A DNA stretch of 64,000 bases from a bacterium (GTDB lineage: Bacteria > UBA8248), in contig OY843592.1 in the NCBI GenBank assembly GCA_963692865.2, positions 3,040,001 to 3,104,000 on the forward strand, written 5' to 3'. Below the pieces are notes generated by a model. That model worked only from the letters and a program-made list of their open reading frames with translations. It ran no database searches and had not been told where the DNA came from. Positions 1 to 64,000 of the stretch are shown here, in pieces. The position numbers were made by a program, and so were the translations under genes. How positions within the stretch are numbered: the stretch's first letter is position 1; each line of letters opens with the position of its first letter.

Positions 1-779
1 CTCTCCACCGCCGGACCCGACAAAACCGCGTGCGTGCAGCATGCGTATACCTGCCGCGCGCCGGCCGCCATGAGCGCATCCGCACCCTGGCTCATGGTGC
101 CCGCCGTGTCGCAAAGATCGTCCACGACAAGGACATCGCATCCTTTCACGTCGCCGATGATGTTCATCACTTCGGAGTGGTTCGCCCGCTCGCGGCGCTT
201 GTCGATGATGCCCAGGCCCGCGTTCAGCCTTCGCGCATAATCCCGGGCCCTCTCCACGCCCCCGGCGTCGGGCGAGACAACCACGAGATCCTTCAACTCC
301 TTCTTCTTGAAATACTCAATCATGATGGGCGCCGAATAGAGATGGTCCACAGGAATATCGAAAAACCCCTGTATCTGGCCCGCATGCAAATCCATAGCGA
401 TGACCCTGTCCGCACCCGAGGCGGCCAGCAGGTTCGCCACGAGCTTCGCGGTAATCGGCACCCGGGGCTGCACCTTCCGGTCCTGGCGGGCGTATGCGAA
501 ATAAGGAATCACCGCCGTGATGCGTTCGGCGGACGAGCGCCGGAACGCATCGAGCATGATTAGCATTTCCATCAGGTTCGCGTTCCCGGGGGTGCACAGA
601 CTCTGCACGGCGAACACGTCCGCGCCCCGGATGTTCTCGTTTATTCGGACAAATGTTTCTCCATCGCTGAAATCGATGATTTCCACCGAGCCGGGCCGGA
701 TGTACAAAGACTCAAAAATACTCTGGTTCAGCGCCGGATTCGAGCGCCCGCCGAAAACCTTTAGCTGATGTCCGTTCAC
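1..779 (-). CDS. prs: Ribose-phosphate pyrophosphokinase (runs off the window start)
   Basis: Not in the ORF track because it is truncated. Manual minus-strand translation from GTG at 779 gives MNGHQLKVFGGRSNP...FSDGETFVRINENIRGADVF...YFAYARQDRK...DLHAGQIQGFF...VSPDAGG...VDDLCDTAGT. Confidence 0.95.
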   Translation of the reverse strand, partial: MNGHQLKVFGGRSNPALNQSIFESLYIRPGSVEIIDFSDGETFVRINENIRGADVFAVQSLCTPGNANLMEMLIMLDAFRRSSAERITAVIPYFAYARQDRKVQPRVPITAKLVANLLAASGADRVIAMDLHAGQIQGFFDIPVDHLYSAPIMIEYFKKKELKDLVVVSPDAGGVERARDYARRLNAGLGIIDKRRERANHSEVMNIIGDVKGCDVLVVDDLCDTAGTMSQGADALMAAGARQVYACCTHAVLSGPAVE

Positions 780-922
780 CGTTCCTGCTCACAAGTATTG
801 TTCATTCAATCACAAGGGGCGATTTTTGATACTTGATTTTCAAGGCGGAGGCAAGTGGTGAGAGGCGAAATTCTCTCCATTTCCCATTTTTTCAGAAATT
901 TTATCTCGTTTTTCGATTTTTT

Positions 923-1822
923 TTACTGGAAGCACATCTCCCGGAGCGGTTTCGTGAGAAAATATTCGCATTCCTTTCCCTTTTCGCTCTCCTTGATGCG
1001 GATAGCCGCCCGCTCGGCTTCCCCTTTTCGGCGAAAAAAACCGAAAACCGTCGAGCCGCTGCCGCTCATCATGGCCCTCACGGCGCCATGCCGAACGAGT
1101 TCTCCGCACAGACCCGCAAGCTCCGGATATCTCGGAAAAACGATTTTCTCCAAATCATTGCCGTATTCATACCGCCCGAGGCGCGCCGGGCCGTTTCTCT
1201 CCTCAAAATTCTCTTCAAAATTTCGTCCCTCCCGGCCCAGTTCTTCACGGGACCGGCCATAAACGTCCTGCGTGGACAAGGCTACGGGCGGCTTGACCAG
1301 CAGGAACCAGCCGCTCCTCAAGGCCTCTTTCGCCTCGACCCGCTCACCCCGCCCCCGGCACACCGCCGCCGGCCCATGGAGGAAGAACGGGACATCCGAA
1401 CCGACCCGCGCGGCCACCTCGCAAAGCTCCCTTCTGCGCATTCCGAGGCTCCAGGCCCGGTTCAGCGCCCAGAGCGCTCCCGCCGCGTTGCCGCTCCCCC
1501 CACCGAGGCCTGCGCCCGCGGGGATGTTTTTTTTCAAATAGATGCGCGCGCCGAGCGCTTTGCGCCCTGACGCCTCGCGCAAGGCGCTCGCCGCGCGATA
1601 TACGATGTTCTCTCTGCCGCCGGGAACGTCATTCCGATTCGCATACACGAGAATCCTCTCGCCGCCCGGCTCGACCCGAACCTCGTCATACAGCGATATC
1701 TGCTGCATCCAGGTGATGAGTTCGTGATAACCGTCGGCGCGCAGACCCAGAATCCTCAGGCATAGATTGATTTTCGCCGGTGTCTTCAAAATCAGGTGCC
1801 GGGAAGCGTCTTTGGCGCTCAT
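923..1822 (-). CDS. ispE: 4-diphosphocytidyl-2-C-methyl-D-erythritol kinase
   Basis: PAKINLCL, GYHEL, KNIPAGAGLGGGSGNAA, GSDVPFF and MSGSGSTVF motifs; start reassigned to ATG 1822; upstream of prs. Confidence 0.95.
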   Translation of the reverse strand: MSAKDASRHLILKTPAKINLCLRILGLRADGYHELITWMQQISLYDEVRVEPGGERILVYANRNDVPGGRENIVYRAASALREASGRKALGARIYLKKNIPAGAGLGGGSGNAAGALWALNRAWSLGMRRRELCEVAARVGSDVPFFLHGPAAVCRGRGERVEAKEALRSGWFLLVKPPVALSTQDVYGRSREELGREGRNFEENFEERNGPARLGRYEYGNDLEKIVFPRYPELAGLCGELVRHGAVRAMMSGSGSTVFGFFRRKGEAERAAIRIKESEKGKECEYFLTKPLREMCFQ

Positions 1823-1829
1823 GAAGCGG

Positions 1830-2669
1830 CTATCCTCCCAGCCACAGCGTCCTCGCGCCCCGGGGCGGGTCGAGGCGGAACAACTCGTCGGGAAGCGCTT
1901 CGTCCACCGCGCCCTCATCGGCGGGATAGGAGATGCGGAGACGATTCTTCCCGCCGGCTCCCAGGATCTCCACCTGCGAGGGCCGCCATGTTTCTCCCGT
2001 TTTGACGAACTCGCCGTAGCGAACCAGTACCGCCCCCCGCCCCGTGCGAATTTCCATTTTCACGGGATGGAAATCCCGAGGCTCCAGTTCGACATAACCC
2101 GAAACCACCCCCTCGGGGCCCCTCCTCGTTTCGAGCGCATAGACAGCGCCCGGCTCTTTCAGTTCGAGATTTTCCTCGCCCCCCAGCGCAACCGCCCAGT
2201 CTCCCAGCAGCAGCTTGATGAAAATTTCGCCATCCAGCGGGATCCCCAAAATCCGCTCGATTCCCCGCCTGTTCGTCCTGCCCATGTAAACGGCGTTGCG
2301 CGAGGAGGAATAGGCGCGAAGCAGGCCGCCCTGGGCGGCCACGACCACCAGGGGCGTGCCGAATGGCGAGAGAGGCTCTATCCGCAGCGAGTCGGGCTCC
2401 TGCAGCACGAGCGCCGCTTGGCCGGAAAACGAACCCTCGGGGATCAGGTGGGGAGCGGGTCCCGCTTCCGCCCGGGCGCTGTGAAAGCGCAACTGCATGA
2501 ATACCGCGCCCCGGTACGCGCGGGGATACCGCCTCGCCTTGAGTTTGGCGATGATTTCCGCCCTGGAGGCATCGAGCGGCGGGGCCGGCCCGATCGGCCC
2601 GATTCGAAGGAGCGCGCAACCGGCCAGGGCGCAGCAAGACACCGCCAGACAAAGACGCAAGGTACGCAA
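1830..2669 (-). CDS. Lipoprotein, LolB/DUF4292-like
   Basis: Lipobox ALAGC; segment PDSLRIEPLSPFGTP; occupies the TPR-lolB-ispE-prs position. Confidence 0.6.
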   Translation of the reverse strand: MRTLRLCLAVSCCALAGCALLRIGPIGPAPPLDASRAEIIAKLKARRYPRAYRGAVFMQLRFHSARAEAGPAPHLIPEGSFSGQAALVLQEPDSLRIEPLSPFGTPLVVVAAQGGLLRAYSSSRNAVYMGRTNRRGIERILGIPLDGEIFIKLLLGDWAVALGGEENLELKEPGAVYALETRRGPEGVVSGYVELEPRDFHPVKMEIRTGRGAVLVRYGEFVKTGETWRPSQVEILGAGGKNRLRISYPADEGAVDEALPDELFRLDPPRGARTLWLGG

Positions 2670-2754
2670 GAATCAAGCATCCCCGGTGAGAGAAGTCGAA
2701 AAAATCCCGGCGAGAACCAACGGGCGCGGCCAAATGCTCCAAGAATCCGATACC

Positions 2755-4494
2755 CTACATGAGGGGCTTTCCCCCTTTCGGGAGGTGCGTTTGAATCTTC
2801 AGTTTCAGTTTTTCGTTTTTCGGATCCGCCTCGGAGGCGCGCTTCCAATGCAGAAGCGCCTTTTCCACATCATGCATGGCGAGATATATGTCGCCCAGGT
2901 GTTCGAGAATGACGGCGTCTTTGGGCATCTTCGTCGCCGCGTGCCGCACCTTCACGAGCGCTTCCCGAAAGCGGCCCTGGCGGTAATAAACCCACCCGAT
3001 GCTGTCGAGGAAAGCGGCGTTTTCCGGCTCAATCGCCAAGGCGCGGTCCAGGAGTTTTTCCGCCTCATTGAGGTTCTTGTCGAGTTCGGAGAACATATAG
3101 CCCAGCAAGTTCAGGGCGTTGGCGTGTTTGGGATTTTTCTGAATGATCTTCCGCGCCGACCGCTCCACGTCGTCCCAGCGTTTGAGTTCATAAAACGCCG
3201 AAGCGAGAGAATACCAATAACCCTCCCGGTCGGGGCTTGAGCTGACCGCCCGTTGAAGATAAGGCAACGCTTCGGCGAATTTCTTTTGCCGAGAGAGCGC
3301 CAAGCCGCGCGTATAATGCACCCGACCCTCATCGGGATGGCGCTTCTCGGCCTTATCCAAAACCTCCGCCGCCTTCTTCCACTTTTTCTGGTCGACGTAC
3401 AGCCAGGCGAGCTGGATGTGCCCGTCCAGCGACCTGGGCGAGAGCGACAACAATTCGAGGAGTTCCTCCTCGGCGCGCTCGTATTGCTTGAGTTCTTCGT
3501 AAATCCTCGCCACGTACTTGCGGACCATCTCGTCTTTCGGGTTTCTCGCCAGGACGAACCGAAACTCCCGAAGCGCGTCCTGGTACTCTCTCTGATCGAA
3601 ATTCAAAAAACCGAGGGTTCGGTGCACGCTCACGTTGTCGGGCTCCTCCGAACCGAGCGCTTTGAATTCCTCCAGAGCCTGCTTCATATTCTTCTTTCGG
3701 ATATAGAGTTGCCCCAGGCGAGAGCGAATGAGACGGTTGCCGGGTTCGACTTTTTGCGCCTTCTTGTAGGTCGCTTCCGCATCCTCGAATTTCTCCTGCG
3801 CCTCGTAAATTCTGGCCAGCAGGAGCATTCCCCGCGTGAATTTCGGTTCTCTTTCGAGGAGACGGAAAATTTCCTTCTCCGCCTCGTCGTATCTTTTCAG
3901 GCCCGCATAGGCCTGCGCCAGATGATACCTGCCGAGCAGGGGCCTTCTCCCCGACTCGACGAGGCTCTCCAGCGTCTCGGCGGCTTCGGCGTACTTGCGC
4001 AAATCGAGGTAGACGCTGCCCAGGAGCAGGCGCGTTTCCTGGTGCCCGGGACTCAGCTTCAGCAACGCGACGTAAGTGGCGGCGGCTTTCTCCAGCTTCG
4101 TCCGCGAAGCGTATATGCCCCCCAGGACGAAGTGGGCCTCGAGGTTCCTCGCGTCTTGCTTCGTCGCCTGGAGGGCGAATTTTTCGGCCTCGGCCAGTTT
4201 CCCCCGGCGGACGAGAAGCGACGCCAGGCGGGTCGACAAGAACGAGGAGTCCGGGTTGTTCTCGACCGCCTGCAAATAGGACGACTCCGCTTCCGCGAGG
4301 TTTCCGGCCAACTCTTCCCGGTATCCGGCGATGAAATGGAAATAGGACTTTGACGCTTCCTTTATCTTCTCGGAAAGCGGACTGAGCTTGGCCACGGGCG
4401 CAGGCGGGGCGGGCTTCACCTCGGGTTCGAGCGGTACGCATCCCGCCAGGATCAGGACAAGGGGCAATATCGACTTGACGTAGAATTTCATCAT
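2755..4494 (-). CDS. TPR-repeat lipoprotein
   Basis: Lipobox ILAGC; many TPR units; C-terminal ALNLLGY...DSIGWVYY...ILEHLGD typical of the TPR gene upstream of lolB/ispE. Confidence 0.85.
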   Translation of the reverse strand: MMKFYVKSILPLVLILAGCVPLEPEVKPAPPAPVAKLSPLSEKIKEASKSYFHFIAGYREELAGNLAEAESSYLQAVENNPDSSFLSTRLASLLVRRGKLAEAEKFALQATKQDARNLEAHFVLGGIYASRTKLEKAAATYVALLKLSPGHQETRLLLGSVYLDLRKYAEAAETLESLVESGRRPLLGRYHLAQAYAGLKRYDEAEKEIFRLLEREPKFTRGMLLLARIYEAQEKFEDAEATYKKAQKVEPGNRLIRSRLGQLYIRKKNMKQALEEFKALGSEEPDNVSVHRTLGFLNFDQREYQDALREFRFVLARNPKDEMVRKYVARIYEELKQYERAEEELLELLSLSPRSLDGHIQLAWLYVDQKKWKKAAEVLDKAEKRHPDEGRVHYTRGLALSRQKKFAEALPYLQRAVSSSPDREGYWYSLASAFYELKRWDDVERSARKIIQKNPKHANALNLLGYMFSELDKNLNEAEKLLDRALAIEPENAAFLDSIGWVYYRQGRFREALVKVRHAATKMPKDAVILEHLGDIYLAMHDVEKALLHWKRASEADPKNEKLKLKIQTHLPKGGKPLM

Positions 4495-4534
4495 CGAATG
4501 CGGCCTCTCCAGCAGTTGTTCACGCCGGATACTA

Positions 4535-5041
4535 TCACAATCGGGAATCTCCGCGCGCGCGAATGTGGTGAATCAGTTTCTTCGCGGCGCGGCGTAACTG
4601 CTCGTCCCCCACCTCGGCGATGGCGTCCTCTATGGCGGCGCCATCACCGGAGGAAATCGGCGCCGCCTTCCGCGAAGGCACAGCCGGCTCGGCCTCTTCG
4701 CCATCATCATCGAACATCAGGCCTGCGTTCGAGAGCCGGAAGCGAATCTCGTCGATGCGGGAATCCTCCATATGCTCGTTGATTCTCGCCAGCAGATCCT
4801 GCTTCCTGAACTCGAGTTCGTACAGCCAGCTCGAATCCGCCACTTCCACATAGAGACAATTGTTCTTGAGAGACACCGGACGCGCCGCGCGGGAGATGCC
4901 CTCGCCCACGGCCCTCGGCCAGACGCGGAACACGAAATTCATAGCCAGCCGTCTGCCCCACGGCTCTTTTCGGCGCATTTCCCGCAGGATGGAAGCGAAT
5001 TTCCTGGGTTTCGAAAAAGAAGGCTTACTCACTCGCAACAT
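4535..5041 (-). CDS. DUF721/DciA-family protein
   Basis: WPRAVGEGI...P..LKNNCLYVEVADSSWLYEL.F.K.DLLARIN pattern. Confidence 0.75.
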   Translation of the reverse strand: MLRVSKPSFSKPRKFASILREMRRKEPWGRRLAMNFVFRVWPRAVGEGISRAARPVSLKNNCLYVEVADSSWLYELEFRKQDLLARINEHMEDSRIDEIRFRLSNAGLMFDDDGEEAEPAVPSRKAAPISSGDGAAIEDAIAEVGDEQLRRAAKKLIHHIRARGDSRL

Positions 5042-5723
5042 CCTTTATATCAACAGCTTCGGGGATTTCGTCGCTTCTGAGTTCCCCTATCGTCGTCATC
5101 ACGCGATCGATGATCTTCCGGCTCGCCTCCTTCGTGTTGACGATTGTATATTCATCGCTCAAATCCATCGGCGCGCCGAAGCGTATCTCGACCCTCGTTC
5201 CCGGGCGCGGGATGATCTTGCCCACCGGAATCACCCGGTCCGTCCCCTTCACGGAGACGGGGACGACCGTCGGCGTGGTGTTCCTCACGATCCTGCCCAC
5301 CATCCGGTTTCCCTGCAGGAGCCTTCCGTCGCGGCTCCGCGTGCCCTCGGGGTAGAGGATCACTTTGCCTTCTCTGATGTATTCCTCGATCATGCGGATG
5401 GACTTCCTGTCCGCTCCGCCGCGTTTGATGGGGAAACCCCGCCATTTGCGCAAAATCCAGCCCACGACGGGGATGTCGAAAAGCTCTTCCTTCCCCGCCT
5501 GGCGAAGCAGTTCTTCGGGATATTTCAAATAGACGGCCCAGGGTATCACCAGGACGTCGAGGGCGGAGATGTGATTGCTCAGGAACAGGACGCTCCCCCC
5601 CGGCGGGATGTTTTCCATCCCGGTGATTTTCATTTTCGTGAACAGGCGCACCAGAAGACCCACGAAGCCGCGTCCCAGCCTTATCATCACCCGCTCGCTC
5701 AATGGACCCGTACCGGCGATCAA
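5025..5723 (-). CDS. 1-acyl-sn-glycerol-3-phosphate acyltransferase family (PlsC-like)
   Basis: NHISALD (HX4D) and YPEGTRS motifs. Confidence 0.9.
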   Translation of the reverse strand: MIAGTGPLSERVMIRLGRGFVGLLVRLFTKMKITGMENIPPGGSVLFLSNHISALDVLVIPWAVYLKYPEELLRQAGKEELFDIPVVGWILRKWRGFPIKRGGADRKSIRMIEEYIREGKVILYPEGTRSRDGRLLQGNRMVGRIVRNTTPTVVPVSVKGTDRVIPVGKIIPRPGTRVEIRFGAPMDLSDEYTIVNTKEASRKIIDRVMTTIGELRSDEIPEAVDIKDVASE

Positions 5724-5835
5724 CTCGAAACTCCCCCATCGTATAAAACTGAAAAATCACTGAATTTCATGGTTTTCAACAGCCGAACCACCCAGTAGGC
5801 GTAGAGCGCAACTGCGCAGGGGCGAACGAAGCGGC

Positions 5836-5865
5836 ATTATACCCTCCCACGATGGAGAATGACAC
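5836..5865 (-). promoter_or_regulatory. Putative sigma70 promoter for the acyltransferase-DUF721-TPR gene run
   Basis: Minus strand GTGTCA-N18-TATAAT; perfect -10 at 5836-5841. Confidence 0.4.
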
Positions 5866-5886
5866 AAGGCGGGTTCAAAAACGAGG

Positions 5887-5915
5887 TTGCCCGGCGAAGA
5901 AGGGGGTGCAATAAT
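5887..5915 (+). promoter_or_regulatory. Putative sigma70 promoter for the PMM/PGM operon
   Basis: TTGCCC-N17-AATAAT with TG just upstream of the -10. Confidence 0.35.
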
Positions 5916-5964
5916 TCGCGCGCCTTGCAAAGATACGACCATTCGCCCGGAAGGGGAGTTTCGC

Positions 5965-7344
5965 GTGCCAGGCATCAACCCGCTGATCTTCAGGGAATAC
6001 GACATCCGCGGCGTAGTCGGAAAAGACCTCACGGCCGAGGTCGTCGAGACCATCGGCGGTGCGCTCGGAACGCACCTGGGCGGCGCGGGGGGAGCCGCCG
6101 TCGCCGTCGGGCGGGACAACCGCTTCTCCTCCCCTGATTTCTACGAGGCGCTCCGAAAAGGCCTCACTGCGTCCGGCTGCCGCGTGGTCGGGGTCGGCAT
6201 GGCGCCCACCCCGGTGGTCTCCTTCGCGACGCACCACCTGGACGTGGCGGGGGCGGTGCAGATCACTGGCTCTCACAACCCGCCGGAATTCAACGGCTTC
6301 AAAATCACCCGGGGGCGCGAGGCGATCCACGGCTCGGAAATCCAGGAGATACGGAAAATCATCGAGGAGGGCCGTATCCACCGGGCCGAGACGCGGGGCG
6401 CGTTCGAGGAGGTCGACATCAGGCACAGGTACATCGAGCGGGCGTCCAAGGATCTCGCGCTCTCGCGGCCCATGAAGGTCGTGGTGGATGCGGGGAACGG
6501 CGTCGGCGGCACGGTGGCGCCCCAGGTGCTGAAAAGAATCGGCGCCGAAGTGGTGGAGCTCTTCACCGAACCGGACGCCTCCTATCCGAATCACCACCCC
6601 GACCCCACGGTGCCCGAAAATCTCGAATCCCTGATAGCGAAGGTTCGCGAGACGGGCGCGGAGGTTGGTATCGGCTTGGACGGCGACGGCGACCGCATCG
6701 GCGCGGTGGACGCCACGGGCAGGATCATCTGGGGGGACGAGCTGCTCATGCTGCTCGCCGCGCCCATTCTGGCGCGTAGCCCCGGTGAGGCCATCGTCTT
6801 CGACGTGAAATGCTCATCGCGCCTGGCCGACGCCGTGAAGCGGATGGGCGGGCGTCCGGTGATGAGCGCGACGGGGCACTCGCTCGTACGCGCCAAGATA
6901 GTGGAGGAGAAGGCGCCTTTGGGCGGCGAGCTTTCGGGCCACATCTTCTTCGTGGACGGCTATCTGGGCTATGACGACGCCATCTACACCGCAGCCAGAC
7001 TCCTGCATCTTCTATGCGACTCGGGGGAAACGCTCGCCGAGCGGGTATCTGAAATCCCCATCTCGGTCTCGACGCCCGAGATCAGGGTCGCCTGCCCGGA
7101 TGAGGAGAAATTCCAGATCGTGGGAGACTTAAAGAATCACTTCAGGAATCTATACGAAACCATTGAAGTAGATGGCGCTCGCATCAATTTCGAGAAAGGC
7201 TGGGGCCTCATTCGCGCCTCGAACACCCAGCCAGTACTCGTCATGCGCTTCGAGGCGCTCGATGAACCCTCCCTGCGCGCGTACCAGAGCGAAGTATACG
7301 AAGAGATAAAAAAATACCCCGCCGTCTCCCTGCCGGATGCGTAG
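5965..7344 (+). CDS. Phosphomannomutase/phosphoglucomutase (AlgC-like)
   Basis: IFREYDIRG, TGSHNP (phospho-Ser), DGDGDR and GELSGH motifs; GTG start at 5965 after GGGGAG. Confidence 0.95.
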   Translation: MPGINPLIFREYDIRGVVGKDLTAEVVETIGGALGTHLGGAGGAAVAVGRDNRFSSPDFYEALRKGLTASGCRVVGVGMAPTPVVSFATHHLDVAGAVQITGSHNPPEFNGFKITRGREAIHGSEIQEIRKIIEEGRIHRAETRGAFEEVDIRHRYIERASKDLALSRPMKVVVDAGNGVGGTVAPQVLKRIGAEVVELFTEPDASYPNHHPDPTVPENLESLIAKVRETGAEVGIGLDGDGDRIGAVDATGRIIWGDELLMLLAAPILARSPGEAIVFDVKCSSRLADAVKRMGGRPVMSATGHSLVRAKIVEEKAPLGGELSGHIFFVDGYLGYDDAIYTAARLLHLLCDSGETLAERVSEIPISVSTPEIRVACPDEEKFQIVGDLKNHFRNLYETIEVDGARINFEKGWGLIRASNTQPVLVMRFEALDEPSLRAYQSEVYEEIKKYPAVSLPDA

Positions 7345-7924
7345 ACTCCGCGCGCTCTACGAGTGGGTGCTGAGCTGGGCGGATTCGCGCTACGCCCTGC
7401 CCGCCCTCATCGTCGTATCGACGACAGAATCCGTCTTCTTTCCCATACCGCCGGACCCGCTTCTGATGGCGCTGGCCCTCGCCAGGCCGCAAAGAGCGTA
7501 TCTCTACGCCGCCGTCTGCTCGGCGGCCTCCGTTCTGGGCGGGGCGCTGGGCTACTTAATCGGCTTTTATTTGCTTCAAAGCGTCGGCGAGCCCATCATC
7601 GCGTTCTACGGCGTGGCGGATAAATACCAGATCGTTCAGGAATACTATCGCGCCTATGACGCCTGGGCGGTGGGCATCGCGGGCTTCACGCCAATCCCCT
7701 ATAAAGTGTTCACGATTTCGGCGGGCGCGTTCGAGATCAATTTTCTCGTTTTCCTCATCGCGTCTATCGTGAGCCGCTCGGCGCGTTTTTTCATCGAGGC
7801 CGCGCTCATCCACCGCTTCGGCCCGCCGATACGAAGTTTCATCGATCGCCGCTTTAATTTATTGACCATCCTCTTTATCGTATTGCTTTTGGGCGGTTTT
7901 CTCCTGTTCAAAGGATTCTTCTAA
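7337..7924 (+). CDS. YqaA/DedA (VTT) family membrane protein
   Basis: ESVFFPIPPDPLL and GFTPIPYKVFTISAG motifs; several TM segments. Confidence 0.85.
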   Translation: MRRLRALYEWVLSWADSRYALPALIVVSTTESVFFPIPPDPLLMALALARPQRAYLYAAVCSAASVLGGALGYLIGFYLLQSVGEPIIAFYGVADKYQIVQEYYRAYDAWAVGIAGFTPIPYKVFTISAGAFEINFLVFLIASIVSRSARFFIEAALIHRFGPPIRSFIDRRFNLLTILFIVLLLGGFLLFKGFF

Positions 7925-9039
7925 TGGCCGGACGCGGCGCGCCCCCCTTGTGGGCGGTCATCATGGCGGGAGGCTCGGGGACGCGCTTCTGGCCCGTGAG
8001 CAGAAAATCGAAACCCAAGCAATTCCTGCCGCCCGGCGGGGGGATTCCTCCCAAAAACGCCGGCCCATCGCTGCTGGAACTCACACTCAAGCGCGCTCGC
8101 GGCCTGGCGCCCCCCGAGCGGACGCTCGTCATGGCCTCGGCGGCGCACCGGAAATTTCTGAGAAATCTCGATATCCCCAAAGGCAACGTCGTCCGTGAAC
8201 CCGCGTCGAAAAACACCGCGCCCTGCCTCGGGCTGGCCGCCCGCATCATCGAATCGAGGGAGCCGGGCGCGCTCATATGCGCCGTGCCCGCGGACCAGTT
8301 CATCGGAAAAACGAGAGCGTTCCGAAAACTCGTCAAGGCGGGAGCGCGTCTGGCGCGTGAGCATGGAGCCATCGTCTCGCTCGGTGTACCGCCCCGCTCA
8401 ACCGAGACCGGATACGGCTACATCGAGTGCGGCGCGCGCATCACGCCTCCAAGCGAAATCGAGGCGTTCCGCGCCAAGAGGTTCAGGGAAAAACCACCGC
8501 TCGCACAGGCCAAAAGGTACGCGGCTTCCGGGAAACATTTCTGGAACAGCGGCATTTTTATCTCACAGGCCGCTCACCTAATTGAAGAGCTAAAGGCCCA
8601 CTCGCCCCGCCTGAGCGCGCTCCTAGACCGCACAGCATCCGCGTTTGATAAGCGCGACGCCGCTACATTCTCGAAATTATGGGAGAAGTGCGAATCCATC
8701 AGCATCGACTACGCGGTGATGGAGCGAACGCGCCGCTTAATCGTCCTGCCCGCCGATGTCGGCTGGAGCGATCTGGGCACGTGGCCGGCCCTTCGAGGCG
8801 TCCTGCCGCGCGATGAAGCAGGCAACGTCTGGATACTGCCCAGGGGGGGCAAGACCGAGTCCATCGACGCGAAGAACCTCATCGTCCGCTCGAACAAGAA
8901 ACTCGTCGCCGCAGTCGGGGTAGAAGACCTCATCGTCGTCGAGACGGACGACGCGCTCCTCATCTGTTCGGTTGAGAGCGCGGAAAAAATCGGCGAGATA
9001 GTGAAAAATCTTGGGCGTGGCAACGCCAGATATCTATGA
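7924..9039 (+). CDS. manC: Mannose-1-phosphate guanylyltransferase
   Basis: MAGGSGTRFWPVSR...PKQFL, TGYGYI, FREKP, WNSGIF, SIDYAVME and WSDLG motifs. Confidence 0.93.
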   Translation: MAGRGAPPLWAVIMAGGSGTRFWPVSRKSKPKQFLPPGGGIPPKNAGPSLLELTLKRARGLAPPERTLVMASAAHRKFLRNLDIPKGNVVREPASKNTAPCLGLAARIIESREPGALICAVPADQFIGKTRAFRKLVKAGARLAREHGAIVSLGVPPRSTETGYGYIECGARITPPSEIEAFRAKRFREKPPLAQAKRYAASGKHFWNSGIFISQAAHLIEELKAHSPRLSALLDRTASAFDKRDAATFSKLWEKCESISIDYAVMERTRRLIVLPADVGWSDLGTWPALRGVLPRDEAGNVWILPRGGKTESIDAKNLIVRSNKKLVAAVGVEDLIVVETDDALLICSVESAEKIGEIVKNLGRGNARYL

Positions 9040-9061
9040 ACCGTCCACCGGAAGATTGAGC

Positions 9062-9868
9062 ATGCTCTGGGAACACGCCCTCATTCTCGGCGTCCTCCAA
9101 GGCCTCACTGAATTTCTGCCGGTGAGCAGCTCGGGACACCTCGTTCTGGGCCAGAGCATTCTGGGGCTGAAAGAACCCGAGTTGCTCTTCGACGTCCTGC
9201 TCCACGTCGGCACGCTCGCCGCCGTAATCGTCTTTTACGGAAAAGATATCCGGCGCATCGCCTGGGGCTGGTGCTCTTCCCTGTTGGGCAAGGATTCGGG
9301 CGACGGCGCGGCCAGAACCGGCTGGCTCTTGATTCTAGGATCCATCCCTGCGGGAATTGTGGGCGTTTTTCTGGGCGATCTGGTCGAGCAGATGTTCGCC
9401 TCCCCCAAGCTCGCCGCCTGCGCGCTGCTCGGGACGGGCGGTATTTTAAGCCTGAGCGAACCCCGAAAGGGCGGGGGCCGGGAGGAAGCGCAGATGACGG
9501 CCAAAGACGCCCTCATCATCGGCCTCTTTCAGGCGTTCGCCATCGTTCCGGGCATCTCGCGCTCGGGAGCGACCATCGCCGCCGCCCTCATGCGCGGCGT
9601 GGCGCGCGAGCAGGCCGCGCGCTTCAGCTTCCTGCTGTCCGTGCCAGCGATTCTGGGCGCATTCGCACTCAAGATAAAAGATTTGGAAGGCCCTTTAGGC
9701 GCCAGGCTGCTCCCATACGCCGTCGGGGCGCTCGCCGCGGCTATCGTGGGAACACTCGCCTTGGGCTGGCTCATCCGGCTCGTGCGGGGCGGCAATCTGG
9801 CGCGTTTTCGCTACTACTGCTGGGGCGCGGGCTCAGTGGCCCTCATCTACCTGTTCGCTTCGGGATAG
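9062..9868 (+). CDS. uppP: Undecaprenyl-diphosphate phosphatase (BacA)
   Basis: QGLTEFLPVSSSGHL and PGISRSGATI motifs; ATG at 9062. Confidence 0.95.
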   Translation: MLWEHALILGVLQGLTEFLPVSSSGHLVLGQSILGLKEPELLFDVLLHVGTLAAVIVFYGKDIRRIAWGWCSSLLGKDSGDGAARTGWLLILGSIPAGIVGVFLGDLVEQMFASPKLAACALLGTGGILSLSEPRKGGGREEAQMTAKDALIIGLFQAFAIVPGISRSGATIAAALMRGVAREQAARFSFLLSVPAILGAFALKIKDLEGPLGARLLPYAVGALAAAIVGTLALGWLIRLVRGGNLARFRYYCWGAGSVALIYLFASG

Positions 9869-9874
9869 CGCGCT

Positions 9875-9967
9875 TCGGACAGGCACGGGGGCCTGTCCCT
9901 ACGGGCCCACCCTCCCGGGTCGGCTTCATACCACAAATCACGAAGCCAGGACTTTTTCAACAACCCC
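9875..9967. repeat. REP-like hairpin plus IS-like end motif
   Basis: GGACAGGCACGGGGGCCTGTCCCTAC and GACTTTTTCAACAACCCC; a related inverted segment lies at 36165-36256. Confidence 0.7.
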
Positions 9968-9978
9968 GCGCGCTTCGC

Positions 9979-10593
9979 CTAGTGCATGGGTGAAAACGAA
10001 GAGGGCACCCAAATTTCCGAATTCTGCGAATCCAGGAACGGGCGCGAACCCGGAGGCCAGTTCGGCAACTCGTGCGCTTTCTTGCGAATCTCGGCGCGGT
10101 GGTTCATGTCCTCATACGCCCAGACGTGAATCCACTGGTTGAGCGGCCCCACGTCGGTCATGAAGAGCGCCGCCAGCGGGGAGAGCTCTTCCCGCGCGGC
10201 GATGTGCTCTGTCCAGCGGCTCAGGACTTCTCCCGTCTTGCCGGGCTGCACGGTGTAGGTTCTGAACTCGTATACGCCGCCATACTGTCCAAGGCGCGGT
10301 TCGGGCCGGAACGGGGGAGCCGTCATGACCTTGCTCTCCTGATCGAGAATGAGATGCCCGTTGGGCGGCGGCCACCAGTCCATCGACATCGTTTTCGCGC
10401 GCACCTCGGCGCGGTGATCCATGCTCTCGTACTGCCAGATATGCCTGATGCGGTTCAGGTCCCCGACCTCGGTATGAAAAAATCCCATGATCGGAGAAAC
10501 TTCGTTCCTCTTGTCGATGACTTTGGCAAAATTCTCCTCGAACTCGGCCACGCCGCCGACGGTCAGCCGATAAGTGCGCATCTCGTATATCAT
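9979..10593 (-). CDS. NIPSNAP family protein (two domains)
   Basis: Duplicated YE.RTY...G.LN...H.W.YE.M.HRAE.R; ends FSPMH. Confidence 0.9.
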   Translation of the reverse strand: MIYEMRTYRLTVGGVAEFEENFAKVIDKRNEVSPIMGFFHTEVGDLNRIRHIWQYESMDHRAEVRAKTMSMDWWPPPNGHLILDQESKVMTAPPFRPEPRLGQYGGVYEFRTYTVQPGKTGEVLSRWTEHIAAREELSPLAALFMTDVGPLNQWIHVWAYEDMNHRAEIRKKAHELPNWPPGSRPFLDSQNSEIWVPSSFSPMH

Positions 10594-10639
10594 GGAAATT
10601 CTCCTCACAGATGTTTTCAGAAAAAGGATTTATTCGAAG

Positions 10640-11185
10640 TGTAGGCCTAAGCGTGCAGGCGGGCAAGGACGCGAGGGCTTTATTCGCCCAGGCAGGCTTC
10701 AGAGTAACCCCCCAACCCCCCTGCTCAGGGGGGCTTTTCCTCCACCCCTCGTCGGGGGGTATCGCCTTTACCCCCCTGACAAGGGGGGGCAGGGGGGGTG
10801 CTTTTCCAGTCGAGAAGGGCGCCCCCTCTACCCCCGGAAAGGGGTCTTTTTCAACAACCCCATATACACGACCTGCATATCGAATGGGGAGGGCCGCATG
10901 TATGCGTCCCCTATGGGAACATCCCTTTGAGAGATCACAATGCCCGTCATTCCGGCGTATGCCGGAATCCAGGGACTTTGTCTTTGCTCTTTGCCTTTTC
11001 CCATCCGACCGGTGAGAACGCAAAAGACCGGAGCACTTTGATCCTCATCGGCCCTGGATTCCGGCCTTCGCCGGAATGACGAACAAAACCGCACCGCCTC
11101 GCAGGGACACGACCTGTCCCTACCACCTCGCAAACGCAGAATGTCGGGGTTCCGTAGGGGCCGTATATAAGCAGTCCATGACGGG
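10640..11185. repeat. Cluster of REP-like palindromes from several families
   Basis: CCCCCTGCTCAGGGGG and CCCCCTGACAAGGGGG hairpins; inverted pair CGTCATTCCGGCGTATGCCGGAATCCAG...CTGGATTCCGGCCTTCGCCGGAATGACG; GTAG/CTAC hairpins; TTTTTCAACAACCCC. Confidence 0.85.
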
Positions 11186-11202
11186 CGACGAAAAAAGCCT
11201 CC

Positions 11203-11907
11203 CTATTCGCCCAAGTAGGCCTCGCGGACGGCGGGCGAATCGCGCAGGACGTCCGGCCTGTCGCCCATGACGATCCGCCCCGTCTCCATCACGTAGGCCC
11301 AGTCCGAGAAATTGAGCGCCAGATGCGCGTTTTGCTCGACGAGGAAAATGCCCGTCCCCTCGTCTCGGATTCTCGCCAGCACCTCGAAGATGGTCTCGAT
11401 GATCCGGGGCGCGAGGCCGAGGGAGGGTTCATCGAGCAGGAGGAGTCTGGGCCTCGACATCAGGGCGCGCGCGATGGCCAGCATCTGCTGCTCCCCGCCC
11501 GAGAGCGTGCCGCCCCTCTGGCCGCGCCGCTCGTGCAACACGGGAAACAGGGAGCAGACGTAATCCAGATCGTCTTTCACGCCTGCCGCGTCGTTTCTCA
11601 AAAAAGCGCCCATCTCCAGGTTTTCGAGCACGGTCAGGTCCGGGAAGATGCGCCTGCCCTCGGGCACCTGACAGATGCCGCGCCTCACGATCTCATCCGG
11701 CTCCCGTGCGTGAATGGCCTCCCCCTCTAAGAGTATCTCGCCCTGGACGACGGCGTTGACGCCGCATATCGCCATCAAGGTGGAGGATTTCCCCGCCCCG
11801 TTGCTGCCGATGAGGCAGACGACCTGCCCCGAGCGCACTTCCATCGACACGCCCTGGAGCGCGTGGATGTGGCCGTAGTAGAAATGAACCTCCCTCAGTT
11901 CAAGCAT
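11203..11907 (-). CDS. livF: Branched-chain amino acid ABC transporter ATPase
   Basis: GSNGAGKS, VPEGRRIF, LSGGEQQMLAIARALM, LDEPSLGLAP. Confidence 0.93.
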   Translation of the reverse strand: MLELREVHFYYGHIHALQGVSMEVRSGQVVCLIGSNGAGKSSTLMAICGVNAVVQGEILLEGEAIHAREPDEIVRRGICQVPEGRRIFPDLTVLENLEMGAFLRNDAAGVKDDLDYVCSLFPVLHERRGQRGGTLSGGEQQMLAIARALMSRPRLLLLDEPSLGLAPRIIETIFEVLARIRDEGTGIFLVEQNAHLALNFSDWAYVMETGRIVMGDRPDVLRDSPAVREAYLGE

Positions 11908-12676
11908 CGGAAGTCCCCAGATAGGCTTCCAGCACCTTGGGGTCGCGCCGCACCTCGGCGGGGGTTCCGTCCGCAATCTTCTCCCCGTGGTCGAGGACGA
12001 CCACGCGATCCGAGATGCCCATGACCACCTTCATGTCGTGTTCGATCAGCAAAATGGTGACGCCACGATCGCGAATCGCCAGTATCAACTCGTTGAGCAC
12101 GCCCTTCTCGCTCGGGTTCATGCCCGCGGCGGGTTCGTCGAGCAGCAGGAGGCTGGGCTCGCTCGCCAGGGCGCGGGCGATCTCGAGCCTTCTCTGATCC
12201 CCGTAGGAGAGCGCCTCCGCCATGTTTGAGGCGTAGGCGCCGATGCCCGTGAACTCGAGCAGATCCATGGCCTCGGCCACCGCCCGGCGCTCCTCGGCCA
12301 CCATGCCGGGGAGCCTGAATATCGCGCCAATCGGGCCGGCGCGCATCTTGCAGTGCCGGCCCACGAGGACGTTTTCGAGCACCGTCATCCCGCGGAACAG
12401 ACGAATGTTCTGGAACGTGCGCGCGATGCCCCGGCTCGCCACTTCGCTCGGTTTCAAGCCAACGAGGTTTTTGCCCTTGAACACGACGTCGCCCCCGGTG
12501 GGCGCGTGCAGGCCGGTCACCACGTTGAAGGCGGTCGTCTTGCCCGCGCCGTTCGGGCCGATGAGCCCGAGCACCTCGCCCTCGTGCAATATCAGGTCCA
12601 GAGAATCGAGCGCCACCACGCCGCCGAAGCGCCGCGTGAGATTTTTCAGCAACAAAAGACGAACCTTAGCGTTCAT
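11900..12676 (-). CDS. livG: Branched-chain amino acid ABC transporter ATPase
   Basis: GPNGAGKT, ARTFQNIRLF, LSYGDQRRLEIARALA, LDEPAAGMN; ATG at 12676. Confidence 0.93.
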   Translation of the reverse strand: MNAKVRLLLLKNLTRRFGGVVALDSLDLILHEGEVLGLIGPNGAGKTTAFNVVTGLHAPTGGDVVFKGKNLVGLKPSEVASRGIARTFQNIRLFRGMTVLENVLVGRHCKMRAGPIGAIFRLPGMVAEERRAVAEAMDLLEFTGIGAYASNMAEALSYGDQRRLEIARALASEPSLLLLDEPAAGMNPSEKGVLNELILAIRDRGVTILLIEHDMKVVMGISDRVVVLDHGEKIADGTPAEVRRDPKVLEAYLGTSDA

Positions 12677-13854
12677 TTCCCCGCCCCCGTCTCTTTTGGC
12701 GATTCGCCTCGTTCGAGATGGTGACGCCGGCCCTTGGCCTGCAGGAGTCCCTGGGGTCTCAGCACCATCATGAGCACCATGGCGCCCCCCAGAAGCATGG
12801 GCCGGAACAGCGTGAGTTCCCGGAGCGCCTCGGGCAGCACGGTGAGGATGAACGCGCCCAGCATGACGCCCGGAATGCTCGCCATGCCGCCCAGCACCAC
12901 CATGCACAGGATGATGACGGACTCAAAAAACGTAAAACTCTCCGGCGAGATGAACGTCTGCTTCGCGGAGAAGACGACGCCCCCGAACCCCGCCCAGGCG
13001 GCGCCGAAGGCGAAGGCGGAGAGCTTCGTGTAGACGATGTTGACGCCCACGCACTCGGCCACCGTCTCGTCCTCGCGCATGGCCGCCCAGGCGCGGCCCA
13101 GGCGGCTCTTGTCGAGCCGGTTCACGATGAAGATGGTGATGACGCACAAGACGAGAACGAGGTAGTAGAAGTGCATGGGCTTGTAGAGGCGCATCTCGCC
13201 CAGGTAGGGGCGTCCGATGCCCAGGATGCCGTTCGGGCCCTGGGTCACGTTGTCCCAGTTGTTCAAGACCAGGCGGATGATCTCGCCGAAGCCGAGCGTG
13301 ACGATGGCGAGATAATCGCCCCGGAGCCGCAGGACGGGAACGCCCAGAATGACTCCGAACAGGGCGGAGCAGGCCACGCCGACGCCCAAGGCCGGCCAGA
13401 AGGAAAGCCCGTACCAGCTGTTCAGAAGAGCGTAGGAATACGCCCCCACGGCGTAGAAGGCCACGTAGCCCAGATCCAGGAGGCCAGCGAAGCCGACCAC
13501 CACGTTCAGCCCAAGCGCCAGCATGATGTAGATGCCCGTGATGACGAGCACATCGGTGGAGTAGCGGTCGAGCGTCCAGGGGAGCGCGATGATGAGGAGC
13601 AGGAACAGGCTCCAGTAGCGCTTGTCGTAGGATTTCTCCTCGATGAAGCCCCAGGCGGACGTGAAACCGCTCTTGATGCGCTCCGCAGGCTCCGCCAGAG
13701 CGCCGGACTGCACGCTCGCCCGCGCCGCGCTGACCACGAAGACGACGGCGGCGCAGCCCAGCCCTATCCAGAGGCTGTTCTTCCATCCCGCGAGCGGCAG
13801 CGCCAGAAAGGCGAACCACATGCCGATGAGCGGGACTCTCGCGTATGCGCTCAT
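12673..13854 (-). CDS. livM: Branched-chain amino acid ABC permease
   Basis: GLLDLGYVAFYAVGAY and LRLRGDYLAIVTLGFGEI. Confidence 0.93.
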   Translation of the reverse strand: MSAYARVPLIGMWFAFLALPLAGWKNSLWIGLGCAAVVFVVSAARASVQSGALAEPAERIKSGFTSAWGFIEEKSYDKRYWSLFLLLIIALPWTLDRYSTDVLVITGIYIMLALGLNVVVGFAGLLDLGYVAFYAVGAYSYALLNSWYGLSFWPALGVGVACSALFGVILGVPVLRLRGDYLAIVTLGFGEIIRLVLNNWDNVTQGPNGILGIGRPYLGEMRLYKPMHFYYLVLVLCVITIFIVNRLDKSRLGRAWAAMREDETVAECVGVNIVYTKLSAFAFGAAWAGFGGVVFSAKQTFISPESFTFFESVIILCMVVLGGMASIPGVMLGAFILTVLPEALRELTLFRPMLLGGAMVLMMVLRPQGLLQAKGRRHHLERGESPKETGAGK

Positions 13855-14756
13855 GTTCTGTCCGCCTCGCCGGAGCCGCCCAGGATTCCCTCGGGCCGGA
13901 AAATGAGGACGACGACCAGCACCATGAAGGCGAAGACGTCCTTATAGACGGCGGAGACGTATCCCGCCCAGAAACTCTCCAGAAGCGCCAGCAGAAAACC
14001 GCCCAGGAACGCTCCCGTGACGTTGCCGATGCCGCCCAGCACGGCGGCGGTGAACGCCTTCATACCCGCCACGAAGCCGATGTGGTGGTTCACGATGCCG
14101 TAGTACATCCCCACCATCACGCCGGCCACGGCGGCCAGCACGGAGCCGATGGCGAACGTGACCGCGATCACCCGGTTCACGTTCACGCCGACGAGCGAGG
14201 CCATCGTCCTGTCCTGCGCGGTGGCGCGCATGGCCTTGCCGAGCTTCGTCTTCTTGATGAAAAGCTGAAGAGCGGCCATGAGGCCCAGCGCCAGAATGAG
14301 GATGAAAATCTGGAGGCCGTTCACGTAGGCGCCGAAAAGCTGGAAGCTCCCGAGTTCGAGGAGATTGGGAAACGCCTTGTCCCGCGCTCCCTGCACCACC
14401 TGCACGTAGTTCTGGAGAAAGAGGCTCATGCCTATCGCGCTGATGAGCGGGGAGAGCCTCGGCGCGTTTCGCAGCGGGCGGTAGGCCACGCGCTCCAGGG
14501 TGATTCCATACGCGGCGCAGTAGACCATCGGGATGAGGAAGACGAGAACGATGCTCAGCGCCAGGCTCGTCTGCGTCAGGCCCATCGTCCCCAGCACCGC
14601 AAGGACGGCGATGCCCACGTACGCGCCTATCATGTAGATTTCGCCGTGGGCGAAATTGATGAGCTGCAAGATGCCGTAGACGAGCGTATAGCCCAGGGCG
14701 ATCAGGGCGTATACCGCGCCCACGACGAGTCCGTTCACCAACTGTTGCGCAAACAT
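13851..14756 (-). CDS. livH: Branched-chain amino acid ABC permease
   Basis: YALIALGYTLVYG..INFAHGE and KAFTAAVLGGIG. Confidence 0.93.
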   Translation of the reverse strand: MFAQQLVNGLVVGAVYALIALGYTLVYGILQLINFAHGEIYMIGAYVGIAVLAVLGTMGLTQTSLALSIVLVFLIPMVYCAAYGITLERVAYRPLRNAPRLSPLISAIGMSLFLQNYVQVVQGARDKAFPNLLELGSFQLFGAYVNGLQIFILILALGLMAALQLFIKKTKLGKAMRATAQDRTMASLVGVNVNRVIAVTFAIGSVLAAVAGVMVGMYYGIVNHHIGFVAGMKAFTAAVLGGIGNVTGAFLGGFLLALLESFWAGYVSAVYKDVFAFMVLVVVLIFRPEGILGGSGEADRT

Positions 14757-14859
14757 AGAAAAATCTTTACACGATCACGAGGCAAAAAAGAAGGGGAGGC
14801 TTTCGGGGGTGTTGCCTCCCCCCGAAAACAAATGAATTTCTCAATCGACATACGCTTTT

Positions 14860-15450
14860 GAAGTTCACTCCCCCCTTGAGGGGGAGTCAGTGAGCCGAGG
14901 GCGTAGGCCCGAAAGCGAACCGGTGGGGGGCGCTCTCGTTTTGTGTGGAATTTCGTCCCAAAAATCATACCCCCCCGCCGCCTCAAGGGGCTGTTGAAAA
15001 AGCCGGAGAGAGACAATTTGTTTGTAGGTCAGACATATATGTCTGACATATCATGCGACCCTGATTTTCGCCTCCACAAGGCGGGCCGCATGATATGCGG
15101 CCCCTACAAAAACCGTTCCTCCCCGGTCAGGTGAAACATTCGTTCATCAGGACTTTTTCAACAACCCCCTCAAGTGGGGAGTGTTTGGTCGGCGCTCTTA
15201 TAAAGGGAGAGTTATTCCTCCGCCCGCCTTGATCGTCACTCCGGCTTTCGCCGGAATGACGGCGGGGGCAAACCCCTCGGAGAGGAAAGCGGGCTCATCG
15301 GATGGCCCTGCGCAGATCGTGATGATTCTGTAGTGACCCGTCCTGATGGAGGCCTTTGCCCCGATGAAGACGAAGGACAACCACGGGGGGTTGTCCCTAC
15401 AAACCCTCTACCTGGATGGCCCTTGCCGGGTTTTTCAACAACCCCTTCCG
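14860..15450. repeat. REP/MITE cluster inside the liv operon
   Basis: CTCCCCCCTTGAGGGGGAG palindrome, a MITE, GTCACTCCGGCTTTCGCCGGAATGACG and GGACAACCACGGGGGGTTGTCCCTAC. Confidence 0.85.
14987..15168. mobile_element. MITE with GGGGCTGTTGAAAAAG / CTTTTTCAACAACCCC termini
   Basis: 16-bp imperfect terminal inverted repeats, CTCAA on both flanks, and a related copy at about 26561-26760. Confidence 0.75.
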
Positions 15451-15486
15451 CCTCCCCTCCCATGATTCAGCATGGCGATGCGCGCC

Positions 15487-16611
15487 CTAGTTGATCTGGA
15501 CGAATTTCGCCCCCTTCACCCGCCAGAGCACGTAGGGGCTCTCCAGGACGTCTCCTTTCTTGTTGAACTGGAGTTTGCCCAAAGACGTGTTCCAGGCCTT
15601 GCTGCGCAGGTGCGCCGCCAGCTTGGACCCCTTGGCGCCGCCCGTGGCCTGGATCGAGCTCAGAATCATGTTCATGGCCACGTAGCTGTAAATGGTGTAG
15701 GCGCCCACTTCCTTGCCGAAACGCTTGCGGTGTTTCTTGATGACGTTCTGGGCCGCCGCGATTTTCGTCTGATCCGGCGTGAACGTTATCAAGGTGCCCT
15801 CGGCGGCCTTGCCGGCGATCTTGTAGTACTCGTCCGTGACGATGCCGTCGCCGCTCATGAAGAGCGCCTTCATGCCGAGGCGCTCGCGCATCTGCTTCAC
15901 CAGCAGGATGGCCTCGGGGTGGATGCCGCCGAAATAGACGAGTTCGGGGTTTTTCTGTTTCGCGGCCGTAAGCACGGGCGTGTAGTCCTTGTCCCCCTGC
16001 ACGACGCCGCTGTAGAAGACGGCCTTGACCCCTCTTTTCTCCAGGAACCGCTTGGTCTCGTCGGCGAGGCCCTGGCCGTAGGTGGTCTTGTCGTGGAGGA
16101 TGGCGACCCGCTTTAGCTTGAGCGTGTCCACGATGTAGTTCGCCGCCACTTCGCCTTGCTGATCGTCGCGGCCGCAGACGCGGAACACCGTCGAGAAGCC
16201 CTGCTCGGTGAGCTTGGGGTTCGTGGACGCCGGCGTGATCTGGACGACGCCCGCCTCCGCGTACACGGTGGACGCCGGAATGGAGACCGAACTGTTGAAA
16301 TGGCCGACGATGCCTGCGGCGCCCGAGTTCACGAACTTGTGCGCGATCGACACCCCTTCCCTGGGGTCGTGGCGGTCGTCGCCCCAGAGGATGTCCACCT
16401 TCATCTTCTTGCCGCCGACGCTCACGCCGCCCTTGGCGTTCCATTCCTCGACGGCGATCGTTGCGCCGTTTTTCAGCATTTCGCCGAACGCCGCCTGATC
16501 GCCCGTGAGCGGACCGGCCACGCCGATCTTGATCGTCGCGGCGTGCGCGGCCGAACCCAGGAAGGCGGCGGCTGTGAGAATGGTCAGGGCATGGAATATC
16601 CTGCTGCGCAT
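15487..16611 (-). CDS. livK: Branched-chain amino acid ABC substrate-binding protein
   Basis: Signal peptide ending AHA; IKIGVAGPLTG, VGHFNSSVSIPAS, TPASTNP, FRVCGRDDQQG, HDKTTYGQGLA. Confidence 0.92.
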   Translation of the reverse strand: MRSRIFHALTILTAAAFLGSAAHAATIKIGVAGPLTGDQAAFGEMLKNGATIAVEEWNAKGGVSVGGKKMKVDILWGDDRHDPREGVSIAHKFVNSGAAGIVGHFNSSVSIPASTVYAEAGVVQITPASTNPKLTEQGFSTVFRVCGRDDQQGEVAANYIVDTLKLKRVAILHDKTTYGQGLADETKRFLEKRGVKAVFYSGVVQGDKDYTPVLTAAKQKNPELVYFGGIHPEAILLVKQMRERLGMKALFMSGDGIVTDEYYKIAGKAAEGTLITFTPDQTKIAAAQNVIKKHRKRFGKEVGAYTIYSYVAMNMILSSIQATGGAKGSKLAAHLRSKAWNTSLGKLQFNKKGDVLESPYVLWRVKGAKFVQIN

Positions 16612-16779
16612 GGGGTTCCTCCTTCAGGTGATTGGAATTCCTGGAAACCGGGCGGGCCGCACGGCCCGTCATCGCGCCGTCATGCGACCCCGCGACGAGG
16701 CCGTGAGAAACAAGGTCATGTCAAGAATACCCTATTTCGGTTCGGCGGCAAAAGTTTTTTTGGGGAGACTTCGCGGACG

Positions 16780-16980
16780 GCCGGTTGAAAAAGCCCCGCA
16801 GCGACCCCTGCAAACCGCCAACGCCTCTTTCTTCATCCTGAGTAGCCGCCGAAGGTCAAACGCGAGTGAGGAGGGGGGTTGGTTTTGCGGCGTCGGCCCC
16901 TACGGAATCATCCCGTCGCCGACCGGGTAGCGGAACAACCACTCCCCCCTTGAGGGGGCTGCTGAAAACCCCGGCTTCGG
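16780..16980. repeat. REP/MITE fragments
   Basis: GTTGAAAAAGCCCCGCA..., CATCCTGAGTAGCCGCCGAAGG, CACTCCCCCCTTGAGGGGGCTGCTGAAAA; similar to 29075-29170. Confidence 0.7.
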
Positions 16981-17697
16981 CGGCGGGCGGCATGGAGGCT
17001 CACGCGGCGGAGAGGAAGCCCGCGCCGGGTCTTCGCCGCGCCTTCCTGCGGGCGGTTTGCGCGGAAATGCGGGGAGAGCCGCGCAATTCATCGCAGATGC
17101 GGGCAAATGCGGGGCGCAAAGAAAATTTTGCGGCCGTATCTGAGCCGCCCGCGCTCAGATATATGAAACAAGTCTTTTCATTACAATAAGTTGCGATATT
17201 TTCCCGCTTTCGTTTTTTATCGAAAAACCCCGTGAATTTATACAATTTTATCCAATTTCCCGGTATTTTACCGAAATTCCCGGCGCACCCCTCGCGCTCC
17301 GTCCCCGAGCGCGAAAGAGCGGTCCCGACCGCCATGAGAAGAGCCGCCGTCTTCACTCCCGCCGCATCACTGAATCCCATGAGAAAACCTCCGCGTCTTT
17401 CGGCTCCATTCCGAACCAAGCGGGAAAACCGCTTCCCCGCGACGCGCGCACGATAGCGCAGGACGGGATTGGGGGAGGAAGAGGAATTGCGGGGAAATGC
17501 GTAGCCGGGCGCAATTCGGGCGTTTCCCGAAAAAAGCGGTAAATCGCCGACCGGACGCGGACGCAATGCCGGGCGAAACGGGGGGTTTTCCCGAACAAAA
17601 AAGAGACGATGGTTTTGCAGGGGCCGTTCGCGAACGGCCCTCCCGAAAAAAACGAGCGCTTCACGAAGCGCCCCTACGGTCGCCATTCAGATTCGAT

Positions 17698-18863
17698 GTA
17701 GGGGTCGCATATCATGCGACCCGTATTGTGAAGACGAAAAGGCAGGGCCGCATAGTATGCGACCCCTACAATGCCATCGCGTTTTGCGTAGCAGGACAGG
17801 CGCGGTGGCCTGTGGGACAGCCCCGAGGAGAGGCCGGCGCTACGGGAGCATCACGTCGCCGACCGGGGATACATGGACTTTTTCAACAGCCCCTCATCGG
17901 TCGGAATCGATCACCGGCGTCATTCCGGCGAAAGCCGGAATCCATTTTCAAGCAAAATGACAATACGTCGGCTTTTCATCTCCCCGTCCTTGGCGCGAAT
18001 CAATCAGAAAATAAAAAAACAAGGCGAAACAAATGGATTCCGTCGAACCCTCATTCATCAATCGGGTTCGACCTCCCTCCCCGGTCGGCTCCGACGCCGG
18101 AATGACGGCGGTGTGATCCGGTTCAACGGATGCGAGGGGGTGCAGGGATCGCATATATGGGGCTGTTGAAAAAGCCCCCTCAAGGGGGGAGGTTCTTCTG
18201 CGCGTGTACCGAAGGGGCCGCATCCCTCTCTCTTTGATCTGAAACGACCCCCGTAGGGGTCGCATATCATGCGACCCGTATTGTGAAGACGAAAAGGCAG
18301 GGCCGCATAGTATGCGACCCCTACAATGCCATCGCGTTTTGCGTAGCAGGACAGGCGCGGTGGCCTGTGGGACAGCCCCGAGGAGAGGCCGGCGCTACGG
18401 GAGCATCACGTCGCCGACCGGGGATACATGGACTTTTTCAACAGCCCCTCATCGGTCGGAATCGATCACCGGCGTCATTCCGGCGAAAGCCGGAATCCAT
18501 TTTCAAGCAAAATGACAATACGTCGGCTTTTCATCTCCCCGTCCTTGGCGCGAATCAATCAGAAAATAAAAAAACAAGGCGAAACAAATGGATTCCGTCG
18601 AACCCTCATTCATCAATCGGGTTCGACCTCCCTCCCCGGTCGGCTCCGACGCCGGAATGACGGCGGTGTGATCCGGTTCAACGGATGCGAGGGGGTGCAG
18701 GGATCGCATATATGGGGCTGTTGAAAAAGCCCCCTCAAGGGGGGAGGTTCTTCTGCGCGTGTACCGAAGGGGCCGCATCCCTCTCTCTTTGATCTGAAAC
18801 GACCCCCGTAGGGGTCGCATATCATGCGACCCGTATTGTGAAGACGAAAAGGCAGGGCCGCAT
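17698..18863. repeat. 555-bp direct tandem duplication of a REP/MITE-rich block (2 copies plus 56 bp)
   Basis: GTAGGGGTCGCATATCATGCGACCCGTATTG begins at 17698, 18253 and 18808; ORF-track translations of the two copies are identical. Confidence 0.95.
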
Positions 18864-18918
18864 GATATGCGGCCCCTACGGTCGGATCCCCCGGCTGCTG
18901 CGGAATATCCCCGCCCCC

Positions 18919-21900
18919 CTACCAGCGCAGGGAGCCGCGAAGCGCCACGCCGTGCGCCGGGTCGTCGTTCTCTCGCTCGCGCACGTCGCCCTCGACGCTC
19001 ATGCTCAGGCGCTCGCCCACCTTGAAGCGCCCGCCCAGGCGGTAGATCCCGCTCCCGCCCTCGGACACCGAGAGACCGGCGTAGGGCGTCAGCAGACCGC
19101 CCCAGGCGTCCAGCCCGTAGCCCACCTCCGCGCGCACGCGGGGGTCGAGACCCCGGACTTCCTCTTTCGCCAGGCGCGAGGCGTCCTTGAGACCCCACAG
19201 GCGCGCGGCCCCGCCGGCGGTCTCGCCCATTTCAGGCCGCACGGTGAGGGCGAGGCCCCGGCCCGCCTCCCCGGGCGCTATGCGGATCATGCCGCCCGCG
19301 CCCCAGTCCGCCGCGTCTTCCTCCTCGTGCGTGAGGAGACCGCGCGCCTTGAACTCCAGCGTGAGGCCCAGGGCCGGACTCGTGAAGCGAAGGCTCCCGC
19401 CCACCTCCACGCCCGCCCCCTCGTCCGCGTCGCCCCCGTCGTGGCGAAGGCCCGCCTCCACGGAGGGCCGGAACGCGCCGCCGTCCTTCATCGAAACCTC
19501 GCGCGAGGCCTCCAGCATCACCCGAAGGCGGGTCGCCTCCGCCGATACGGCATCGAGGCCGTCCTTCGCGTCCGCGTCCGTCTGCGCCAGCAGGACGTCG
19601 GACTTCACCGCCAGGTCGAACCCGCCCACCTTCGCGAGTTCGCCCCGAAGACCGAACGCGGCCATCCGCATCTCGATGTCGGTCTCGGCCTCGGCCTTCT
19701 GCCGGACGTCTTTCCTGTCCATCTCCAGCGTCATCTCGCCCCGGCCCATTCCCAGGACGCCCCAGGCCGTGACCCGCTCGTTCAGCGCGAAGCGCAGGTA
19801 GGGGTGCGCGCTCGTGAGCGTCGCCTCCACCCCGCTGCGGCCCCCGCTCTCGAAGCCCCCCTCGCCTCTGGCGTGAGAGAGCGCCACGCCCATGAGGACG
19901 GCGTTCTTCTCGTAGTCCACGCCCAGCATGGCCGTCGACACGTCGCCCTCGATGGCGGCCGCCCCGCCGCCCTCGAAACTCGTGCGCGCGCCCCGGCCCC
20001 AGAGCGACCAGCGTCCGCCCGGGACGGCCTCGCCCTCCCCGGCGGAGGCCAGGTGGAACGAACCGCCCCGCAGAAACTCGCTCATCGTCATCTCGCGGTA
20101 GGCGGGGGAGTCCTCCTCCCCGTTCGCCGGCCGGTTCGCGGCCCTTGCGCGCGCGAGGCCGCGGGAGTCGGTTCCACCATGCGTGAGCGAGGCGGACCCG
20201 AAGCCCGCGCCTTCTTTCGCGAGGTAGCGGTCCGGATCCGCATTCAGGTCCACGCTCCGGCCGCCGAGCGTCACCTTCGCCCCGCCCGGCGCGGGCGCGT
20301 TCATCCGGCTCGATATCATCTCCACCGCCTGGCTTCCCACCGCGCGGCCGAAGCGCGCCAGCCAGCCCCGCATCGCGGGGGGCGACCAGACGGGCGTCAC
20401 GGCGTCGGACGCCGGCGATGCCGCCCCCTCGCCGGCCGCGTTCACCGCGCGCACCTTGAACCGGTAGGCCACGCCGTTGACCAGGCTCGCGACGGTGTGG
20501 CGCCTCGTCGACGCCCCGCTGCCGGGAACGTCTCTCCAGGCCGTCTCGAAGGCGCCGCCCCCGGCCTGCTTGACGTATTGCCACTTCGTGATCGACGAGC
20601 CGCCGTCGCTCCCCGGGGTCCACGACAGCGCGACGCTGCCGTCGCCCGCCGTTGCGACCGGCTTCGACGGAGCGGAGGGCTTCGCGGCGGGCGTCAAGGC
20701 GTCCGTCGCCTCCGAAGCGGCCCCCGCGCCGAGCGCATTCACCGCGCGCACCCGGAAGCGGTAGGTAACGCCGTTGGTCAGGCCGGTGACGGTGTGGCTC
20801 GTCCTGTCCGGGCAGTCGGGTTCCATCGCCGTAACGCAGATGTCGGTCCAGACCGTCTCGAAATCGCCGTCCCCGGCCTGCTTGACGTATTGCCACTTCG
20901 TGATCGGCGAGCCGCCGTCGCTCCCCGGGGTCCACGACAGCGCGACGCTGCCGTCGCCCGCCGTTGCGACCGGCTTCGACGGAGCGGAGGGCGTCGAGAC
21001 GGGCGTCACGGCGTTCGTCGCCCCCGAAGCGGCGCCCGCGCCGAGCCTGTTCACCGCGCGCACCCGGAAGCGGTAGGTAACGCCGTTGGTCAGGCCGGTG
21101 ACGGTGTGGCTCGTCCTGTCCGGGCAGTCGGGTTCCATCGCCGTAACGCAGATGTCGGTCCAGACCGTCTCGAAATCGCCGTCCCCGGCCTGCTTGACGT
21201 ACTGCCACTTCGTGATCGACGAGCCGCCGTCGCTCCCCGGGGTCCACGACAGCGCGACGCTGCCGTCGCCCGCCGTTGCGACCGGCTTCGACGGAGCGGA
21301 GGGCTTCGCGGCGGGCGTCAAGGCGTCCGTCGCCTCCGAAGCGGCCCCCGCGCCGAGCGCATTCACCGCGCGCACCCGGAAGCGGTAGGTAACGCCGTTG
21401 GTCAGGCCGGTGACGGTGTGGCTCGTCCTGTCCGGGCAGTCGGGTTCCATCGCCGTAACGCAGATGTCGGTCCAGACCGTCTCGAAATCGCCGTCCCCGG
21501 CCTGCTTGACGTATTGCCACTTCGTGATCGGCGAGCCGCCGTCGCTCCCCGGGGTCCACGACAGCGCGACGCTGCCGTCGCCCGCCGTTGCGACCGGCTT
21601 CGACGGAGCGGAGGGCGTCGAGACGGGCGTCACGGCGTTCGTCGCCCCCGAAGCGGCGCCCGCGCCGAGCCCGTTCACCGCGCGCACCCGGAAGCGGTAG
21701 GTAACGCCGTTGGTCAGGCCGGTGACGGTGTGGCTCGTCCTGTCCGGGCAGTCGGGTTCCGTCGCCGTAACGCAGATGTCGGTCCAGACCGTCTCGAAAT
21801 CTTCGTCCCCGGCCTGCTTGACGTACTGCCACTTCGTGATCGACGAGCCGCCGTCGCTCCCCGGGGTCCACGACAGCGCGACGCTGCCGTCGCCCGCCGT

Positions 21901-24900
21901 TGCGACCGGCTTCGACGGAGCGGAGGGCTTCGCGGCGGGCGTCAAGGCGTCCGTCGCCCCCGAAGCGGCGCCCGCGCCGAGCCCGTTCACCGCGCGCACC
22001 CGGAAGCGGTAGGTAACGCCGTTGGTCAGGCCGGTGACGGTGTGGCTCGTCCTGTCCGGACAGTCGGGTTCCGTCGCCGTAACGCAGATGTCGGTCCAGA
22101 CCGTCTCGAAATCTTCGTCCCCGGCCTGCTTGACGTATTGCCACTTCGTGATCGGCGAGCCGCCGTCGCCACCCGAGGTCCAGAAGAGCGTCGCGCTGCC
22201 GTCGCCCGACACCGCGCCCGGCTGCCCGCCCGGCCCGGTTATGGAAGGCGCGGAGGGCGTCGAGACGGGCGTCACGGCGTTCGTCGCCTCCGAAGCGGCC
22301 CCCGCGCCGAGCGCATTCACCGCGCGCACCCGGAAGCGGTAGGCAACGCCGTTGGTCAGGCCGGTGACGGTGTGGCTCGTCCTGTCCGGACAGTCGGGTT
22401 CCATCGCCGTAACGCAGATGTCGGTCCAGACCGTCTCGAAATCGCCGTCCCCGGCCTGCTTGACGTATTGCCACTTCGTGATCGGCGAGCCGCCGTCGCC
22501 ACCCGAGGTCCAGAAGAGCGTCGCGCTGCCGTCGCCCGCCACCGCGCCCGGCTGCCCGCCCGGCCCGGTTATGGAAGGCGCGGAGGGCGCCCCGACGGGC
22601 GTCACGGCGTTCGTCGCCCCCGAAGCGGCGCCCGCGCCGAGCCTGTTCACCGCGCGCACCCGGAAGCGGTAGGCAACGCCGTTGGTCAGGCCGGTGACGG
22701 TGTGGCTCCTCCTGTCCGGGCAGTCGGGTTCCGTCGCCGTAACGCAGATGTCGGTCCAGAACGTCTCGAAATCTTCGTCCCCGGCCTGCTTGACGTACTG
22801 CCACTTCGTGATCGACGAGCCGCCGTCGCCCCCCGAGGTCCAGAAGAACGTCGCGCTGCCGTCGCCCGCCACCGCGCCCGGCTGCCCGCCCGGCCCGGTG
22901 ATGAAAGGCGCGGAGGGCGTCGAGACGGGGTTGGAGGGCCTCACGGCGTCCGACTCGGGCGAAGCGGCGCCGTCGCCCTCGCCGTTCACCGCGCGCACCT
23001 TGAACCTGTATTCCGTGCCGAAGGCGAGGCCGGTGACGGTGTGCTTGGCCCTCTCCGGGCAGTCGGGTTGCGTCGCCGTAACGCAGATGTCGGTCCAGTC
23101 CGTCTCGAAATCTTCGTCCCCGGCCTTCTTGACGTACTGCCACTTCGTGATCGGGTGGCCGCCGTCGCCCCGCGATATCCAGGTCAGCGCGACGCTGCCG
23201 GCGCCGGCGGTCGCGCCCGGCTTCTCCGGCGGGGGGGGCGGCCCGGTGAGCGCCAGTTCGATCGATTCGGGCGAAGCGGCGCCGCCGCCGATCGCGTTCA
23301 CCGCGCGCACCTTGAACTTGTAGGACGTCCCGTTGAACAGGCCCGTCACGGTGTGAGCGTTGAAGAATACTTGCCGGCAGTCGGGGAGCGTATCGTGATC
23401 CGAGGCCATCGCGCAGGCGTCGGTCCAGCTTCCGTAGCCGCCGTAGTTCCCACCGGGCGGCTTGGACGCGAAGGCGTATTGAAACTTCGTGATCCCCGTT
23501 CCGCCGTCGCTCGGCGAGAACCAGTAAAGATTTACGCTCGCGTCGCCCGCCGTCACCGGGTAAAACGAAATCCAAGACGGCGTACCGGGCGGCGCGGCGG
23601 GCGTCACGGCGTTCGATTCGGGCGAATCGACGCCGGGGCCGCCGGTATTCACCGCGCGCACCTTGAACTTGTAGGTATTGCCGTTAATCAGGCCGGTGAC
23701 GGTGTGGCTGGTCCTGTTCGGGCAGGTGGCGTCCTGTGAGGTCTCGCAGATGTCGCTCCAGCTGCCGTAGCCGTAACTCTGCTTGTAGGCGTACTGCCAC
23801 TTCGTGATCGCCGATCCGCCGGCTCCCCCCGAGGTCCACGACAGCGTGACGCTTCGGTCGCCGGGGGTCACCCCCGGCTTCGAGGGCGCGGGGGGCGTCT
23901 CGATCTCGATGAAGTCCGTCTTCGAGAAATCCCGGCCCTCGACGCTCTGGGAGGATTTCAGGGAGACGTTCCACCTGCCGTTCCGAGCCGTGTTACCGGT
24001 GTTGCCATCCTCGTCGTGCAGCGTCGTCCCGTTCAGGACGATGGTCGTCACGCCGCCGTCGTTCATGATGTAGTCGTCCCCGAAGACCTGCGCCATCGTG
24101 CGCCCGTCGAGGGTGAGGCTCACGTGGAGCGCGGGGGCGGTCTCCGTGGCGAGCTTCCTCGCCGCGCGAATCGCCGCGCCCGACGCCGCCCGCAGACTTG
24201 CGTCCTTCCCGATGACCACCTTGCCCCCGCCGGAGAGATACACCCCCGCCGCGTCGCCCGAGCCGCCCGTCACCGAACCGTTCACCGTCACCGTCTGTTG
24301 TCGGTAGCCGTCCGTCCCCAGCTTCGCCGCGAGCTCCAGGGCTTGCGTCGTACTGTTGAACCCGCCTATCCGGACGCCGCTCGCCTTCGCTCCCGAAGCG
24401 GTGAGCGAAGCCCCCGCGCCGATGGAGATCGCTATCGTCCCCTCGCCCGTCCGATGCCCGGCGTAGACGCCGTGGGCGTCCGCGCCCGTCGTCGTGACAC
24501 TGGTGGAGGCGCCCCGAACGTCCAGGTCGATGTCGCCGCCGGCGCCGGTATGGACGCCGTATGCGCCGTGGGAATCCGCGCCGCCCGTGGTGATGGAGGC
24601 GCCGCCCGCCACGTCGATCTCCAAATTGCCCTTGCTGTTCGAGCTTTCGTTGTAATGCCAGGCGAATATCCCGTGGGCGTCGTCGCCCTCCGTCTCGATG
24701 GAGGCGCCGTCAAGGCCCAGATCGACGTTGGCCGACTTCGTCGCCGATGCTATTCCATAATGCAGGCCGTATATCCCGTGGGAGCCGTCTTTCTTCGTGT
24801 TGATCGACGCGCTGCCCGCCACGTCGATCTCGATGTCGCCGTAGATGGGGCCGGTGTTCGAAAGTATGGCATGCCAGGCGGAAATCCCGTGGGACCTCTC

Positions 24901-25593
24901 GCCCTCCGTGGTGATGGAAGCGCTGCCCGCCACGTCGATGTCGGTGTCGCCCTCGATCGTGGCGGTTTGGGTGCTGTCATACTGAAAGGCGTATATCCCG
25001 TCGGCTTCGTCGCCCTTCGTGGTAATCGACGCGCTGCCCGCCACGTCGATGTCGATTTTGCCATCCGCTTTGAAGCCCGGACCCGAGCCTATGTAGTGGT
25101 AGCCGTATATCCCGTGGGAGTCGTCGGAATTCGTGGTGATCGAAGCGCTGCCCTCCACGAGGATTTTGCCGTCCCGTTTGGTCAGGCCGTAGACGCCGTA
25201 TCCTTCATTCGTGGTGGAGGTCAACGTGATCGAGGCGGCTCCATCCACGGTGATGTCGTAGTCGCCGTTGCCCTGGTGCCGGGCCCAGACGCCGTGGATA
25301 TTGCCGGCGTTCGGCGCCGCCGTGGAGATGACGCCGCCCGTCACGTCGATGTCGATGTCGCCCGTATTCTGGTGGTTGCCGTAGACGGCGTGGTTGTCCG
25401 ACGTGGTGATGTCGAAGTTCGTCAGGTCGATGGCCAGGTCGCCGCTCGTCGTCTTCACGCACTTTACCCTTTTCCCGGCCGTGGGGTTGCCCGAAGCGGG
25501 GCATTCCTCCTGCTGCTGGGCCGTAGCCGGCCCGGCGCAGAGGATCAGGGCGGCGGCCAGGGCGACGGCGCCCGCGAGAACCCGCGCACTCAC
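18919..25593 (-). CDS. Giant autotransporter/adhesin: beta-helix-like repeats, 11 FN3 domains, C-terminal beta-barrel
   Basis: Signal-peptide h-region and ATA cleavage site; repeated DIDVAGSASITT.G..AHGIY; FN3 units (V.LSW...Y.FRVRAVN..G.G.AS); WLARFGRAVG linker; terminal GSLRW. Confidence 0.9.
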   Translation of the reverse strand: MSARVLAGAVALAAALILCAGPATAQQQEECPASGNPTAGKRVKCVKTTSGDLAIDLTNFDITTSDNHAVYGNHQNTGDIDIDVTGGVISTAAPNAGNIHGVWARHQGNGDYDITVDGAASITLTSTTNEGYGVYGLTKRDGKILVEGSASITTNSDDSHGIYGYHYIGSGPGFKADGKIDIDVAGSASITTKGDEADGIYAFQYDSTQTATIEGDTDIDVAGSASITTEGERSHGISAWHAILSNTGPIYGDIEIDVAGSASINTKKDGSHGIYGLHYGIASATKSANVDLGLDGASIETEGDDAHGIFAWHYNESSNSKGNLEIDVAGGASITTGGADSHGAYGVHTGAGGDIDLDVRGASTSVTTTGADAHGVYAGHRTGEGTIAISIGAGASLTASGAKASGVRIGGFNSTTQALELAAKLGTDGYRQQTVTVNGSVTGGSGDAAGVYLSGGGKVVIGKDASLRAASGAAIRAARKLATETAPALHVSLTLDGRTMAQVFGDDYIMNDGGVTTIVLNGTTLHDEDGNTGNTARNGRWNVSLKSSQSVEGRDFSKTDFIEIETPPAPSKPGVTPGDRSVTLSWTSGGAGGSAITKWQYAYKQSYGYGSWSDICETSQDATCPNRTSHTVTGLINGNTYKFKVRAVNTGGPGVDSPESNAVTPAAPPGTPSWISFYPVTAGDASVNLYWFSPSDGGTGITKFQYAFASKPPGGNYGGYGSWTDACAMASDHDTLPDCRQVFFNAHTVTGLFNGTSYKFKVRAVNAIGGGAASPESIELALTGPPPPPEKPGATAGAGSVALTWISRGDGGHPITKWQYVKKAGDEDFETDWTDICVTATQPDCPERAKHTVTGLAFGTEYRFKVRAVNGEGDGAASPESDAVRPSNPVSTPSAPFITGPGGQPGAVAGDGSATFFWTSGGDGGSSITKWQYVKQAGDEDFETFWTDICVTATEPDCPDRRSHTVTGLTNGVAYRFRVRAVNRLGAGAASGATNAVTPVGAPSAPSITGPGGQPGAVAGDGSATLFWTSGGDGGSPITKWQYVKQAGDGDFETVWTDICVTAMEPDCPDRTSHTVTGLTNGVAYRFRVRAVNALGAGAASEATNAVTPVSTPSAPSITGPGGQPGAVSGDGSATLFWTSGGDGGSPITKWQYVKQAGDEDFETVWTDICVTATEPDCPDRTSHTVTGLTNGVTYRFRVRAVNGLGAGAASGATDALTPAAKPSAPSKPVATAGDGSVALSWTPGSDGGSSITKWQYVKQAGDEDFETVWTDICVTATEPDCPDRTSHTVTGLTNGVTYRFRVRAVNGLGAGAASGATNAVTPVSTPSAPSKPVATAGDGSVALSWTPGSDGGSPITKWQYVKQAGDGDFETVWTDICVTAMEPDCPDRTSHTVTGLTNGVTYRFRVRAVNALGAGAASEATDALTPAAKPSAPSKPVATAGDGSVALSWTPGSDGGSSITKWQYVKQAGDGDFETVWTDICVTAMEPDCPDRTSHTVTGLTNGVTYRFRVRAVNRLGAGAASGATNAVTPVSTPSAPSKPVATAGDGSVALSWTPGSDGGSPITKWQYVKQAGDGDFETVWTDICVTAMEPDCPDRTSHTVTGLTNGVTYRFRVRAVNALGAGAASEATDALTPAAKPSAPSKPVATAGDGSVALSWTPGSDGGSSITKWQYVKQAGGGAFETAWRDVPGSGASTRRHTVASLVNGVAYRFKVRAVNAAGEGAASPASDAVTPVWSPPAMRGWLARFGRAVGSQAVEMISSRMNAPAPGGAKVTLGGRSVDLNADPDRYLAKEGAGFGSASLTHGGTDSRGLARARAANRPANGEEDSPAYREMTMSEFLRGGSFHLASAGEGEAVPGGRWSLWGRGARTSFEGGGAAAIEGDVSTAMLGVDYEKNAVLMGVALSHARGEGGFESGGRSGVEATLTSAHPYLRFALNERVTAWGVLGMGRGEMTLEMDRKDVRQKAEAETDIEMRMAAFGLRGELAKVGGFDLAVKSDVLLAQTDADAKDGLDAVSAEATRLRVMLEASREVSMKDGGAFRPSVEAGLRHDGGDADEGAGVEVGGSLRFTSPALGLTLEFKARGLLTHEEEDAADWGAGGMIRIAPGEAGRGLALTVRPEMGETAGGAARLWGLKDASRLAKEEVRGLDPRVRAEVGYGLDAWGGLLTPYAGLSVSEGGSGIYRLGGRFKVGERLSMSVEGDVRERENDDPAHGVALRGSLRW
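20400..23020 (-). repeat. Intragenic tandem FN3-coding repeats, period 312/330 bp
   Basis: Near-identical antisense ORFs start at 20774, 21086, 21398, 21710, 22022, 22352 and 22682. Confidence 0.95.
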
Positions 25594-25772
25594 GCCGCGC
25601 CTCTTCTTTGGAGACTGGAGACTGGAGACTGGAGACTGGAGACTGGAGACTGGAGACTGGAGACTGGAGACTGGAGACTGGAGACTGGAGACTGGAGACT
25701 GGAGACTGGAGACTGGAATTTCATGATATCACGTTTCGGAGAGCGGATAAACGCCGGCTTGGAAGCATTCAT
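25590..25772 (-). CDS. Leader ORF spanning the SSR (probable true N-terminus of the autotransporter, currently out of frame)
   Basis: AAGGAGG 6 nt before ATG 25772; MNASKP...MKFQ then SPVSSLQ repeats, ending RRGAA*; its TGA overlaps GTG 25593. Confidence 0.65.
   Translation of the reverse strand: MNASKPAFIRSPKRDIMKFQSPVSSLQSPVSSLQSPVSSLQSPVSSLQSPVSSLQRRGAA
25609..25717. repeat. Heptanucleotide simple sequence repeat (TGGAGAC)15 plus TGGA
   Basis: Counted directly: 25609-25713 is 105 nt, 15 perfect units. Confidence 0.98.
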
Positions 25773-26293
25773 GACCAACCTCCTTGAGCGTCGTTCCCGA
25801 TTCGGTCACACCGCATGAAGCGAGGAAGCCGGAATCCCGGCTTCTGTGCCGAATCGCTTGAATTATTTTAACCTCAACCCTAACTTCGTCGCGGAATTGG
25901 TTAAATTATTTTGATTTTTATATTTTTAGCACACTGATATGGCGCATTGCAATACGATCGTTTGATTAACGAGGGGGCGGGGCCGCGGCTTGTCCTCAAG
26001 GGAGGCCGACACCTTGCGGAAGGCGCGAAGCTTCGCAGGGCCGGATATGACCGCGGGGCAGGCGCGGGAGCCTCGAACAGGCGCAGGGGCGCCTGTCTCT
26101 ATGGGGGCGCATTCTATATCCGCAGGGGGCAGTCCCGAGGAGGAGCGGCCCCGGGTATGCGTAATTCCTCACTCTTCGAGGTTGTTGAAAAGGGAATTGT
26201 AGAGAATAGTTGACAAACATATTTCGTCAACCTGATTATACTCTTGCCGGCGAGTTGGGGAAACTGGATGGCTGGAATGAAAGGACGGAAGCA

Positions 26294-26491
26294 ATGACAA
26301 CCTACGAAACATTAAATCTCCTGTCATCGCTTCCCATGCCGATAGTTGTAAGTGTCGGCATTTATGCAATGGCTCAAGCAAACAACAAAAGAGCGGAGGC
26401 AGGCAAAAAAACTGAAGATGCGCTTACGGAAGCCATCGCAGGATTACGTGATGCCAATCGAGCCTTGCGAGAAATTTTGGAAAAGAAATAA
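26294..26491 (+). CDS. Small hypothetical protein (hydrophobic segment plus predicted coiled coil, 65 aa)
   Basis: AAGGA upstream of the ATG; LSSLPMPIVVSVGIYAMA followed by a charged helix; AT-richer than its flanks. Confidence 0.55.
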   Translation: MTTYETLNLLSSLPMPIVVSVGIYAMAQANNKRAEAGKKTEDALTEAIAGLRDANRALREILEKK

Positions 26492-26560
26492 TCCTGTGCG
26501 ACCCGGAATGCTTGCTCCGCAAAAAGATTCGAGATATCTGGTCAAGTAAAATTGATAACT

Positions 26561-26790
26561 CCCGTTGAAAAAGCCGGAGAGAGACAATTTGTTTGTAGGT
26601 GATAACCTCTCCTCGGGGTTGTCCCGCGCATATCATGCGGCCCGCCTTGTAGAGGCGAAAATCAGGGCCGCATGATATGTCAGACATATATGCCTGACCT
26701 ACAAAAACCATTCCTCGTCGGTCGCATCGAACCCTCGTTCATCAGGACTTTTTAACAGGCCCCCTTCAGGGCCGTTGAAAAAGTCCCGGA
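26561..26790. mobile_element. MITE related to 14987-15168, with inverted internal REP doublet
   Basis: Shares GTTGAAAAAGCCGGAGAGAGACAATTTGTTTGTAG and CTACAAAAACC...TCGTTCATCAGGACTTTTT. Confidence 0.75.
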
Positions 26791-26801
26791 CGAACCGCCC
26801 G

Positions 26802-27368
26802 CTACGCCGACTTCACGCGCTCGATGTATTCACCCGTGCGCGTGTCTATCTTGAGCACGTCGCCCTCGTTCAGGAACAGGGGCACGGTGACCACCGCGCC
26901 CGTCTCCAGTTCCGCCTGCTTGGTCGCGCCCGTCGCCGTATCGCCACGCACGCCGGGTTCGGTCTTCTTGATGGCCAGCTCCACGAACGTGGGCATTTCG
27001 ACCGAAATCGCGTCGCCCTTGTGGAAGAGGATGTCGACTACCGTCTCCTCGCGCAGGAGTTTGACGCTCTCGCCAAGCTTCTCCTCCCCCAGCCCGGTCT
27101 GGTCGTAGGTTTGCGTATCCATGAAATAGAATACGTCGCCGTCGCGGTAGAGATACTGCATCTGTTTCTGCTCGATCCCGGGGTCGCCGACGGACTCGCC
27201 CGAGCGGAACGTCTTCTCCAGAACGCGGCCGGTTCTCAGATTCTTGAGTTTCGTGCGCACGAAGGCCCCGCCCTTGCCGGGTTTTACGTGCTGGAACTCC
27301 ACGATGACGAACGGCTCGTTTTCGAGCTCGATTTTCAGTCCGTTACGGAAATCACTTGTCGAGGGCAT
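26802..27368 (-). CDS. efp: Elongation factor P
   Basis: HVKPGKGGAFVRTK, TEPGVRGDTA, VPLFLNEG..KIDTRTGEY. Confidence 0.98.
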   Translation of the reverse strand: MPSTSDFRNGLKIELENEPFVIVEFQHVKPGKGGAFVRTKLKNLRTGRVLEKTFRSGESVGDPGIEQKQMQYLYRDGDVFYFMDTQTYDQTGLGEEKLGESVKLLREETVVDILFHKGDAISVEMPTFVELAIKKTEPGVRGDTATGATKQAELETGAVVTVPLFLNEGDVLKIDTRTGEYIERVKSA

Positions 27369-27400
27369 CTGTCCGAAAAACCTCCTGATGATGAAAATGG

Positions 27401-28471
27401 CTACAAGACGACGAGTTCCTTCGTGATCGAGCGGGTGAGCACCTCCCTGCCCCGCTCGGTGACGAGAACCATATCCTCGATTCTCACGCCGCCCCAGCGG
27501 GGCAGATAGATGCCGGGCTCCACCGTCACCACCATGCCGGGCCGGAGCTCCTCCCTGACGCCGGGACCGAGCCTGGGGGCTTCGTGGATGTCGAGCCCCA
27601 CGCCGTGGCCCGTGCCGTGCCCGAAAGCCTCGCCGTAGCCGTACGCTGTGATGACGTCGCGGGCGGCCCTATCCACCTCCCCGCAGGGGACGCCCGGCCG
27701 CACGGCTTCCAGCGCCGTCATCTGGGCTTCGAGGACGACGTTATATATCTTCTCTCCCTTGGGCGACGGCTTTCCCAGCGAGAACACCCGCGTCGTATCC
27801 GCATGGTAGCCCGACACCACGGCCCCGAAATCGACCGTGATGAGGTCGCCTTTTTTGAGTTTGCGCGAGGAGGCGATGCCGTGCGGGAGGGCCGAGCGCG
27901 GCCCCGAGGCGACGATGGTGTCGAAAGAAGCGCCCGAGGCGCCCCTTCTCCTCATCGCGGTTTCGAGATCGAGCGCGACTTCCGACTCGGCGCGGCCCGG
28001 ACGAATCGACGCCGAAACCTCCTGCAGGGCCCCCGCGTTCACCCGCGCGCCTTTTTTGAGTTTTTTGATCTCGCCCGAATCCTTGCAGAGCCTCAAACCC
28101 TCCACGAGGCCCGAGACGGGTTTCAGGCGCACGCCCTTCACGAGCCTTCGCATCTGCCGATACGCCCCGTGGACGAGGTGCGCTTCTTCGAAGCCGAGCG
28201 TCTTCGCCCTCGTTTTCTTGAGTTCCGCCGCTATCCCCGGAAGCGGGGAGGGGTGCTCGGCGCGGCGAAAACCGGGCGGCGCCTCTTTCGCCGCCTGCGA
28301 GCGGTAGCGGAAATCCGTGATGAAGACGGCGCTCCTCGGGAGGATCAGGCATGCGCCCGCAGAACCCGTGAACCCGGTGAGATAGTGGAGGTTCTTCCTG
28401 TTCGTCACGGCGAGGGCCGCGAGGCCTTCGCGCCGCATCGCCTTTCTCAGGGCGCCCAGACGCTGCCTCAT
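27401..28471 (-). CDS. Xaa-Pro aminopeptidase (M24 family)
   Basis: [22 protein letters not shown]...[28 protein letters not shown]; ATG at 28471. Confidence 0.93.
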
Positions 28472-28965
28472 TCTCCCTCCGCCGGAAACGTCAACCCCTT
28501 GACGCAGGCGTCGACCGCCGCGCGCAGGGCCAGGGCGTAGCCCGCCAGGCCGAACCCGACCACGCTTCCCGCCGCCACGGGCCCGATCATCGAGCGGTGC
28601 CGGAAACCCTCGCGCTTCAGGACGTTCGAGATGTGCACCTCGTAGACGGGCAGATCCAGGCCGCCTATCGCGTCCCGGAGCGCGACGCTGGTGTGGGTGT
28701 ATCCCCCCGGATTGAAGACGCAGGCGGCGCATACGCCCGCGGGAGCCGCTCTTTTCAAGGGCCGCTTCACGCCCGCCGCGCGCTGTAAGGCGTCGATGAG
28801 TTCTCCCTCGACGTTGGACTGGAAACACTCGAGCTCCACCCCCTCGTCCGCGGCCATACGGACCAGGGCCGCCTCGAGTTCGGCCAGCGTCGTCCTGCCG
28901 TAGACTTCCGGCTCGCGCGTTCCCAGCAGATTGAGGTTCGGGCCGTTCAAAAGCAGTATTCTCAT
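28468..28965 (-). CDS. aroQ: Type II 3-dehydroquinate dehydratase
   Basis: NGPNLNLLGTREPEVYG, NPGGYTHTSVALRDA, EVHISN; ATG at 28965. Confidence 0.95.
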   Translation of the reverse strand: MRILLLNGPNLNLLGTREPEVYGRTTLAELEAALVRMAADEGVELECFQSNVEGELIDALQRAAGVKRPLKRAAPAGVCAACVFNPGGYTHTSVALRDAIGGLDLPVYEVHISNVLKREGFRHRSMIGPVAAGSVVGFGLAGYALALRAAVDACVKGLTFPAEGE

Positions 28966-29014
28966 GTGTCCACCCGAAGAGGGTCTATCGCATCCGCATG
29001 AAAACAGGTAGCGA

Positions 29015-29043
29015 ATGGTAGAAAACACGGGCGGCGGCGTCAA
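29015..29043 (-). promoter_or_regulatory. Putative sigma70 promoter for aroQ-peptidase-efp
   Basis: TTGACG-N17-TACCAT, 50 bp upstream of aroQ. Confidence 0.55.
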
Positions 29044-29069
29044 TGAACGGGAGCCACCGAACTCGTGAT

Positions 29070-30197
29070 TAACGGGCTGGTCGAAAAAGCCCCGCATGCG
29101 ACCCCCGCAAACCGCCGACGCTTCTTCCCTCACCCTGAGTAGCCGCCGGGGGTCAAACGCGACTGAGAAGGAGCGTTTGTATCGAAGGGTGAAATTCGCG
29201 CCCACCGTAGAGGTGCGCCCCGGCGAACCCTCCCTCATCGGAGTTGCTGAAAAAGCCCACAGAAGGAACACAACGAGTTTCACTCCCCCCTTGAGGGGGC
29301 TGTTGAAAAAACCCTGATTTCGCGACTCGGCGAATGCAGCCGACCGGGAAGGGAGGGTTCGACGGTTTTGATCGTCATTCCGGTGTCGGAGCCGACCGCG
29401 GAGGGAGGTCGAACCCGATTGATGAATGAGGGTTCGACGGAATCCAGAGCCGATATGAATTTCGAGCCGCAGGACGACCATGAAAAACAATCATGCGAAA
29501 AGACGAATTCAAAAGCAAAGTCCCTGGATTCCGGCATGCGCCGGAATGACGGCGCGTAATCTCGATTGTAGGGGCCGCATATCATGCGGCCCGTTGCCGG
29601 AGACGCGAAAAAGGCTGGGCCGCATGATATGTCAAACATATATGTCTGACCTACAATGCTATCGCGTTTTGCGTAGCAGGACAGGCACGGAGGCCTGTCC
29701 CTACGGGATCATCACGTCGCCGACCGAGCGCGGAACAGGGTTTTTCAACGGCCCCAAAGGGGGGAGTGAACTTCAAAAGCGTGCGCGCAACTAAAATCGC
29801 TCCCGAGGACTTTTTCAACAATCCCATACACGCAGCCCTTGACGGGCGGCGAAAAGGCTGGGTCGCATGGTATGCGACCCCTACAACAGGAACGGCAATA
29901 ACGTCGGAATGACGAACAAAACCGTTCCACTTCATTTGGACAGATCGCGATCTCGGACGGGCCGGGGGCCTCTACGCTACGGACCCTCCTCCTCGATTGG
30001 TTTCATACACCAAATCTCGAAATCAGGACTATTTCAACAACCCCCCTCAAGGGGGGAGTGAAATTCAAAAGCGTGCGCACAACTCAAAATTGCTTCCCGG
30101 GACTTTTCAACAGGCCCTCATCGGTCGGGTTCGTGCCTTCGATACGCGGCTTCGCCGCTACTCAGGATGAGACAGAGAGGGCTTTTTCCACAACCCC
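29070..30197. repeat. 1.1-kb nested REP/MITE cluster
   Basis: Three left-end motifs (about 29075, 29241, 29296) followed by five right-end motifs (about 29740, 29808, 30027, 30101, 30181), enclosing several hairpin families. Confidence 0.85.
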
Positions 30198-31280
30198 TCA
30201 ACCGGCCAGCGCGCCGCGCCACAAGCGGGGCGGAACCTCTGCGCCCGGCTCCACCTCGCCGATCCTGCGCATCAGAACGAACCGGGGGCTGCCCCGCCGG
30301 GTTTTCTTGTCGCCGGCGAGGAGTCTCTTCAGTACCGCGAGTTTCGGCGGCTCCTCCATATTCGTGGGCAGGCCGAAACGACCGAGCAGGGCGGTCAGCC
30401 GCTCCACGTCGCCGGGCGCGCAGCGCCCCAGTTCGCAGGATATGCGGCTCGCGGCGCACATGCCGATGGCGACCGCCTCTCCGTGAAGCAGTTCGGAGGA
30501 ATAGCCCGCCAGCGCCTCCACCGCATGCCCGAGCGTATGGCCGTAGTTGAGTATCTGCCTGAGACCCGACTCGCGCTCGTCCTGCTCGACGACCCGCGCC
30601 TTGATCCGGCAGTTCGTGGCGACGACCCGCTCCATCACAGCCTCGTCGCGAGCGAGAACCAACGCCTCGTTCTTCTCAAGGTAAGCGAAAAGGCGGGCGT
30701 CGGCGATGGCCGCGTGCTTCACCACCTCGGCCAGCCCCGCCCTGAACTCCCGCTCGGGCAGCGTCTCGAGAGACGACGTGTCGCTCACCACGGCCGCCGG
30801 CTGATGAAACGCGCCCACGAGGTTTTTCCCCAGCTTGTGGTCGACCGCCGTCTTGCCGCCCACCGCGCTGTCCACCTGGGCGAGGAGCGTCGTCGGCGCC
30901 TGAACGTAGGGAATCCCCCGCAGGAAGACGGCCGCCGCGAATCCGGCGACGTCGCCAACGACGCCGCCGCCCAGGGCCACGGCGCCGCAGCCCCTGTCCA
31001 GCCGCATGGAGGCCATCTTGTCCAGGATTCCCGACAGCCGGCGCATCGACTTGCTCGCCTCGCCCGCCGGAATCCTGAGGAGCGCCGCCTGAACGCCGGC
31101 CGCGTCTAGCGAAGCAAGCGTCTTCTCGGCGTAGAGAGGCGCCACGTTCGCGTCCGTAACGACGAGCGCCCGCCCGCCCCTGAAACGGCGCAGGCATACC
31201 CTTCCGATTTCCCCGAGCTCTCCTGCGCCGATGCGAATCGTGTAGGAGCGCTCCCCCAGGCGAACCCGGACGTTCCTCAT
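30198..31280 (-). CDS. aroB: 3-dehydroquinate synthase
   Basis: GGGVVGDVAGF, PTTLLAQVDSAVGGKT, KNLVGAFHQP, LNYGHTLGHAVE, HGEAVAIG; ATG at 31280. Confidence 0.96.
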   Translation of the reverse strand: MRNVRVRLGERSYTIRIGAGELGEIGRVCLRRFRGGRALVVTDANVAPLYAEKTLASLDAAGVQAALLRIPAGEASKSMRRLSGILDKMASMRLDRGCGAVALGGGVVGDVAGFAAAVFLRGIPYVQAPTTLLAQVDSAVGGKTAVDHKLGKNLVGAFHQPAAVVSDTSSLETLPEREFRAGLAEVVKHAAIADARLFAYLEKNEALVLARDEAVMERVVATNCRIKARVVEQDERESGLRQILNYGHTLGHAVEALAGYSSELLHGEAVAIGMCAASRISCELGRCAPGDVERLTALLGRFGLPTNMEEPPKLAVLKRLLAGDKKTRRGSPRFVLMRRIGEVEPGAEVPPRLWRGALAG

Positions 31281-32323
31281 ACGGCCTCCAGGGCGCGGTA
31301 CGCCAGCCCCGCGCCGACGGCGGCGGCGGGCGCGAGTGATGCCGCGAGAGCCGAGTCGATCCCCTCGCCCGGCGCTTCGACGCGGCGGAAGGGATCCAGA
31401 ATTTCCACGGGCGCATCGAGCGCCTCCTCCAGACGCTCCGGCAGGCTCTTGAGCTGCGCGCCTCCGCCGGAGAGAATCACCCGCTCGACCTCGGAAGCGG
31501 GCGTTATCCGCCACATCAGCCGGAACGTCTCATCGAGTTCGGCGGCCAGCTTCTCCGCCTCCAGGCGGAAGGCGTCCTCCAGCGCGTCCGGGTCGGCGGC
31601 GGGCGCCTCCCCCCGCTTGACGGCCTCCGCTTCTTCACGGGAAATCGCCAGGCGGTCCGACAGCGACCTCGTCAACGCCTCCCCGCCGAAAGGGATTGCC
31701 CTGGTGATCAGCGTGTGCTCGTCGCACACCACGTTCACCAGCGTCTCGGCCGCGCCGACGTCCACCAGGGCGGCGACCTCCCCCTCCTCGCGCGCTCCCG
31801 AGAGTTCGAAGGCGCTCTCCATCGCCAGGAAGTTCACGTCCACGATCACCGGCTCGCAGCGAACGCGCTTCAGGAAGGCCAGCAGCGCCTCGAGCGGCTC
31901 GCGCCTCACGGCGATCATCAGATACTCGTCCAGCCGCTCGGTTCGTTTTTCCAGTTGGCCGATTTTGATATGAGACAGGCGCGCCTCGTCCAGGGGAAAG
32001 GGCAGCACCTGCATCGCCTCGGCTTCTAAGGCGTCGACGACGGGGAAATCCTCCTCGGCGGGCAGCAGCACCGTCCGCACCACCGCCGCCCCGCCCGAGA
32101 GCGCCACGACCACCCTTCTCTCCGCCTCGCCGGGGAGCAACTCCGCCAACGCTTGTTCGACCTCCTCGGGGTCGTGCACGAAGCCGCGCCGCGCCGCGCC
32201 CGGCGCCAGGGAGACCGCCCCCAGGCGCGAGAGGACGAGGCGCTCGTCCTTCTTTTCGAGTTTCACCGCCTTGACGGCGGAACTCCCGATGTCGATGGCC
32301 AAAGGCGCGGAATCGTCAGACAC
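31277..32323 (-). CDS. pilM: Type IV pilus assembly protein PilM-like (actin-like ATPase fold)
   Basis: IDIGSSAVKAV, LPFPLDEA, LVDVGA, FGGEALT, LSGGGA, AVGAGLAYR. Confidence 0.8.
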   Translation of the reverse strand: MSDDSAPLAIDIGSSAVKAVKLEKKDERLVLSRLGAVSLAPGAARRGFVHDPEEVEQALAELLPGEAERRVVVALSGGAAVVRTVLLPAEEDFPVVDALEAEAMQVLPFPLDEARLSHIKIGQLEKRTERLDEYLMIAVRREPLEALLAFLKRVRCEPVIVDVNFLAMESAFELSGAREEGEVAALVDVGAAETLVNVVCDEHTLITRAIPFGGEALTRSLSDRLAISREEAEAVKRGEAPAADPDALEDAFRLEAEKLAAELDETFRLMWRITPASEVERVILSGGGAQLKSLPERLEEALDAPVEILDPFRRVEAPGEGIDSALAASLAPAAAVGAGLAYRALEAV

Positions 32324-32349
32324 GATGGTTCTCTACCAGCAGAAGAAAA

Positions 32350-33285
32350 TCAAAAAAGACGAACGGGCGTCAGGGTGAACGTGCAAACCAGGAGCATCAT
32401 ACACGCAAATCCCCAAAAACGCCTCTTGCGCGTCAGCGGCTCCCATTCGTCGATGAGCGGCGGATGCCGCCTGCCCAGCGCGAGCACCATCACGCTCCAG
32501 AAAATCCAGCCCGGCCACCAGTATCCCATCACCAGAAGAGCAAGGCCGATGGCGACGGATATCCTCGCGTGCCACCTGCCCAGAAGCGTGTAGACGACGT
32601 GCCCGCCGTCGAGCTGTCCGGCGGGGATGAGGTTCAGCGACGTAACCAGCAATCCGCACCAGCCCGCAAAGGCCACCGGGTGGAGGAGGATGGTCTGCCC
32701 CTCGGGGACCGGGCCGTGCGCCAGCCACGCGAGGCCGTCGAACAGAAGGGGCGTCCCCAGCCCGATGCCGGGCGAGGCGCCGCCGGGCGCCAGCCGCGAC
32801 ATCATGAGGCCTGCGAACAGGGCCGGAACCGCCGCGGCCAGGCCGGCCAGCGGCCCCGCCACGGCCACGTCCATCAGCGCGTTCCGGTTCGCAATGCCGC
32901 CGCGTATGCGGATGACCGCGCCGAACGTCCCCAGCAGGGAGGGCGCGGGCAGGAAATAGGGCAACGATGCGTCCACGCCCCACCTGCGGCTCGCGGCGTA
33001 GTGGCCCATCTCGTGCGCGCCGAGGATCAGGAGCAGCGTCAGCGAATAGGGGAGTCCGGCCAGAAGGGCCGACGGCCCGGCGAAGACGGCCTCGGGCGCG
33101 ACGCCGCGCTGGAGCGCGCCCGCAAACAGGGTGGAGAGCAGCGTCAGGACGAACATCAAAGCGGGGACGCCAAAGTCTTTCCAGGCGCTGCTCCGCTTCC
33201 CGGCCCTGACTTCGAACGGCTCGGCGGAGATTTCTTCTCGCGGCGGGAGCCTAAATTCTTCCGGGCGGAAATCGCGAGCGGCCAC
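32350..33285 (-). CDS. Site-2 protease (M50 family); start uncertain
   Basis: HEMGH, AGPLAG, LNLIPAGQLDGGH; GTG at 33285 follows GGAGG. Confidence 0.88.
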   Translation of the reverse strand: MAARDFRPEEFRLPPREEISAEPFEVRAGKRSSAWKDFGVPALMFVLTLLSTLFAGALQRGVAPEAVFAGPSALLAGLPYSLTLLLILGAHEMGHYAASRRWGVDASLPYFLPAPSLLGTFGAVIRIRGGIANRNALMDVAVAGPLAGLAAAVPALFAGLMMSRLAPGGASPGIGLGTPLLFDGLAWLAHGPVPEGQTILLHPVAFAGWCGLLVTSLNLIPAGQLDGGHVVYTLLGRWHARISVAIGLALLVMGYWWPGWIFWSVMVLALGRRHPPLIDEWEPLTRKRRFWGFACMMLLVCTFTLTPVRLF

Positions 33286-33449
33286 CTGCTCGTCCCCTCC
33301 CCGTTCCTGGCGGGGGGCCGCATGAGGGGAGCGGCCGCCCGGCCCGAGGCCTCCTGTTCGTCCGTTCAATGGCTGCACCCAAGGCAGGCGAAGAGATAAG
33401 AAATCGCGCGTCGCGGGGATTCTAACCCGACCCGCGCGGTTCACGCACC

Positions 33450-33478
33450 TTGACACCTCGCGCCTCAATTCCTACCCT
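33450..33478 (+). promoter_or_regulatory. Putative sigma70 promoter
   Basis: TTGACA-N17-TACCCT. Confidence 0.5.
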
Positions 33479-33510
33479 CGCGTGTGCGCCGCTCCGCCCG
33501 TGAGAAAGAA

Positions 33511-35565
33511 ATGCCCGACTCCGCAGCGAAATTCATACTCATCGCCGCTCTGGCCGCGTCCCTCCTCACCGGATGCGGCGCGGACCCCGCACCGGACACG
33601 CCGGCCAAGGGAGCCGCCCGTTCGCCCGTCCAAAAGACGAGGCCCGCTCCCGAGGCGAAGGCCGAAGCCCTTCCGACGCCCGGGAAGAGCGCGCCCCCGC
33701 CCCGCGCGCTGAAGCCACTCGCCCCGGATTCCAAAAGCTGGTCCGCCCCCGCCCCCTCGCCGCCCGAAGCGCCGCTCGCCGCATTGAAAGCGAAGTGGAC
33801 AGAGAATCCGACCGCCCGAGACGCCGACAAGACGCTGCTCGACATCGCCAGACACGAACTCGCGCGCGGAGATCTGAAGGCGGCGGTGAGGGGCCTGAAA
33901 CGGCTCCAGGAGAAATTCCCCCTCTCGCCTCTTTATTCCGAAAGCGCGTTTTATCTCGGTCTGGTGCTCCAGGCCGCAGGCCGGAATGACGAGGCGTGGA
34001 TTTCTCTCAGAAGCGCTTTAAGCGGAGAAACAAACCCCGAAAGGCGCGCGATGCTCGAAGCCTCCCTCGGAGCGGTGTATGAAAGGCGCGGCGAGCCCCT
34101 CTCCGCCCTGCTCTCCTACGCGCGCGCCATGAGGAGCGACGCGCAAATTTTCGGAAAAGACATCCTCATCGGGCGGGTCGAGGCGCTGGCGAAAGAAATC
34201 GCGCTCCACCGGCTTCACGCGGCGGCCGAGCGTTTCGCGGGTTCGCCCGCGGGCCCGCTCCTGCGGACAGCCCTGGCGGAGCGGGAGGAAGAGGAGCGCC
34301 GCCGCGAGAAGGCGCGCGATGCCCCGCCCGAGCACGCGAAAGCGCCCTCCCAAAGCCCGGCGGAAAAACCGAGTGCGGCCGCGGGTTCCGCGCGCGTGGG
34401 GATCATGCTCCCGCTCTCGGGGCCCGCCGGCGGCGCGGGCGGGCGCGTCTACGACGGCATCCGTCTGGCGCTTCGCCACAGCCTGGCGAAATATCCCGAT
34501 CTCCGCCTTCAACTCGCGATCCGCGACACGAAGAGCACGGCGCTGTCCGGGGGCGACGCGGCGGAGGTCGCCGCTGAACTGATCGAGCGGGAAAAGGCCG
34601 TCGCCCTCATCGGCCCGCTCCTCACCGAGGCGGCCGATGCCGCCGCCGAAGCCGCGAACCGCCTGAAAACCCCCATGCTCACGCCGTTCGCGCTCCGGAT
34701 GCGCATGAACCCCGATTTCCCCTGGGTGTTCCGCAACTCGCTCCCGAACCGACTCCAGGCCCGGGGCGCAGCCGCCTACGCCGTCCGGCATCTCGGGCTG
34801 CGGCGCTTCGCCGTCCTGCACCCGGAGAACCGCGACGGAAGGGAGCTGACCCACGCCTTCGCCCAGGCGGTGGAGGAGATGGGCGGCGAGGTCGCCCGAA
34901 TCGTCTCGTTCCCCGAAAACACCACCGACTTCCGGGCGCAGATGCGCGCCCTCGGCGGCATGGACGATCGCCAGTTGGGCAGGGCGAGGCGCTCGCAGGG
35001 GCTCGGAAAACCGGCTCCCTACCGGCTCGGCCTCGACTTCGAGGCCCTCTTCGTTCCCGTCCGGCACGAGAAGGCGGTGCTCATCGCGCCGCAGATCCTC
35101 TTCTACAACATGCGCGGGATAAGGCTCCTGGGCGGCGCCGGATGGAACGACCCCCGCCTGCTCGAACACGGGGAGCGCTACGTGGAGGGCGCGGTCTTCG
35201 TCGACGGGTTTTTCTCGGGATCGACGGAGCCCGGGGCCGCGCGTTTCGTCGGCGAGTTCAAGAGCGCCTTCGGGAAAGCGCCGGACGTCTTCTCGGCCCT
35301 TGGCTACGACGCCGCGCGAATCGTCTTCGAGGCGCTCGCCCGAGGCGCGAAGACGCGCGAGGACGTGAGGCGGCATCTCGCGTCCCTCCGGGGCTTCGAG
35401 GGCGTCGCGGGGCTGACGGACATGGGCGCGGACAACGACGCGCGCCGCCAGTTGTTCGTCCTCTCGGTTCAGGGGGGAAAAATCCGGTATCTCCAGATGG
35501 TCGCGCCGGGCGGGGCGTTCGAGGGCGCGCCGCTCTCCCCGGTTCCGACCCCCGCGACGCAATGA
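33511..35565 (+). CDS. LpoA/LppC-like lipoprotein (TPR plus periplasmic-binding-protein fold)
   Basis: Lipobox LTGC; TPR region; VGIMLPLSG, ALIGPLL, ALGYDAA, FEGVAG. Confidence 0.75.
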   Translation: MPDSAAKFILIAALAASLLTGCGADPAPDTPAKGAARSPVQKTRPAPEAKAEALPTPGKSAPPPRALKPLAPDSKSWSAPAPSPPEAPLAALKAKWTENPTARDADKTLLDIARHELARGDLKAAVRGLKRLQEKFPLSPLYSESAFYLGLVLQAAGRNDEAWISLRSALSGETNPERRAMLEASLGAVYERRGEPLSALLSYARAMRSDAQIFGKDILIGRVEALAKEIALHRLHAAAERFAGSPAGPLLRTALAEREEEERRREKARDAPPEHAKAPSQSPAEKPSAAAGSARVGIMLPLSGPAGGAGGRVYDGIRLALRHSLAKYPDLRLQLAIRDTKSTALSGGDAAEVAAELIEREKAVALIGPLLTEAADAAAEAANRLKTPMLTPFALRMRMNPDFPWVFRNSLPNRLQARGAAAYAVRHLGLRRFAVLHPENRDGRELTHAFAQAVEEMGGEVARIVSFPENTTDFRAQMRALGGMDDRQLGRARRSQGLGKPAPYRLGLDFEALFVPVRHEKAVLIAPQILFYNMRGIRLLGGAGWNDPRLLEHGERYVEGAVFVDGFFSGSTEPGAARFVGEFKSAFGKAPDVFSALGYDAARIVFEALARGAKTREDVRRHLASLRGFEGVAGLTDMGADNDARRQLFVLSVQGGKIRYLQMVAPGGAFEGAPLSPVPTPATQ

Positions 35566-35584
35566 GGGGCGCGGATGCCCGAGC

Positions 35585-36355
35585 ACCCGTCGATACGTCC
35601 TTCGACAAGCTCAGGACTACTCAGGGTGAGGTCGGTATGGCGGCCTGCTTAGGTCGATAGAAAACAATCCCCTCATCCCGAGTAGCCTCCGAAGGGGGCG
35701 TATCGAGGGATACCCGACCCTTCAAGGGCCATTGAAAAACCCCTTTTTGCTCGGAATTCACCCCCCACCTACGCGGCGGCAGGCTTCACGGAACCGTTGA
35801 CACCCTCATCCTGAATAGGCGCGTAAGCGCCGTATCGAAGGATGGGGTCGCATCTCTCCGGCTGGTGCGAACTTCGCCCTTCGATACGCGGCTTCGCCGC
35901 TATTCAGGGTGAGGAGAAGGGGATTTGACGGCCTCGGGACTACTCAGGGTGAGGAAAACAAAAACCACCCTCATCGCGAGTGGGCCCGGCAACTCGCAAC
36001 AATTCCCTCATCCCGAGTAAGCCCGCAAGGGCCGTATCGAGAGCCCGCCCTGAGCCTGGCGAAGGGGACGCCGGAAAACAGCCTCCTGCCTGAAAACCAA
36101 CCCCCCCTTGCCCCCTTGCCGGGGGGGCTGCCTTGACAAAGGCTTTTTCAACGCCCCCCTTTAGGGGGTTGTTGAAGAAATCCTGATTTCGTGATTCGGC
36201 GAATGAAACCAACCGTGGAGGAAGATTCGTAGGGACAGGCCCCTGCGCCTGTCCAAGGTTGCTGCGAGGCGGTACGGTTTTGTTCGTCATTCCGGTGAAA
36301 GCCGGAATGACGGCGGTGGTCAATTCCGAGCGAGGTGGGCTTTTTCAGCAACTCC
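35585..36355. repeat. REP/MITE cluster between convergent genes
   Basis: Multiple CCTCATCC(C/T)GA...CGTATCGA and CTTCGATACGCGGCTTCGCCGCTA...CAGGGTGAGG units, CTTCGACAAGCTCAGG, and IS-like end motifs. Confidence 0.85.
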
Positions 36356-36373
36356 TTCAGGCCGCGTTTTCTC

Positions 36374-37147
36374 TCAGATCTGAATCGCGCCGCAGGAGAT
36401 GGTGTAGGCCTGTCCGGTGATGCCGGCCGCCTCCTCGCTCGCGAGGTAGAGCGCCATCGCGGCGACCTCCCCGGGCGCCAGGAATCGCCCCATCGGAACC
36501 TCGTCCTTGTAGCGATTCATCATCGCCTCGCTCTCTTCCGCATCGCGGGCGAGGCCTTCCCGGAAGGCGGCGACCATGCCCGTCTCCACGAAGCCGGGGC
36601 AGATCGCGTTCACGGTGACGCCCGCCGCCGCCGCTTCGAGCGCGACCGAGCGCACGAGGCCCAGCACGCCGTGCTTCGCCGCGTGGTAGGCGCTGCGGTT
36701 CGGCCCGCCGATCTTGCCCGACACCGAACTGATCGCGATGAGGCGGCCCCAGCCGCGCTCGCTCATTCCGCCGATAGCGGCGCGAAAGGCGTAGAACGCG
36801 CCGTTCAGGTTCACGCGGATCATCTCGTCCCAAAGGGCGTTCGTGGTCTCATGGAGAGACGCATGGCTGAGCGCGCCCGCGTTGGCGACCAGAACGTCCA
36901 CGCCGCCGAACTCCCGCTCCGCGCGTCGGACCGCCTCTTCCACGTTTTTGGAGTCGCCCACGTCGCAGGGAACCGCCAGGGAGCGCCCGCCCTTCTCCCT
37001 AATCTCCTCGGCGACCGCGTCGATCTCGGAACTCGTTCTCGCGGCGACGGCCACGTCCGCGCCCGCATCTGCGAACTTGAGCGCGATGGCGCGCCCGATG
37101 CCCCGCCCGCCGCCGGTGATGAAGGCGCGCCTGCCCTCAAGCCGCAT
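36374..37147 (-). CDS. SDR family oxidoreductase
   Basis: TGGGRGIG, ANAG, YHAAKHG, VNAICPG. Confidence 0.92.
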   Translation of the reverse strand: MRLEGRRAFITGGGRGIGRAIALKFADAGADVAVAARTSSEIDAVAEEIREKGGRSLAVPCDVGDSKNVEEAVRRAEREFGGVDVLVANAGALSHASLHETTNALWDEMIRVNLNGAFYAFRAAIGGMSERGWGRLIAISSVSGKIGGPNRSAYHAAKHGVLGLVRSVALEAAAAGVTVNAICPGFVETGMVAAFREGLARDAEESEAMMNRYKDEVPMGRFLAPGEVAAMALYLASEEAAGITGQAYTISCGAIQI

Positions 37148-38231
37148 GGGCGCGCTCCCCCGTCCTCATCATGCGGGAGCGTAAGGCCAGATTATCGAAG
37201 AAAATCTCCACCTCGCGGAGGACGGCGTCCATATCCTCCATACGGTTCACCTTCTCACGCATCGCCGAACCACCGCGCAAGCCCTTCGTGTAAGCGGGCA
37301 GATGCTTCCGGGAGTGGAAGGCGGCGAGGCGATCGCCCAGAACCTCCCGCAGGAGCCCCAGGTGGCGAAGCGCCATGTTCTTTTTCTCGATAAGACCGGG
37401 CGGCGGGGGCAACTCTCCCGTCTTGAGCCAGTGGAGCAGGCGCGAGAAAATCCACGGATTGCCGACCGCGCCCCGCCCGATCATCAGGGCGTCCACGCCG
37501 GTGCGGCGAATCATGGCGATGGCGTCTCCCGGACTCAGGATGCTGCCGTTTCCCAGAACGGGAACCTTGACCGCGCGCTTCACACGCGCGATGGCGTCCA
37601 GATCCACCGCGCCGCTGAACATGGCCTGCCGGGTCCTGCCGTGCACGGTGATGGCCCTGGCGCCCGCATCCTCCACCGCTTTGGCGAAAACCTCCGCAGA
37701 GCTTCGCTCGACCGTGTCCCAGCCGGTGCGCATCTTGACCGTCACGGGGATTCGCACGGCGCGAACCATGGCCGAGACGATTTCATACGCCCGTTCGGGA
37801 TATCTGAGCAGCGAGGAGCCCGCCTGGTTTTTCGTTATCTTCTTGACGGGGCATCCGCAGTTCAGATCCACGATGTCCGCGCCCGCCTCTTCCACCATCG
37901 CCGCCGCCTCGCCCATCTGGGCCGGATCCGCGCCGAAAAGCTGGATGGAGACCGGCTTCTCCGCCGCGTCGTTCCGCATCAGGTCGTACGTCTTCTGGTG
38001 CCGCCGCACGAGCGCCTGGCTGCTCACCATCTCGGTGGCCACCATGCCTGCGCCGTGCGCCTTGACCAGGGAGCGAAAGGGCAGGTTCGTATAGCCCGCC
38101 ATGGGCGCCATGACGAGGCGGCTCTCGATCCGAACCCCGCCGATCTCGAGGGGCGAATCGAAACCCGCAGGCGGCGGAACGGCCTCAAGCGGCTCTTCGC
38201 ATACGCACGGGCCCGCTTCTTCAGGGCGCAT
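37137..38231 (-). CDS. dusB: tRNA-dihydrouridine synthase B
   Basis: APMAG, DLNCGCP, VTVKMRTGW, VHGRTR, MIGRGAVGNPWIF. Confidence 0.92.
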   Translation of the reverse strand: MRPEEAGPCVCEEPLEAVPPPAGFDSPLEIGGVRIESRLVMAPMAGYTNLPFRSLVKAHGAGMVATEMVSSQALVRRHQKTYDLMRNDAAEKPVSIQLFGADPAQMGEAAAMVEEAGADIVDLNCGCPVKKITKNQAGSSLLRYPERAYEIVSAMVRAVRIPVTVKMRTGWDTVERSSAEVFAKAVEDAGARAITVHGRTRQAMFSGAVDLDAIARVKRAVKVPVLGNGSILSPGDAIAMIRRTGVDALMIGRGAVGNPWIFSRLLHWLKTGELPPPPGLIEKKNMALRHLGLLREVLGDRLAAFHSRKHLPAYTKGLRGGSAMREKVNRMEDMDAVLREVEIFFDNLALRSRMMRTGERAHAA

Positions 38232-38252
38232 CAGCCTCTCCTCCGTTAAACG

Positions 38253-39377
38253 CTACGCACCGGACGCATCTCCCAACTCCCAGGAAGGGTCCGCGTCCAT
38301 GTCCGCATAGTCCATGAATTGCCCGCCGCCACGTTCTCGCAGCCTGAAGCCGCCGGCGCAGGCGATCATCGCGGCGTTATCCGTGCAGTATTTTCTCGCG
38401 GGGAAATGGAGCGACCAGCCTTCCTCCTCCGCCCGCTCACTCAGCTTCGCGCGCAGATACGAATTCGCGGCCACGCCCCCGCTCACGGAGACGGCGGGCA
38501 GATTCTCCCGGCGAACCACCCCGCTCACCTTCTCCACCAGAACCTCCACCGCCGCTTCCTGAAAGCCTGCGGCCACCGCGCACGCCACCTCTTCGGGCAC
38601 TTCCTGGGGACGCGCCCAGGGGGGGAGGTTCCTGTCGCTGAGATACAACCCTCTTTCTTTCTGGTAGTTTAGCACAGCCGTCTTCAAGCCGCTGAAGCTG
38701 AATGCGTAGGGCCTGTCTTGAAGAAACGGCCGGGGAAACTCGACCGCCTCCATCCCGCTTCCGTTCGCCTCCAGAAACTTCGCGTGCAGCCTGTCTACGA
38801 CGGGGCCGCCCGGATAGCCCAGCCCCATGATGGCCGCCACCTTGTCGTAGGCCTCGCCCAGGGCGTCGTCCAGCGTGCCGCCCAGGTGCGTGACGCCCGT
38901 GTGCCCCTCCACGCGGTAGAAGTCCGTATGCCCGCCCGAGACCACGAAGCCCAGGTGCGGGAACGGGGGCGGCGCGCCGCTATCGTCTCCCGTGGGCAGA
39001 TACAGGGAATGAACGTGTCCGTCGAGATGATGGACGCCGATGAGCGGGAGGTCCAGGCTCCACGCCAGACCCTTCGCGGCGGAAAGGCCCACGAGCAGGG
39101 CCACCACGAGGCCCGGGCCGCGCGTGACGGCCACGGCGTCGATTTCCTTGACCGAAACGGACGCTTCTTCCAGAGCCGCCTCCAGCACGGGGCCGATCAT
39201 CTCCACGTGGCGGCGCGCCGCGAGTTCGGGCACCACGCCGCCGTAGCGCGCATGGATCTCGTGCTGTGAGGCCACGACGTTCGAGAGGACTTTGGGAGCG
39301 GAACCATCCCCGAATTCGAGCACGGCCGCCGCCGTCTCGTCGCAACTCGTCTCCACGCCCAGGATATACACGTTCAT
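38253..39377 (-). CDS. tsaD: t6A37 threonylcarbamoyltransferase TsaD
   Basis: LGVETSCDETAAA, YGGVVPELAARRH, HLDGH, VSGGHT, GYPGGP, FSFSGLKTA, CTDNAAMI. Confidence 0.96.
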   Translation of the reverse strand: MNVYILGVETSCDETAAAVLEFGDGSAPKVLSNVVASQHEIHARYGGVVPELAARRHVEMIGPVLEAALEEASVSVKEIDAVAVTRGPGLVVALLVGLSAAKGLAWSLDLPLIGVHHLDGHVHSLYLPTGDDSGAPPPFPHLGFVVSGGHTDFYRVEGHTGVTHLGGTLDDALGEAYDKVAAIMGLGYPGGPVVDRLHAKFLEANGSGMEAVEFPRPFLQDRPYAFSFSGLKTAVLNYQKERGLYLSDRNLPPWARPQEVPEEVACAVAAGFQEAAVEVLVEKVSGVVRRENLPAVSVSGGVAANSYLRAKLSERAEEEGWSLHFPARKYCTDNAAMIACAGGFRLRERGGGQFMDYADMDADPSWELGDASGA

Positions 39378-39559
39378 ACTCCCCGCTTTGCGCAAACCTC
39401 ATCAAGCTCTGGTTCAAGTGGATACGGGAATTTTCGCGGGGAAGCAACGCCCGGCGGGGCGTGAAGGCGGGATTCGGTGCCCATCATCGGCGAATATGAA
39501 GGTTCGGGGGAAACGGGGGAAAGCAGTTTGAGCGGGAAGGACCCTGAGAGGTTTCCATG

Positions 39560-39875
39560 TTACTCCCCCCTTGAGGGGTTGTTGAAAAAGCTCGATGCGG
39601 CGAAATCCCTCTCCTAGTCCTGCGCAGCCCGCCGCTCCGCCTCACCCTGAGTAGCCGCCGAAGGCGGCATATCGAAGGGCGAAATTCACGCCCCCCATCC
39701 TTCGATACGGCGCTTACGCGCCTACTCAGTATGAGGGTTTGGGGCGCTTGCTCGGGATGAGGGCGTCAAGCGTTCTGCGAAACCGATATCGCGCGGCGGG
39801 TCAATCCCGACAGCGACCCCTGCACATCCTCTCGAATGGCGACCGTAGGGACAGGTCGCGACCTGTCCCTACTAC
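39560..39875. repeat. REP/MITE cluster
   Basis: CTCCCCCCTTGAGGGGTTGTTGAAAAAG, a CCTGAGTAGCCGCCGAAGGCGGC doublet, GTAGGGACAGGTCGCGACCTGTCCCTAC. Confidence 0.8.
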
Positions 39876-39934
39876 AACAAACCGCAAACTCTCCCTCCCC
39901 GGCAAGCCAGACGACAAAAAAGGAAAAAGCCGGC

Positions 39935-40570
39935 CTACACCGTGATGACGATGCCGCATCTTCGGCCCGCCTGGCGAACGTCCGAGAGAAACATCGTGTC
40001 GAACAATCCATCGCGCGCGTCCGTGATACTAAAATCCTCAGGCTTCACGCGGTCTCCGAAGAACAGGTATGCGGTGTCCGGGTCGCACTGGTTCGAGGTC
40101 CAGAGCAGACCATGGACTTCAGGAAACTGGTGGTGAATGGCGCTCGCCCACTGGGCGGTTTCGGCATAGAGCTTAGGAGATGCGCCGATCAACGAACTGC
40201 GAGCGATGCGCCATCGCTTGAGATCGGGGGCGCGTAAGGATGCGAGGCGCAAATCCCGTAGGACTTCCAGCCGGGCGTGCGCACGGCTTTGCACTAGCGT
40301 TCTGGGAACGGTTTTGCGTTCCGCTGTGACGGGAACATCGTGGAAGATCGTTTCATGTATCGCCGCCTCCAGCGTGTCGGCCGCGTAAAGAGACGGGACG
40401 CATTTGCCCGCCGCATCGTAGACGGGTGCGAAGCGCGTGGGAGAACCCTTGCAAGGATTGAAAACGCTCATGCCGTAATTCCTGTCTTGCACCCGGTGCA
40501 CGAGCACACCGGCTTCGAGTGTAATGGCGCTGGGCTCCGCCAGCGCAGCCTGAGGTTTTCGAATCGTCAT
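39935..40570 (-). CDS. RES domain protein (putative toxin)
   Basis: FNP...TRFAP...SLYAA.TLEAAIHETIFHD...GLLWTS, matching the R-E-S pattern. Confidence 0.8.
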   Translation of the reverse strand: MTIRKPQAALAEPSAITLEAGVLVHRVQDRNYGMSVFNPCKGSPTRFAPVYDAAGKCVPSLYAADTLEAAIHETIFHDVPVTAERKTVPRTLVQSRAHARLEVLRDLRLASLRAPDLKRWRIARSSLIGASPKLYAETAQWASAIHHQFPEVHGLLWTSNQCDPDTAYLFFGDRVKPEDFSITDARDGLFDTMFLSDVRQAGRRCGIVITV

Positions 40571-40584
40571 CCAGGGGACACGCC

Positions 40585-41259
40585 CTAACCGACAGCCGGA
40601 TCGGCAAGTCTCCGGGCCGCATCGACGACGGCGTCCGGTTCGGAGAGGCGCTCCTGCGGCTCGTCGCCGTCCAGCCAGCCGTTACCGGATGCGAACCACA
40701 TGGCGATTTGCCAACCCGTCATGCCCTTCGGAAGAGCGGCGAGAATCGCCTTGATGACCGGCAGCGGAACTCCGTCGGCGAACTGAAAGGCCGGATAGTG
40801 GTCAACTCCCGAGCGGCGCACCGCGAACAGCCTGCCCTCCCGTTTCCAGCGGGAGGCGGGCTCGCTCTTGTTGCGCGGCTTCAAGCCCGATACTGCGCGA
40901 ACCTCGGCCCCGGTCAAAAGGGGCGTTTCCTGAATATACCGGGAGCGCAGCCTGGCATTGTCGATTTCGAGTTCATTCTCGACCCGGGGGCGGGGCGCGT
41001 CCGAGAGAATGACATCAAGTATTTTCTCGATATTCGCTTCGGATAATCTAGATCCGCGCTCGGCCGCAAGTGAAGGCAGAACTTCGATCGCTCGTTCGAG
41101 CAGTTCCGCCCGCCCCTCCGCGCGTTCGCCCACGAGGAGCCAGGCGCCGGGCAGAGGATCCTCCGAGCGGGAGGAACCACCGATCCTCCTCCGCAGACTG
41201 GCTGGCAGCCGCTCGATTTCGCCGGGCGTCAGATCGATCAGCGACAACGTTTCACTCAT
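40585..41259 (-). CDS. Putative antitoxin partner of RES (MbcA/Xre-like C-terminus)
   Basis: ASRWKREGRLFAV...YPAFQF...WFASGNGWLDGDEP; immediately upstream of the RES gene. Confidence 0.7.
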   Translation of the reverse strand: MSETLSLIDLTPGEIERLPASLRRRIGGSSRSEDPLPGAWLLVGERAEGRAELLERAIEVLPSLAAERGSRLSEANIEKILDVILSDAPRPRVENELEIDNARLRSRYIQETPLLTGAEVRAVSGLKPRNKSEPASRWKREGRLFAVRRSGVDHYPAFQFADGVPLPVIKAILAALPKGMTGWQIAMWFASGNGWLDGDEPQERLSEPDAVVDAARRLADPAVG

Positions 41260-41303
41260 GCGGACATCCTCCAGGATGAGGCGTGAGATCCAATAACAAA
41301 TAA

Positions 41304-41332
41304 AATATAGGGAATATCATTGGTGGCGTCAA
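41304..41332 (-). promoter_or_regulatory. sigma70 promoter of the antitoxin-RES pair
   Basis: TTGACG-N17-TATATT; GGAGG RBS precedes ATG 41259. Confidence 0.6.
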
Positions 41333-41369
41333 GCCTGTGGGTCCGTAAATGAGGGATCCGGGGTGTCAC

Positions 41370-41660
41370 ATCTCCCTTGAGGGAGTTGTTGGAAAAGCCC
41401 CCCTGACAAGGGTTGTTGAAAAAGTCCCGTCAAGGGCAGCGAACGCTCTCTCCCCGGTCGCGTCGAACCCTCATTCCTCAATCGGGTTCGACACTCGCAA
41501 ACCGCAAAGCCTCAACCCTCACCCTGAGTAGCCGCCGGAGGCGGCGTATCGAAGGGCGAGGTGAGTCGAACACCTCACGCCGTGCGAGAGGGCATCCTTC
41601 GATACGCGGCTTCGCCGCTACTCAGGATGAAGTAGAGAGGGCTTTTTCAACGCCCCCTGC
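41370..41660. mobile_element. MITE with REP cargo
   Basis: GGGTTGTTGAAAAAG (about 41410) and CTTTTTCAACGCCCC (about 41656) enclosing hairpin doublets. Confidence 0.7.
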
Positions 41661-41744
41661 GGCAAGCGCGGCTTTGCTGCCATGAATCTGAATGATTTCC
41701 GACAATGGGCAACGAAATACCTCCACCTTCACGCAACGGCCGGC

Positions 41745-42911
41745 CTAGTCGCGCCTGGCGCCAAATACGCCGGAAACGTCGTGAATATCTCCACCGATCC
41801 TGTCGTTTTCAGCAACAGACGTCCTGAAACTGAACAAGCCACCCACTTCCTCGTGGCTCGGACCGTAGAATCGGCCTGAGATGCCTCTCCTCGCGCGATG
41901 TCGACTGACATTTGATTCCACCTCACTGATAGGAACGACTCCGAACGATCCGTTATGGAGTTTCAGCCCTGCCCAAGTAACATCATTGAAATTCGCACCA
42001 GTTTGTTCGTCTTTCATATTACTGAATTCAACATCCACCAGCAGACCAGAATTTCCTAGCGGATTGAAAACCGTAATTGTGGCATCGCCTTTGACGAAAC
42101 TATCCGGCTCGGCAATACGGATGCCAACCATAATCCCGGACCAAGTCGCGGCGCCGCCGGCTAAAACATCCGGATTCGAATCGATTGCGTTTCCTATCGA
42201 ATAGGCGCCATAGTAATTTGCGGAAATCCGGTTTTCTTCAGACGCTATCTCGATCCCGGGTGTCTTGAGAAGGAAAAAACTATGGTCGATCCAGCCGGCC
42301 AGGGCGCGGTAGTTGGTCGCATCGCCTCCTCCTCCTGAAACCTGCGTCCTTTCCGCCAAAGACACGCCGCGGCGGCGTTCGATGAAACGAAAGCCGGAAA
42401 AGTCAAACTTGCCAACCGCCCTGTAGTGAACCGGTCCGAGCCCTCCCTCACATCCCAATAACAGCGCCGCACACGTTACGGCGTCAGGAGGAGGAGGATC
42501 AGCACCAAATCGAGCCAACGCGAGAGATTTCGAATTGCTCCTTAAGTCGCTCAAAACGCCTTCGATTTCATTCGTCTCGAGAATCAAGGACTTGAAGCCA
42601 GGCACCCCGCCGGCAACCTCATACTCGACCGCGCCGTCGTCGGCTACGATCACCACACACGCGGGGCCGCCTGCCGGACACGACACTTCGACGTTGCCAT
42701 GCTCCTCGGAGGTGCCCGGCCGGACCGTGAACTCCTCCATCGGGGCAAGACCGTGGTTCGCGGGCGCCCCGGACAGAGCTACTGTGGCTTCTTCGTCCAC
42801 GGGTGGCATGGGCATCGAATCGACCACCGACCCGCTGCCTCCACAACCAGCCAACATCACCAAGAGCGGCAAGGCTACAAGAAGCGAAAGCTGATTCTTC
42901 CTATTCAACAT
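41745..42911 (-). CDS. Surface lipoprotein with TbpB-like C-terminal beta-barrel
   Basis: Lipobox LAGC-GGSG; GAATWSG, GRFYGPSHEEVGG.F and terminal GVFGARR. Confidence 0.7.
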   Translation of the reverse strand: MLNRKNQLSLLVALPLLVMLAGCGGSGSVVDSMPMPPVDEEATVALSGAPANHGLAPMEEFTVRPGTSEEHGNVEVSCPAGGPACVVIVADDGAVEYEVAGGVPGFKSLILETNEIEGVLSDLRSNSKSLALARFGADPPPPDAVTCAALLLGCEGGLGPVHYRAVGKFDFSGFRFIERRRGVSLAERTQVSGGGGDATNYRALAGWIDHSFFLLKTPGIEIASEENRISANYYGAYSIGNAIDSNPDVLAGGAATWSGIMVGIRIAEPDSFVKGDATITVFNPLGNSGLLVDVEFSNMKDEQTGANFNDVTWAGLKLHNGSFGVVPISEVESNVSRHRARRGISGRFYGPSHEEVGGLFSFRTSVAENDRIGGDIHDVSGVFGARRD

Positions 42912-43296
42912 TGTTCGTTCCTTATGTTGCTTTTCGCTTTAGACACAACCCCTCGTTCATTCTGCACAAAGCTTGGGGTTTGTTCCAATTGAGGCGCATT
43001 TTGCAGATGCTTTCGGCGTTCTACGACCGGTTCGACTGGCCTCCACCAAGTGGTTCCTCAACACATTAGCCCAGCGTTAAGCCTGGAACAATATGCGGGA
43101 TTCAGACAGGCGCGCAGCCAGTCCGTATATCGTGTAAAAAAGGACAGTCCGGGCGAAACGAATTCTACATTTTCGCTCAAAATCTTCTGCAAGTTGATAA
43201 AGAATTCGACGAGATAGAACCAATGAGGGCGGAAACGCAGGTCTCCCGCAATGGCAAAACTTAGGTATGGAATACGCCAGTGGGTCCTCGCAGGAA

Positions 43297-44604
43297 CTAG
43301 GCGTCTTTCTTGTTCAGGAACGAATCCTTGAGGTATTCGACGGCGCGGTCGAGCTGGGCGTCCTTCTCTTCCTCCTCGGCCGCGCCCTGCGACTCGCCGG
43401 ACGGCGCGCCGCCCGGAGCGCCTTCTTTCTGCTCCCCCGCTTTCTCCGACTCGCCAGGCAGGTGGCCGGGCAGGTCCTTCTCGCGCATCGCGCTCGCGCG
43501 CCTCACCGCCTCGCTCACGATGTCGGGCTCGATCCCCTCGCCCTGGATGCGCCTTCCTTTGGGGGTGAAATAGAGCGCGGTGGTCAGCCGCAGTCCCGAG
43601 CCGTCCGAGAGCGGAACGACGGTCTGCACCGACCCCTTGCCGAACGTCTTGACGCCGACGAGCTTGGCGCGTCCCAAATCCTGGAGCGCGCCCGCCACGA
43701 TCTCCGACGCGCTCGCGCTGCCCGCGTTCACGAGCACCGCCATGGGAATCTTCCCGCCCGGCGTCTTGCCCGTCGAGGTGAAACGATGCTCCTGGTCGGT
43801 CATGCGGCCCTTGGTGTAGACGATCAAGCTGCCGGCCCCGAGGAAAATATCGGACACCGAAACGGCCTGGGAGAGAAGCCCGCCGGGGTTGTTGCGCAAA
43901 TCGAGAACGAGCGCTTTGGCGCCCTTGTCCTCGAGTGCGGACAGGGCGTCCCGCACCTCCTCGTCGGTTTCGTTCTGGAAGCTGCGAACCCGGATGTACG
44001 CGATGTCCTCGGGCAGCATGCGGCTCCTCACGCTCTTGATGCGGATGATCCGGCGCGTGATGGTGAAGGGGAGCAACTCCTTCTCCCCCTTGCGCCTCAC
44101 GGTGATCTTCACCTTCGTGCCGGGCTTGCCCCGAAGCTTCTTGACGACCTCCTGGAGCGGCATGTCTTTCGTGGGTTCTTTCTCGATGAAGATGATCTGA
44201 TCGCCCGCCTGCACGCCGGCCTTGTACGCCGGGGTATCCTCGATGGGCGTCACCACGGTAAGTACGTCGTCCCGGATCGATATCTCCACGCCCAGGCCCC
44301 CGAAGCGGCCCGTGGTCTCGACCTGCATCTCCCTGAAATACTCGGGGCTCAGATAGCTCGTGTGGGGGTCGAGCGTGCGGAGCATGCCCTGGATGGCGCC
44401 GCGAATCAGCTTCCTGGCCTCGACCTTGTTGACGTAGTTCTCCTCGACGAGGCTCAGCACCTCGCTGAACGCCCGCAGTTCGGAATACGCGCTCGTCTCG
44501 CTCGCGGAGAGATTCGCGACGGGGCCCGCCGCCATCCCCGCGACGAACAGCGCCAGAACGCCGGCCCAAATCATCCACCCGGACAAACGATATTTTTTCG
44601 ACAT
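43297..44604 (-). CDS. ctpA: Carboxyl-terminal processing protease (S41A)
   Basis: LDPHT, GLGVEI (PDZ), DLRNNPGGLL, SASASEIVAGALQD, TFGKGSVQ. Confidence 0.94.
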   Translation of the reverse strand: MSKKYRLSGWMIWAGVLALFVAGMAAGPVANLSASETSAYSELRAFSEVLSLVEENYVNKVEARKLIRGAIQGMLRTLDPHTSYLSPEYFREMQVETTGRFGGLGVEISIRDDVLTVVTPIEDTPAYKAGVQAGDQIIFIEKEPTKDMPLQEVVKKLRGKPGTKVKITVRRKGEKELLPFTITRRIIRIKSVRSRMLPEDIAYIRVRSFQNETDEEVRDALSALEDKGAKALVLDLRNNPGGLLSQAVSVSDIFLGAGSLIVYTKGRMTDQEHRFTSTGKTPGGKIPMAVLVNAGSASASEIVAGALQDLGRAKLVGVKTFGKGSVQTVVPLSDGSGLRLTTALYFTPKGRRIQGEGIEPDIVSEAVRRASAMREKDLPGHLPGESEKAGEQKEGAPGGAPSGESQGAAEEEEKDAQLDRAVEYLKDSFLNKKDA

Positions 44605-44760
44605 CTCTCACTCCTCAGAGGATGCGGCCCAAAAGAGCGATTCTACTCCACGAGGCGCGATAACGCCACAAGAGAGCGCAGTTTCGGGTGCGGGAGAAGA
44701 ACATGGCGTCGTGTCCACCTCCGCATAATAGGGAGTCATTCTTCTCCGGTTGCGTCATGG

Positions 44761-45011
44761 GGGGTTGTTGAAAAAACCTCGCCGCCTCGTTCTGAACAGC
44801 GGCGAAGCAGCGTATCGAAGGGGATGCCTTCTCGCCCCGGCGCGAGGCGTTCGACTTCCCAAGCCCTGCGATACAAACGCTCCCTCCCCGGTCGCGTATG
44901 ACCTTCGGAGGCTATTCAGGATGAGGAAAGAGGCGTCGTCCGTTTGCGGGGGTCGAACGCGACCGGGGAGGGAGTGTTCGCTGTCCTTGACGGGGCTTTT
45001 TCAACAACCCC
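44761..45011. mobile_element. MITE with REP cargo
   Basis: GGGGTTGTTGAAAAA and TTTTTCAACAACCCC perfect 15-bp inverted ends; CATG adjacent on both sides. Confidence 0.75.
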
Positions 45012-45035
45012 ATGTGCGCTCACTCGGAATTACCC

Positions 45036-45563
45036 TCATTCAGTGGAGCGGTCCTTCTCGGAAGAAGAGTCTTCCAGGACGGGAGCCAGCAGGTGATGGA
45101 TGATCTCGGCGACGAATTCGCCGCGCCCCCGCACGCCGGCCTTTGTGTAGAGGGTGCTGGCCTGCAGCCGGGTGGTGTTTTCCTTGACCTGGCGCAGTTC
45201 GGCGATTTCGGCAAAGCGGTAACCTTTGATGATCATCCATGCGATTTCTCTTTCACTGGGGGTCAGTTTCCACTCATCCATCTGTTCTTCGATGCCGGCG
45301 GCAAGCTCGCCTGCGAGCGCCTTGTTCCGGGTCTCCTCCCGTTGCAGGCGCGTTCGCAAGTCGGCGATATCCTTCAAACTGAGGATGAGGACCACCAACA
45401 CGGAAAGAAATACGAACGCTTCGACAATAAAATGCGTAGAGGCGAATTCTCCCTCCAAAGATGCGTCTGCGATCAGGTCATAAATCAGGAACAATGCGGC
45501 CGGAAAAAGTATGGCTACCCGGAAAGTTCTATTTGAACTTTGTTCTGGTAGTATTCTTCTCAC
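45036..45563 (-). CDS. Membrane-anchored LuxR-type HTH regulator; start uncertain
   Basis: Two TM segments, a coiled coil, then LTPSEREIAWMIIKGYRFAEIAELR...TTR.Q...LY.K.GV.GR. Confidence 0.8.
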   Translation of the reverse strand: MRRILPEQSSNRTFRVAILFPAALFLIYDLIADASLEGEFASTHFIVEAFVFLSVLVVLILSLKDIADLRTRLQREETRNKALAGELAAGIEEQMDEWKLTPSEREIAWMIIKGYRFAEIAELRQVKENTTRLQASTLYTKAGVRGRGEFVAEIIHHLLAPVLEDSSSEKDRSTE

Positions 45564-45779
45564 ATCAGATCGTCCTATTTTCGGACTGTACAGGCACCAT
45601 TCTGCGTTGTGGCGGCAGGCAAGAATTATATCGATAGGATATCTTAATTTCACAGCCTTTGAAAATGGATTGATTTGTCGAATGCCGAACACACCCGATG
45701 CGCCTCTGTCTCAACCTGGGCGCATGCGCACGGCGAGTACGACTCAATGACAAAAAGGGATTGTCCCGGACGAGAGGGG

Positions 45780-46214
45780 TCAATTCCGACCAGTGCGGGA
45801 AGTCCTGTTTTTGCCTTTCATCCAAAGGGCAGCGCGCCGCAGCCTGCGGAACCAGGGGTACAGCATTCGCACGCGCCCTGGATTCGAAGAAAACCACTTC
45901 GCGAACCTGTTGAACCAGTCGCCTCCGCTCGTCATCGCCTCGAGCGCGGTCATGGCCGCAGCGCCCTGATAGTTCCGGCCGTCCAGGACGAGAATCATCC
46001 CCTCCTCGATGTCGCAGCCTTCCCGCCGCAACTCGGCGACGAGTTCGGGCGCCTGCCCGGCGTCGATGAGTTTCAAGGTTCGCCCGGTTTGCGTCTCGAA
46101 CCTCGATTTTCGCGCATAAAAGCTGCAAAACGGGCACTCGCCGTCATAGAGCAAAAAGGCGTCCCGTGAAGATAAATCGGCGGATTGAACGCGCCCGGCC
46201 TCTGGTGAAGTCAT
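45780..46214 (-). CDS. DCC1-like thiol-disulfide oxidoreductase (DUF393)
   Basis: LLYDGECPFC motif, G.AA segment and LYP tail. Confidence 0.85.
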   Translation of the reverse strand: MTSPEAGRVQSADLSSRDAFLLYDGECPFCSFYARKSRFETQTGRTLKLIDAGQAPELVAELRREGCDIEEGMILVLDGRNYQGAAAMTALEAMTSGGDWFNRFAKWFSSNPGRVRMLYPWFRRLRRAALWMKGKNRTSRTGRN

Positions 46215-46411
46215 GCTTGCCCCTCCGGTTCCACGCCCATATTCTCCTCACATAAAACATACAGCCAAGAGATGATCCCCCCGCGTGAACTCCGCAACAG
46301 AGCGAAATCGGCGGCGTCCCTGAAGATAATGCCCGCATCAGCCTCACGGCTTCAGCGAGATCAAGGCAATCCGGATTGCTACCTGAACATTGTAAAGTTT
46401 CATGGTTGAAA

Positions 46412-47779
46412 TCATTTTCTCCTCCGCTTCCGGCGTCGCTCATGAAGAGGCACCTCCAAGGGCTTGATCCACGCCTTTGGCCAAATCGAGCGCGGCTCCT
46501 TCAAGAGGTTGACGTCGGGGTCCAGCAAGTGTTGTCGCCTCCGGCCGTTCAGGGACACCCTGGCGTCGACGCGGATCGAGGATACCTTTATTCCTTCCGC
46601 CCGCAACCGGTCGCCCAGATAGTAGACGAATTGATGAATCATGTCCGGTCTGCCGGCCATTTTCCTCGCCTGCCAGGATTTGATGTAGCGGGTGGGAGAT
46701 ACTTTATACTCGTTTCCCGACTCGTCCGCGACCAGAAACCGCACCCGCCCGGATTTGCTGCGAAGCTTCATGTGCCAGGCGTAGAGATGTCCCTCTTCGG
46801 TCCAATTCACATTTCCGGGATAGAGCCAGTGCCTCAGCGGCATCAACAGTTGCCAGCAGACATAGGCCGCGAGGAATGTAAATACGACCCGGGAACATCG
46901 ATTTGCGCCGGGAGGTTGCGCCGTCTGGTTTCTTTTCAGGATTACATATCGCCTGGGCCAGTCGGGAGGAAAAAACACCGTTGAGAGGGCGATGGCGAAC
47001 CAGGGGAATATACCGATGTGAAAGATGACGGCGTTGGTGAGGTTGAAAAACAGCACGCCTGCGAATGCCGCAACCCTCGTCCGCCTCCACATCAGGAGCG
47101 GCACGATGAGCAGGTCGAAGAACAGAGCGCCATAGTTCATGAGCATTACGACCGATTCCTGACCGAACAGGGGGCCGAGCAAGGGATAGTCCATGCGTTT
47201 ATGCAGCCAGCTTCTCAACGGCTCCCCGGCCAGCCAGTCGGCGTTGATCTTGGCGATGCCGCCGTAGAAATAGACGACGCCCATCTGGAAGCGCAGAATC
47301 CACAGACTCCACACGGGGACGGTATCCGTTCCCGCGCAGAGTCCGAACTTCGCATCCAGCGACACGGCCCGGTTCGCCGGGACCACTGTCATCAGAAAGC
47401 TTACCAGGCACACGAGATAAAAGTGATTCAGGTAGCGCGCCTGCTCGAGCAGGAAGACATAGCTGAAGGCGATGAAGAAAAGAGCGGCGGCGACGCGATA
47501 GAACAAGCCGAAGGTGATGAGCAGGGCCAGAAAACCCAGCCCCAGGAAATGCCAATACATTCCATCGCCGGGCCAGGGCGCGACCCAGTCGAACCCGAAG
47601 TAGCGGAAATGAAAATCCGGCGTGATCCAGTAGTTGCGTATCCAGCCCTTCTTGAAATAACGCGCGACTTCCCACAGCATGATCAGCCCGAAAAGTATAC
47701 GGACCATCACCAGCGAGGCAATATCGGTGGGCTCCGCAAGCCGCTCACGCCACTCCGTTACCACCTGCTTTGCGCTCAT
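46412..47779 (-). CDS. Vitamin K-dependent gamma-carboxylase-like (HTTM) protein
   Basis: SL...RILFG; YLNHFYL; YFYGGIAKINADWL; IGIFP; WTEEGHLYAWHMKL; PDMIHQF; SLNGR..Q.L.DP, recalled as collinear with GGCX motifs. Confidence 0.9.
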   Translation of the reverse strand: MSAKQVVTEWRERLAEPTDIASLVMVRILFGLIMLWEVARYFKKGWIRNYWITPDFHFRYFGFDWVAPWPGDGMYWHFLGLGFLALLITFGLFYRVAAALFFIAFSYVFLLEQARYLNHFYLVCLVSFLMTVVPANRAVSLDAKFGLCAGTDTVPVWSLWILRFQMGVVYFYGGIAKINADWLAGEPLRSWLHKRMDYPLLGPLFGQESVVMLMNYGALFFDLLIVPLLMWRRTRVAAFAGVLFFNLTNAVIFHIGIFPWFAIALSTVFFPPDWPRRYVILKRNQTAQPPGANRCSRVVFTFLAAYVCWQLLMPLRHWLYPGNVNWTEEGHLYAWHMKLRSKSGRVRFLVADESGNEYKVSPTRYIKSWQARKMAGRPDMIHQFVYYLGDRLRAEGIKVSSIRVDARVSLNGRRRQHLLDPDVNLLKEPRSIWPKAWIKPLEVPLHERRRKRRRK

Positions 47780-47973
47780 TTTGTTTTCCTCGAACAAGTT
47801 CCGAGGGTTCGCATCAGGCTTGCGCCATCTTTTCTATGCGCCAAGCGGAATCTTGCAAATGGAGGGCAGCGCCGCGGCAAGCGGCAACTCGCAAGAAAGA
47901 CTTGTCCGAAGCGATTGCAATTCAGCGAGGCGCATGGAATTTCCTGTTCGCTCTCCTTAAAGAGCAATCGAAT

Positions 47974-50754
47974 CTATGGCGTACGTTTGGCCCCGAACGC
48001 GCCGACGATGCTCTGGAGGCTGTCCACCGTGTTGGCTCCGAAAGTTCCCGCCACAGAACCGGGATGATCGGCGGGGTCGGCGCGGTTGCCCAAGAACTTA
48101 CCGCCCCACTTGCCCGTGAACGCGACGCCGTCGTCCGTCGTCTCGCTGGTGTCGCCGTCGAAGTTCCCCCCGAGGTCGCCGTCGGTGATGCCGGCGGAAC
48201 CCAGAGTCAACGCGGGCAGGGACACGCCCCCATCCGTCCTGCCCCCCGTAATCGACCCCGAGACGCTTCCCAGCGCAGCCGCGTCACCAAAATCGACCGC
48301 CAGATCCGCTCGCGCGTCGAAATAATCGAATACGGGGTTTGCGTCCGCATCCGCCTTCGTCATGTACAGACCGGTCGCGGGCCCGCTGTAGGTCGCCGCG
48401 CCCGTCAGGCCGGCCAGGTTGTCGTTTTCGAAGGGATCGTTGCCCCCTGCGGCGACGCCCAGTTCGTACGAGCCGGTGTAGTTTCCGTCGCCGGGGTCCT
48501 TGTAGATGAACAGCCACGAACCCAGCGAGAGGTAGTCTTGGTCCGTGTTCTCCTGGCTGTCGGTGTAGGCGTCCCAGTTAAAGATTCCATCAGAAACATC
48601 CTTGTGGGTCTCGACGCCCCTCCAGCCCGCCGCCGGGCTGTCCGTCATCCTCGATGACACGTCCTGATCCGTCGTGCTCAAAGTCGAGACGGTGGAGCCG
48701 GTTTCGCGTTTAAAGGTGAACTGCACGTCCCCGCTCGCATCGCGCTCCACGAGGAAATACGAAGGATCCAAGACGCGACCGCCGGGGGTGTGGGACGATT
48801 GCGTGGTGCTGCTCATTTCTCTCGACGTGGGCGTGTGCCCCAGAAGCCATGCTCCCCCGGCTCTCAGGATGTGATCCGCAGCGCCCCTCGCCAGCTTCGG
48901 GGTCTCGTTGATTTCCATGCTCGTCTCCGGCAACGCGGGCGTGGACGCGGACCCCACAGGCCGCGCTCCCCCGGCCGTCAGGATATGCACCGCGGCGCCT
49001 GCCGCCAGAACCGGGTTCTCATTCACTTCTTTCAGCAAAGACCCGTAGCGAGCTGATGGGGTTCGTTTGGCCCCGAACGCGCCGACGATGCTCTGGAGGC
49101 TGTCCACCGTGTTGGCCCCGAAGGTGCCCGCCACGGAACCGGGATGATCGGCGGAGTCGGCGCGGTTGCCGAAGAACTTACCGCCCCACTTGCCCGTGAA
49201 CGCGACGCCGTCGTCCGTCGTCCCGCTGGTGTCGCCGCCGAAGTTCCCCCCGAGAGCGCCGTCGGTGATGCCGGCGGAACCCAAGGTCAACGCGGGCAGG
49301 GACACGCCCCCATCCGTCCTGCCCCCCGTAATCGACCCCGAGACGCTTCCCAGCGCAGCCGCGTCACCAAAATCGACCGCCAGATCCGCTCGCGCGTCGA
49401 AATAATCGAATACGGGGTTTGCGTCCGCATCCGCCTTCGTCATGTACAGACCGGTCGCGGGCCCGCTGTAGGTCGCCGCGCCCGTCAGGCCGGCCAGGTT
49501 GTCGTTTTCGAAGGGATCGTTGCCCCCTGCGGCGACGCCCAGCTCGTACGAGCCGGTGAAGCTCCCGTCTTCGGGGTCCTTGTAGATGAACAGCCACGAA
49601 CCCAGCGAGAGGTAGTCCTCGTCCGCGTTGCCTTGGCTGTCGGTGTAGGCGTCCCAGTTGAAAATGCCGTCCGTCGCATCCTTGTGGGTCTCGATCCCTT
49701 TCCAGCCAGGCGCCAGATCATCCATCATTCTCGATGAAACGTCTTCATCCGTCGTGCTCAGGGTCGAAACGGTGGAGCCGGTTTCGCGTTTGAAGGTGAA
49801 CTGCACGTCCCCGCTCGCATCGCGCTCCGCGAGGAAATACGAGGGGTCCGAGACCCGCCCGCCGGGGGTGTGGGACGATTGCGTCGTGCTGCTCATCTCC
49901 GACACTCGACCGTCGATGAGGGAGGACGTAATGATGAGGAAGGAAGACGATTGCGTCGTGCTGCTCGTCTCCTGCAACGCGGACCCCAGAGGGCGCGCTC
50001 CCCCGGCTTTCTGGATGCGCTCCGCGGCGCCCCTCGCCAGCTTCTGGTCCGCCTTGACTTCCTTCAACAAAGACCCTTTGCGAACCGATGATGCCAAATT
50101 GCCGATTCTGCCATCATCATCGTCGTCGTCGCTGTCGTTATCGTTGTCATTGTCATTGTCGTCATCGCTGTCGTTGTCGTCGTTATCATTATCGTTGTCG
50201 TTATCGTTGTCGCCGGAGCCGGGAGGCGAGTTTCCAGGCTGATTCACGGGCGGCGAGGCGCCGTCATCATCGTCGTCGTCGCTGTCGTTATCGTTGTCAT
50301 TGTCATTGTCGTCATCGTTGTCGTTGTCGTCGTTATCATTATCGTTGTCGTTATCGTTGTCGCCGGAGCCGGGAGGCGGGTTCCCAGGCTGATTCACGGG
50401 CGGTGAGGCGCCGTCATCATCGTCGTCGTCGCTGTCGTTGTCATTGTCGTCATCGTTGTCGTTGTCGTCGTTATCATTATCGTTGTCGTTATCGTTGTCG
50501 CCGGAGCCGGGAGGCCGGTTTCCAGGCTGATTCACGGGCGGCGAGGCGCCGTCGTCATCGTCGTCGTCGTCGTCTGACTCCGACATTATCATCGTGCTGG
50601 ATGCGGCCTCGGCCCTGGGGGAAATGGCGTCCCCCACAATGGTTAAGAGCGCGGACACGGTTCCGCCCCCACCGTAACCCCAGACGATGAAAACAAGCGC
50701 GAACGAGATCGATATGGCGAAAAGCGAAAATTTAGAGAGGGGTTTTCTTGCCAT
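47974..50754 (-). CDS. Exported protein with Asp/Asn-rich repeats and two TbpB-like domains
   Basis: AAGGAG RBS; signal-like N-terminus; three copies of GASPPVNQPGNxPPGSG-(DN)n-D6; duplicated domain with ATYSGPATG, GKWGGKF.G, GSVAGTFG, GAFGAKR. Confidence 0.8.
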   Translation of the reverse strand: MARKPLSKFSLFAISISFALVFIVWGYGGGGTVSALLTIVGDAISPRAEAASSTMIMSESDDDDDDDDGASPPVNQPGNRPPGSGDNDNDNDNDNDDNDNDDDNDNDSDDDDDDGASPPVNQPGNPPPGSGDNDNDNDNDNDDNDNDDDNDNDNDNDSDDDDDDGASPPVNQPGNSPPGSGDNDNDNDNDNDDNDSDDDNDNDNDNDSDDDDDDGRIGNLASSVRKGSLLKEVKADQKLARGAAERIQKAGGARPLGSALQETSSTTQSSSFLIITSSLIDGRVSEMSSTTQSSHTPGGRVSDPSYFLAERDASGDVQFTFKRETGSTVSTLSTTDEDVSSRMMDDLAPGWKGIETHKDATDGIFNWDAYTDSQGNADEDYLSLGSWLFIYKDPEDGSFTGSYELGVAAGGNDPFENDNLAGLTGAATYSGPATGLYMTKADADANPVFDYFDARADLAVDFGDAAALGSVSGSITGGRTDGGVSLPALTLGSAGITDGALGGNFGGDTSGTTDDGVAFTGKWGGKFFGNRADSADHPGSVAGTFGANTVDSLQSIVGAFGAKRTPSARYGSLLKEVNENPVLAAGAAVHILTAGGARPVGSASTPALPETSMEINETPKLARGAADHILRAGGAWLLGHTPTSREMSSTTQSSHTPGGRVLDPSYFLVERDASGDVQFTFKRETGSTVSTLSTTDQDVSSRMTDSPAAGWRGVETHKDVSDGIFNWDAYTDSQENTDQDYLSLGSWLFIYKDPGDGNYTGSYELGVAAGGNDPFENDNLAGLTGAATYSGPATGLYMTKADADANPVFDYFDARADLAVDFGDAAALGSVSGSITGGRTDGGVSLPALTLGSAGITDGDLGGNFDGDTSETTDDGVAFTGKWGGKFLGNRADPADHPGSVAGTFGANTVDSLQSIVGAFGAKRTP
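47977..49895 (-). repeat. Intragenic direct duplication, period 1080 bp
   Basis: Near-identical ORF-track entries at 48086/49166 and 48284/49364. Confidence 0.92.
50110..50578 (-). repeat. Three 138-150-bp units coding poly-Asp/Asn with Pro-rich spacers
   Basis: GGCGCCGTC anchors at about 50257, 50407 and 50545. Confidence 0.95.
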
Positions 50755-51094
50755 CGGTTATTCTCCTTTCCGATATTCATCAAACTCGTCGTCGGCATGG
50801 GAGACGCCGCCCAACGTCAATGAAAGGGCGTGGCGCAACCCGGCGCAACAGGGAATGCTTATTGGACAGTCTAGCGACTGAGAGGCGACGTCCTCCATAT
50901 ATTGTTGGTTATATATTTCCCGAATCCATACCAACGCTATATATGAGAGGCCCGATTTTGCGGAAAGTGATGCCCGGCGCTGGCGAATGCGCCGAATCGA
51001 AGAAGGCGCCGCATTCTTGCAGCGCCCGGAATGTCAAAAACTGAACCGGAGCGGCCCGCGCCCGTTCCGGCCGATGGGAATTTCTGTAAATATC

Positions 51095-51144
51095 GATAAA
51101 TTCAGGGGGTTTTTTGATAAATTGACGACGTATTTCGATAAATT
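51095..51144. promoter_or_regulatory. Three phased direct repeats GATAAATT (putative operator array)
   Basis: Starts at 51095, 51116 and 51137, exactly 21 bp apart. Confidence 0.5.
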
Positions 51145-51276
51145 TCCTGCTCCCGGCGGAGGCGCAACTCCCCCGCCGCCGGAAACATGGTGAGAATACA
51201 CGAGCCTGCGGGCGCGATCATCACGGCAAATGCGCGCATCTGCGGGCAAATGCGCGCGTCGTTTCACGGGGAACGT

Positions 51277-53313
51277 TCAGAGGATGTCTTTCGTCCGCTC
51301 GGCGATGCGCTCCGGCGTGAGGCCGAAATGCGCATAAATTTCCTTGTAAGGCGCGCTGGCGCCGAAGCGATCGATTCCGAGCACGGCGCCGTCCTCCCCC
51401 ACCCATTCGCGCCAGCCCATGGTGGCGCCCGCCTCAACCGCCACCCTCGCCTTCACTCCCGCCGGAAGAACGGAATCGCGATAGGCGGGAGATTGCTCCC
51501 GAAAAAGCTCCCAACTCGGCATGCTCACGACCCGGGCGTCTATTCCATCCATCGCCAACATACTTTGCGCCTCCACCGTGAGATGCACCTCCGAGCCGGT
51601 GGCGACCAACACGGCCCGGGGAGAACTCCCCTTTTCCGGTGAGATGACGTAGGCCCCCCGCGCCAGCGCATCCGCTCCGTTTTCCGCCGAACGCTCCAGG
51701 ACGGGCAGGCCCTGCCGGGTCAACACGAGCATGGTCGGGCCTTCGAGGCGCTCGACCGCCACCCGCCAGGCCGTGGCGGCTTCATTCGCGTCGCATGGGC
51801 GTATGACGACGATGCCCGGCATGGCGCGAAGAGAGGCGAGGTGCTCGATCGGCTGGTGGGTGGGACCATCCTCGCCCAAGCCGATGGAGTCGTGCGTCAT
51901 CACGTAGATGACGGGCAATTCCATCAGCGCCGCGAGTCTTATGGCCGGCCGGGCGTAATCGGTGAACGTGAAGAAGGTGGCCGCATACGGGCGAACTCCA
52001 CCATGCAGGGCCATCCCCGAGCAGGCTGCTCCCATGGCGTGTTCTCGGATTCCCCAGTGGATGTTGCGGTTGGCGTAATCTCCTCTGGCGAAATTTCCCG
52101 ATTCTTTGATGAGCGAATTGTTGGAAGCCGCCAAGTCCGCGCTCCCGCCGACAAGCCAAGGAATGGCGGAGGCGATTTCATTCAGCACCTGGCCGGACGC
52201 CGCCCGCGTGGCCAGCGCCCCACCCCCGGCCTCGAAGCGGGGAATGCGGCTCTCCCAACCGGCAGGCGGTTCACCTTTAAGCGCCGCCTGAAATTTTGCG
52301 GCCAACCCCGGGTTCTCCGATTCAAATTCCGCGAACCGGCGATTCCAGTCCGCCTCCAGCGCGGCGCCTCGAGGAACCGCTTCCCCCATGTGGGCGGACA
52401 CTCCATCGGGCACCAGGAACGTCTCGCCCTCGGGCCAGCCGTAGTTCCTTTTCGTGGCTTCGACTTCTTCACTCCCCAGGGGAGCGCCATGCGCCCGCGC
52501 GGTATCCTGATATTTCGGCGAGCCATACCCGATGTGCGATCGAACGACGATCAAGGACGAGCGCTCGACCTGCGCCTTCGCCAGATTGAGCGCACCGGAA
52601 ATCCGGGATAAATCCTCCGCGCTGTCGCCGAGATTCTGCACGTGCCAGCCGTACCCCTCAAAGCGCTTCACCACGTCATCGGAATAACTGAGCGACGTTT
52701 CGCCATCGATGGTGATGCGGTTGTCGTCATATACGCATATCAACTTGCCAAGACCCAGATGCCCCGCCAAGGATGCCGCTTCATGGGAAGCGCCCTCCAT
52801 GACATCGCCGTCGCTCATGAACACGTACGTATGGTGATCCACAATCGAATGGCCTGGACGATTGAAAACGCTCGCCAAATGCGCCTCCGCCATCGCCATT
52901 CCGACCGCGTTCATGAAGCCTTGCCCGAGCGGGCCCGTGGTGGTCTCGACACCCGGCGTAAGCCTGTATTCGGGATGCCCCGGCGTCTTGCTCCCCCACT
53001 GACGAAAGCGGACGATCTCAGGGAGCGAAAGTTCATAACCGCTCAGATGGAGAATCGCATAAAGAAGCATTGAAGCATGACCACACGAGAGCACGAAGCG
53101 GTCGCGGTCAAACCAGCCGGGATTTCGGGGATTGTAGCGCAGATGGTTCGTCCACAACTCATACGCCAGCGGCGCAAGAGCCATCGGCGTGCCCGGATGG
53201 CCACTGTTCGCCTCTTGCACGGCATCCATCGAAAGCGTGCGTATGGTGTGAATCGATTGCTCGGAGATGCTGGTGCCGGAGAACATTTCTTTCTCTTTCG
53301 AAAATTTCGTCAT
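51277..53313 (-). CDS. tkt: Transketolase
   Basis: [49 protein letters not shown]; start may be 53286. Confidence 0.97.
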
Positions 53314-53425
53314 GCCGAATATGCTCGCTTACCTAGTGAAAAAACAAAAAAGACCGCAGCAAAGGCATCATCCAGCCATCAGATACCGATACTTCAAGCA
53401 ATCCATTCAATGCGTATGGATTGGG

Positions 53426-54613
53426 TCACGCGTTGGCCTTGCGCCGCTGCAACGTTTCGAGCCAAACTTCCAAAGTTTCCACAACTCTCTGGTCAGCTAG
53501 AGGAAGAACCGGTTTCGGTCGGTCTTTATCTTTTTTCGCATCATTAGGCAACAGCGACGCGGCTGACTCTTCCACTTTTAGCTCGAGCTCCGATACTTTT
53601 TTCAATATCCAAGGGGCGTTCTCTCCCAAGGTTTGCGCCTTTAGACAGATGTCCAGCGCCTGTGCATCGTTTCCCTCTTCGACATAGAGCTCGACCATCT
53701 TTCGAAGAATGGGGACGACGACTTTTTCATCAACAACATCCTCTTCTTCTAAAACGACATTAAACTCTCGCCCCTCATTCTCGGATTCAGATACTTTGTC
53801 CGTCGAACTCGAAACATCTGTCAAGTATTCAAATTCAGATGCAGACGCTTCAACGTCCCCTTCACCTGCTTCCATATCTTCGGACGCCGCATCATCCGCC
53901 TTCGCCTCACCGGATACGTTTCCCTCACCTTTTACTTCCCCTGCTATCAAACCAAGATTTTCTCCCATCTCGGGGTATCCCGTGGGCACATCAACATCCT
54001 CATCCTGCGACATTTGTTCTCGGACAGCAGCCAATCTCTCATTCCATTCGGCTTTAGCCGGTTCAGACTCCAAAAGACGTTCGTAGACGTCCCGCGCCTT
54101 ATCCAAGTGACCTTGAGCCATATAAAGTTCAGCTAGAGCCGGCGTGGCTACTACATCCAATTCCCCTTTAGAAACAACAGGTGAGGAGCTACCAACACCG
54201 GAGTCGGTTATCGCGCTTCGGGGCGATACTTCCTCGGCCCCGAACATCTCGGCTGCCCTTAACGCAACTTGCGCGGCCTCCTCATCGCCCTTTCTCCGCC
54301 AACACTCAACTAAAAGACGTTGACCCAAAATGTTCCAGGGAGCAATTTCCAGCGCTTTTGCGACAAAACGGGTTGCTTGTTCGTGTTCATCTTTCGAGAT
54401 GAGTATTTCTCCGAGCAGAACACCTGCGGCTGCGTAGTTGGGATATGTTGCAAGTCCATTTTTCAGGAGATTTTCGGCCTGGTCTACTTCGCCTTTTTCC
54501 CATAAAAGGGATGCCAAAGGGAAAAAAACCGCTGAGGAGGGGTATTGTTGCAAACGCTCTTCCAAGGCTTTAATTCGGGCTTCTGGGTTACGCAAACGAC
54601 GTATCATTGACAT
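53426..54613 (-). CDS. TPR-containing protein with acidic linker
   Basis: N-terminal TPRs; ATPALAELYMAQGH; C-terminal LEVWLETL. Confidence 0.75.
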   Translation of the reverse strand: MSMIRRLRNPEARIKALEERLQQYPSSAVFFPLASLLWEKGEVDQAENLLKNGLATYPNYAAAGVLLGEILISKDEHEQATRFVAKALEIAPWNILGQRLLVECWRRKGDEEAAQVALRAAEMFGAEEVSPRSAITDSGVGSSSPVVSKGELDVVATPALAELYMAQGHLDKARDVYERLLESEPAKAEWNERLAAVREQMSQDEDVDVPTGYPEMGENLGLIAGEVKGEGNVSGEAKADDAASEDMEAGEGDVEASASEFEYLTDVSSSTDKVSESENEGREFNVVLEEEDVVDEKVVVPILRKMVELYVEEGNDAQALDICLKAQTLGENAPWILKKVSELELKVEESAASLLPNDAKKDKDRPKPVLPLADQRVVETLEVWLETLQRRKANA

Positions 54614-54660
54614 CTAAATTCTCGGTGGGGGAATAAGGGCGCATACCCATGTTTGAACAA

Positions 54661-54690
54661 ATTCTAACAAAGGGCACCCTGCCATGACAA
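54661..54690 (-). promoter_or_regulatory. Putative sigma70 promoter
   Basis: TTGTCA-N18-TAGAAT with extended TG. Confidence 0.45.
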
Positions 54691-54751
54691 AGAGTTTCGT
54701 ATCTCCTATGTCATCCAAGCTCTAATGTAAGCATGAGTTGTGGATTCTGGC

Positions 54752-55186
54752 CTATCGTTCTGAGTCGACGACAGCCAAGGCATTCACTTCGATGAGACAC
54801 CGCGAGTCGGTAGCCAGCTGAACCACCTGAACAGTGGTGGTGGTTGGCCTATTGTCTCCAAAATACTCCGCCCATACCTGATTGAGAGAATCTTGCTCCG
54901 CCAAGTCGGTTACAAATCGGTGGGCGGAGACGACATCGCTAAAATCACCGCCCACCGCTTCAAGACTTTTTTTCAAATTCTCCAACGTTGCCCGAGCCTG
55001 TCCTTCCATATCCCGGGGCATGGCGTCAAACTCTTCCGGTCGATGCGGGTGATGATGATAGACGGGCGCAGCGGTTACTCCAGCCAGAAATACGAGGCTC
55101 CCTCCAGTGACTTTGATAGCCGGCGCATAAGGCATCCACAGATCAGGAGCGTCCGGCCAATGGAGATGCTCTATTTTTTTAACCAC
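54752..55186 (-). CDS. RidA/YjgF family protein
   Basis: VFLAG, QARATLENL, LNQVW..YF, RPTTT.V.V..L, LIEVNALAV; GTG start after AAGGAG. Confidence 0.85.
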   Translation of the reverse strand: MVKKIEHLHWPDAPDLWMPYAPAIKVTGGSLVFLAGVTAAPVYHHHPHRPEEFDAMPRDMEGQARATLENLKKSLEAVGGDFSDVVSAHRFVTDLAEQDSLNQVWAEYFGDNRPTTTTVQVVQLATDSRCLIEVNALAVVDSER

Positions 55187-55499
55187 TCCGCTCTCCTTCC
55201 ATGTATCAGACAACCCATATTCCAAATACTTTCATTCAGTCCTCGAAACAACTCCTGCACCAATTGAGTAAGTGAGATAAAAAATTACCCAATCAACATT
55301 TTTGCGCTTGCAGTTTTATATCTTATCATCCGCAGGCGGGATGACGCCCCCACAACCTCTTCAAACTCAAACCTTGAAAAACGCGGTTATTCCATGCCTC
55401 GGCCTGAAACCGCAAACCCACTAAACGTATTTACCATTACAGAAATCTATTCGATAATCATTACCCGTATTTTCTTCTTCATGTCCAAAAGGATACCCT

Positions 55500-56264
55500 A
55501 TGTCTACCAAACTGCTGGCGGATAAGCGTGTCATCATCACGGGAGCATCAACCGGCATCGGAGCTGCAATCGCCCACAAATACGCCCATGCAGGGGCTCA
55601 CATATGGGGCGCAGGAGGCAGCGACCCACAAGGGCTGCGAAGCACCATCAATGCGTGTAAAAATCTCGGAGCAAACGCCGATGGAAAATGTTATGATTTG
55701 TCCGAAGCACGGCGCGCCGTTCAACTGATTCGTGATGGCGTCGAATTTCTGGGCGGGCTTGATATTTTAGTTGTTTGCGCGGGCACGCGCGCCTTCAAAC
55801 CCATCGTCGAAATCACGGATGATGAAGTCGACCTCTTGTTCGAAGTAAACGCCAAAGCCGCCTATATCGCATCCCGAGAGGCAGCGAAGGTAATGATCCC
55901 CCAACAAAGCGGTTCTATTTTAATGATCGGATCGTCCGCCGGCCATCGAGGCAGAGCCGATACGAGTCTTTATTCGGTGACCAAATCCGTGCTTCACCAT
56001 CTCACGAAATGCCTGGCCCTGGAATTGGGGCCGCTGGGAATCCGCGTGAACTGCCTGGCGCCGGGCCTCGTCGCAAGCCCGCGCGTAAAAACAAGGCTCG
56101 ATGCAAAACCTGAATATCTTCAATCCAGGCTAGAGGGCATACCACTCCACCAACTCGGCACGGTCGAAAATATGGCGGCCACAGCACTGTTTCTGGTCTC
56201 TCCTGAAAATGAATTCATGAATGGCTCAATCGTGCTTTCCGATGGAGGCGTTACGGCAGGGTAG
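55500..56264 (+). CDS. SDR family oxidoreductase
   Basis: TGASTGIG, YSVTK, GIRVNCLAPG, DGG. Confidence 0.9.
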   Translation: MSTKLLADKRVIITGASTGIGAAIAHKYAHAGAHIWGAGGSDPQGLRSTINACKNLGANADGKCYDLSEARRAVQLIRDGVEFLGGLDILVVCAGTRAFKPIVEITDDEVDLLFEVNAKAAYIASREAAKVMIPQQSGSILMIGSSAGHRGRADTSLYSVTKSVLHHLTKCLALELGPLGIRVNCLAPGLVASPRVKTRLDAKPEYLQSRLEGIPLHQLGTVENMAATALFLVSPENEFMNGSIVLSDGGVTAG

Positions 56265-56269
56265 AAACC

Positions 56270-57625
56270 ATGTGTGATGTGCTATTGAGAATTTCAAGAA
56301 ATAAGTTTTCTTTTCTGATAGCTTTAGTCTGCGCCTTCACCTTCTGCCCATATAAAAATATCGCTGATGGTGAAACAACCCTAGACACCCACCAAACACT
56401 CACCGCATTGGTATCAAGCAGAACGAAGTGGTTATTGACTGCGCCCACCGAAAAAGGTTCCTTCAAGACAAAAACTACCCTGCTGGCCTTTACAATGGAT
56501 GGCGACTTTCATCCCATCACCTTCAAGAAGACAAACGGAGTATTCCGTGCGCATGTGCAAGACCATCCCACCCCCTCCGACCTGGCTGCAAATGTGCCGC
56601 CCACACAATTGCCGGACGGAAGCTTTGTCGGCGCAGGAAAAAGCGGAATGTTCATCAATGTCGACACTATCGAGCGACGCTGGTTGTTCGTTTGGCCCAG
56701 CATTCGCCCTTCAACCCTATCGAAACCTGCTGTTCTGGGCCAAGACGATGTGGCGATGGTCGGCGTGGATGGCTCCATACTTTTATTCCAAAAAAAAGAA
56801 GACAAATGGCTCCAAACCCAACTCATCAAAGCGAAAACGGCAAGAGTCCTGCCAGACGCAATCTTAACGACAGCCGATCTGGACGGAGATGGCCGAAAAG
56901 AACTCATCGCGCCCGCGGCGCCATCCAAACGTTACGGACACGCCATACTCGGGGATGACATCGAACCTACAGAAATTCACGCATACCGTTTCAACAAAAA
57001 ATCTCTCCAACTCATGGGCACATACTCCGCAGATAAGGATGGTGTTTTCGAAACCATCGGCACCCTCGTATCGGACTTGGATAAGGACGGGAAACAGGAA
57101 ATTCTCGTCACTCAAAGCAATTCCGACAATGGGGCAGCCCATCTCGTTTTGGGAATGAGGAACAAAAAACTCGCGCTCAAGGCCCGAGGAGGCGCAATCG
57201 GGTCGAAAAATCGCTGGTCGCATCTATTGGGCGCATTCAACATCGATGGCGACGCTCCCAAAGTCGTTGCCGTTGAAACACCACATCTGACAGGCTTTTT
57301 GCTGGCGCTGCGTCTTAGCGGCAAACGACTCCGAGAGCGGGCTCGTATGGCCGGTTTCACTACGCATTCGGTTGGTTCTCGAAATCTTTGGGAATTCACC
57401 TTACTGAGACGACGAGGAGTTGTAGAAATCGTGATGCAAAGGGTCGGCCGGCGGCATTTGAGCGGGCTCGCGCTCTTTGGAAATCGCTGGCACTTCAGGT
57501 GGTCGCGACCTATTCCCTCACCCGTTCACTCCAACATACTCACCGCGGATTTCAATCAAGACGCGAAAGACGACATCGCTTTCGCCGACCAATCCGGCCT
57601 CGTCCACATCTATTTATCAAAATAA
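56270..57625 (+). CDS. Exported FG-GAP/VCBS-like repeat protein
   Basis: ADLDGDGRKELI, DLDKDGKQEILV, NIDGDAPKVV, ADFNQDAKDDI; N-terminal hydrophobic segment. Confidence 0.75.
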   Translation: MCDVLLRISRNKFSFLIALVCAFTFCPYKNIADGETTLDTHQTLTALVSSRTKWLLTAPTEKGSFKTKTTLLAFTMDGDFHPITFKKTNGVFRAHVQDHPTPSDLAANVPPTQLPDGSFVGAGKSGMFINVDTIERRWLFVWPSIRPSTLSKPAVLGQDDVAMVGVDGSILLFQKKEDKWLQTQLIKAKTARVLPDAILTTADLDGDGRKELIAPAAPSKRYGHAILGDDIEPTEIHAYRFNKKSLQLMGTYSADKDGVFETIGTLVSDLDKDGKQEILVTQSNSDNGAAHLVLGMRNKKLALKARGGAIGSKNRWSHLLGAFNIDGDAPKVVAVETPHLTGFLLALRLSGKRLRERARMAGFTTHSVGSRNLWEFTLLRRRGVVEIVMQRVGRRHLSGLALFGNRWHFRWSRPIPSPVHSNILTADFNQDAKDDIAFADQSGLVHIYLSK

Positions 57626-57723
57626 ATCCTAATCGATTCAATTTGGATACGACTATCGATTCGAACAACGCGCCATTTCTTAATTCCCACTAACCAATGG
57701 CTTTTAGAGTAGTGCACGGCACT

Positions 57724-59070
<1,347 letters not shown>

Positions 59071-59212
59071 TTAGGGTAGCCCATCTATAGTCAGGGACAA
59101 AAGGCCGGGAAGAACTTTTTTACGCCCTCATTCCATTTGATCTTCAAGACGTCGAATGATATCGGAGTAAAAACCTCTGTTCGTTTTCAAAAACCAAAAG
59201 GAAGGCCGAATT

Positions 59213-60424
59213 ATGCCGCTGACGGGTGTACGTGTATTAGACTTAAGCCGCCTGCTTCCCGGCGGACAATGCACATTGATGCTCGCCGATATGGGGGCTG
59301 ACGTCATCAAAGTAGAAGAACCGGTGCGCGGCGATTATATCCGCCTCGCGTCGCCTTTTGATGAACGTGGCGTTTCCCCCCTTCACCTTTGCTATAACCG
59401 CAATAAACGCTCCCTCGTATTAGACCTCAAAAATAAAAGAGGCGTGTCCACATTATTCAGGTTGGTGAAAGATGCAGACGTGCTTGTCGATAGCTTCAGG
59501 CCCGGTGTGATGGAGCGCCTCGGGATTGATTACCAAAAACTTAAAAAAGAGAACCCGGCCCTTGTCCATTGCGCCATCACCGGATATGGACAAGAAGGTC
59601 CGCTCGCGCGAACCCCGGGACACGACTTGAATTTCCAGTCCTTGGGCGGCGTCGTGGAACTCACCGGCGCCGCCGGGGGTTCTCCGTATGTGCCCGGGGT
59701 GCTTATCGGGGACGTGGGCGCCGGCATGTGGGCGGCCTTCGCCATACTCGCTGCCTTGCGCCTTGCCGAGCGAACAGGAGTCGGGCAATTTATCGACATT
59801 TCGATGCTCGAAACCGTAATGAGTTTCCTCTCCATCCATGGACAAACATATCTTTCTACAGACCAGTGCCCGGGGCGTGAAGAGATGCGGCACAATGGCC
59901 GAAGGCCATGTTATCGCCTCTACCCCACCAAGGACGGTCGGATGCTTTCCGTCGCGTGCTCGGAACCGAAATTTTGGGTGAATTTGTGTGAAATGATCGG
60001 GCATGATGATTTTTATGGTGACCATGGAGCCAGAGGCGAGCGGCGCAAAGAGGTAATTCGGGCACTCAATAACACTTTTCAAACCAAGACTCTCGATGAG
60101 TGGGTTGCGTTTTTTGATGGCGCGGATGTATGCGTGAGCCCTGCGCTTAACGTGAGCGAAAGTTTCGGGCACACACAGGTCAAATCAAATGGATTCGTAA
60201 GGGAATACCAACATCCCACTGAAGGAACTTATCCCGGCACGCGACCGGCACCCAAATTCTCGGACCTCCCGATAAGGGACTCCCTGCCTCCACCCCGATT
60301 GGGGGAACATTCCGTTGAAGTATTAAAGGAATACGGGTTTCAGGATGAAGAAATCGAGAGTTTGATGGCATCCGGCGCTTCCCACCGGGGCGCCGATCCT
60401 GTGGGTGAAACCATCAGTGAATAA
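59213..60424 (+). CDS. Family III CoA-transferase (CaiB/BaiF)
   Basis: PLTGVRVLDLSR, LADMGADVIKVE, NRNKRS, FRPGVMERLG, GHDLN, PPRLGEHS. Confidence 0.92.
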   Translation: MPLTGVRVLDLSRLLPGGQCTLMLADMGADVIKVEEPVRGDYIRLASPFDERGVSPLHLCYNRNKRSLVLDLKNKRGVSTLFRLVKDADVLVDSFRPGVMERLGIDYQKLKKENPALVHCAITGYGQEGPLARTPGHDLNFQSLGGVVELTGAAGGSPYVPGVLIGDVGAGMWAAFAILAALRLAERTGVGQFIDISMLETVMSFLSIHGQTYLSTDQCPGREEMRHNGRRPCYRLYPTKDGRMLSVACSEPKFWVNLCEMIGHDDFYGDHGARGERRKEVIRALNNTFQTKTLDEWVAFFDGADVCVSPALNVSESFGHTQVKSNGFVREYQHPTEGTYPGTRPAPKFSDLPIRDSLPPPRLGEHSVEVLKEYGFQDEEIESLMASGASHRGADPVGETISE

Positions 60425-60528
60425 AACCCTTTTAATCATACAATCCAAAAAGCGCAAAATGACCAAGAATTCATCCGGCAGGGTTATGGTAAAGCGGATT
60501 AAAATAGCTTCACGAGATGAATCAGTCG

Positions 60529-60993
60529 TTATTCGCCACTGCTGCGCTCTTCTAACTTTTCCAATTCCGCTTCGAAATCTTTGAGGGTCCTGAATGAACG
60601 ATATACCGATGCGAAACGCACATAGGCCACCTCATCCACCTCCCTCAGCTCTCCCATGAGTCTTTCTCCTATTGCTTTTGTCGATATCTCTTTCTCGCCA
60701 CTATCCAGAATATAGCGCTCCACGCGGTCGACAATCGCCTCTTGATCCTCAGCGGAAACAGGCCTTTTCTCCAGCGCCTTCTTGATTCCTATGCTGATTT
60801 TGTCGCGAAGATAATTCACGCGTGTGCCATCTTTTTTAACAATGAGTGGCCAGGAGACTTCCGCCCTCTCATAGGTGGTAAAACGGTGAGCACATTTCTC
60901 ACATTCGCGTCTTCTACGAATGGAATTGCCTTCCTTGGTCGTCCGGCTGTCGACCACTTTGCTCTCAGAATGACTACAAATCGGACATTTCAT
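60529..60993 (-). CDS. nrdR: Transcriptional repressor NrdR
   Basis: MKCPIC...KVVDSR...IRRRREC..C..RFTTYE; VAYVRFASVY. Confidence 0.97.
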   Translation of the reverse strand: MKCPICSHSESKVVDSRTTKEGNSIRRRRECEKCAHRFTTYERAEVSWPLIVKKDGTRVNYLRDKISIGIKKALEKRPVSAEDQEAIVDRVERYILDSGEKEISTKAIGERLMGELREVDEVAYVRFASVYRSFRTLKDFEAELEKLEERSSGE

Positions 60994-61017
60994 AGGAATC
61001 CGGCCCAGGCGGTAGAA

Positions 61018-61479
61018 TCATCCGGACGTTGGCTGAAGCGCATCTTCCATATCGGAAATCTTATCCAAACGTCGAGTATGACGCCCGCCTTCGAACTCTG
61101 TTTCCAACCAGATGGCCACAATTCTTTCCGCCTCCTCAGGACCCACCACCCGGCCACCCAGAGCCAAAACATTGGCGTCATTATGCAGACGACTCATCTT
61201 CGCCGCCCATTCATTGTGACAAGCAACGGCGCGAACACCCGGAAATTTATTCGCCACGATGACCATACCTCCGGCCGACCCACAACAAAGAATTCCCCTC
61301 TCGGACCTGCCTTCGCTCACCGAACGAGCGGCGGGCCCGGCATAATCCGGGTAATCACAAGATTCATTCGAGTTCGTCCCAAAATCATGATAGGGAATCG
61401 CTCTATCATCAAGCAGTTGTTTCACTGCCTCTTTGAGTTCATATCCTCCATGATCAGCTGCAAGAGCGATTTGATTCAT
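61018..61479 (-). CDS. rpiB: Ribose-5-phosphate isomerase B
   Basis: ADHGG, DYPD, CGS, ANKFPGVRA, HNDANVL, FEGGRH.RR. Confidence 0.95.
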   Translation of the reverse strand: MNQIALAADHGGYELKEAVKQLLDDRAIPYHDFGTNSNESCDYPDYAGPAARSVSEGRSERGILCCGSAGGMVIVANKFPGVRAVACHNEWAAKMSRLHNDANVLALGGRVVGPEEAERIVAIWLETEFEGGRHTRRLDKISDMEDALQPTSG

Positions 61480-61629
61480 CGGGATTCTCCGGGCGATGTG
61501 CGTTGGAGGGATGCAATCTTTCAAAACCTAGGTCGTAGCAAATCATAAGTCAAGCGATCACTCATTTACTCTGCCATCCAACACTGATCATCTTGCTCGC
61601 AAAAACACACCATTATGCGGCAGGAAGCA

Positions 61630-62907
61630 TCAATATGGCTTCAGTTCCGTTCCGGAAATTGATTTCCCCAAAAGAATCTTTGATGCTTCCTGTGCCGTTT
61701 TTTTGAATTCATTCTCAGCGGCCAACCTTTCTCCTTTTTCTTGCAAACATCGCGCCTCGATTAGATGCAGCGCCAGACGTACCCAAGAATCCTCACGTTC
61801 TACAGACACGGCCATGGCGGACGCCTGCTCCAAGCTTTGAGCCACTTTCTCGATTTGACCCGCCTCGAGCATCAGAGCTGCGTGCAACACGTGATGATGG
61901 ATATCCTTCTCCCTGCGCTTTCCCGCGGATTGGACATTTGCAGCGGCTCTCTTGATCGCGTTTTGTGACTCCAGAGGCCCAACTGCTAACGCCAACCTTT
62001 GCAGAAACGCCAAACCACCCAGAGCCTGATAGCCATTTTCCCAAGTCCGGAGAGCTCTCCGTTCACGACCTGCCGCTAACAGCGCATCACCCAATAACAG
62101 ATATGATTTTTTTTCTTCGGCCAGATGACGCTGAGCATGCTCCAAAAAAGGAATGGCCGCCTCCGGTTCAGAGTCGTTCAATTTCGCCTCTCCCGCAGCT
62201 AGATACACGCGGCCGGCGATTTGATTATCCGCTTGCCGATCAATATCAGACACCCCCGATTGTGAGAGTTTCTCGCAAATTTCGACGGCAGCTTCGATGC
62301 GGCCATTTTCCAAATACATATCCCTGAGTTTTCTCAACACCAAGGGGCTCGCGCCTCTTCCTCTACTGTTTTGGGCAAGCAACGCCAACGCTTCTTTCGC
62401 CCGACCTGAATGATCGAGGGTCTCCGACAAGCGAATAATGGAATCAGGTGAGTTGTTCGAAACAACACGAAGACGCTCGTTCCACTGAATGGCGTCATTG
62501 GGATTGCCGGAATCTCTCGCCAAATCAGCCGCCAGTCTCAAGGCGGGAATAAAGTAAGGATCATCCTTCAATGCGCGCCTGAGTTCCCTTCGGGCGCGCC
62601 TTTTTTTCCCTTGAATTCCAAGGTTTTGAGCCCTGGCAAATCGCTCTTGGGCACGATACAAACGTTTTTGTTTTTTTGAAGTTTTCTTGCGCGAAAACCA
62701 ACCAAGAGCGGCCTCACCCCACCCTAGGACAGATGCCAGAAACGAACCAATGAGAGCCGCTCCGAATACCACCAGAGCCATAGGAACTCGAACGGACCAA
62801 GCATTCGTAAGACGCAGGTCTATGATTTCTCGATTGTAATGAAGGAAATAGACGGCAGCCGCAATCGGAGCCGCCAGGATAAGAAGAGTCCGAATCTTCA
62901 TTCGCAA
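61630..62907 (-). CDS. LapA-like membrane domain fused to TPR region (LapB/HemY-like)
   Basis: Two N-terminal TM segments with an N...LRL...P.AL pattern, followed by TPRs. Confidence 0.6.
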   Translation of the reverse strand: MRMKIRTLLILAAPIAAAVYFLHYNREIIDLRLTNAWSVRVPMALVVFGAALIGSFLASVLGWGEAALGWFSRKKTSKKQKRLYRAQERFARAQNLGIQGKKRRARRELRRALKDDPYFIPALRLAADLARDSGNPNDAIQWNERLRVVSNNSPDSIIRLSETLDHSGRAKEALALLAQNSRGRGASPLVLRKLRDMYLENGRIEAAVEICEKLSQSGVSDIDRQADNQIAGRVYLAAGEAKLNDSEPEAAIPFLEHAQRHLAEEKKSYLLLGDALLAAGRERRALRTWENGYQALGGLAFLQRLALAVGPLESQNAIKRAAANVQSAGKRREKDIHHHVLHAALMLEAGQIEKVAQSLEQASAMAVSVEREDSWVRLALHLIEARCLQEKGERLAAENEFKKTAQEASKILLGKSISGTELKPY

Positions 62908-62922
62908 CTCACCGTCCGGTAT

Positions 62923-63300
62923 CTAATTATCGCCGCGCCTTTCAATTGCATTTTGAGCCGCCACTGTATAACGCGCATAGGGAATCGCTTCCAGGCGGGA
63001 ATAGGGAATCGGCTCCTCCGACTCCTCGCAAATACCATAAAGTCCTTCTTCTATCCTCTGAAATGCCGCTTCCACTTCCCGTAAACGCTCTCTCTCCCTT
63101 TCTCCCAAGTCCATTAAAACCTGACGAGAATATGTGTCGGCAGCCATGTCCGCAATATCTTGAGTCCCATCATCGCCAATTTCTTTGGTATGTATCTTAC
63201 TTTTCTCTACATCCCCAAGTATTTCACGGCGCACTTCATTCAATCTTTCTTCTAAATCTCTTAGCTGTTTTTTAGTCAAATGCTTCACTTTGAACCTCAA
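62923..63300 (-). CDS. dksA: DksA/TraR family protein
   Basis: DIADMA coiled-coil tip; RIEEG.YGIC...I...RL.AIP.AR. Confidence 0.85.
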   Translation of the reverse strand: MRFKVKHLTKKQLRDLEERLNEVRREILGDVEKSKIHTKEIGDDGTQDIADMAADTYSRQVLMDLGERERERLREVEAAFQRIEEGLYGICEESEEPIPYSRLEAIPYARYTVAAQNAIERRGDN

Positions 63301-63307
63301 CTTTCAT

Positions 63308-63673
63308 TCAGATAACCTCAGCACCGGGTACCATTGGCTTGATGATGGACGCATGGGACCATAAATCTTCGAGTCGGTAAAAATCTCGGCTCTTTTCGTT
63401 GAATATGTGGACAAGAAAATCACCACAATCCATCAACACCCAATTTCCTTCTTCCAAACCCTCCGTCAGTAATACAGTATCACCAATTTTCCTCAGCTTT
63501 TCCCTGGCCGCCTCGCAAAGCGCTTTCACATGCCGGAGACTCGTCCCGTGGCAAATCAAAAAAGCATCTACCTCTACCGATAGAGGTCGAAGGTCCAAAA
63601 GCACTACATTCATCGCTTTCTTCGCTTCCAATGACTCATGGAGAGCATGAAGTCGATTCTCTAGTTCCTTAAT
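63308..63673 (-). CDS. rsfS: Ribosome silencing factor (start ambiguous: ATT 63673 or TTG 63631)
   Basis: KKA.NVVLLDL, FLIC.G.S.RHV.A, EG....WVLMDCGD.LVHIF....R.FY.LEDLW; follows nadD. Confidence 0.9.
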   Translation of the reverse strand: MKELENRLHALHESLEAKKAMNVVLLDLRPLSVEVDAFLICHGTSLRHVKALCEAAREKLRKIGDTVLLTEGLEEGNWVLMDCGDFLVHIFNEKSRDFYRLEDLWSHASIIKPMVPGAEVI

Positions 63674-63695
63674 GGGTCTCCATCCTCCTCAATCT

Positions 63696-64000
63696 TTAGC
63701 AAACAATTCCCGAATACCCATATAATCGGCGGCGAATTATAAAGAGTTCGACCTCGCGTGGCAATAAATGCCCTATGGAGGAAGACTCTTTTATGCGCTG
63801 CCTAATCCGGGTTGATGAAATGTCAACTTCAGTGATCGGAATAAATTTTATGACCCGTTTTTTGTCCATAAATTTAACTTCTTTTAATGACTCGTCTATG
63901 CAATAACCTGGTTCAATTGCTTGAATCACTCTGAGAAGTGTTTCGACATAATCTCGGGTATTTTGATTTCCCCGCAAAGTAACAGCAAAATTGATAGCGC
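63696..64000 (-). CDS. nadD: Nicotinate-nucleotide adenylyltransferase, C-terminal part
   Basis: DISSTRIRQRI...LLP.EV..FI....LY; nadD-rsfS synteny. Confidence 0.85.
   Translation of the reverse strand, partial: AINFAVTLRGNQNTRDYVETLLRVIQAIEPGYCIDESLKEVKFMDKKRVIKFIPITEVDISSTRIRQRIKESSSIGHLLPREVELFIIRRRLYGYSGIVC

Follow-up and report, generated by a model that had tools for sequence, protein, structure and literature searches.

A movable bacterial cassette pairs a GGCX-family enzyme with an exported poly-Asp protein and points to a predicted aspartate carboxylation system

The window, a 64,000-nucleotide stretch of a bacterial genome (G000; 4.15 Mb), holds four minus-strand ORFs and no further gene in the interval between tkt (51277–53313) and ctpA (43297–44604). 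This agrees with the earlier note, which described four co-oriented genes there and read them as a candidate protein carboxylation system. Three relatives carry the tkt–ctpA site without the four genes, and the set is a movable cassette. It contains no biosynthetic gene and, with only the four genes between tkt and ctpA, shows no PKS/NRPS context. An ORF for an exported poly-Asp protein (gene 1) and a GGCX homologue (gene 2) are adjacent in it, being the sole poly-Asp ORF and the sole HTTM gene of the host genome.

Gene 1 (47974..50754, minus strand) encodes 926 aa with a single hydrophobic N-terminal segment (residues 6–24) and an Asp/Asn tract of 154 aa (50113..50574, minus strand; residues 61–214) built of three repeats of about 50 aa. 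The tract contains 69 Asp, 36 Asn, 16 Pro, 12 Gly, and 11 Ser residues and no Glu, matching the roughly 155-aa, essentially Glu-free tract of an exported protein noticed previously. At a threshold of at least 16 Asp per 50 residues, gene 1 stood alone among 35,908 six-frame ORFs of the genome. Its tract codons are mixed (GAC 47, GAT 22, AAC 25, AAT 11), and a pure microsatellite origin was rejected on this ground. The remaining ~710 residues, overlooked in the earlier note, form a pair of TbpB/HpuA-like lobes (first, 49057..50112; second, 47977..49056; both minus strand). Each lobe consists of a handle and a barrel, and the two are 78.9% identical over 360 aa. When modeled from a 74-row alignment, the second lobe reached a pLDDT of 85.7, against only 31 for a single-sequence model, and its best structural matches were HpuA, TbpB, hemophilin, and fHbp (E 5e-6 to 1e-5), with TM-scores of only 0.3–0.4. 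At the sequence level the lobe matched nothing in the PDB, and Pfam gave no direct match on the gene 1 protein itself; PF01298 was found on four of the top lobe homologues. Among the 77 non-self homologues of the lobe, four had at least 16 Asp per 20 residues, all of them within the top six matches. We predict that gene 1 encodes Slam/type 11 secretion system cargo: its modeled lobe shares the handle and eight-stranded C-terminal barrel of TbpB, HpuA, hemophilin, and fHbp, and cargo with disordered or repeat N-termini as well as unlipidated cargo feature in the available descriptions. It differs from such cargo in the lipobox region, where Cys is replaced by Tyr (WGYGGGG versus WGCGGGG in P0003), and in that the Slam gene of the genome (PF04575, E 4e-28, at C1:1253133) lies ~1.8 Mb away from the cassette, next to another barrel lipoprotein; the accessible portions of the Slam descriptions contain no 154-aa Asp/Asn tract with a linked carboxylase.

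Gene 2 (46412..47797, minus strand) encodes 461 aa from a TTG, although the true start is probably the ATG at 47779. Its identification as an HTTM/GGCX homologue was confirmed by matches to the HTTM (PF05090, E 2e-89) and VKGC lumenal (PF22777, E 7e-44) profiles and to human GGCX (E 3e-45), and by the presence of every motif quoted in the earlier note. As in the human enzyme, the two domains lie on one chain and the quinol and CO2 residues are kept, whereas the human protein has 758 aa and the alignment ends near its residue 515, the C-terminal ~240 animal residues being absent from gene 2. In human numbering, the kept residues are N159, H160, K218, W223, D263, F286, N290, F299, W399, and M401. 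The quinol-activation residues K218, D263, W223, F286, and N290 correspond to K183, D228, W188, F251, and N255 of gene 2, as mapped by hand from the human alignment, and the carboxylate/CO2 residues N159, H160, F299, and M401 to N124, H125, F264, and M343, the roles being those assigned in the accessible text of PMC12647623 and PMC13486548. Lys183 (47249..47251, minus strand), the counterpart of the catalytic Lys218, is invariant in all 95 ungapped rows, so that half of the Lys217/218 region highlighted earlier stands, while position 217 is Ala. The further substitutions Y395H, M402K, H404R, and H440R also set gene 2 apart from human GGCX. The first three fall in the segment WTEEGHLYAWHMKLRSK (human 390–406; 46754..46804, minus strand) and give a basic groove: where the Glu-specific enzyme has Y395 and a hydrophobic pocket for the upstream residue, gene 2 has His337, Lys344, and Arg346. 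Across the 99 aligned rows, His occupies position 395 in 78 and Lys position 402 in 61. The lumenal domain of gene 2 carries a net charge of +10, but values range from −9 to +13 across the H/K/R subtype, and we therefore propose no whole-domain charge rule.

The third gene (45780..46214, minus strand) is the DCC1-like CxxC gene noted before, with a PF04134 match (E 2e-9) and a DxxCxxC thioredoxin-like domain whose D24, C27, and C30 are invariant in 12 rows. The protein has a paralogue elsewhere in the genome (68% identity), and neither a signal nor a TM segment was found in it. A DCC1 gene adjoins the enzyme at 9 confirmed loci out of 75 outside the genus, and the HTTM–DCC1 linkage recurs independently. 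The same linkage is described for a Melghirimyces HTTM–DCC1 fusion accompanied by DUF5819 (bioRxiv 10.64898/2026.08.19.745780), for which the accessible text proposes no substrate; in our cassette, by contrast, DCC1 has a gene to itself, and HTTM shares its chain with the lumenal domain. The vitamin K epoxidase–desaturase modules of giant viruses likewise place a nonanimal GGCX homologue beside a redox partner, but the viral proteins, according to the part of PMC13486548 available, lack the 384–415 carboxylation region that gene 2 has.

The fourth gene (45036..45692, minus strand) had been called a membrane LuxR; two TM segments are present, and the GerE/LuxR match is only subthreshold. Translation probably starts at the GTG at 45563, behind a promoter-like site of its own. 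The gene is inverted in the three cassette-bearing relatives and is therefore not a conserved operon member, and we reject the idea that the conserved unit is an operon of all four genes. A promoter and terminator scan gave a result near chance. In metatranscriptome run X1, which was found with this stretch, holds RNA of a related strain, and gives contigs that show no single transcript, contigs cover the cassette and one (47738–48174) spans the gap from gene 1 to gene 2. On the co-transcription asked about in the earlier note, we take this contig as a weak hint for genes 1 and 2; the other two gaps were bridged by no contig in either X1 or X6, the latter run having no cassette contigs.

We found the enzyme in 4 of the 23 genomes of the genus, each time paired with a poly-Asp gene, and a six-Asp run in all four of these congeners versus 4 of the 19 without the enzyme. 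Within the four, 6 of 6, 1 of 1, 3 of 3, and 8 of 9 genome-wide six-Asp matches lay inside the adjacent gene. Outside the genus, a six-Asp run occurred at 13 of 75 enzyme loci (within ~8 kb), where the run densities of the individual genomes would lead one to expect 3.7 at most (Poisson 1.4e-4); after close kin were merged, ~10 separate lineages remained (Poisson about 0.005, by hand). The carriers are mostly unrelated exported proteins, among them pilin-like proteins, PepSY-like lipoproteins, a subtilase, T9SS cargo, and a 2,429-aa cell-surface protein, and they accompany enzymes on separate branches of a FastTree phylogeny. This tree covers 92 of the 99 rows, excluding fragments and one gapped locus, and its backbone is poorly resolved. 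The earlier note had made its reading depend on acidic exported proteins being enriched beside homologues, and poly-Asp neighbors are indeed enriched across phyla. The other 62 outside loci had no six-Asp run within ~8 kb, and 11 of the 75 outside genomes had none anywhere.

Of three taxon-matched comparisons of whole genomes, two showed more poly-Asp where the enzyme was present. In the order of G072, 4 of 9 genomes with the enzyme had at least four seven-Asp runs, versus 1 of 112 without it; four of the nine had no seven-Asp run, two of these having a shorter poly-Asp neighbor. Poly-Glu showed no enrichment there (0.67 versus 0.56 per genome), and general acidity was rejected as the cause, for this one order. 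In the family of G048, enzyme-bearing genomes had 0.28 runs per Mb against 0.16 (94 versus 57 genomes; P = 0.005), this and all other P values overstating the support because kin are not independent. The family of G077 gives no support, as 99 of its 131 genomes have a six-Asp run and only 2 the enzyme. Genomes of H395/K402/R404 enzymes had a median of 2.19 six-Asp matches per Mb versus 0.75 (47 versus 25; P = 2.6e-4).

These patterns could arise if the enzyme and poly-Asp proteins were co-selected in a Ca2+- or mineral-rich niche; the enzyme's own target would then be a small molecule, a lipid, or a glycan, and unmodified poly-Asp would bind cations. Consistent with this, most enzyme loci have no poly-Asp neighbor, and exported poly-Asp proteins are also encoded where the enzyme is missing: a signal-like start was scored, by a crude hydrophobicity measure, in 17 of 40 seven-Asp ORFs of enzyme-negative genomes, 10 of the 17 belonging to one subtilase-like family, and PF05090 was absent from 9 of 10 such genomes tested. 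Lipid chemistry is proposed for viral homologues in the accessible part of PMC13486548, and MloH of Streptomyces malonomycin biosynthesis, the bacterial orthologue with a substrate named in the literature searched, is described as α-carboxylating the aspartyl unit of a PKS/NRPS intermediate. MloH is, by description rather than by sequence, like gene 2 a bacterial HTTM-family enzyme, and its target is an aspartyl group, but the candidate substrate here is a ribosomal, exported protein. Given that the cassette has no biosynthetic gene, that unrelated proteins repeatedly adjoin the enzyme, and that the enrichment is Asp-specific where tested and follows the basic groove motif, we consider co-selection unlikely, if still worth weighing.

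The host genome has two PF02621 (MqnA/MqnD-family) genes, indicating futalosine-pathway menaquinone, and the haem-copper oxidase gene COX1; classical MenB fell below the cut-off, and VKOR (PF07884) was not found in this 97% complete genome. The proteobacterial enzyme carriers tested had neither MqnA/D (0 of 4) nor MenB over the cut-off (0 of 5), and menaquinone is thus not the general cofactor. In 19 rows, mostly proteobacterial and of the clade to which these carriers belong, His replaces D263. This, together with the replaced Y395, leaves room for an enzyme that acts on Asp runs to give a product other than β-carboxy-Asp (by hydroxylation, epimerization, or cross-linking) or that is an uncoupled quinol epoxidase merely activated by the acidic tract. 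A Leptospira orthologue, whose gene we confirmed to exist, reportedly epoxidizes without carboxylating Glu peptides. The available text of PMC13486548 interprets truncated homologues from viruses as epoxidases, and human GGCX is described as impaired by Y395 mutation. However, gene 2 retains F299, N159, H160, M401, and the 384–415 region missing from the viral epoxidases, and we rate a different product as slightly less probable than co-selection. Chance neighbors, that is, a low-complexity repeat grown in a surface gene traveling with an orphan enzyme, seem very improbable: although the tract consists of tandem repeats, and although the congeners' four cassettes go back to one ancestral cassette and count as one event, the separate outside lineages, the mixed codons, and four orthologous tracts that are all Asp-rich despite different spacers speak against it.

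The explanation we favor, at a probability of roughly 0.55, is menaquinol-dependent β-carboxylation of Asp runs on exported proteins. The enzyme likely carboxylates such Asp residues because it adjoins the sole long Asp-run protein of its genome and its relatives adjoin unrelated Asp-run proteins. The carboxylation reading of the earlier note thus stands in part, with the neighbor enrichment, the kept catalytic residues, and the host's menaquinone and oxidase genes in its favor, and LuxR membership dropped. In the predicted mechanism, the GGCX-family membrane enzyme, its active site presumably periplasmic, would take menaquinol, O2, and CO2 and carboxylate the Asp runs of gene 1, the predicted substrate. 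By analogy with the Glu Cγ in GGCX, the site would be the β carbon, next to the free side-chain carboxylate, and His/Lys/Arg in place of the hydrophobic pocket may let an acidic run be walked processively without a propeptide. The cargo would be exported by the genome's Slam, and β-carboxy-Asp would form a dense patch on the predicted Slam-type surface protein, possibly binding Ca2+, other metals, or mineral. Where VKOR is lacking, DCC1 likely aids the redox cycle, this being the weakest part of the model. Like human GGCX, gene 2 is predicted to act on exported proteins in which acidic residues cluster, but its candidate substrate has no Glu or recognizable propeptide, and the host has no VKOR.

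More tentatively, and with somewhat less than even odds, many bacterial phyla may carry quinone-dependent protein carboxylation in which poly-Asp runs serve as a portable tag for conversion to poly-β-carboxy-Asp. Such a system would be to prokaryotes what Gla chemistry is to animals, and it would have three subfamilies. Unrelated exported proteins would have gained the run after the signal peptide, at the C terminus, or within loops, and genomes of the G116 type, with many exported poly-Asp proteins, would use the run as such a tag. The basic-groove subfamily would handle Asp runs, the Tyr-retaining subfamily may serve imelysin/TonB metal-uptake operons, and the proteobacterial D263H subfamily would work without home-made menaquinone. 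Our literature search, which took in few subscription papers and no supplements, returned no link between bacterial GGCX homologues and poly-Asp proteins. GGCX-like enzymes are widespread in bacteria, and the literature searched names a substrate only for MloH; our finding proposes which proteins may be substrates, which residue (Asp) may be modified, and which sequence signature goes with it, and it directs attention to cultured strains. If true, it would add a new bacterial posttranslational modification, offer a route to very strong Ca2+- and metal-binding surfaces, and provide a clue to the origin of animal vitamin-K carboxylation.

Four minus-strand ORFs fill the interval between tkt and ctpA in the window and form a cassette of a poly-Asp protein (gene 1), a GGCX homologue (gene 2, the enzyme), a DCC1-like CxxC gene and a LuxR gene. 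Within the window's genome (G000), gene 1 is the sole poly-Asp ORF and gene 2 the sole HTTM gene. In three enzyme-less congeners (G001, G008 and G022) tkt directly adjoins ctpA, and in the fourth congener examined, G002, the interval holds other genes. The cassette occupies the same site in G020 and is flanked differently in G010 and G012; its behaviour, judged from the empty site in congeners and the differing flanks, is that of an accessory unit. The enzyme is present in 4 of the 23 genomes of the genus and was not found in the more distant relatives (0 of 18 searched). At the end of the cassette next to ctpA lies a dispersed MITE-like repeat with terminal inverted repeats (44761-45011; 128 BLAST matches in G000), and a second repeat family occurs at about 51075-51275. 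Elsewhere the window contains a RES-domain gene (PF08808) with an unannotated 224-aa partner upstream (39935-41259, minus strand), which resembles a toxin-antitoxin pair, and a 2,224-aa ORF (18919-25593, minus strand).

The earlier reading of gene 2 as an HTTM/GGCX homologue was borne out: its product consists of HTTM and VKGC lumenal domains and aligns with human GGCX over about residues 54-515. We mapped human residues to the window enzyme by hand from this alignment and checked their conservation over 99 aligned homologues (human numbering throughout). N159, H160, K218, W223 and F299 are invariant in all ungapped rows, and the window enzyme also retains D263, F286, N290 (assignment taken from PMC13486548), W399 and M401. 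The substitutions are K217 to Ala, Y395 to His, M402 to Lys, H404 to Arg, R406 to Lys, R436 to Lys and H440 to Arg. According to PMC12647623, GGCX binds and activates the quinol with K218, D263, W223 and F286, the substrate carboxylate involves N159, H160 and Y395 and CO2 involves F299, M401 and M402, while Y395 and R436 anchor the upstream residue and R406 and H440 hand over the product. The groove that in GGCX receives a hydrophobic upstream residue thus appears to have been turned basic here, as expected for an acidic run. G000 encodes two PF02621 menaquinone genes and COX1; VKOR was not found in it, and MenB gave no match over the cut-off. The window system differs from human GGCX in being without the Y395 pocket, the C-terminal part and VKOR. 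The system belongs to the HTTM/VKGC family and, on comparative support, is predicted to work in the manner of GGCX, without these Glu-specific features or the context of MloH.

Gene 1 encodes a product of 926 aa with a single hydrophobic segment at residues 6-24. The stretch from residue 61 to 214 contains 69 Asp, 36 Asn and 0 Glu in three repeats of mixed codon usage, in agreement with the earlier note's claim of a D/N tract essentially free of Glu. The remainder is one lobe in two copies with 79% identity. A model of the second copy (74-row alignment, pLDDT 85.7) matches HpuA, TbpB, hemophilin and fHbp (E about 1e-5, with TM scores of only 0.3-0.4), and the lobe thus resembles the fold of Slam/type 11 cargo. 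Unlipidated cargo and forms with disordered N-termini are described in 10.1101/2024.09.26.615229. Many of the 78 homologues of the lobe start with a lipobox; the window protein has Tyr at the position of the lipobox Cys of homologue P0003. Only four of the 78 (P0001, P0003, P0005 and P0006) contain 16 or more Asp within 20 residues, which makes the tract an addition to this family rather than one of its general traits. Three orthologues retain Asp-rich tracts with differing spacers, and the G010 copy (L005:6581-7857) is split by a frame change into two overlapping frames, through either assembly error or decay. G000 has one Slam gene, away from the cassette. A second TbpB-barrel lipoprotein, without poly-Asp, is encoded 2 kb from the cassette (41745-42911, minus strand), and at least six other TbpB-type barrel proteins occur in the genome.

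The association of poly-Asp with the enzyme extends beyond the window. Within the genus, all four enzyme genomes carry a run of six Asp codons, as do 4 of the 19 others, and 6/6, 1/1, 3/3 and 8/9 of the matches in the four enzyme congeners, which we count as one event, fall in the adjacent gene. A survey for acidic proteins beside homologues, as proposed in the earlier note, covered 78 loci from other species, 75 of them outside the genus, and revealed enrichment: six-Asp runs were present at 13 of the 75 loci in comparison with at most 3.7 expected from the genomes' own counts (Poisson P = 1.4e-4), or at about 10 lineages after merging of kin (P about 0.005, by hand), and absent from the other 62. 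The neighbours are diverse. They comprise pilin-like proteins (L009-L011) and, at L015, PepSY-like lipoproteins flanking the enzyme on either side. L021 has a small exported protein as the next gene downstream, L035 a 2,429-aa protein immediately upstream, and L038 a subtilase. The run forms a C-terminal tail at L008 and L048, and at L049 it comes immediately past a signal-like segment. In two Sorangium genomes (L075, L076) it is in the gene just upstream of the enzyme; at L075, from the cultured strain Sorangium cellulosum So ce26, that gene encodes an exported protein with a D8 run. The remaining member of the 13, L053, lacks a signal-like start and resembles an acidic protein of the cytoplasm. 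Among 20 further hand-picked loci, Asp-rich neighbours were seen at L174, L176, L178, L185 and L190. Poly-Asp neighbours fall on several branches of the FastTree enzyme tree, whose backbone is weak; the window enzyme belongs to a starred clade of eight rows, all eight with such neighbours.

Genome-wide, six-Asp runs occur in 64 of the 75 outside enzyme genomes, with tens in many and none anywhere in 11, vs. 8 of the 37 relatives of G000 without the enzyme, a comparison that is not taxon-matched. Inspection by eye of ten genomes among the richest showed the runs mostly in proteins with signal-like starts, placed directly behind the cleavage site, C-terminally or within loops. In the order of genome G072, at least four seven-Asp runs were found in 4 of 9 enzyme genomes vs. 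1 of 112 without the enzyme (Fisher P = 7e-5; overstated, like the other genome-wide P values, because kin are not independent), while poly-Glu was flat (0.67 in enzyme genomes, 0.56 in others). The family of G048 has 0.28 runs per Mb in 94 enzyme genomes vs. 0.16 in 57 others (P = 0.005); the family of G077, with two enzyme genomes holding 5 and 0 runs and the run present in 99 of 131 genomes, is uninformative. Among the 75 outside genomes, after dropping three gapped rows, those with the basic-groove subtype (H395/K402/R404) have a median of 2.19 matches per Mb (n = 47) vs. 0.75 in the rest (n = 25; P = 2.6e-4).

Poly-Asp is also found where the enzyme is not. In the order of G072, enzyme-negative genomes have 59 seven-Asp sites, for which 40 regions were retrieved, and enzyme genomes have 35, for which 20 were retrieved. 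A signal-like start, judged by a crude score of hydrophobicity, was seen in 17/40 ORFs of the former and 15/21 of the latter. Ten of the signal-like enzyme-negative ORFs make up one subtilase-like family, which in all four regions read adjoins genes resembling an ECF sigma/anti-sigma pair (labels by eye), and the poly-Asp ORFs of enzyme genomes are mostly singletons. Since 9 of 10 enzyme-negative genomes tested gave no PF05090 match, exported poly-Asp does not depend on the enzyme; the correlate of the enzyme is poly-Asp spread over many unrelated proteins. The exported subtilase-like proteins of carboxylase-less genomes (L218, L220, L221, L241-L243, L245, L248, L249 and L255) carry very long poly-Asp immediately behind the signal; a similar subtilase adjoins the carboxylase at L038 and L176.

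Other enzyme clades differ in active site and surroundings. A proteobacterial clade (L039, L041, L049, L054, L055, L067, L079, L177-L179 and kin) has His at the D263 position, often with separate HTTM and lumenal ORFs and DCC1 downstream; neither menaquinone route (MqnA/D, MenB) was found in the carriers tested, and the clade may use another quinone. A cultured carrier, Thalassotalea sp. ND16A (L052), likewise combines a D263H enzyme with DCC1. A separate clade in the family of G048 (L182, L186, L189, L190, L191 and L192) retains Y395 and M402, and its enzyme has an imelysin-like lipoprotein on one side and a TonB-dependent receptor on the other; Pfam confirmed both at L182 and the imelysin at L189. 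The C-termini of these imelysins are DxDGD or PSDSD, which could be an Asp target within an operon for metal uptake. In Planctomycetota (L022, L024, L031, L062, L066, L069 and L074), whose enzymes are without the H/K/R signature, the gene before the enzyme is small, lipoprotein-like and without a Pfam match, and at L062 and L069 a prepilin-type gene follows the enzyme.

DCC1 follows the enzyme gene in all four congeners and was confirmed by scanning at 9 of the 75 outside loci, the nine candidates having been chosen by eye. The window DCC1 is ~25% identical to eight aligned outside DCC1s and 68% identical to a G000 paralogue, and of the 22 other congeners 17 have matches to it; the pairing has therefore arisen at least twice. 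A fusion of HTTM with DCC1 has been described in 10.64898/2026.08.19.745780. As neither a signal nor a TM segment was found, the window DCC1 would act in the cytoplasm and would have to reach the quinone from there. The four genes are co-oriented in the window, as noted earlier, and the LuxR gene, whose role as regulator of the cassette is a guess, accompanies it in opposite orientation in G010, G012 and G020.

Going beyond the gene and sequence facts, we favor, with a probability of roughly 0.55, quinol-dependent carboxylation of the Asp run of the putatively exported gene 1 protein. At a predicted periplasmic active site, Lys183 (the equivalent of K218) would deprotonate menaquinol, and O2 would then yield a strong base that takes a proton from the carbon beside the Asp side-chain carboxylate, where CO2 would be added. 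The enzyme would advance along the run via its basic groove, giving poly-beta-carboxy-Asp, a strong Ca2+ or metal ligand, on a predicted surface protein. Beta-carboxy-Asp has earlier been reported in proteins, and the liver carboxylase has been reported to use Asp poorly. The chemistry is modelled on GGCX as presented in PMC12647623, and MloH provides the precedent for Asp use (PMC12647623, PMC12186529 and 10.64898/2026.08.19.745780). In the literature searched, largely without subscription papers, we found no poly-Asp protein substrates of bacterial homologues.
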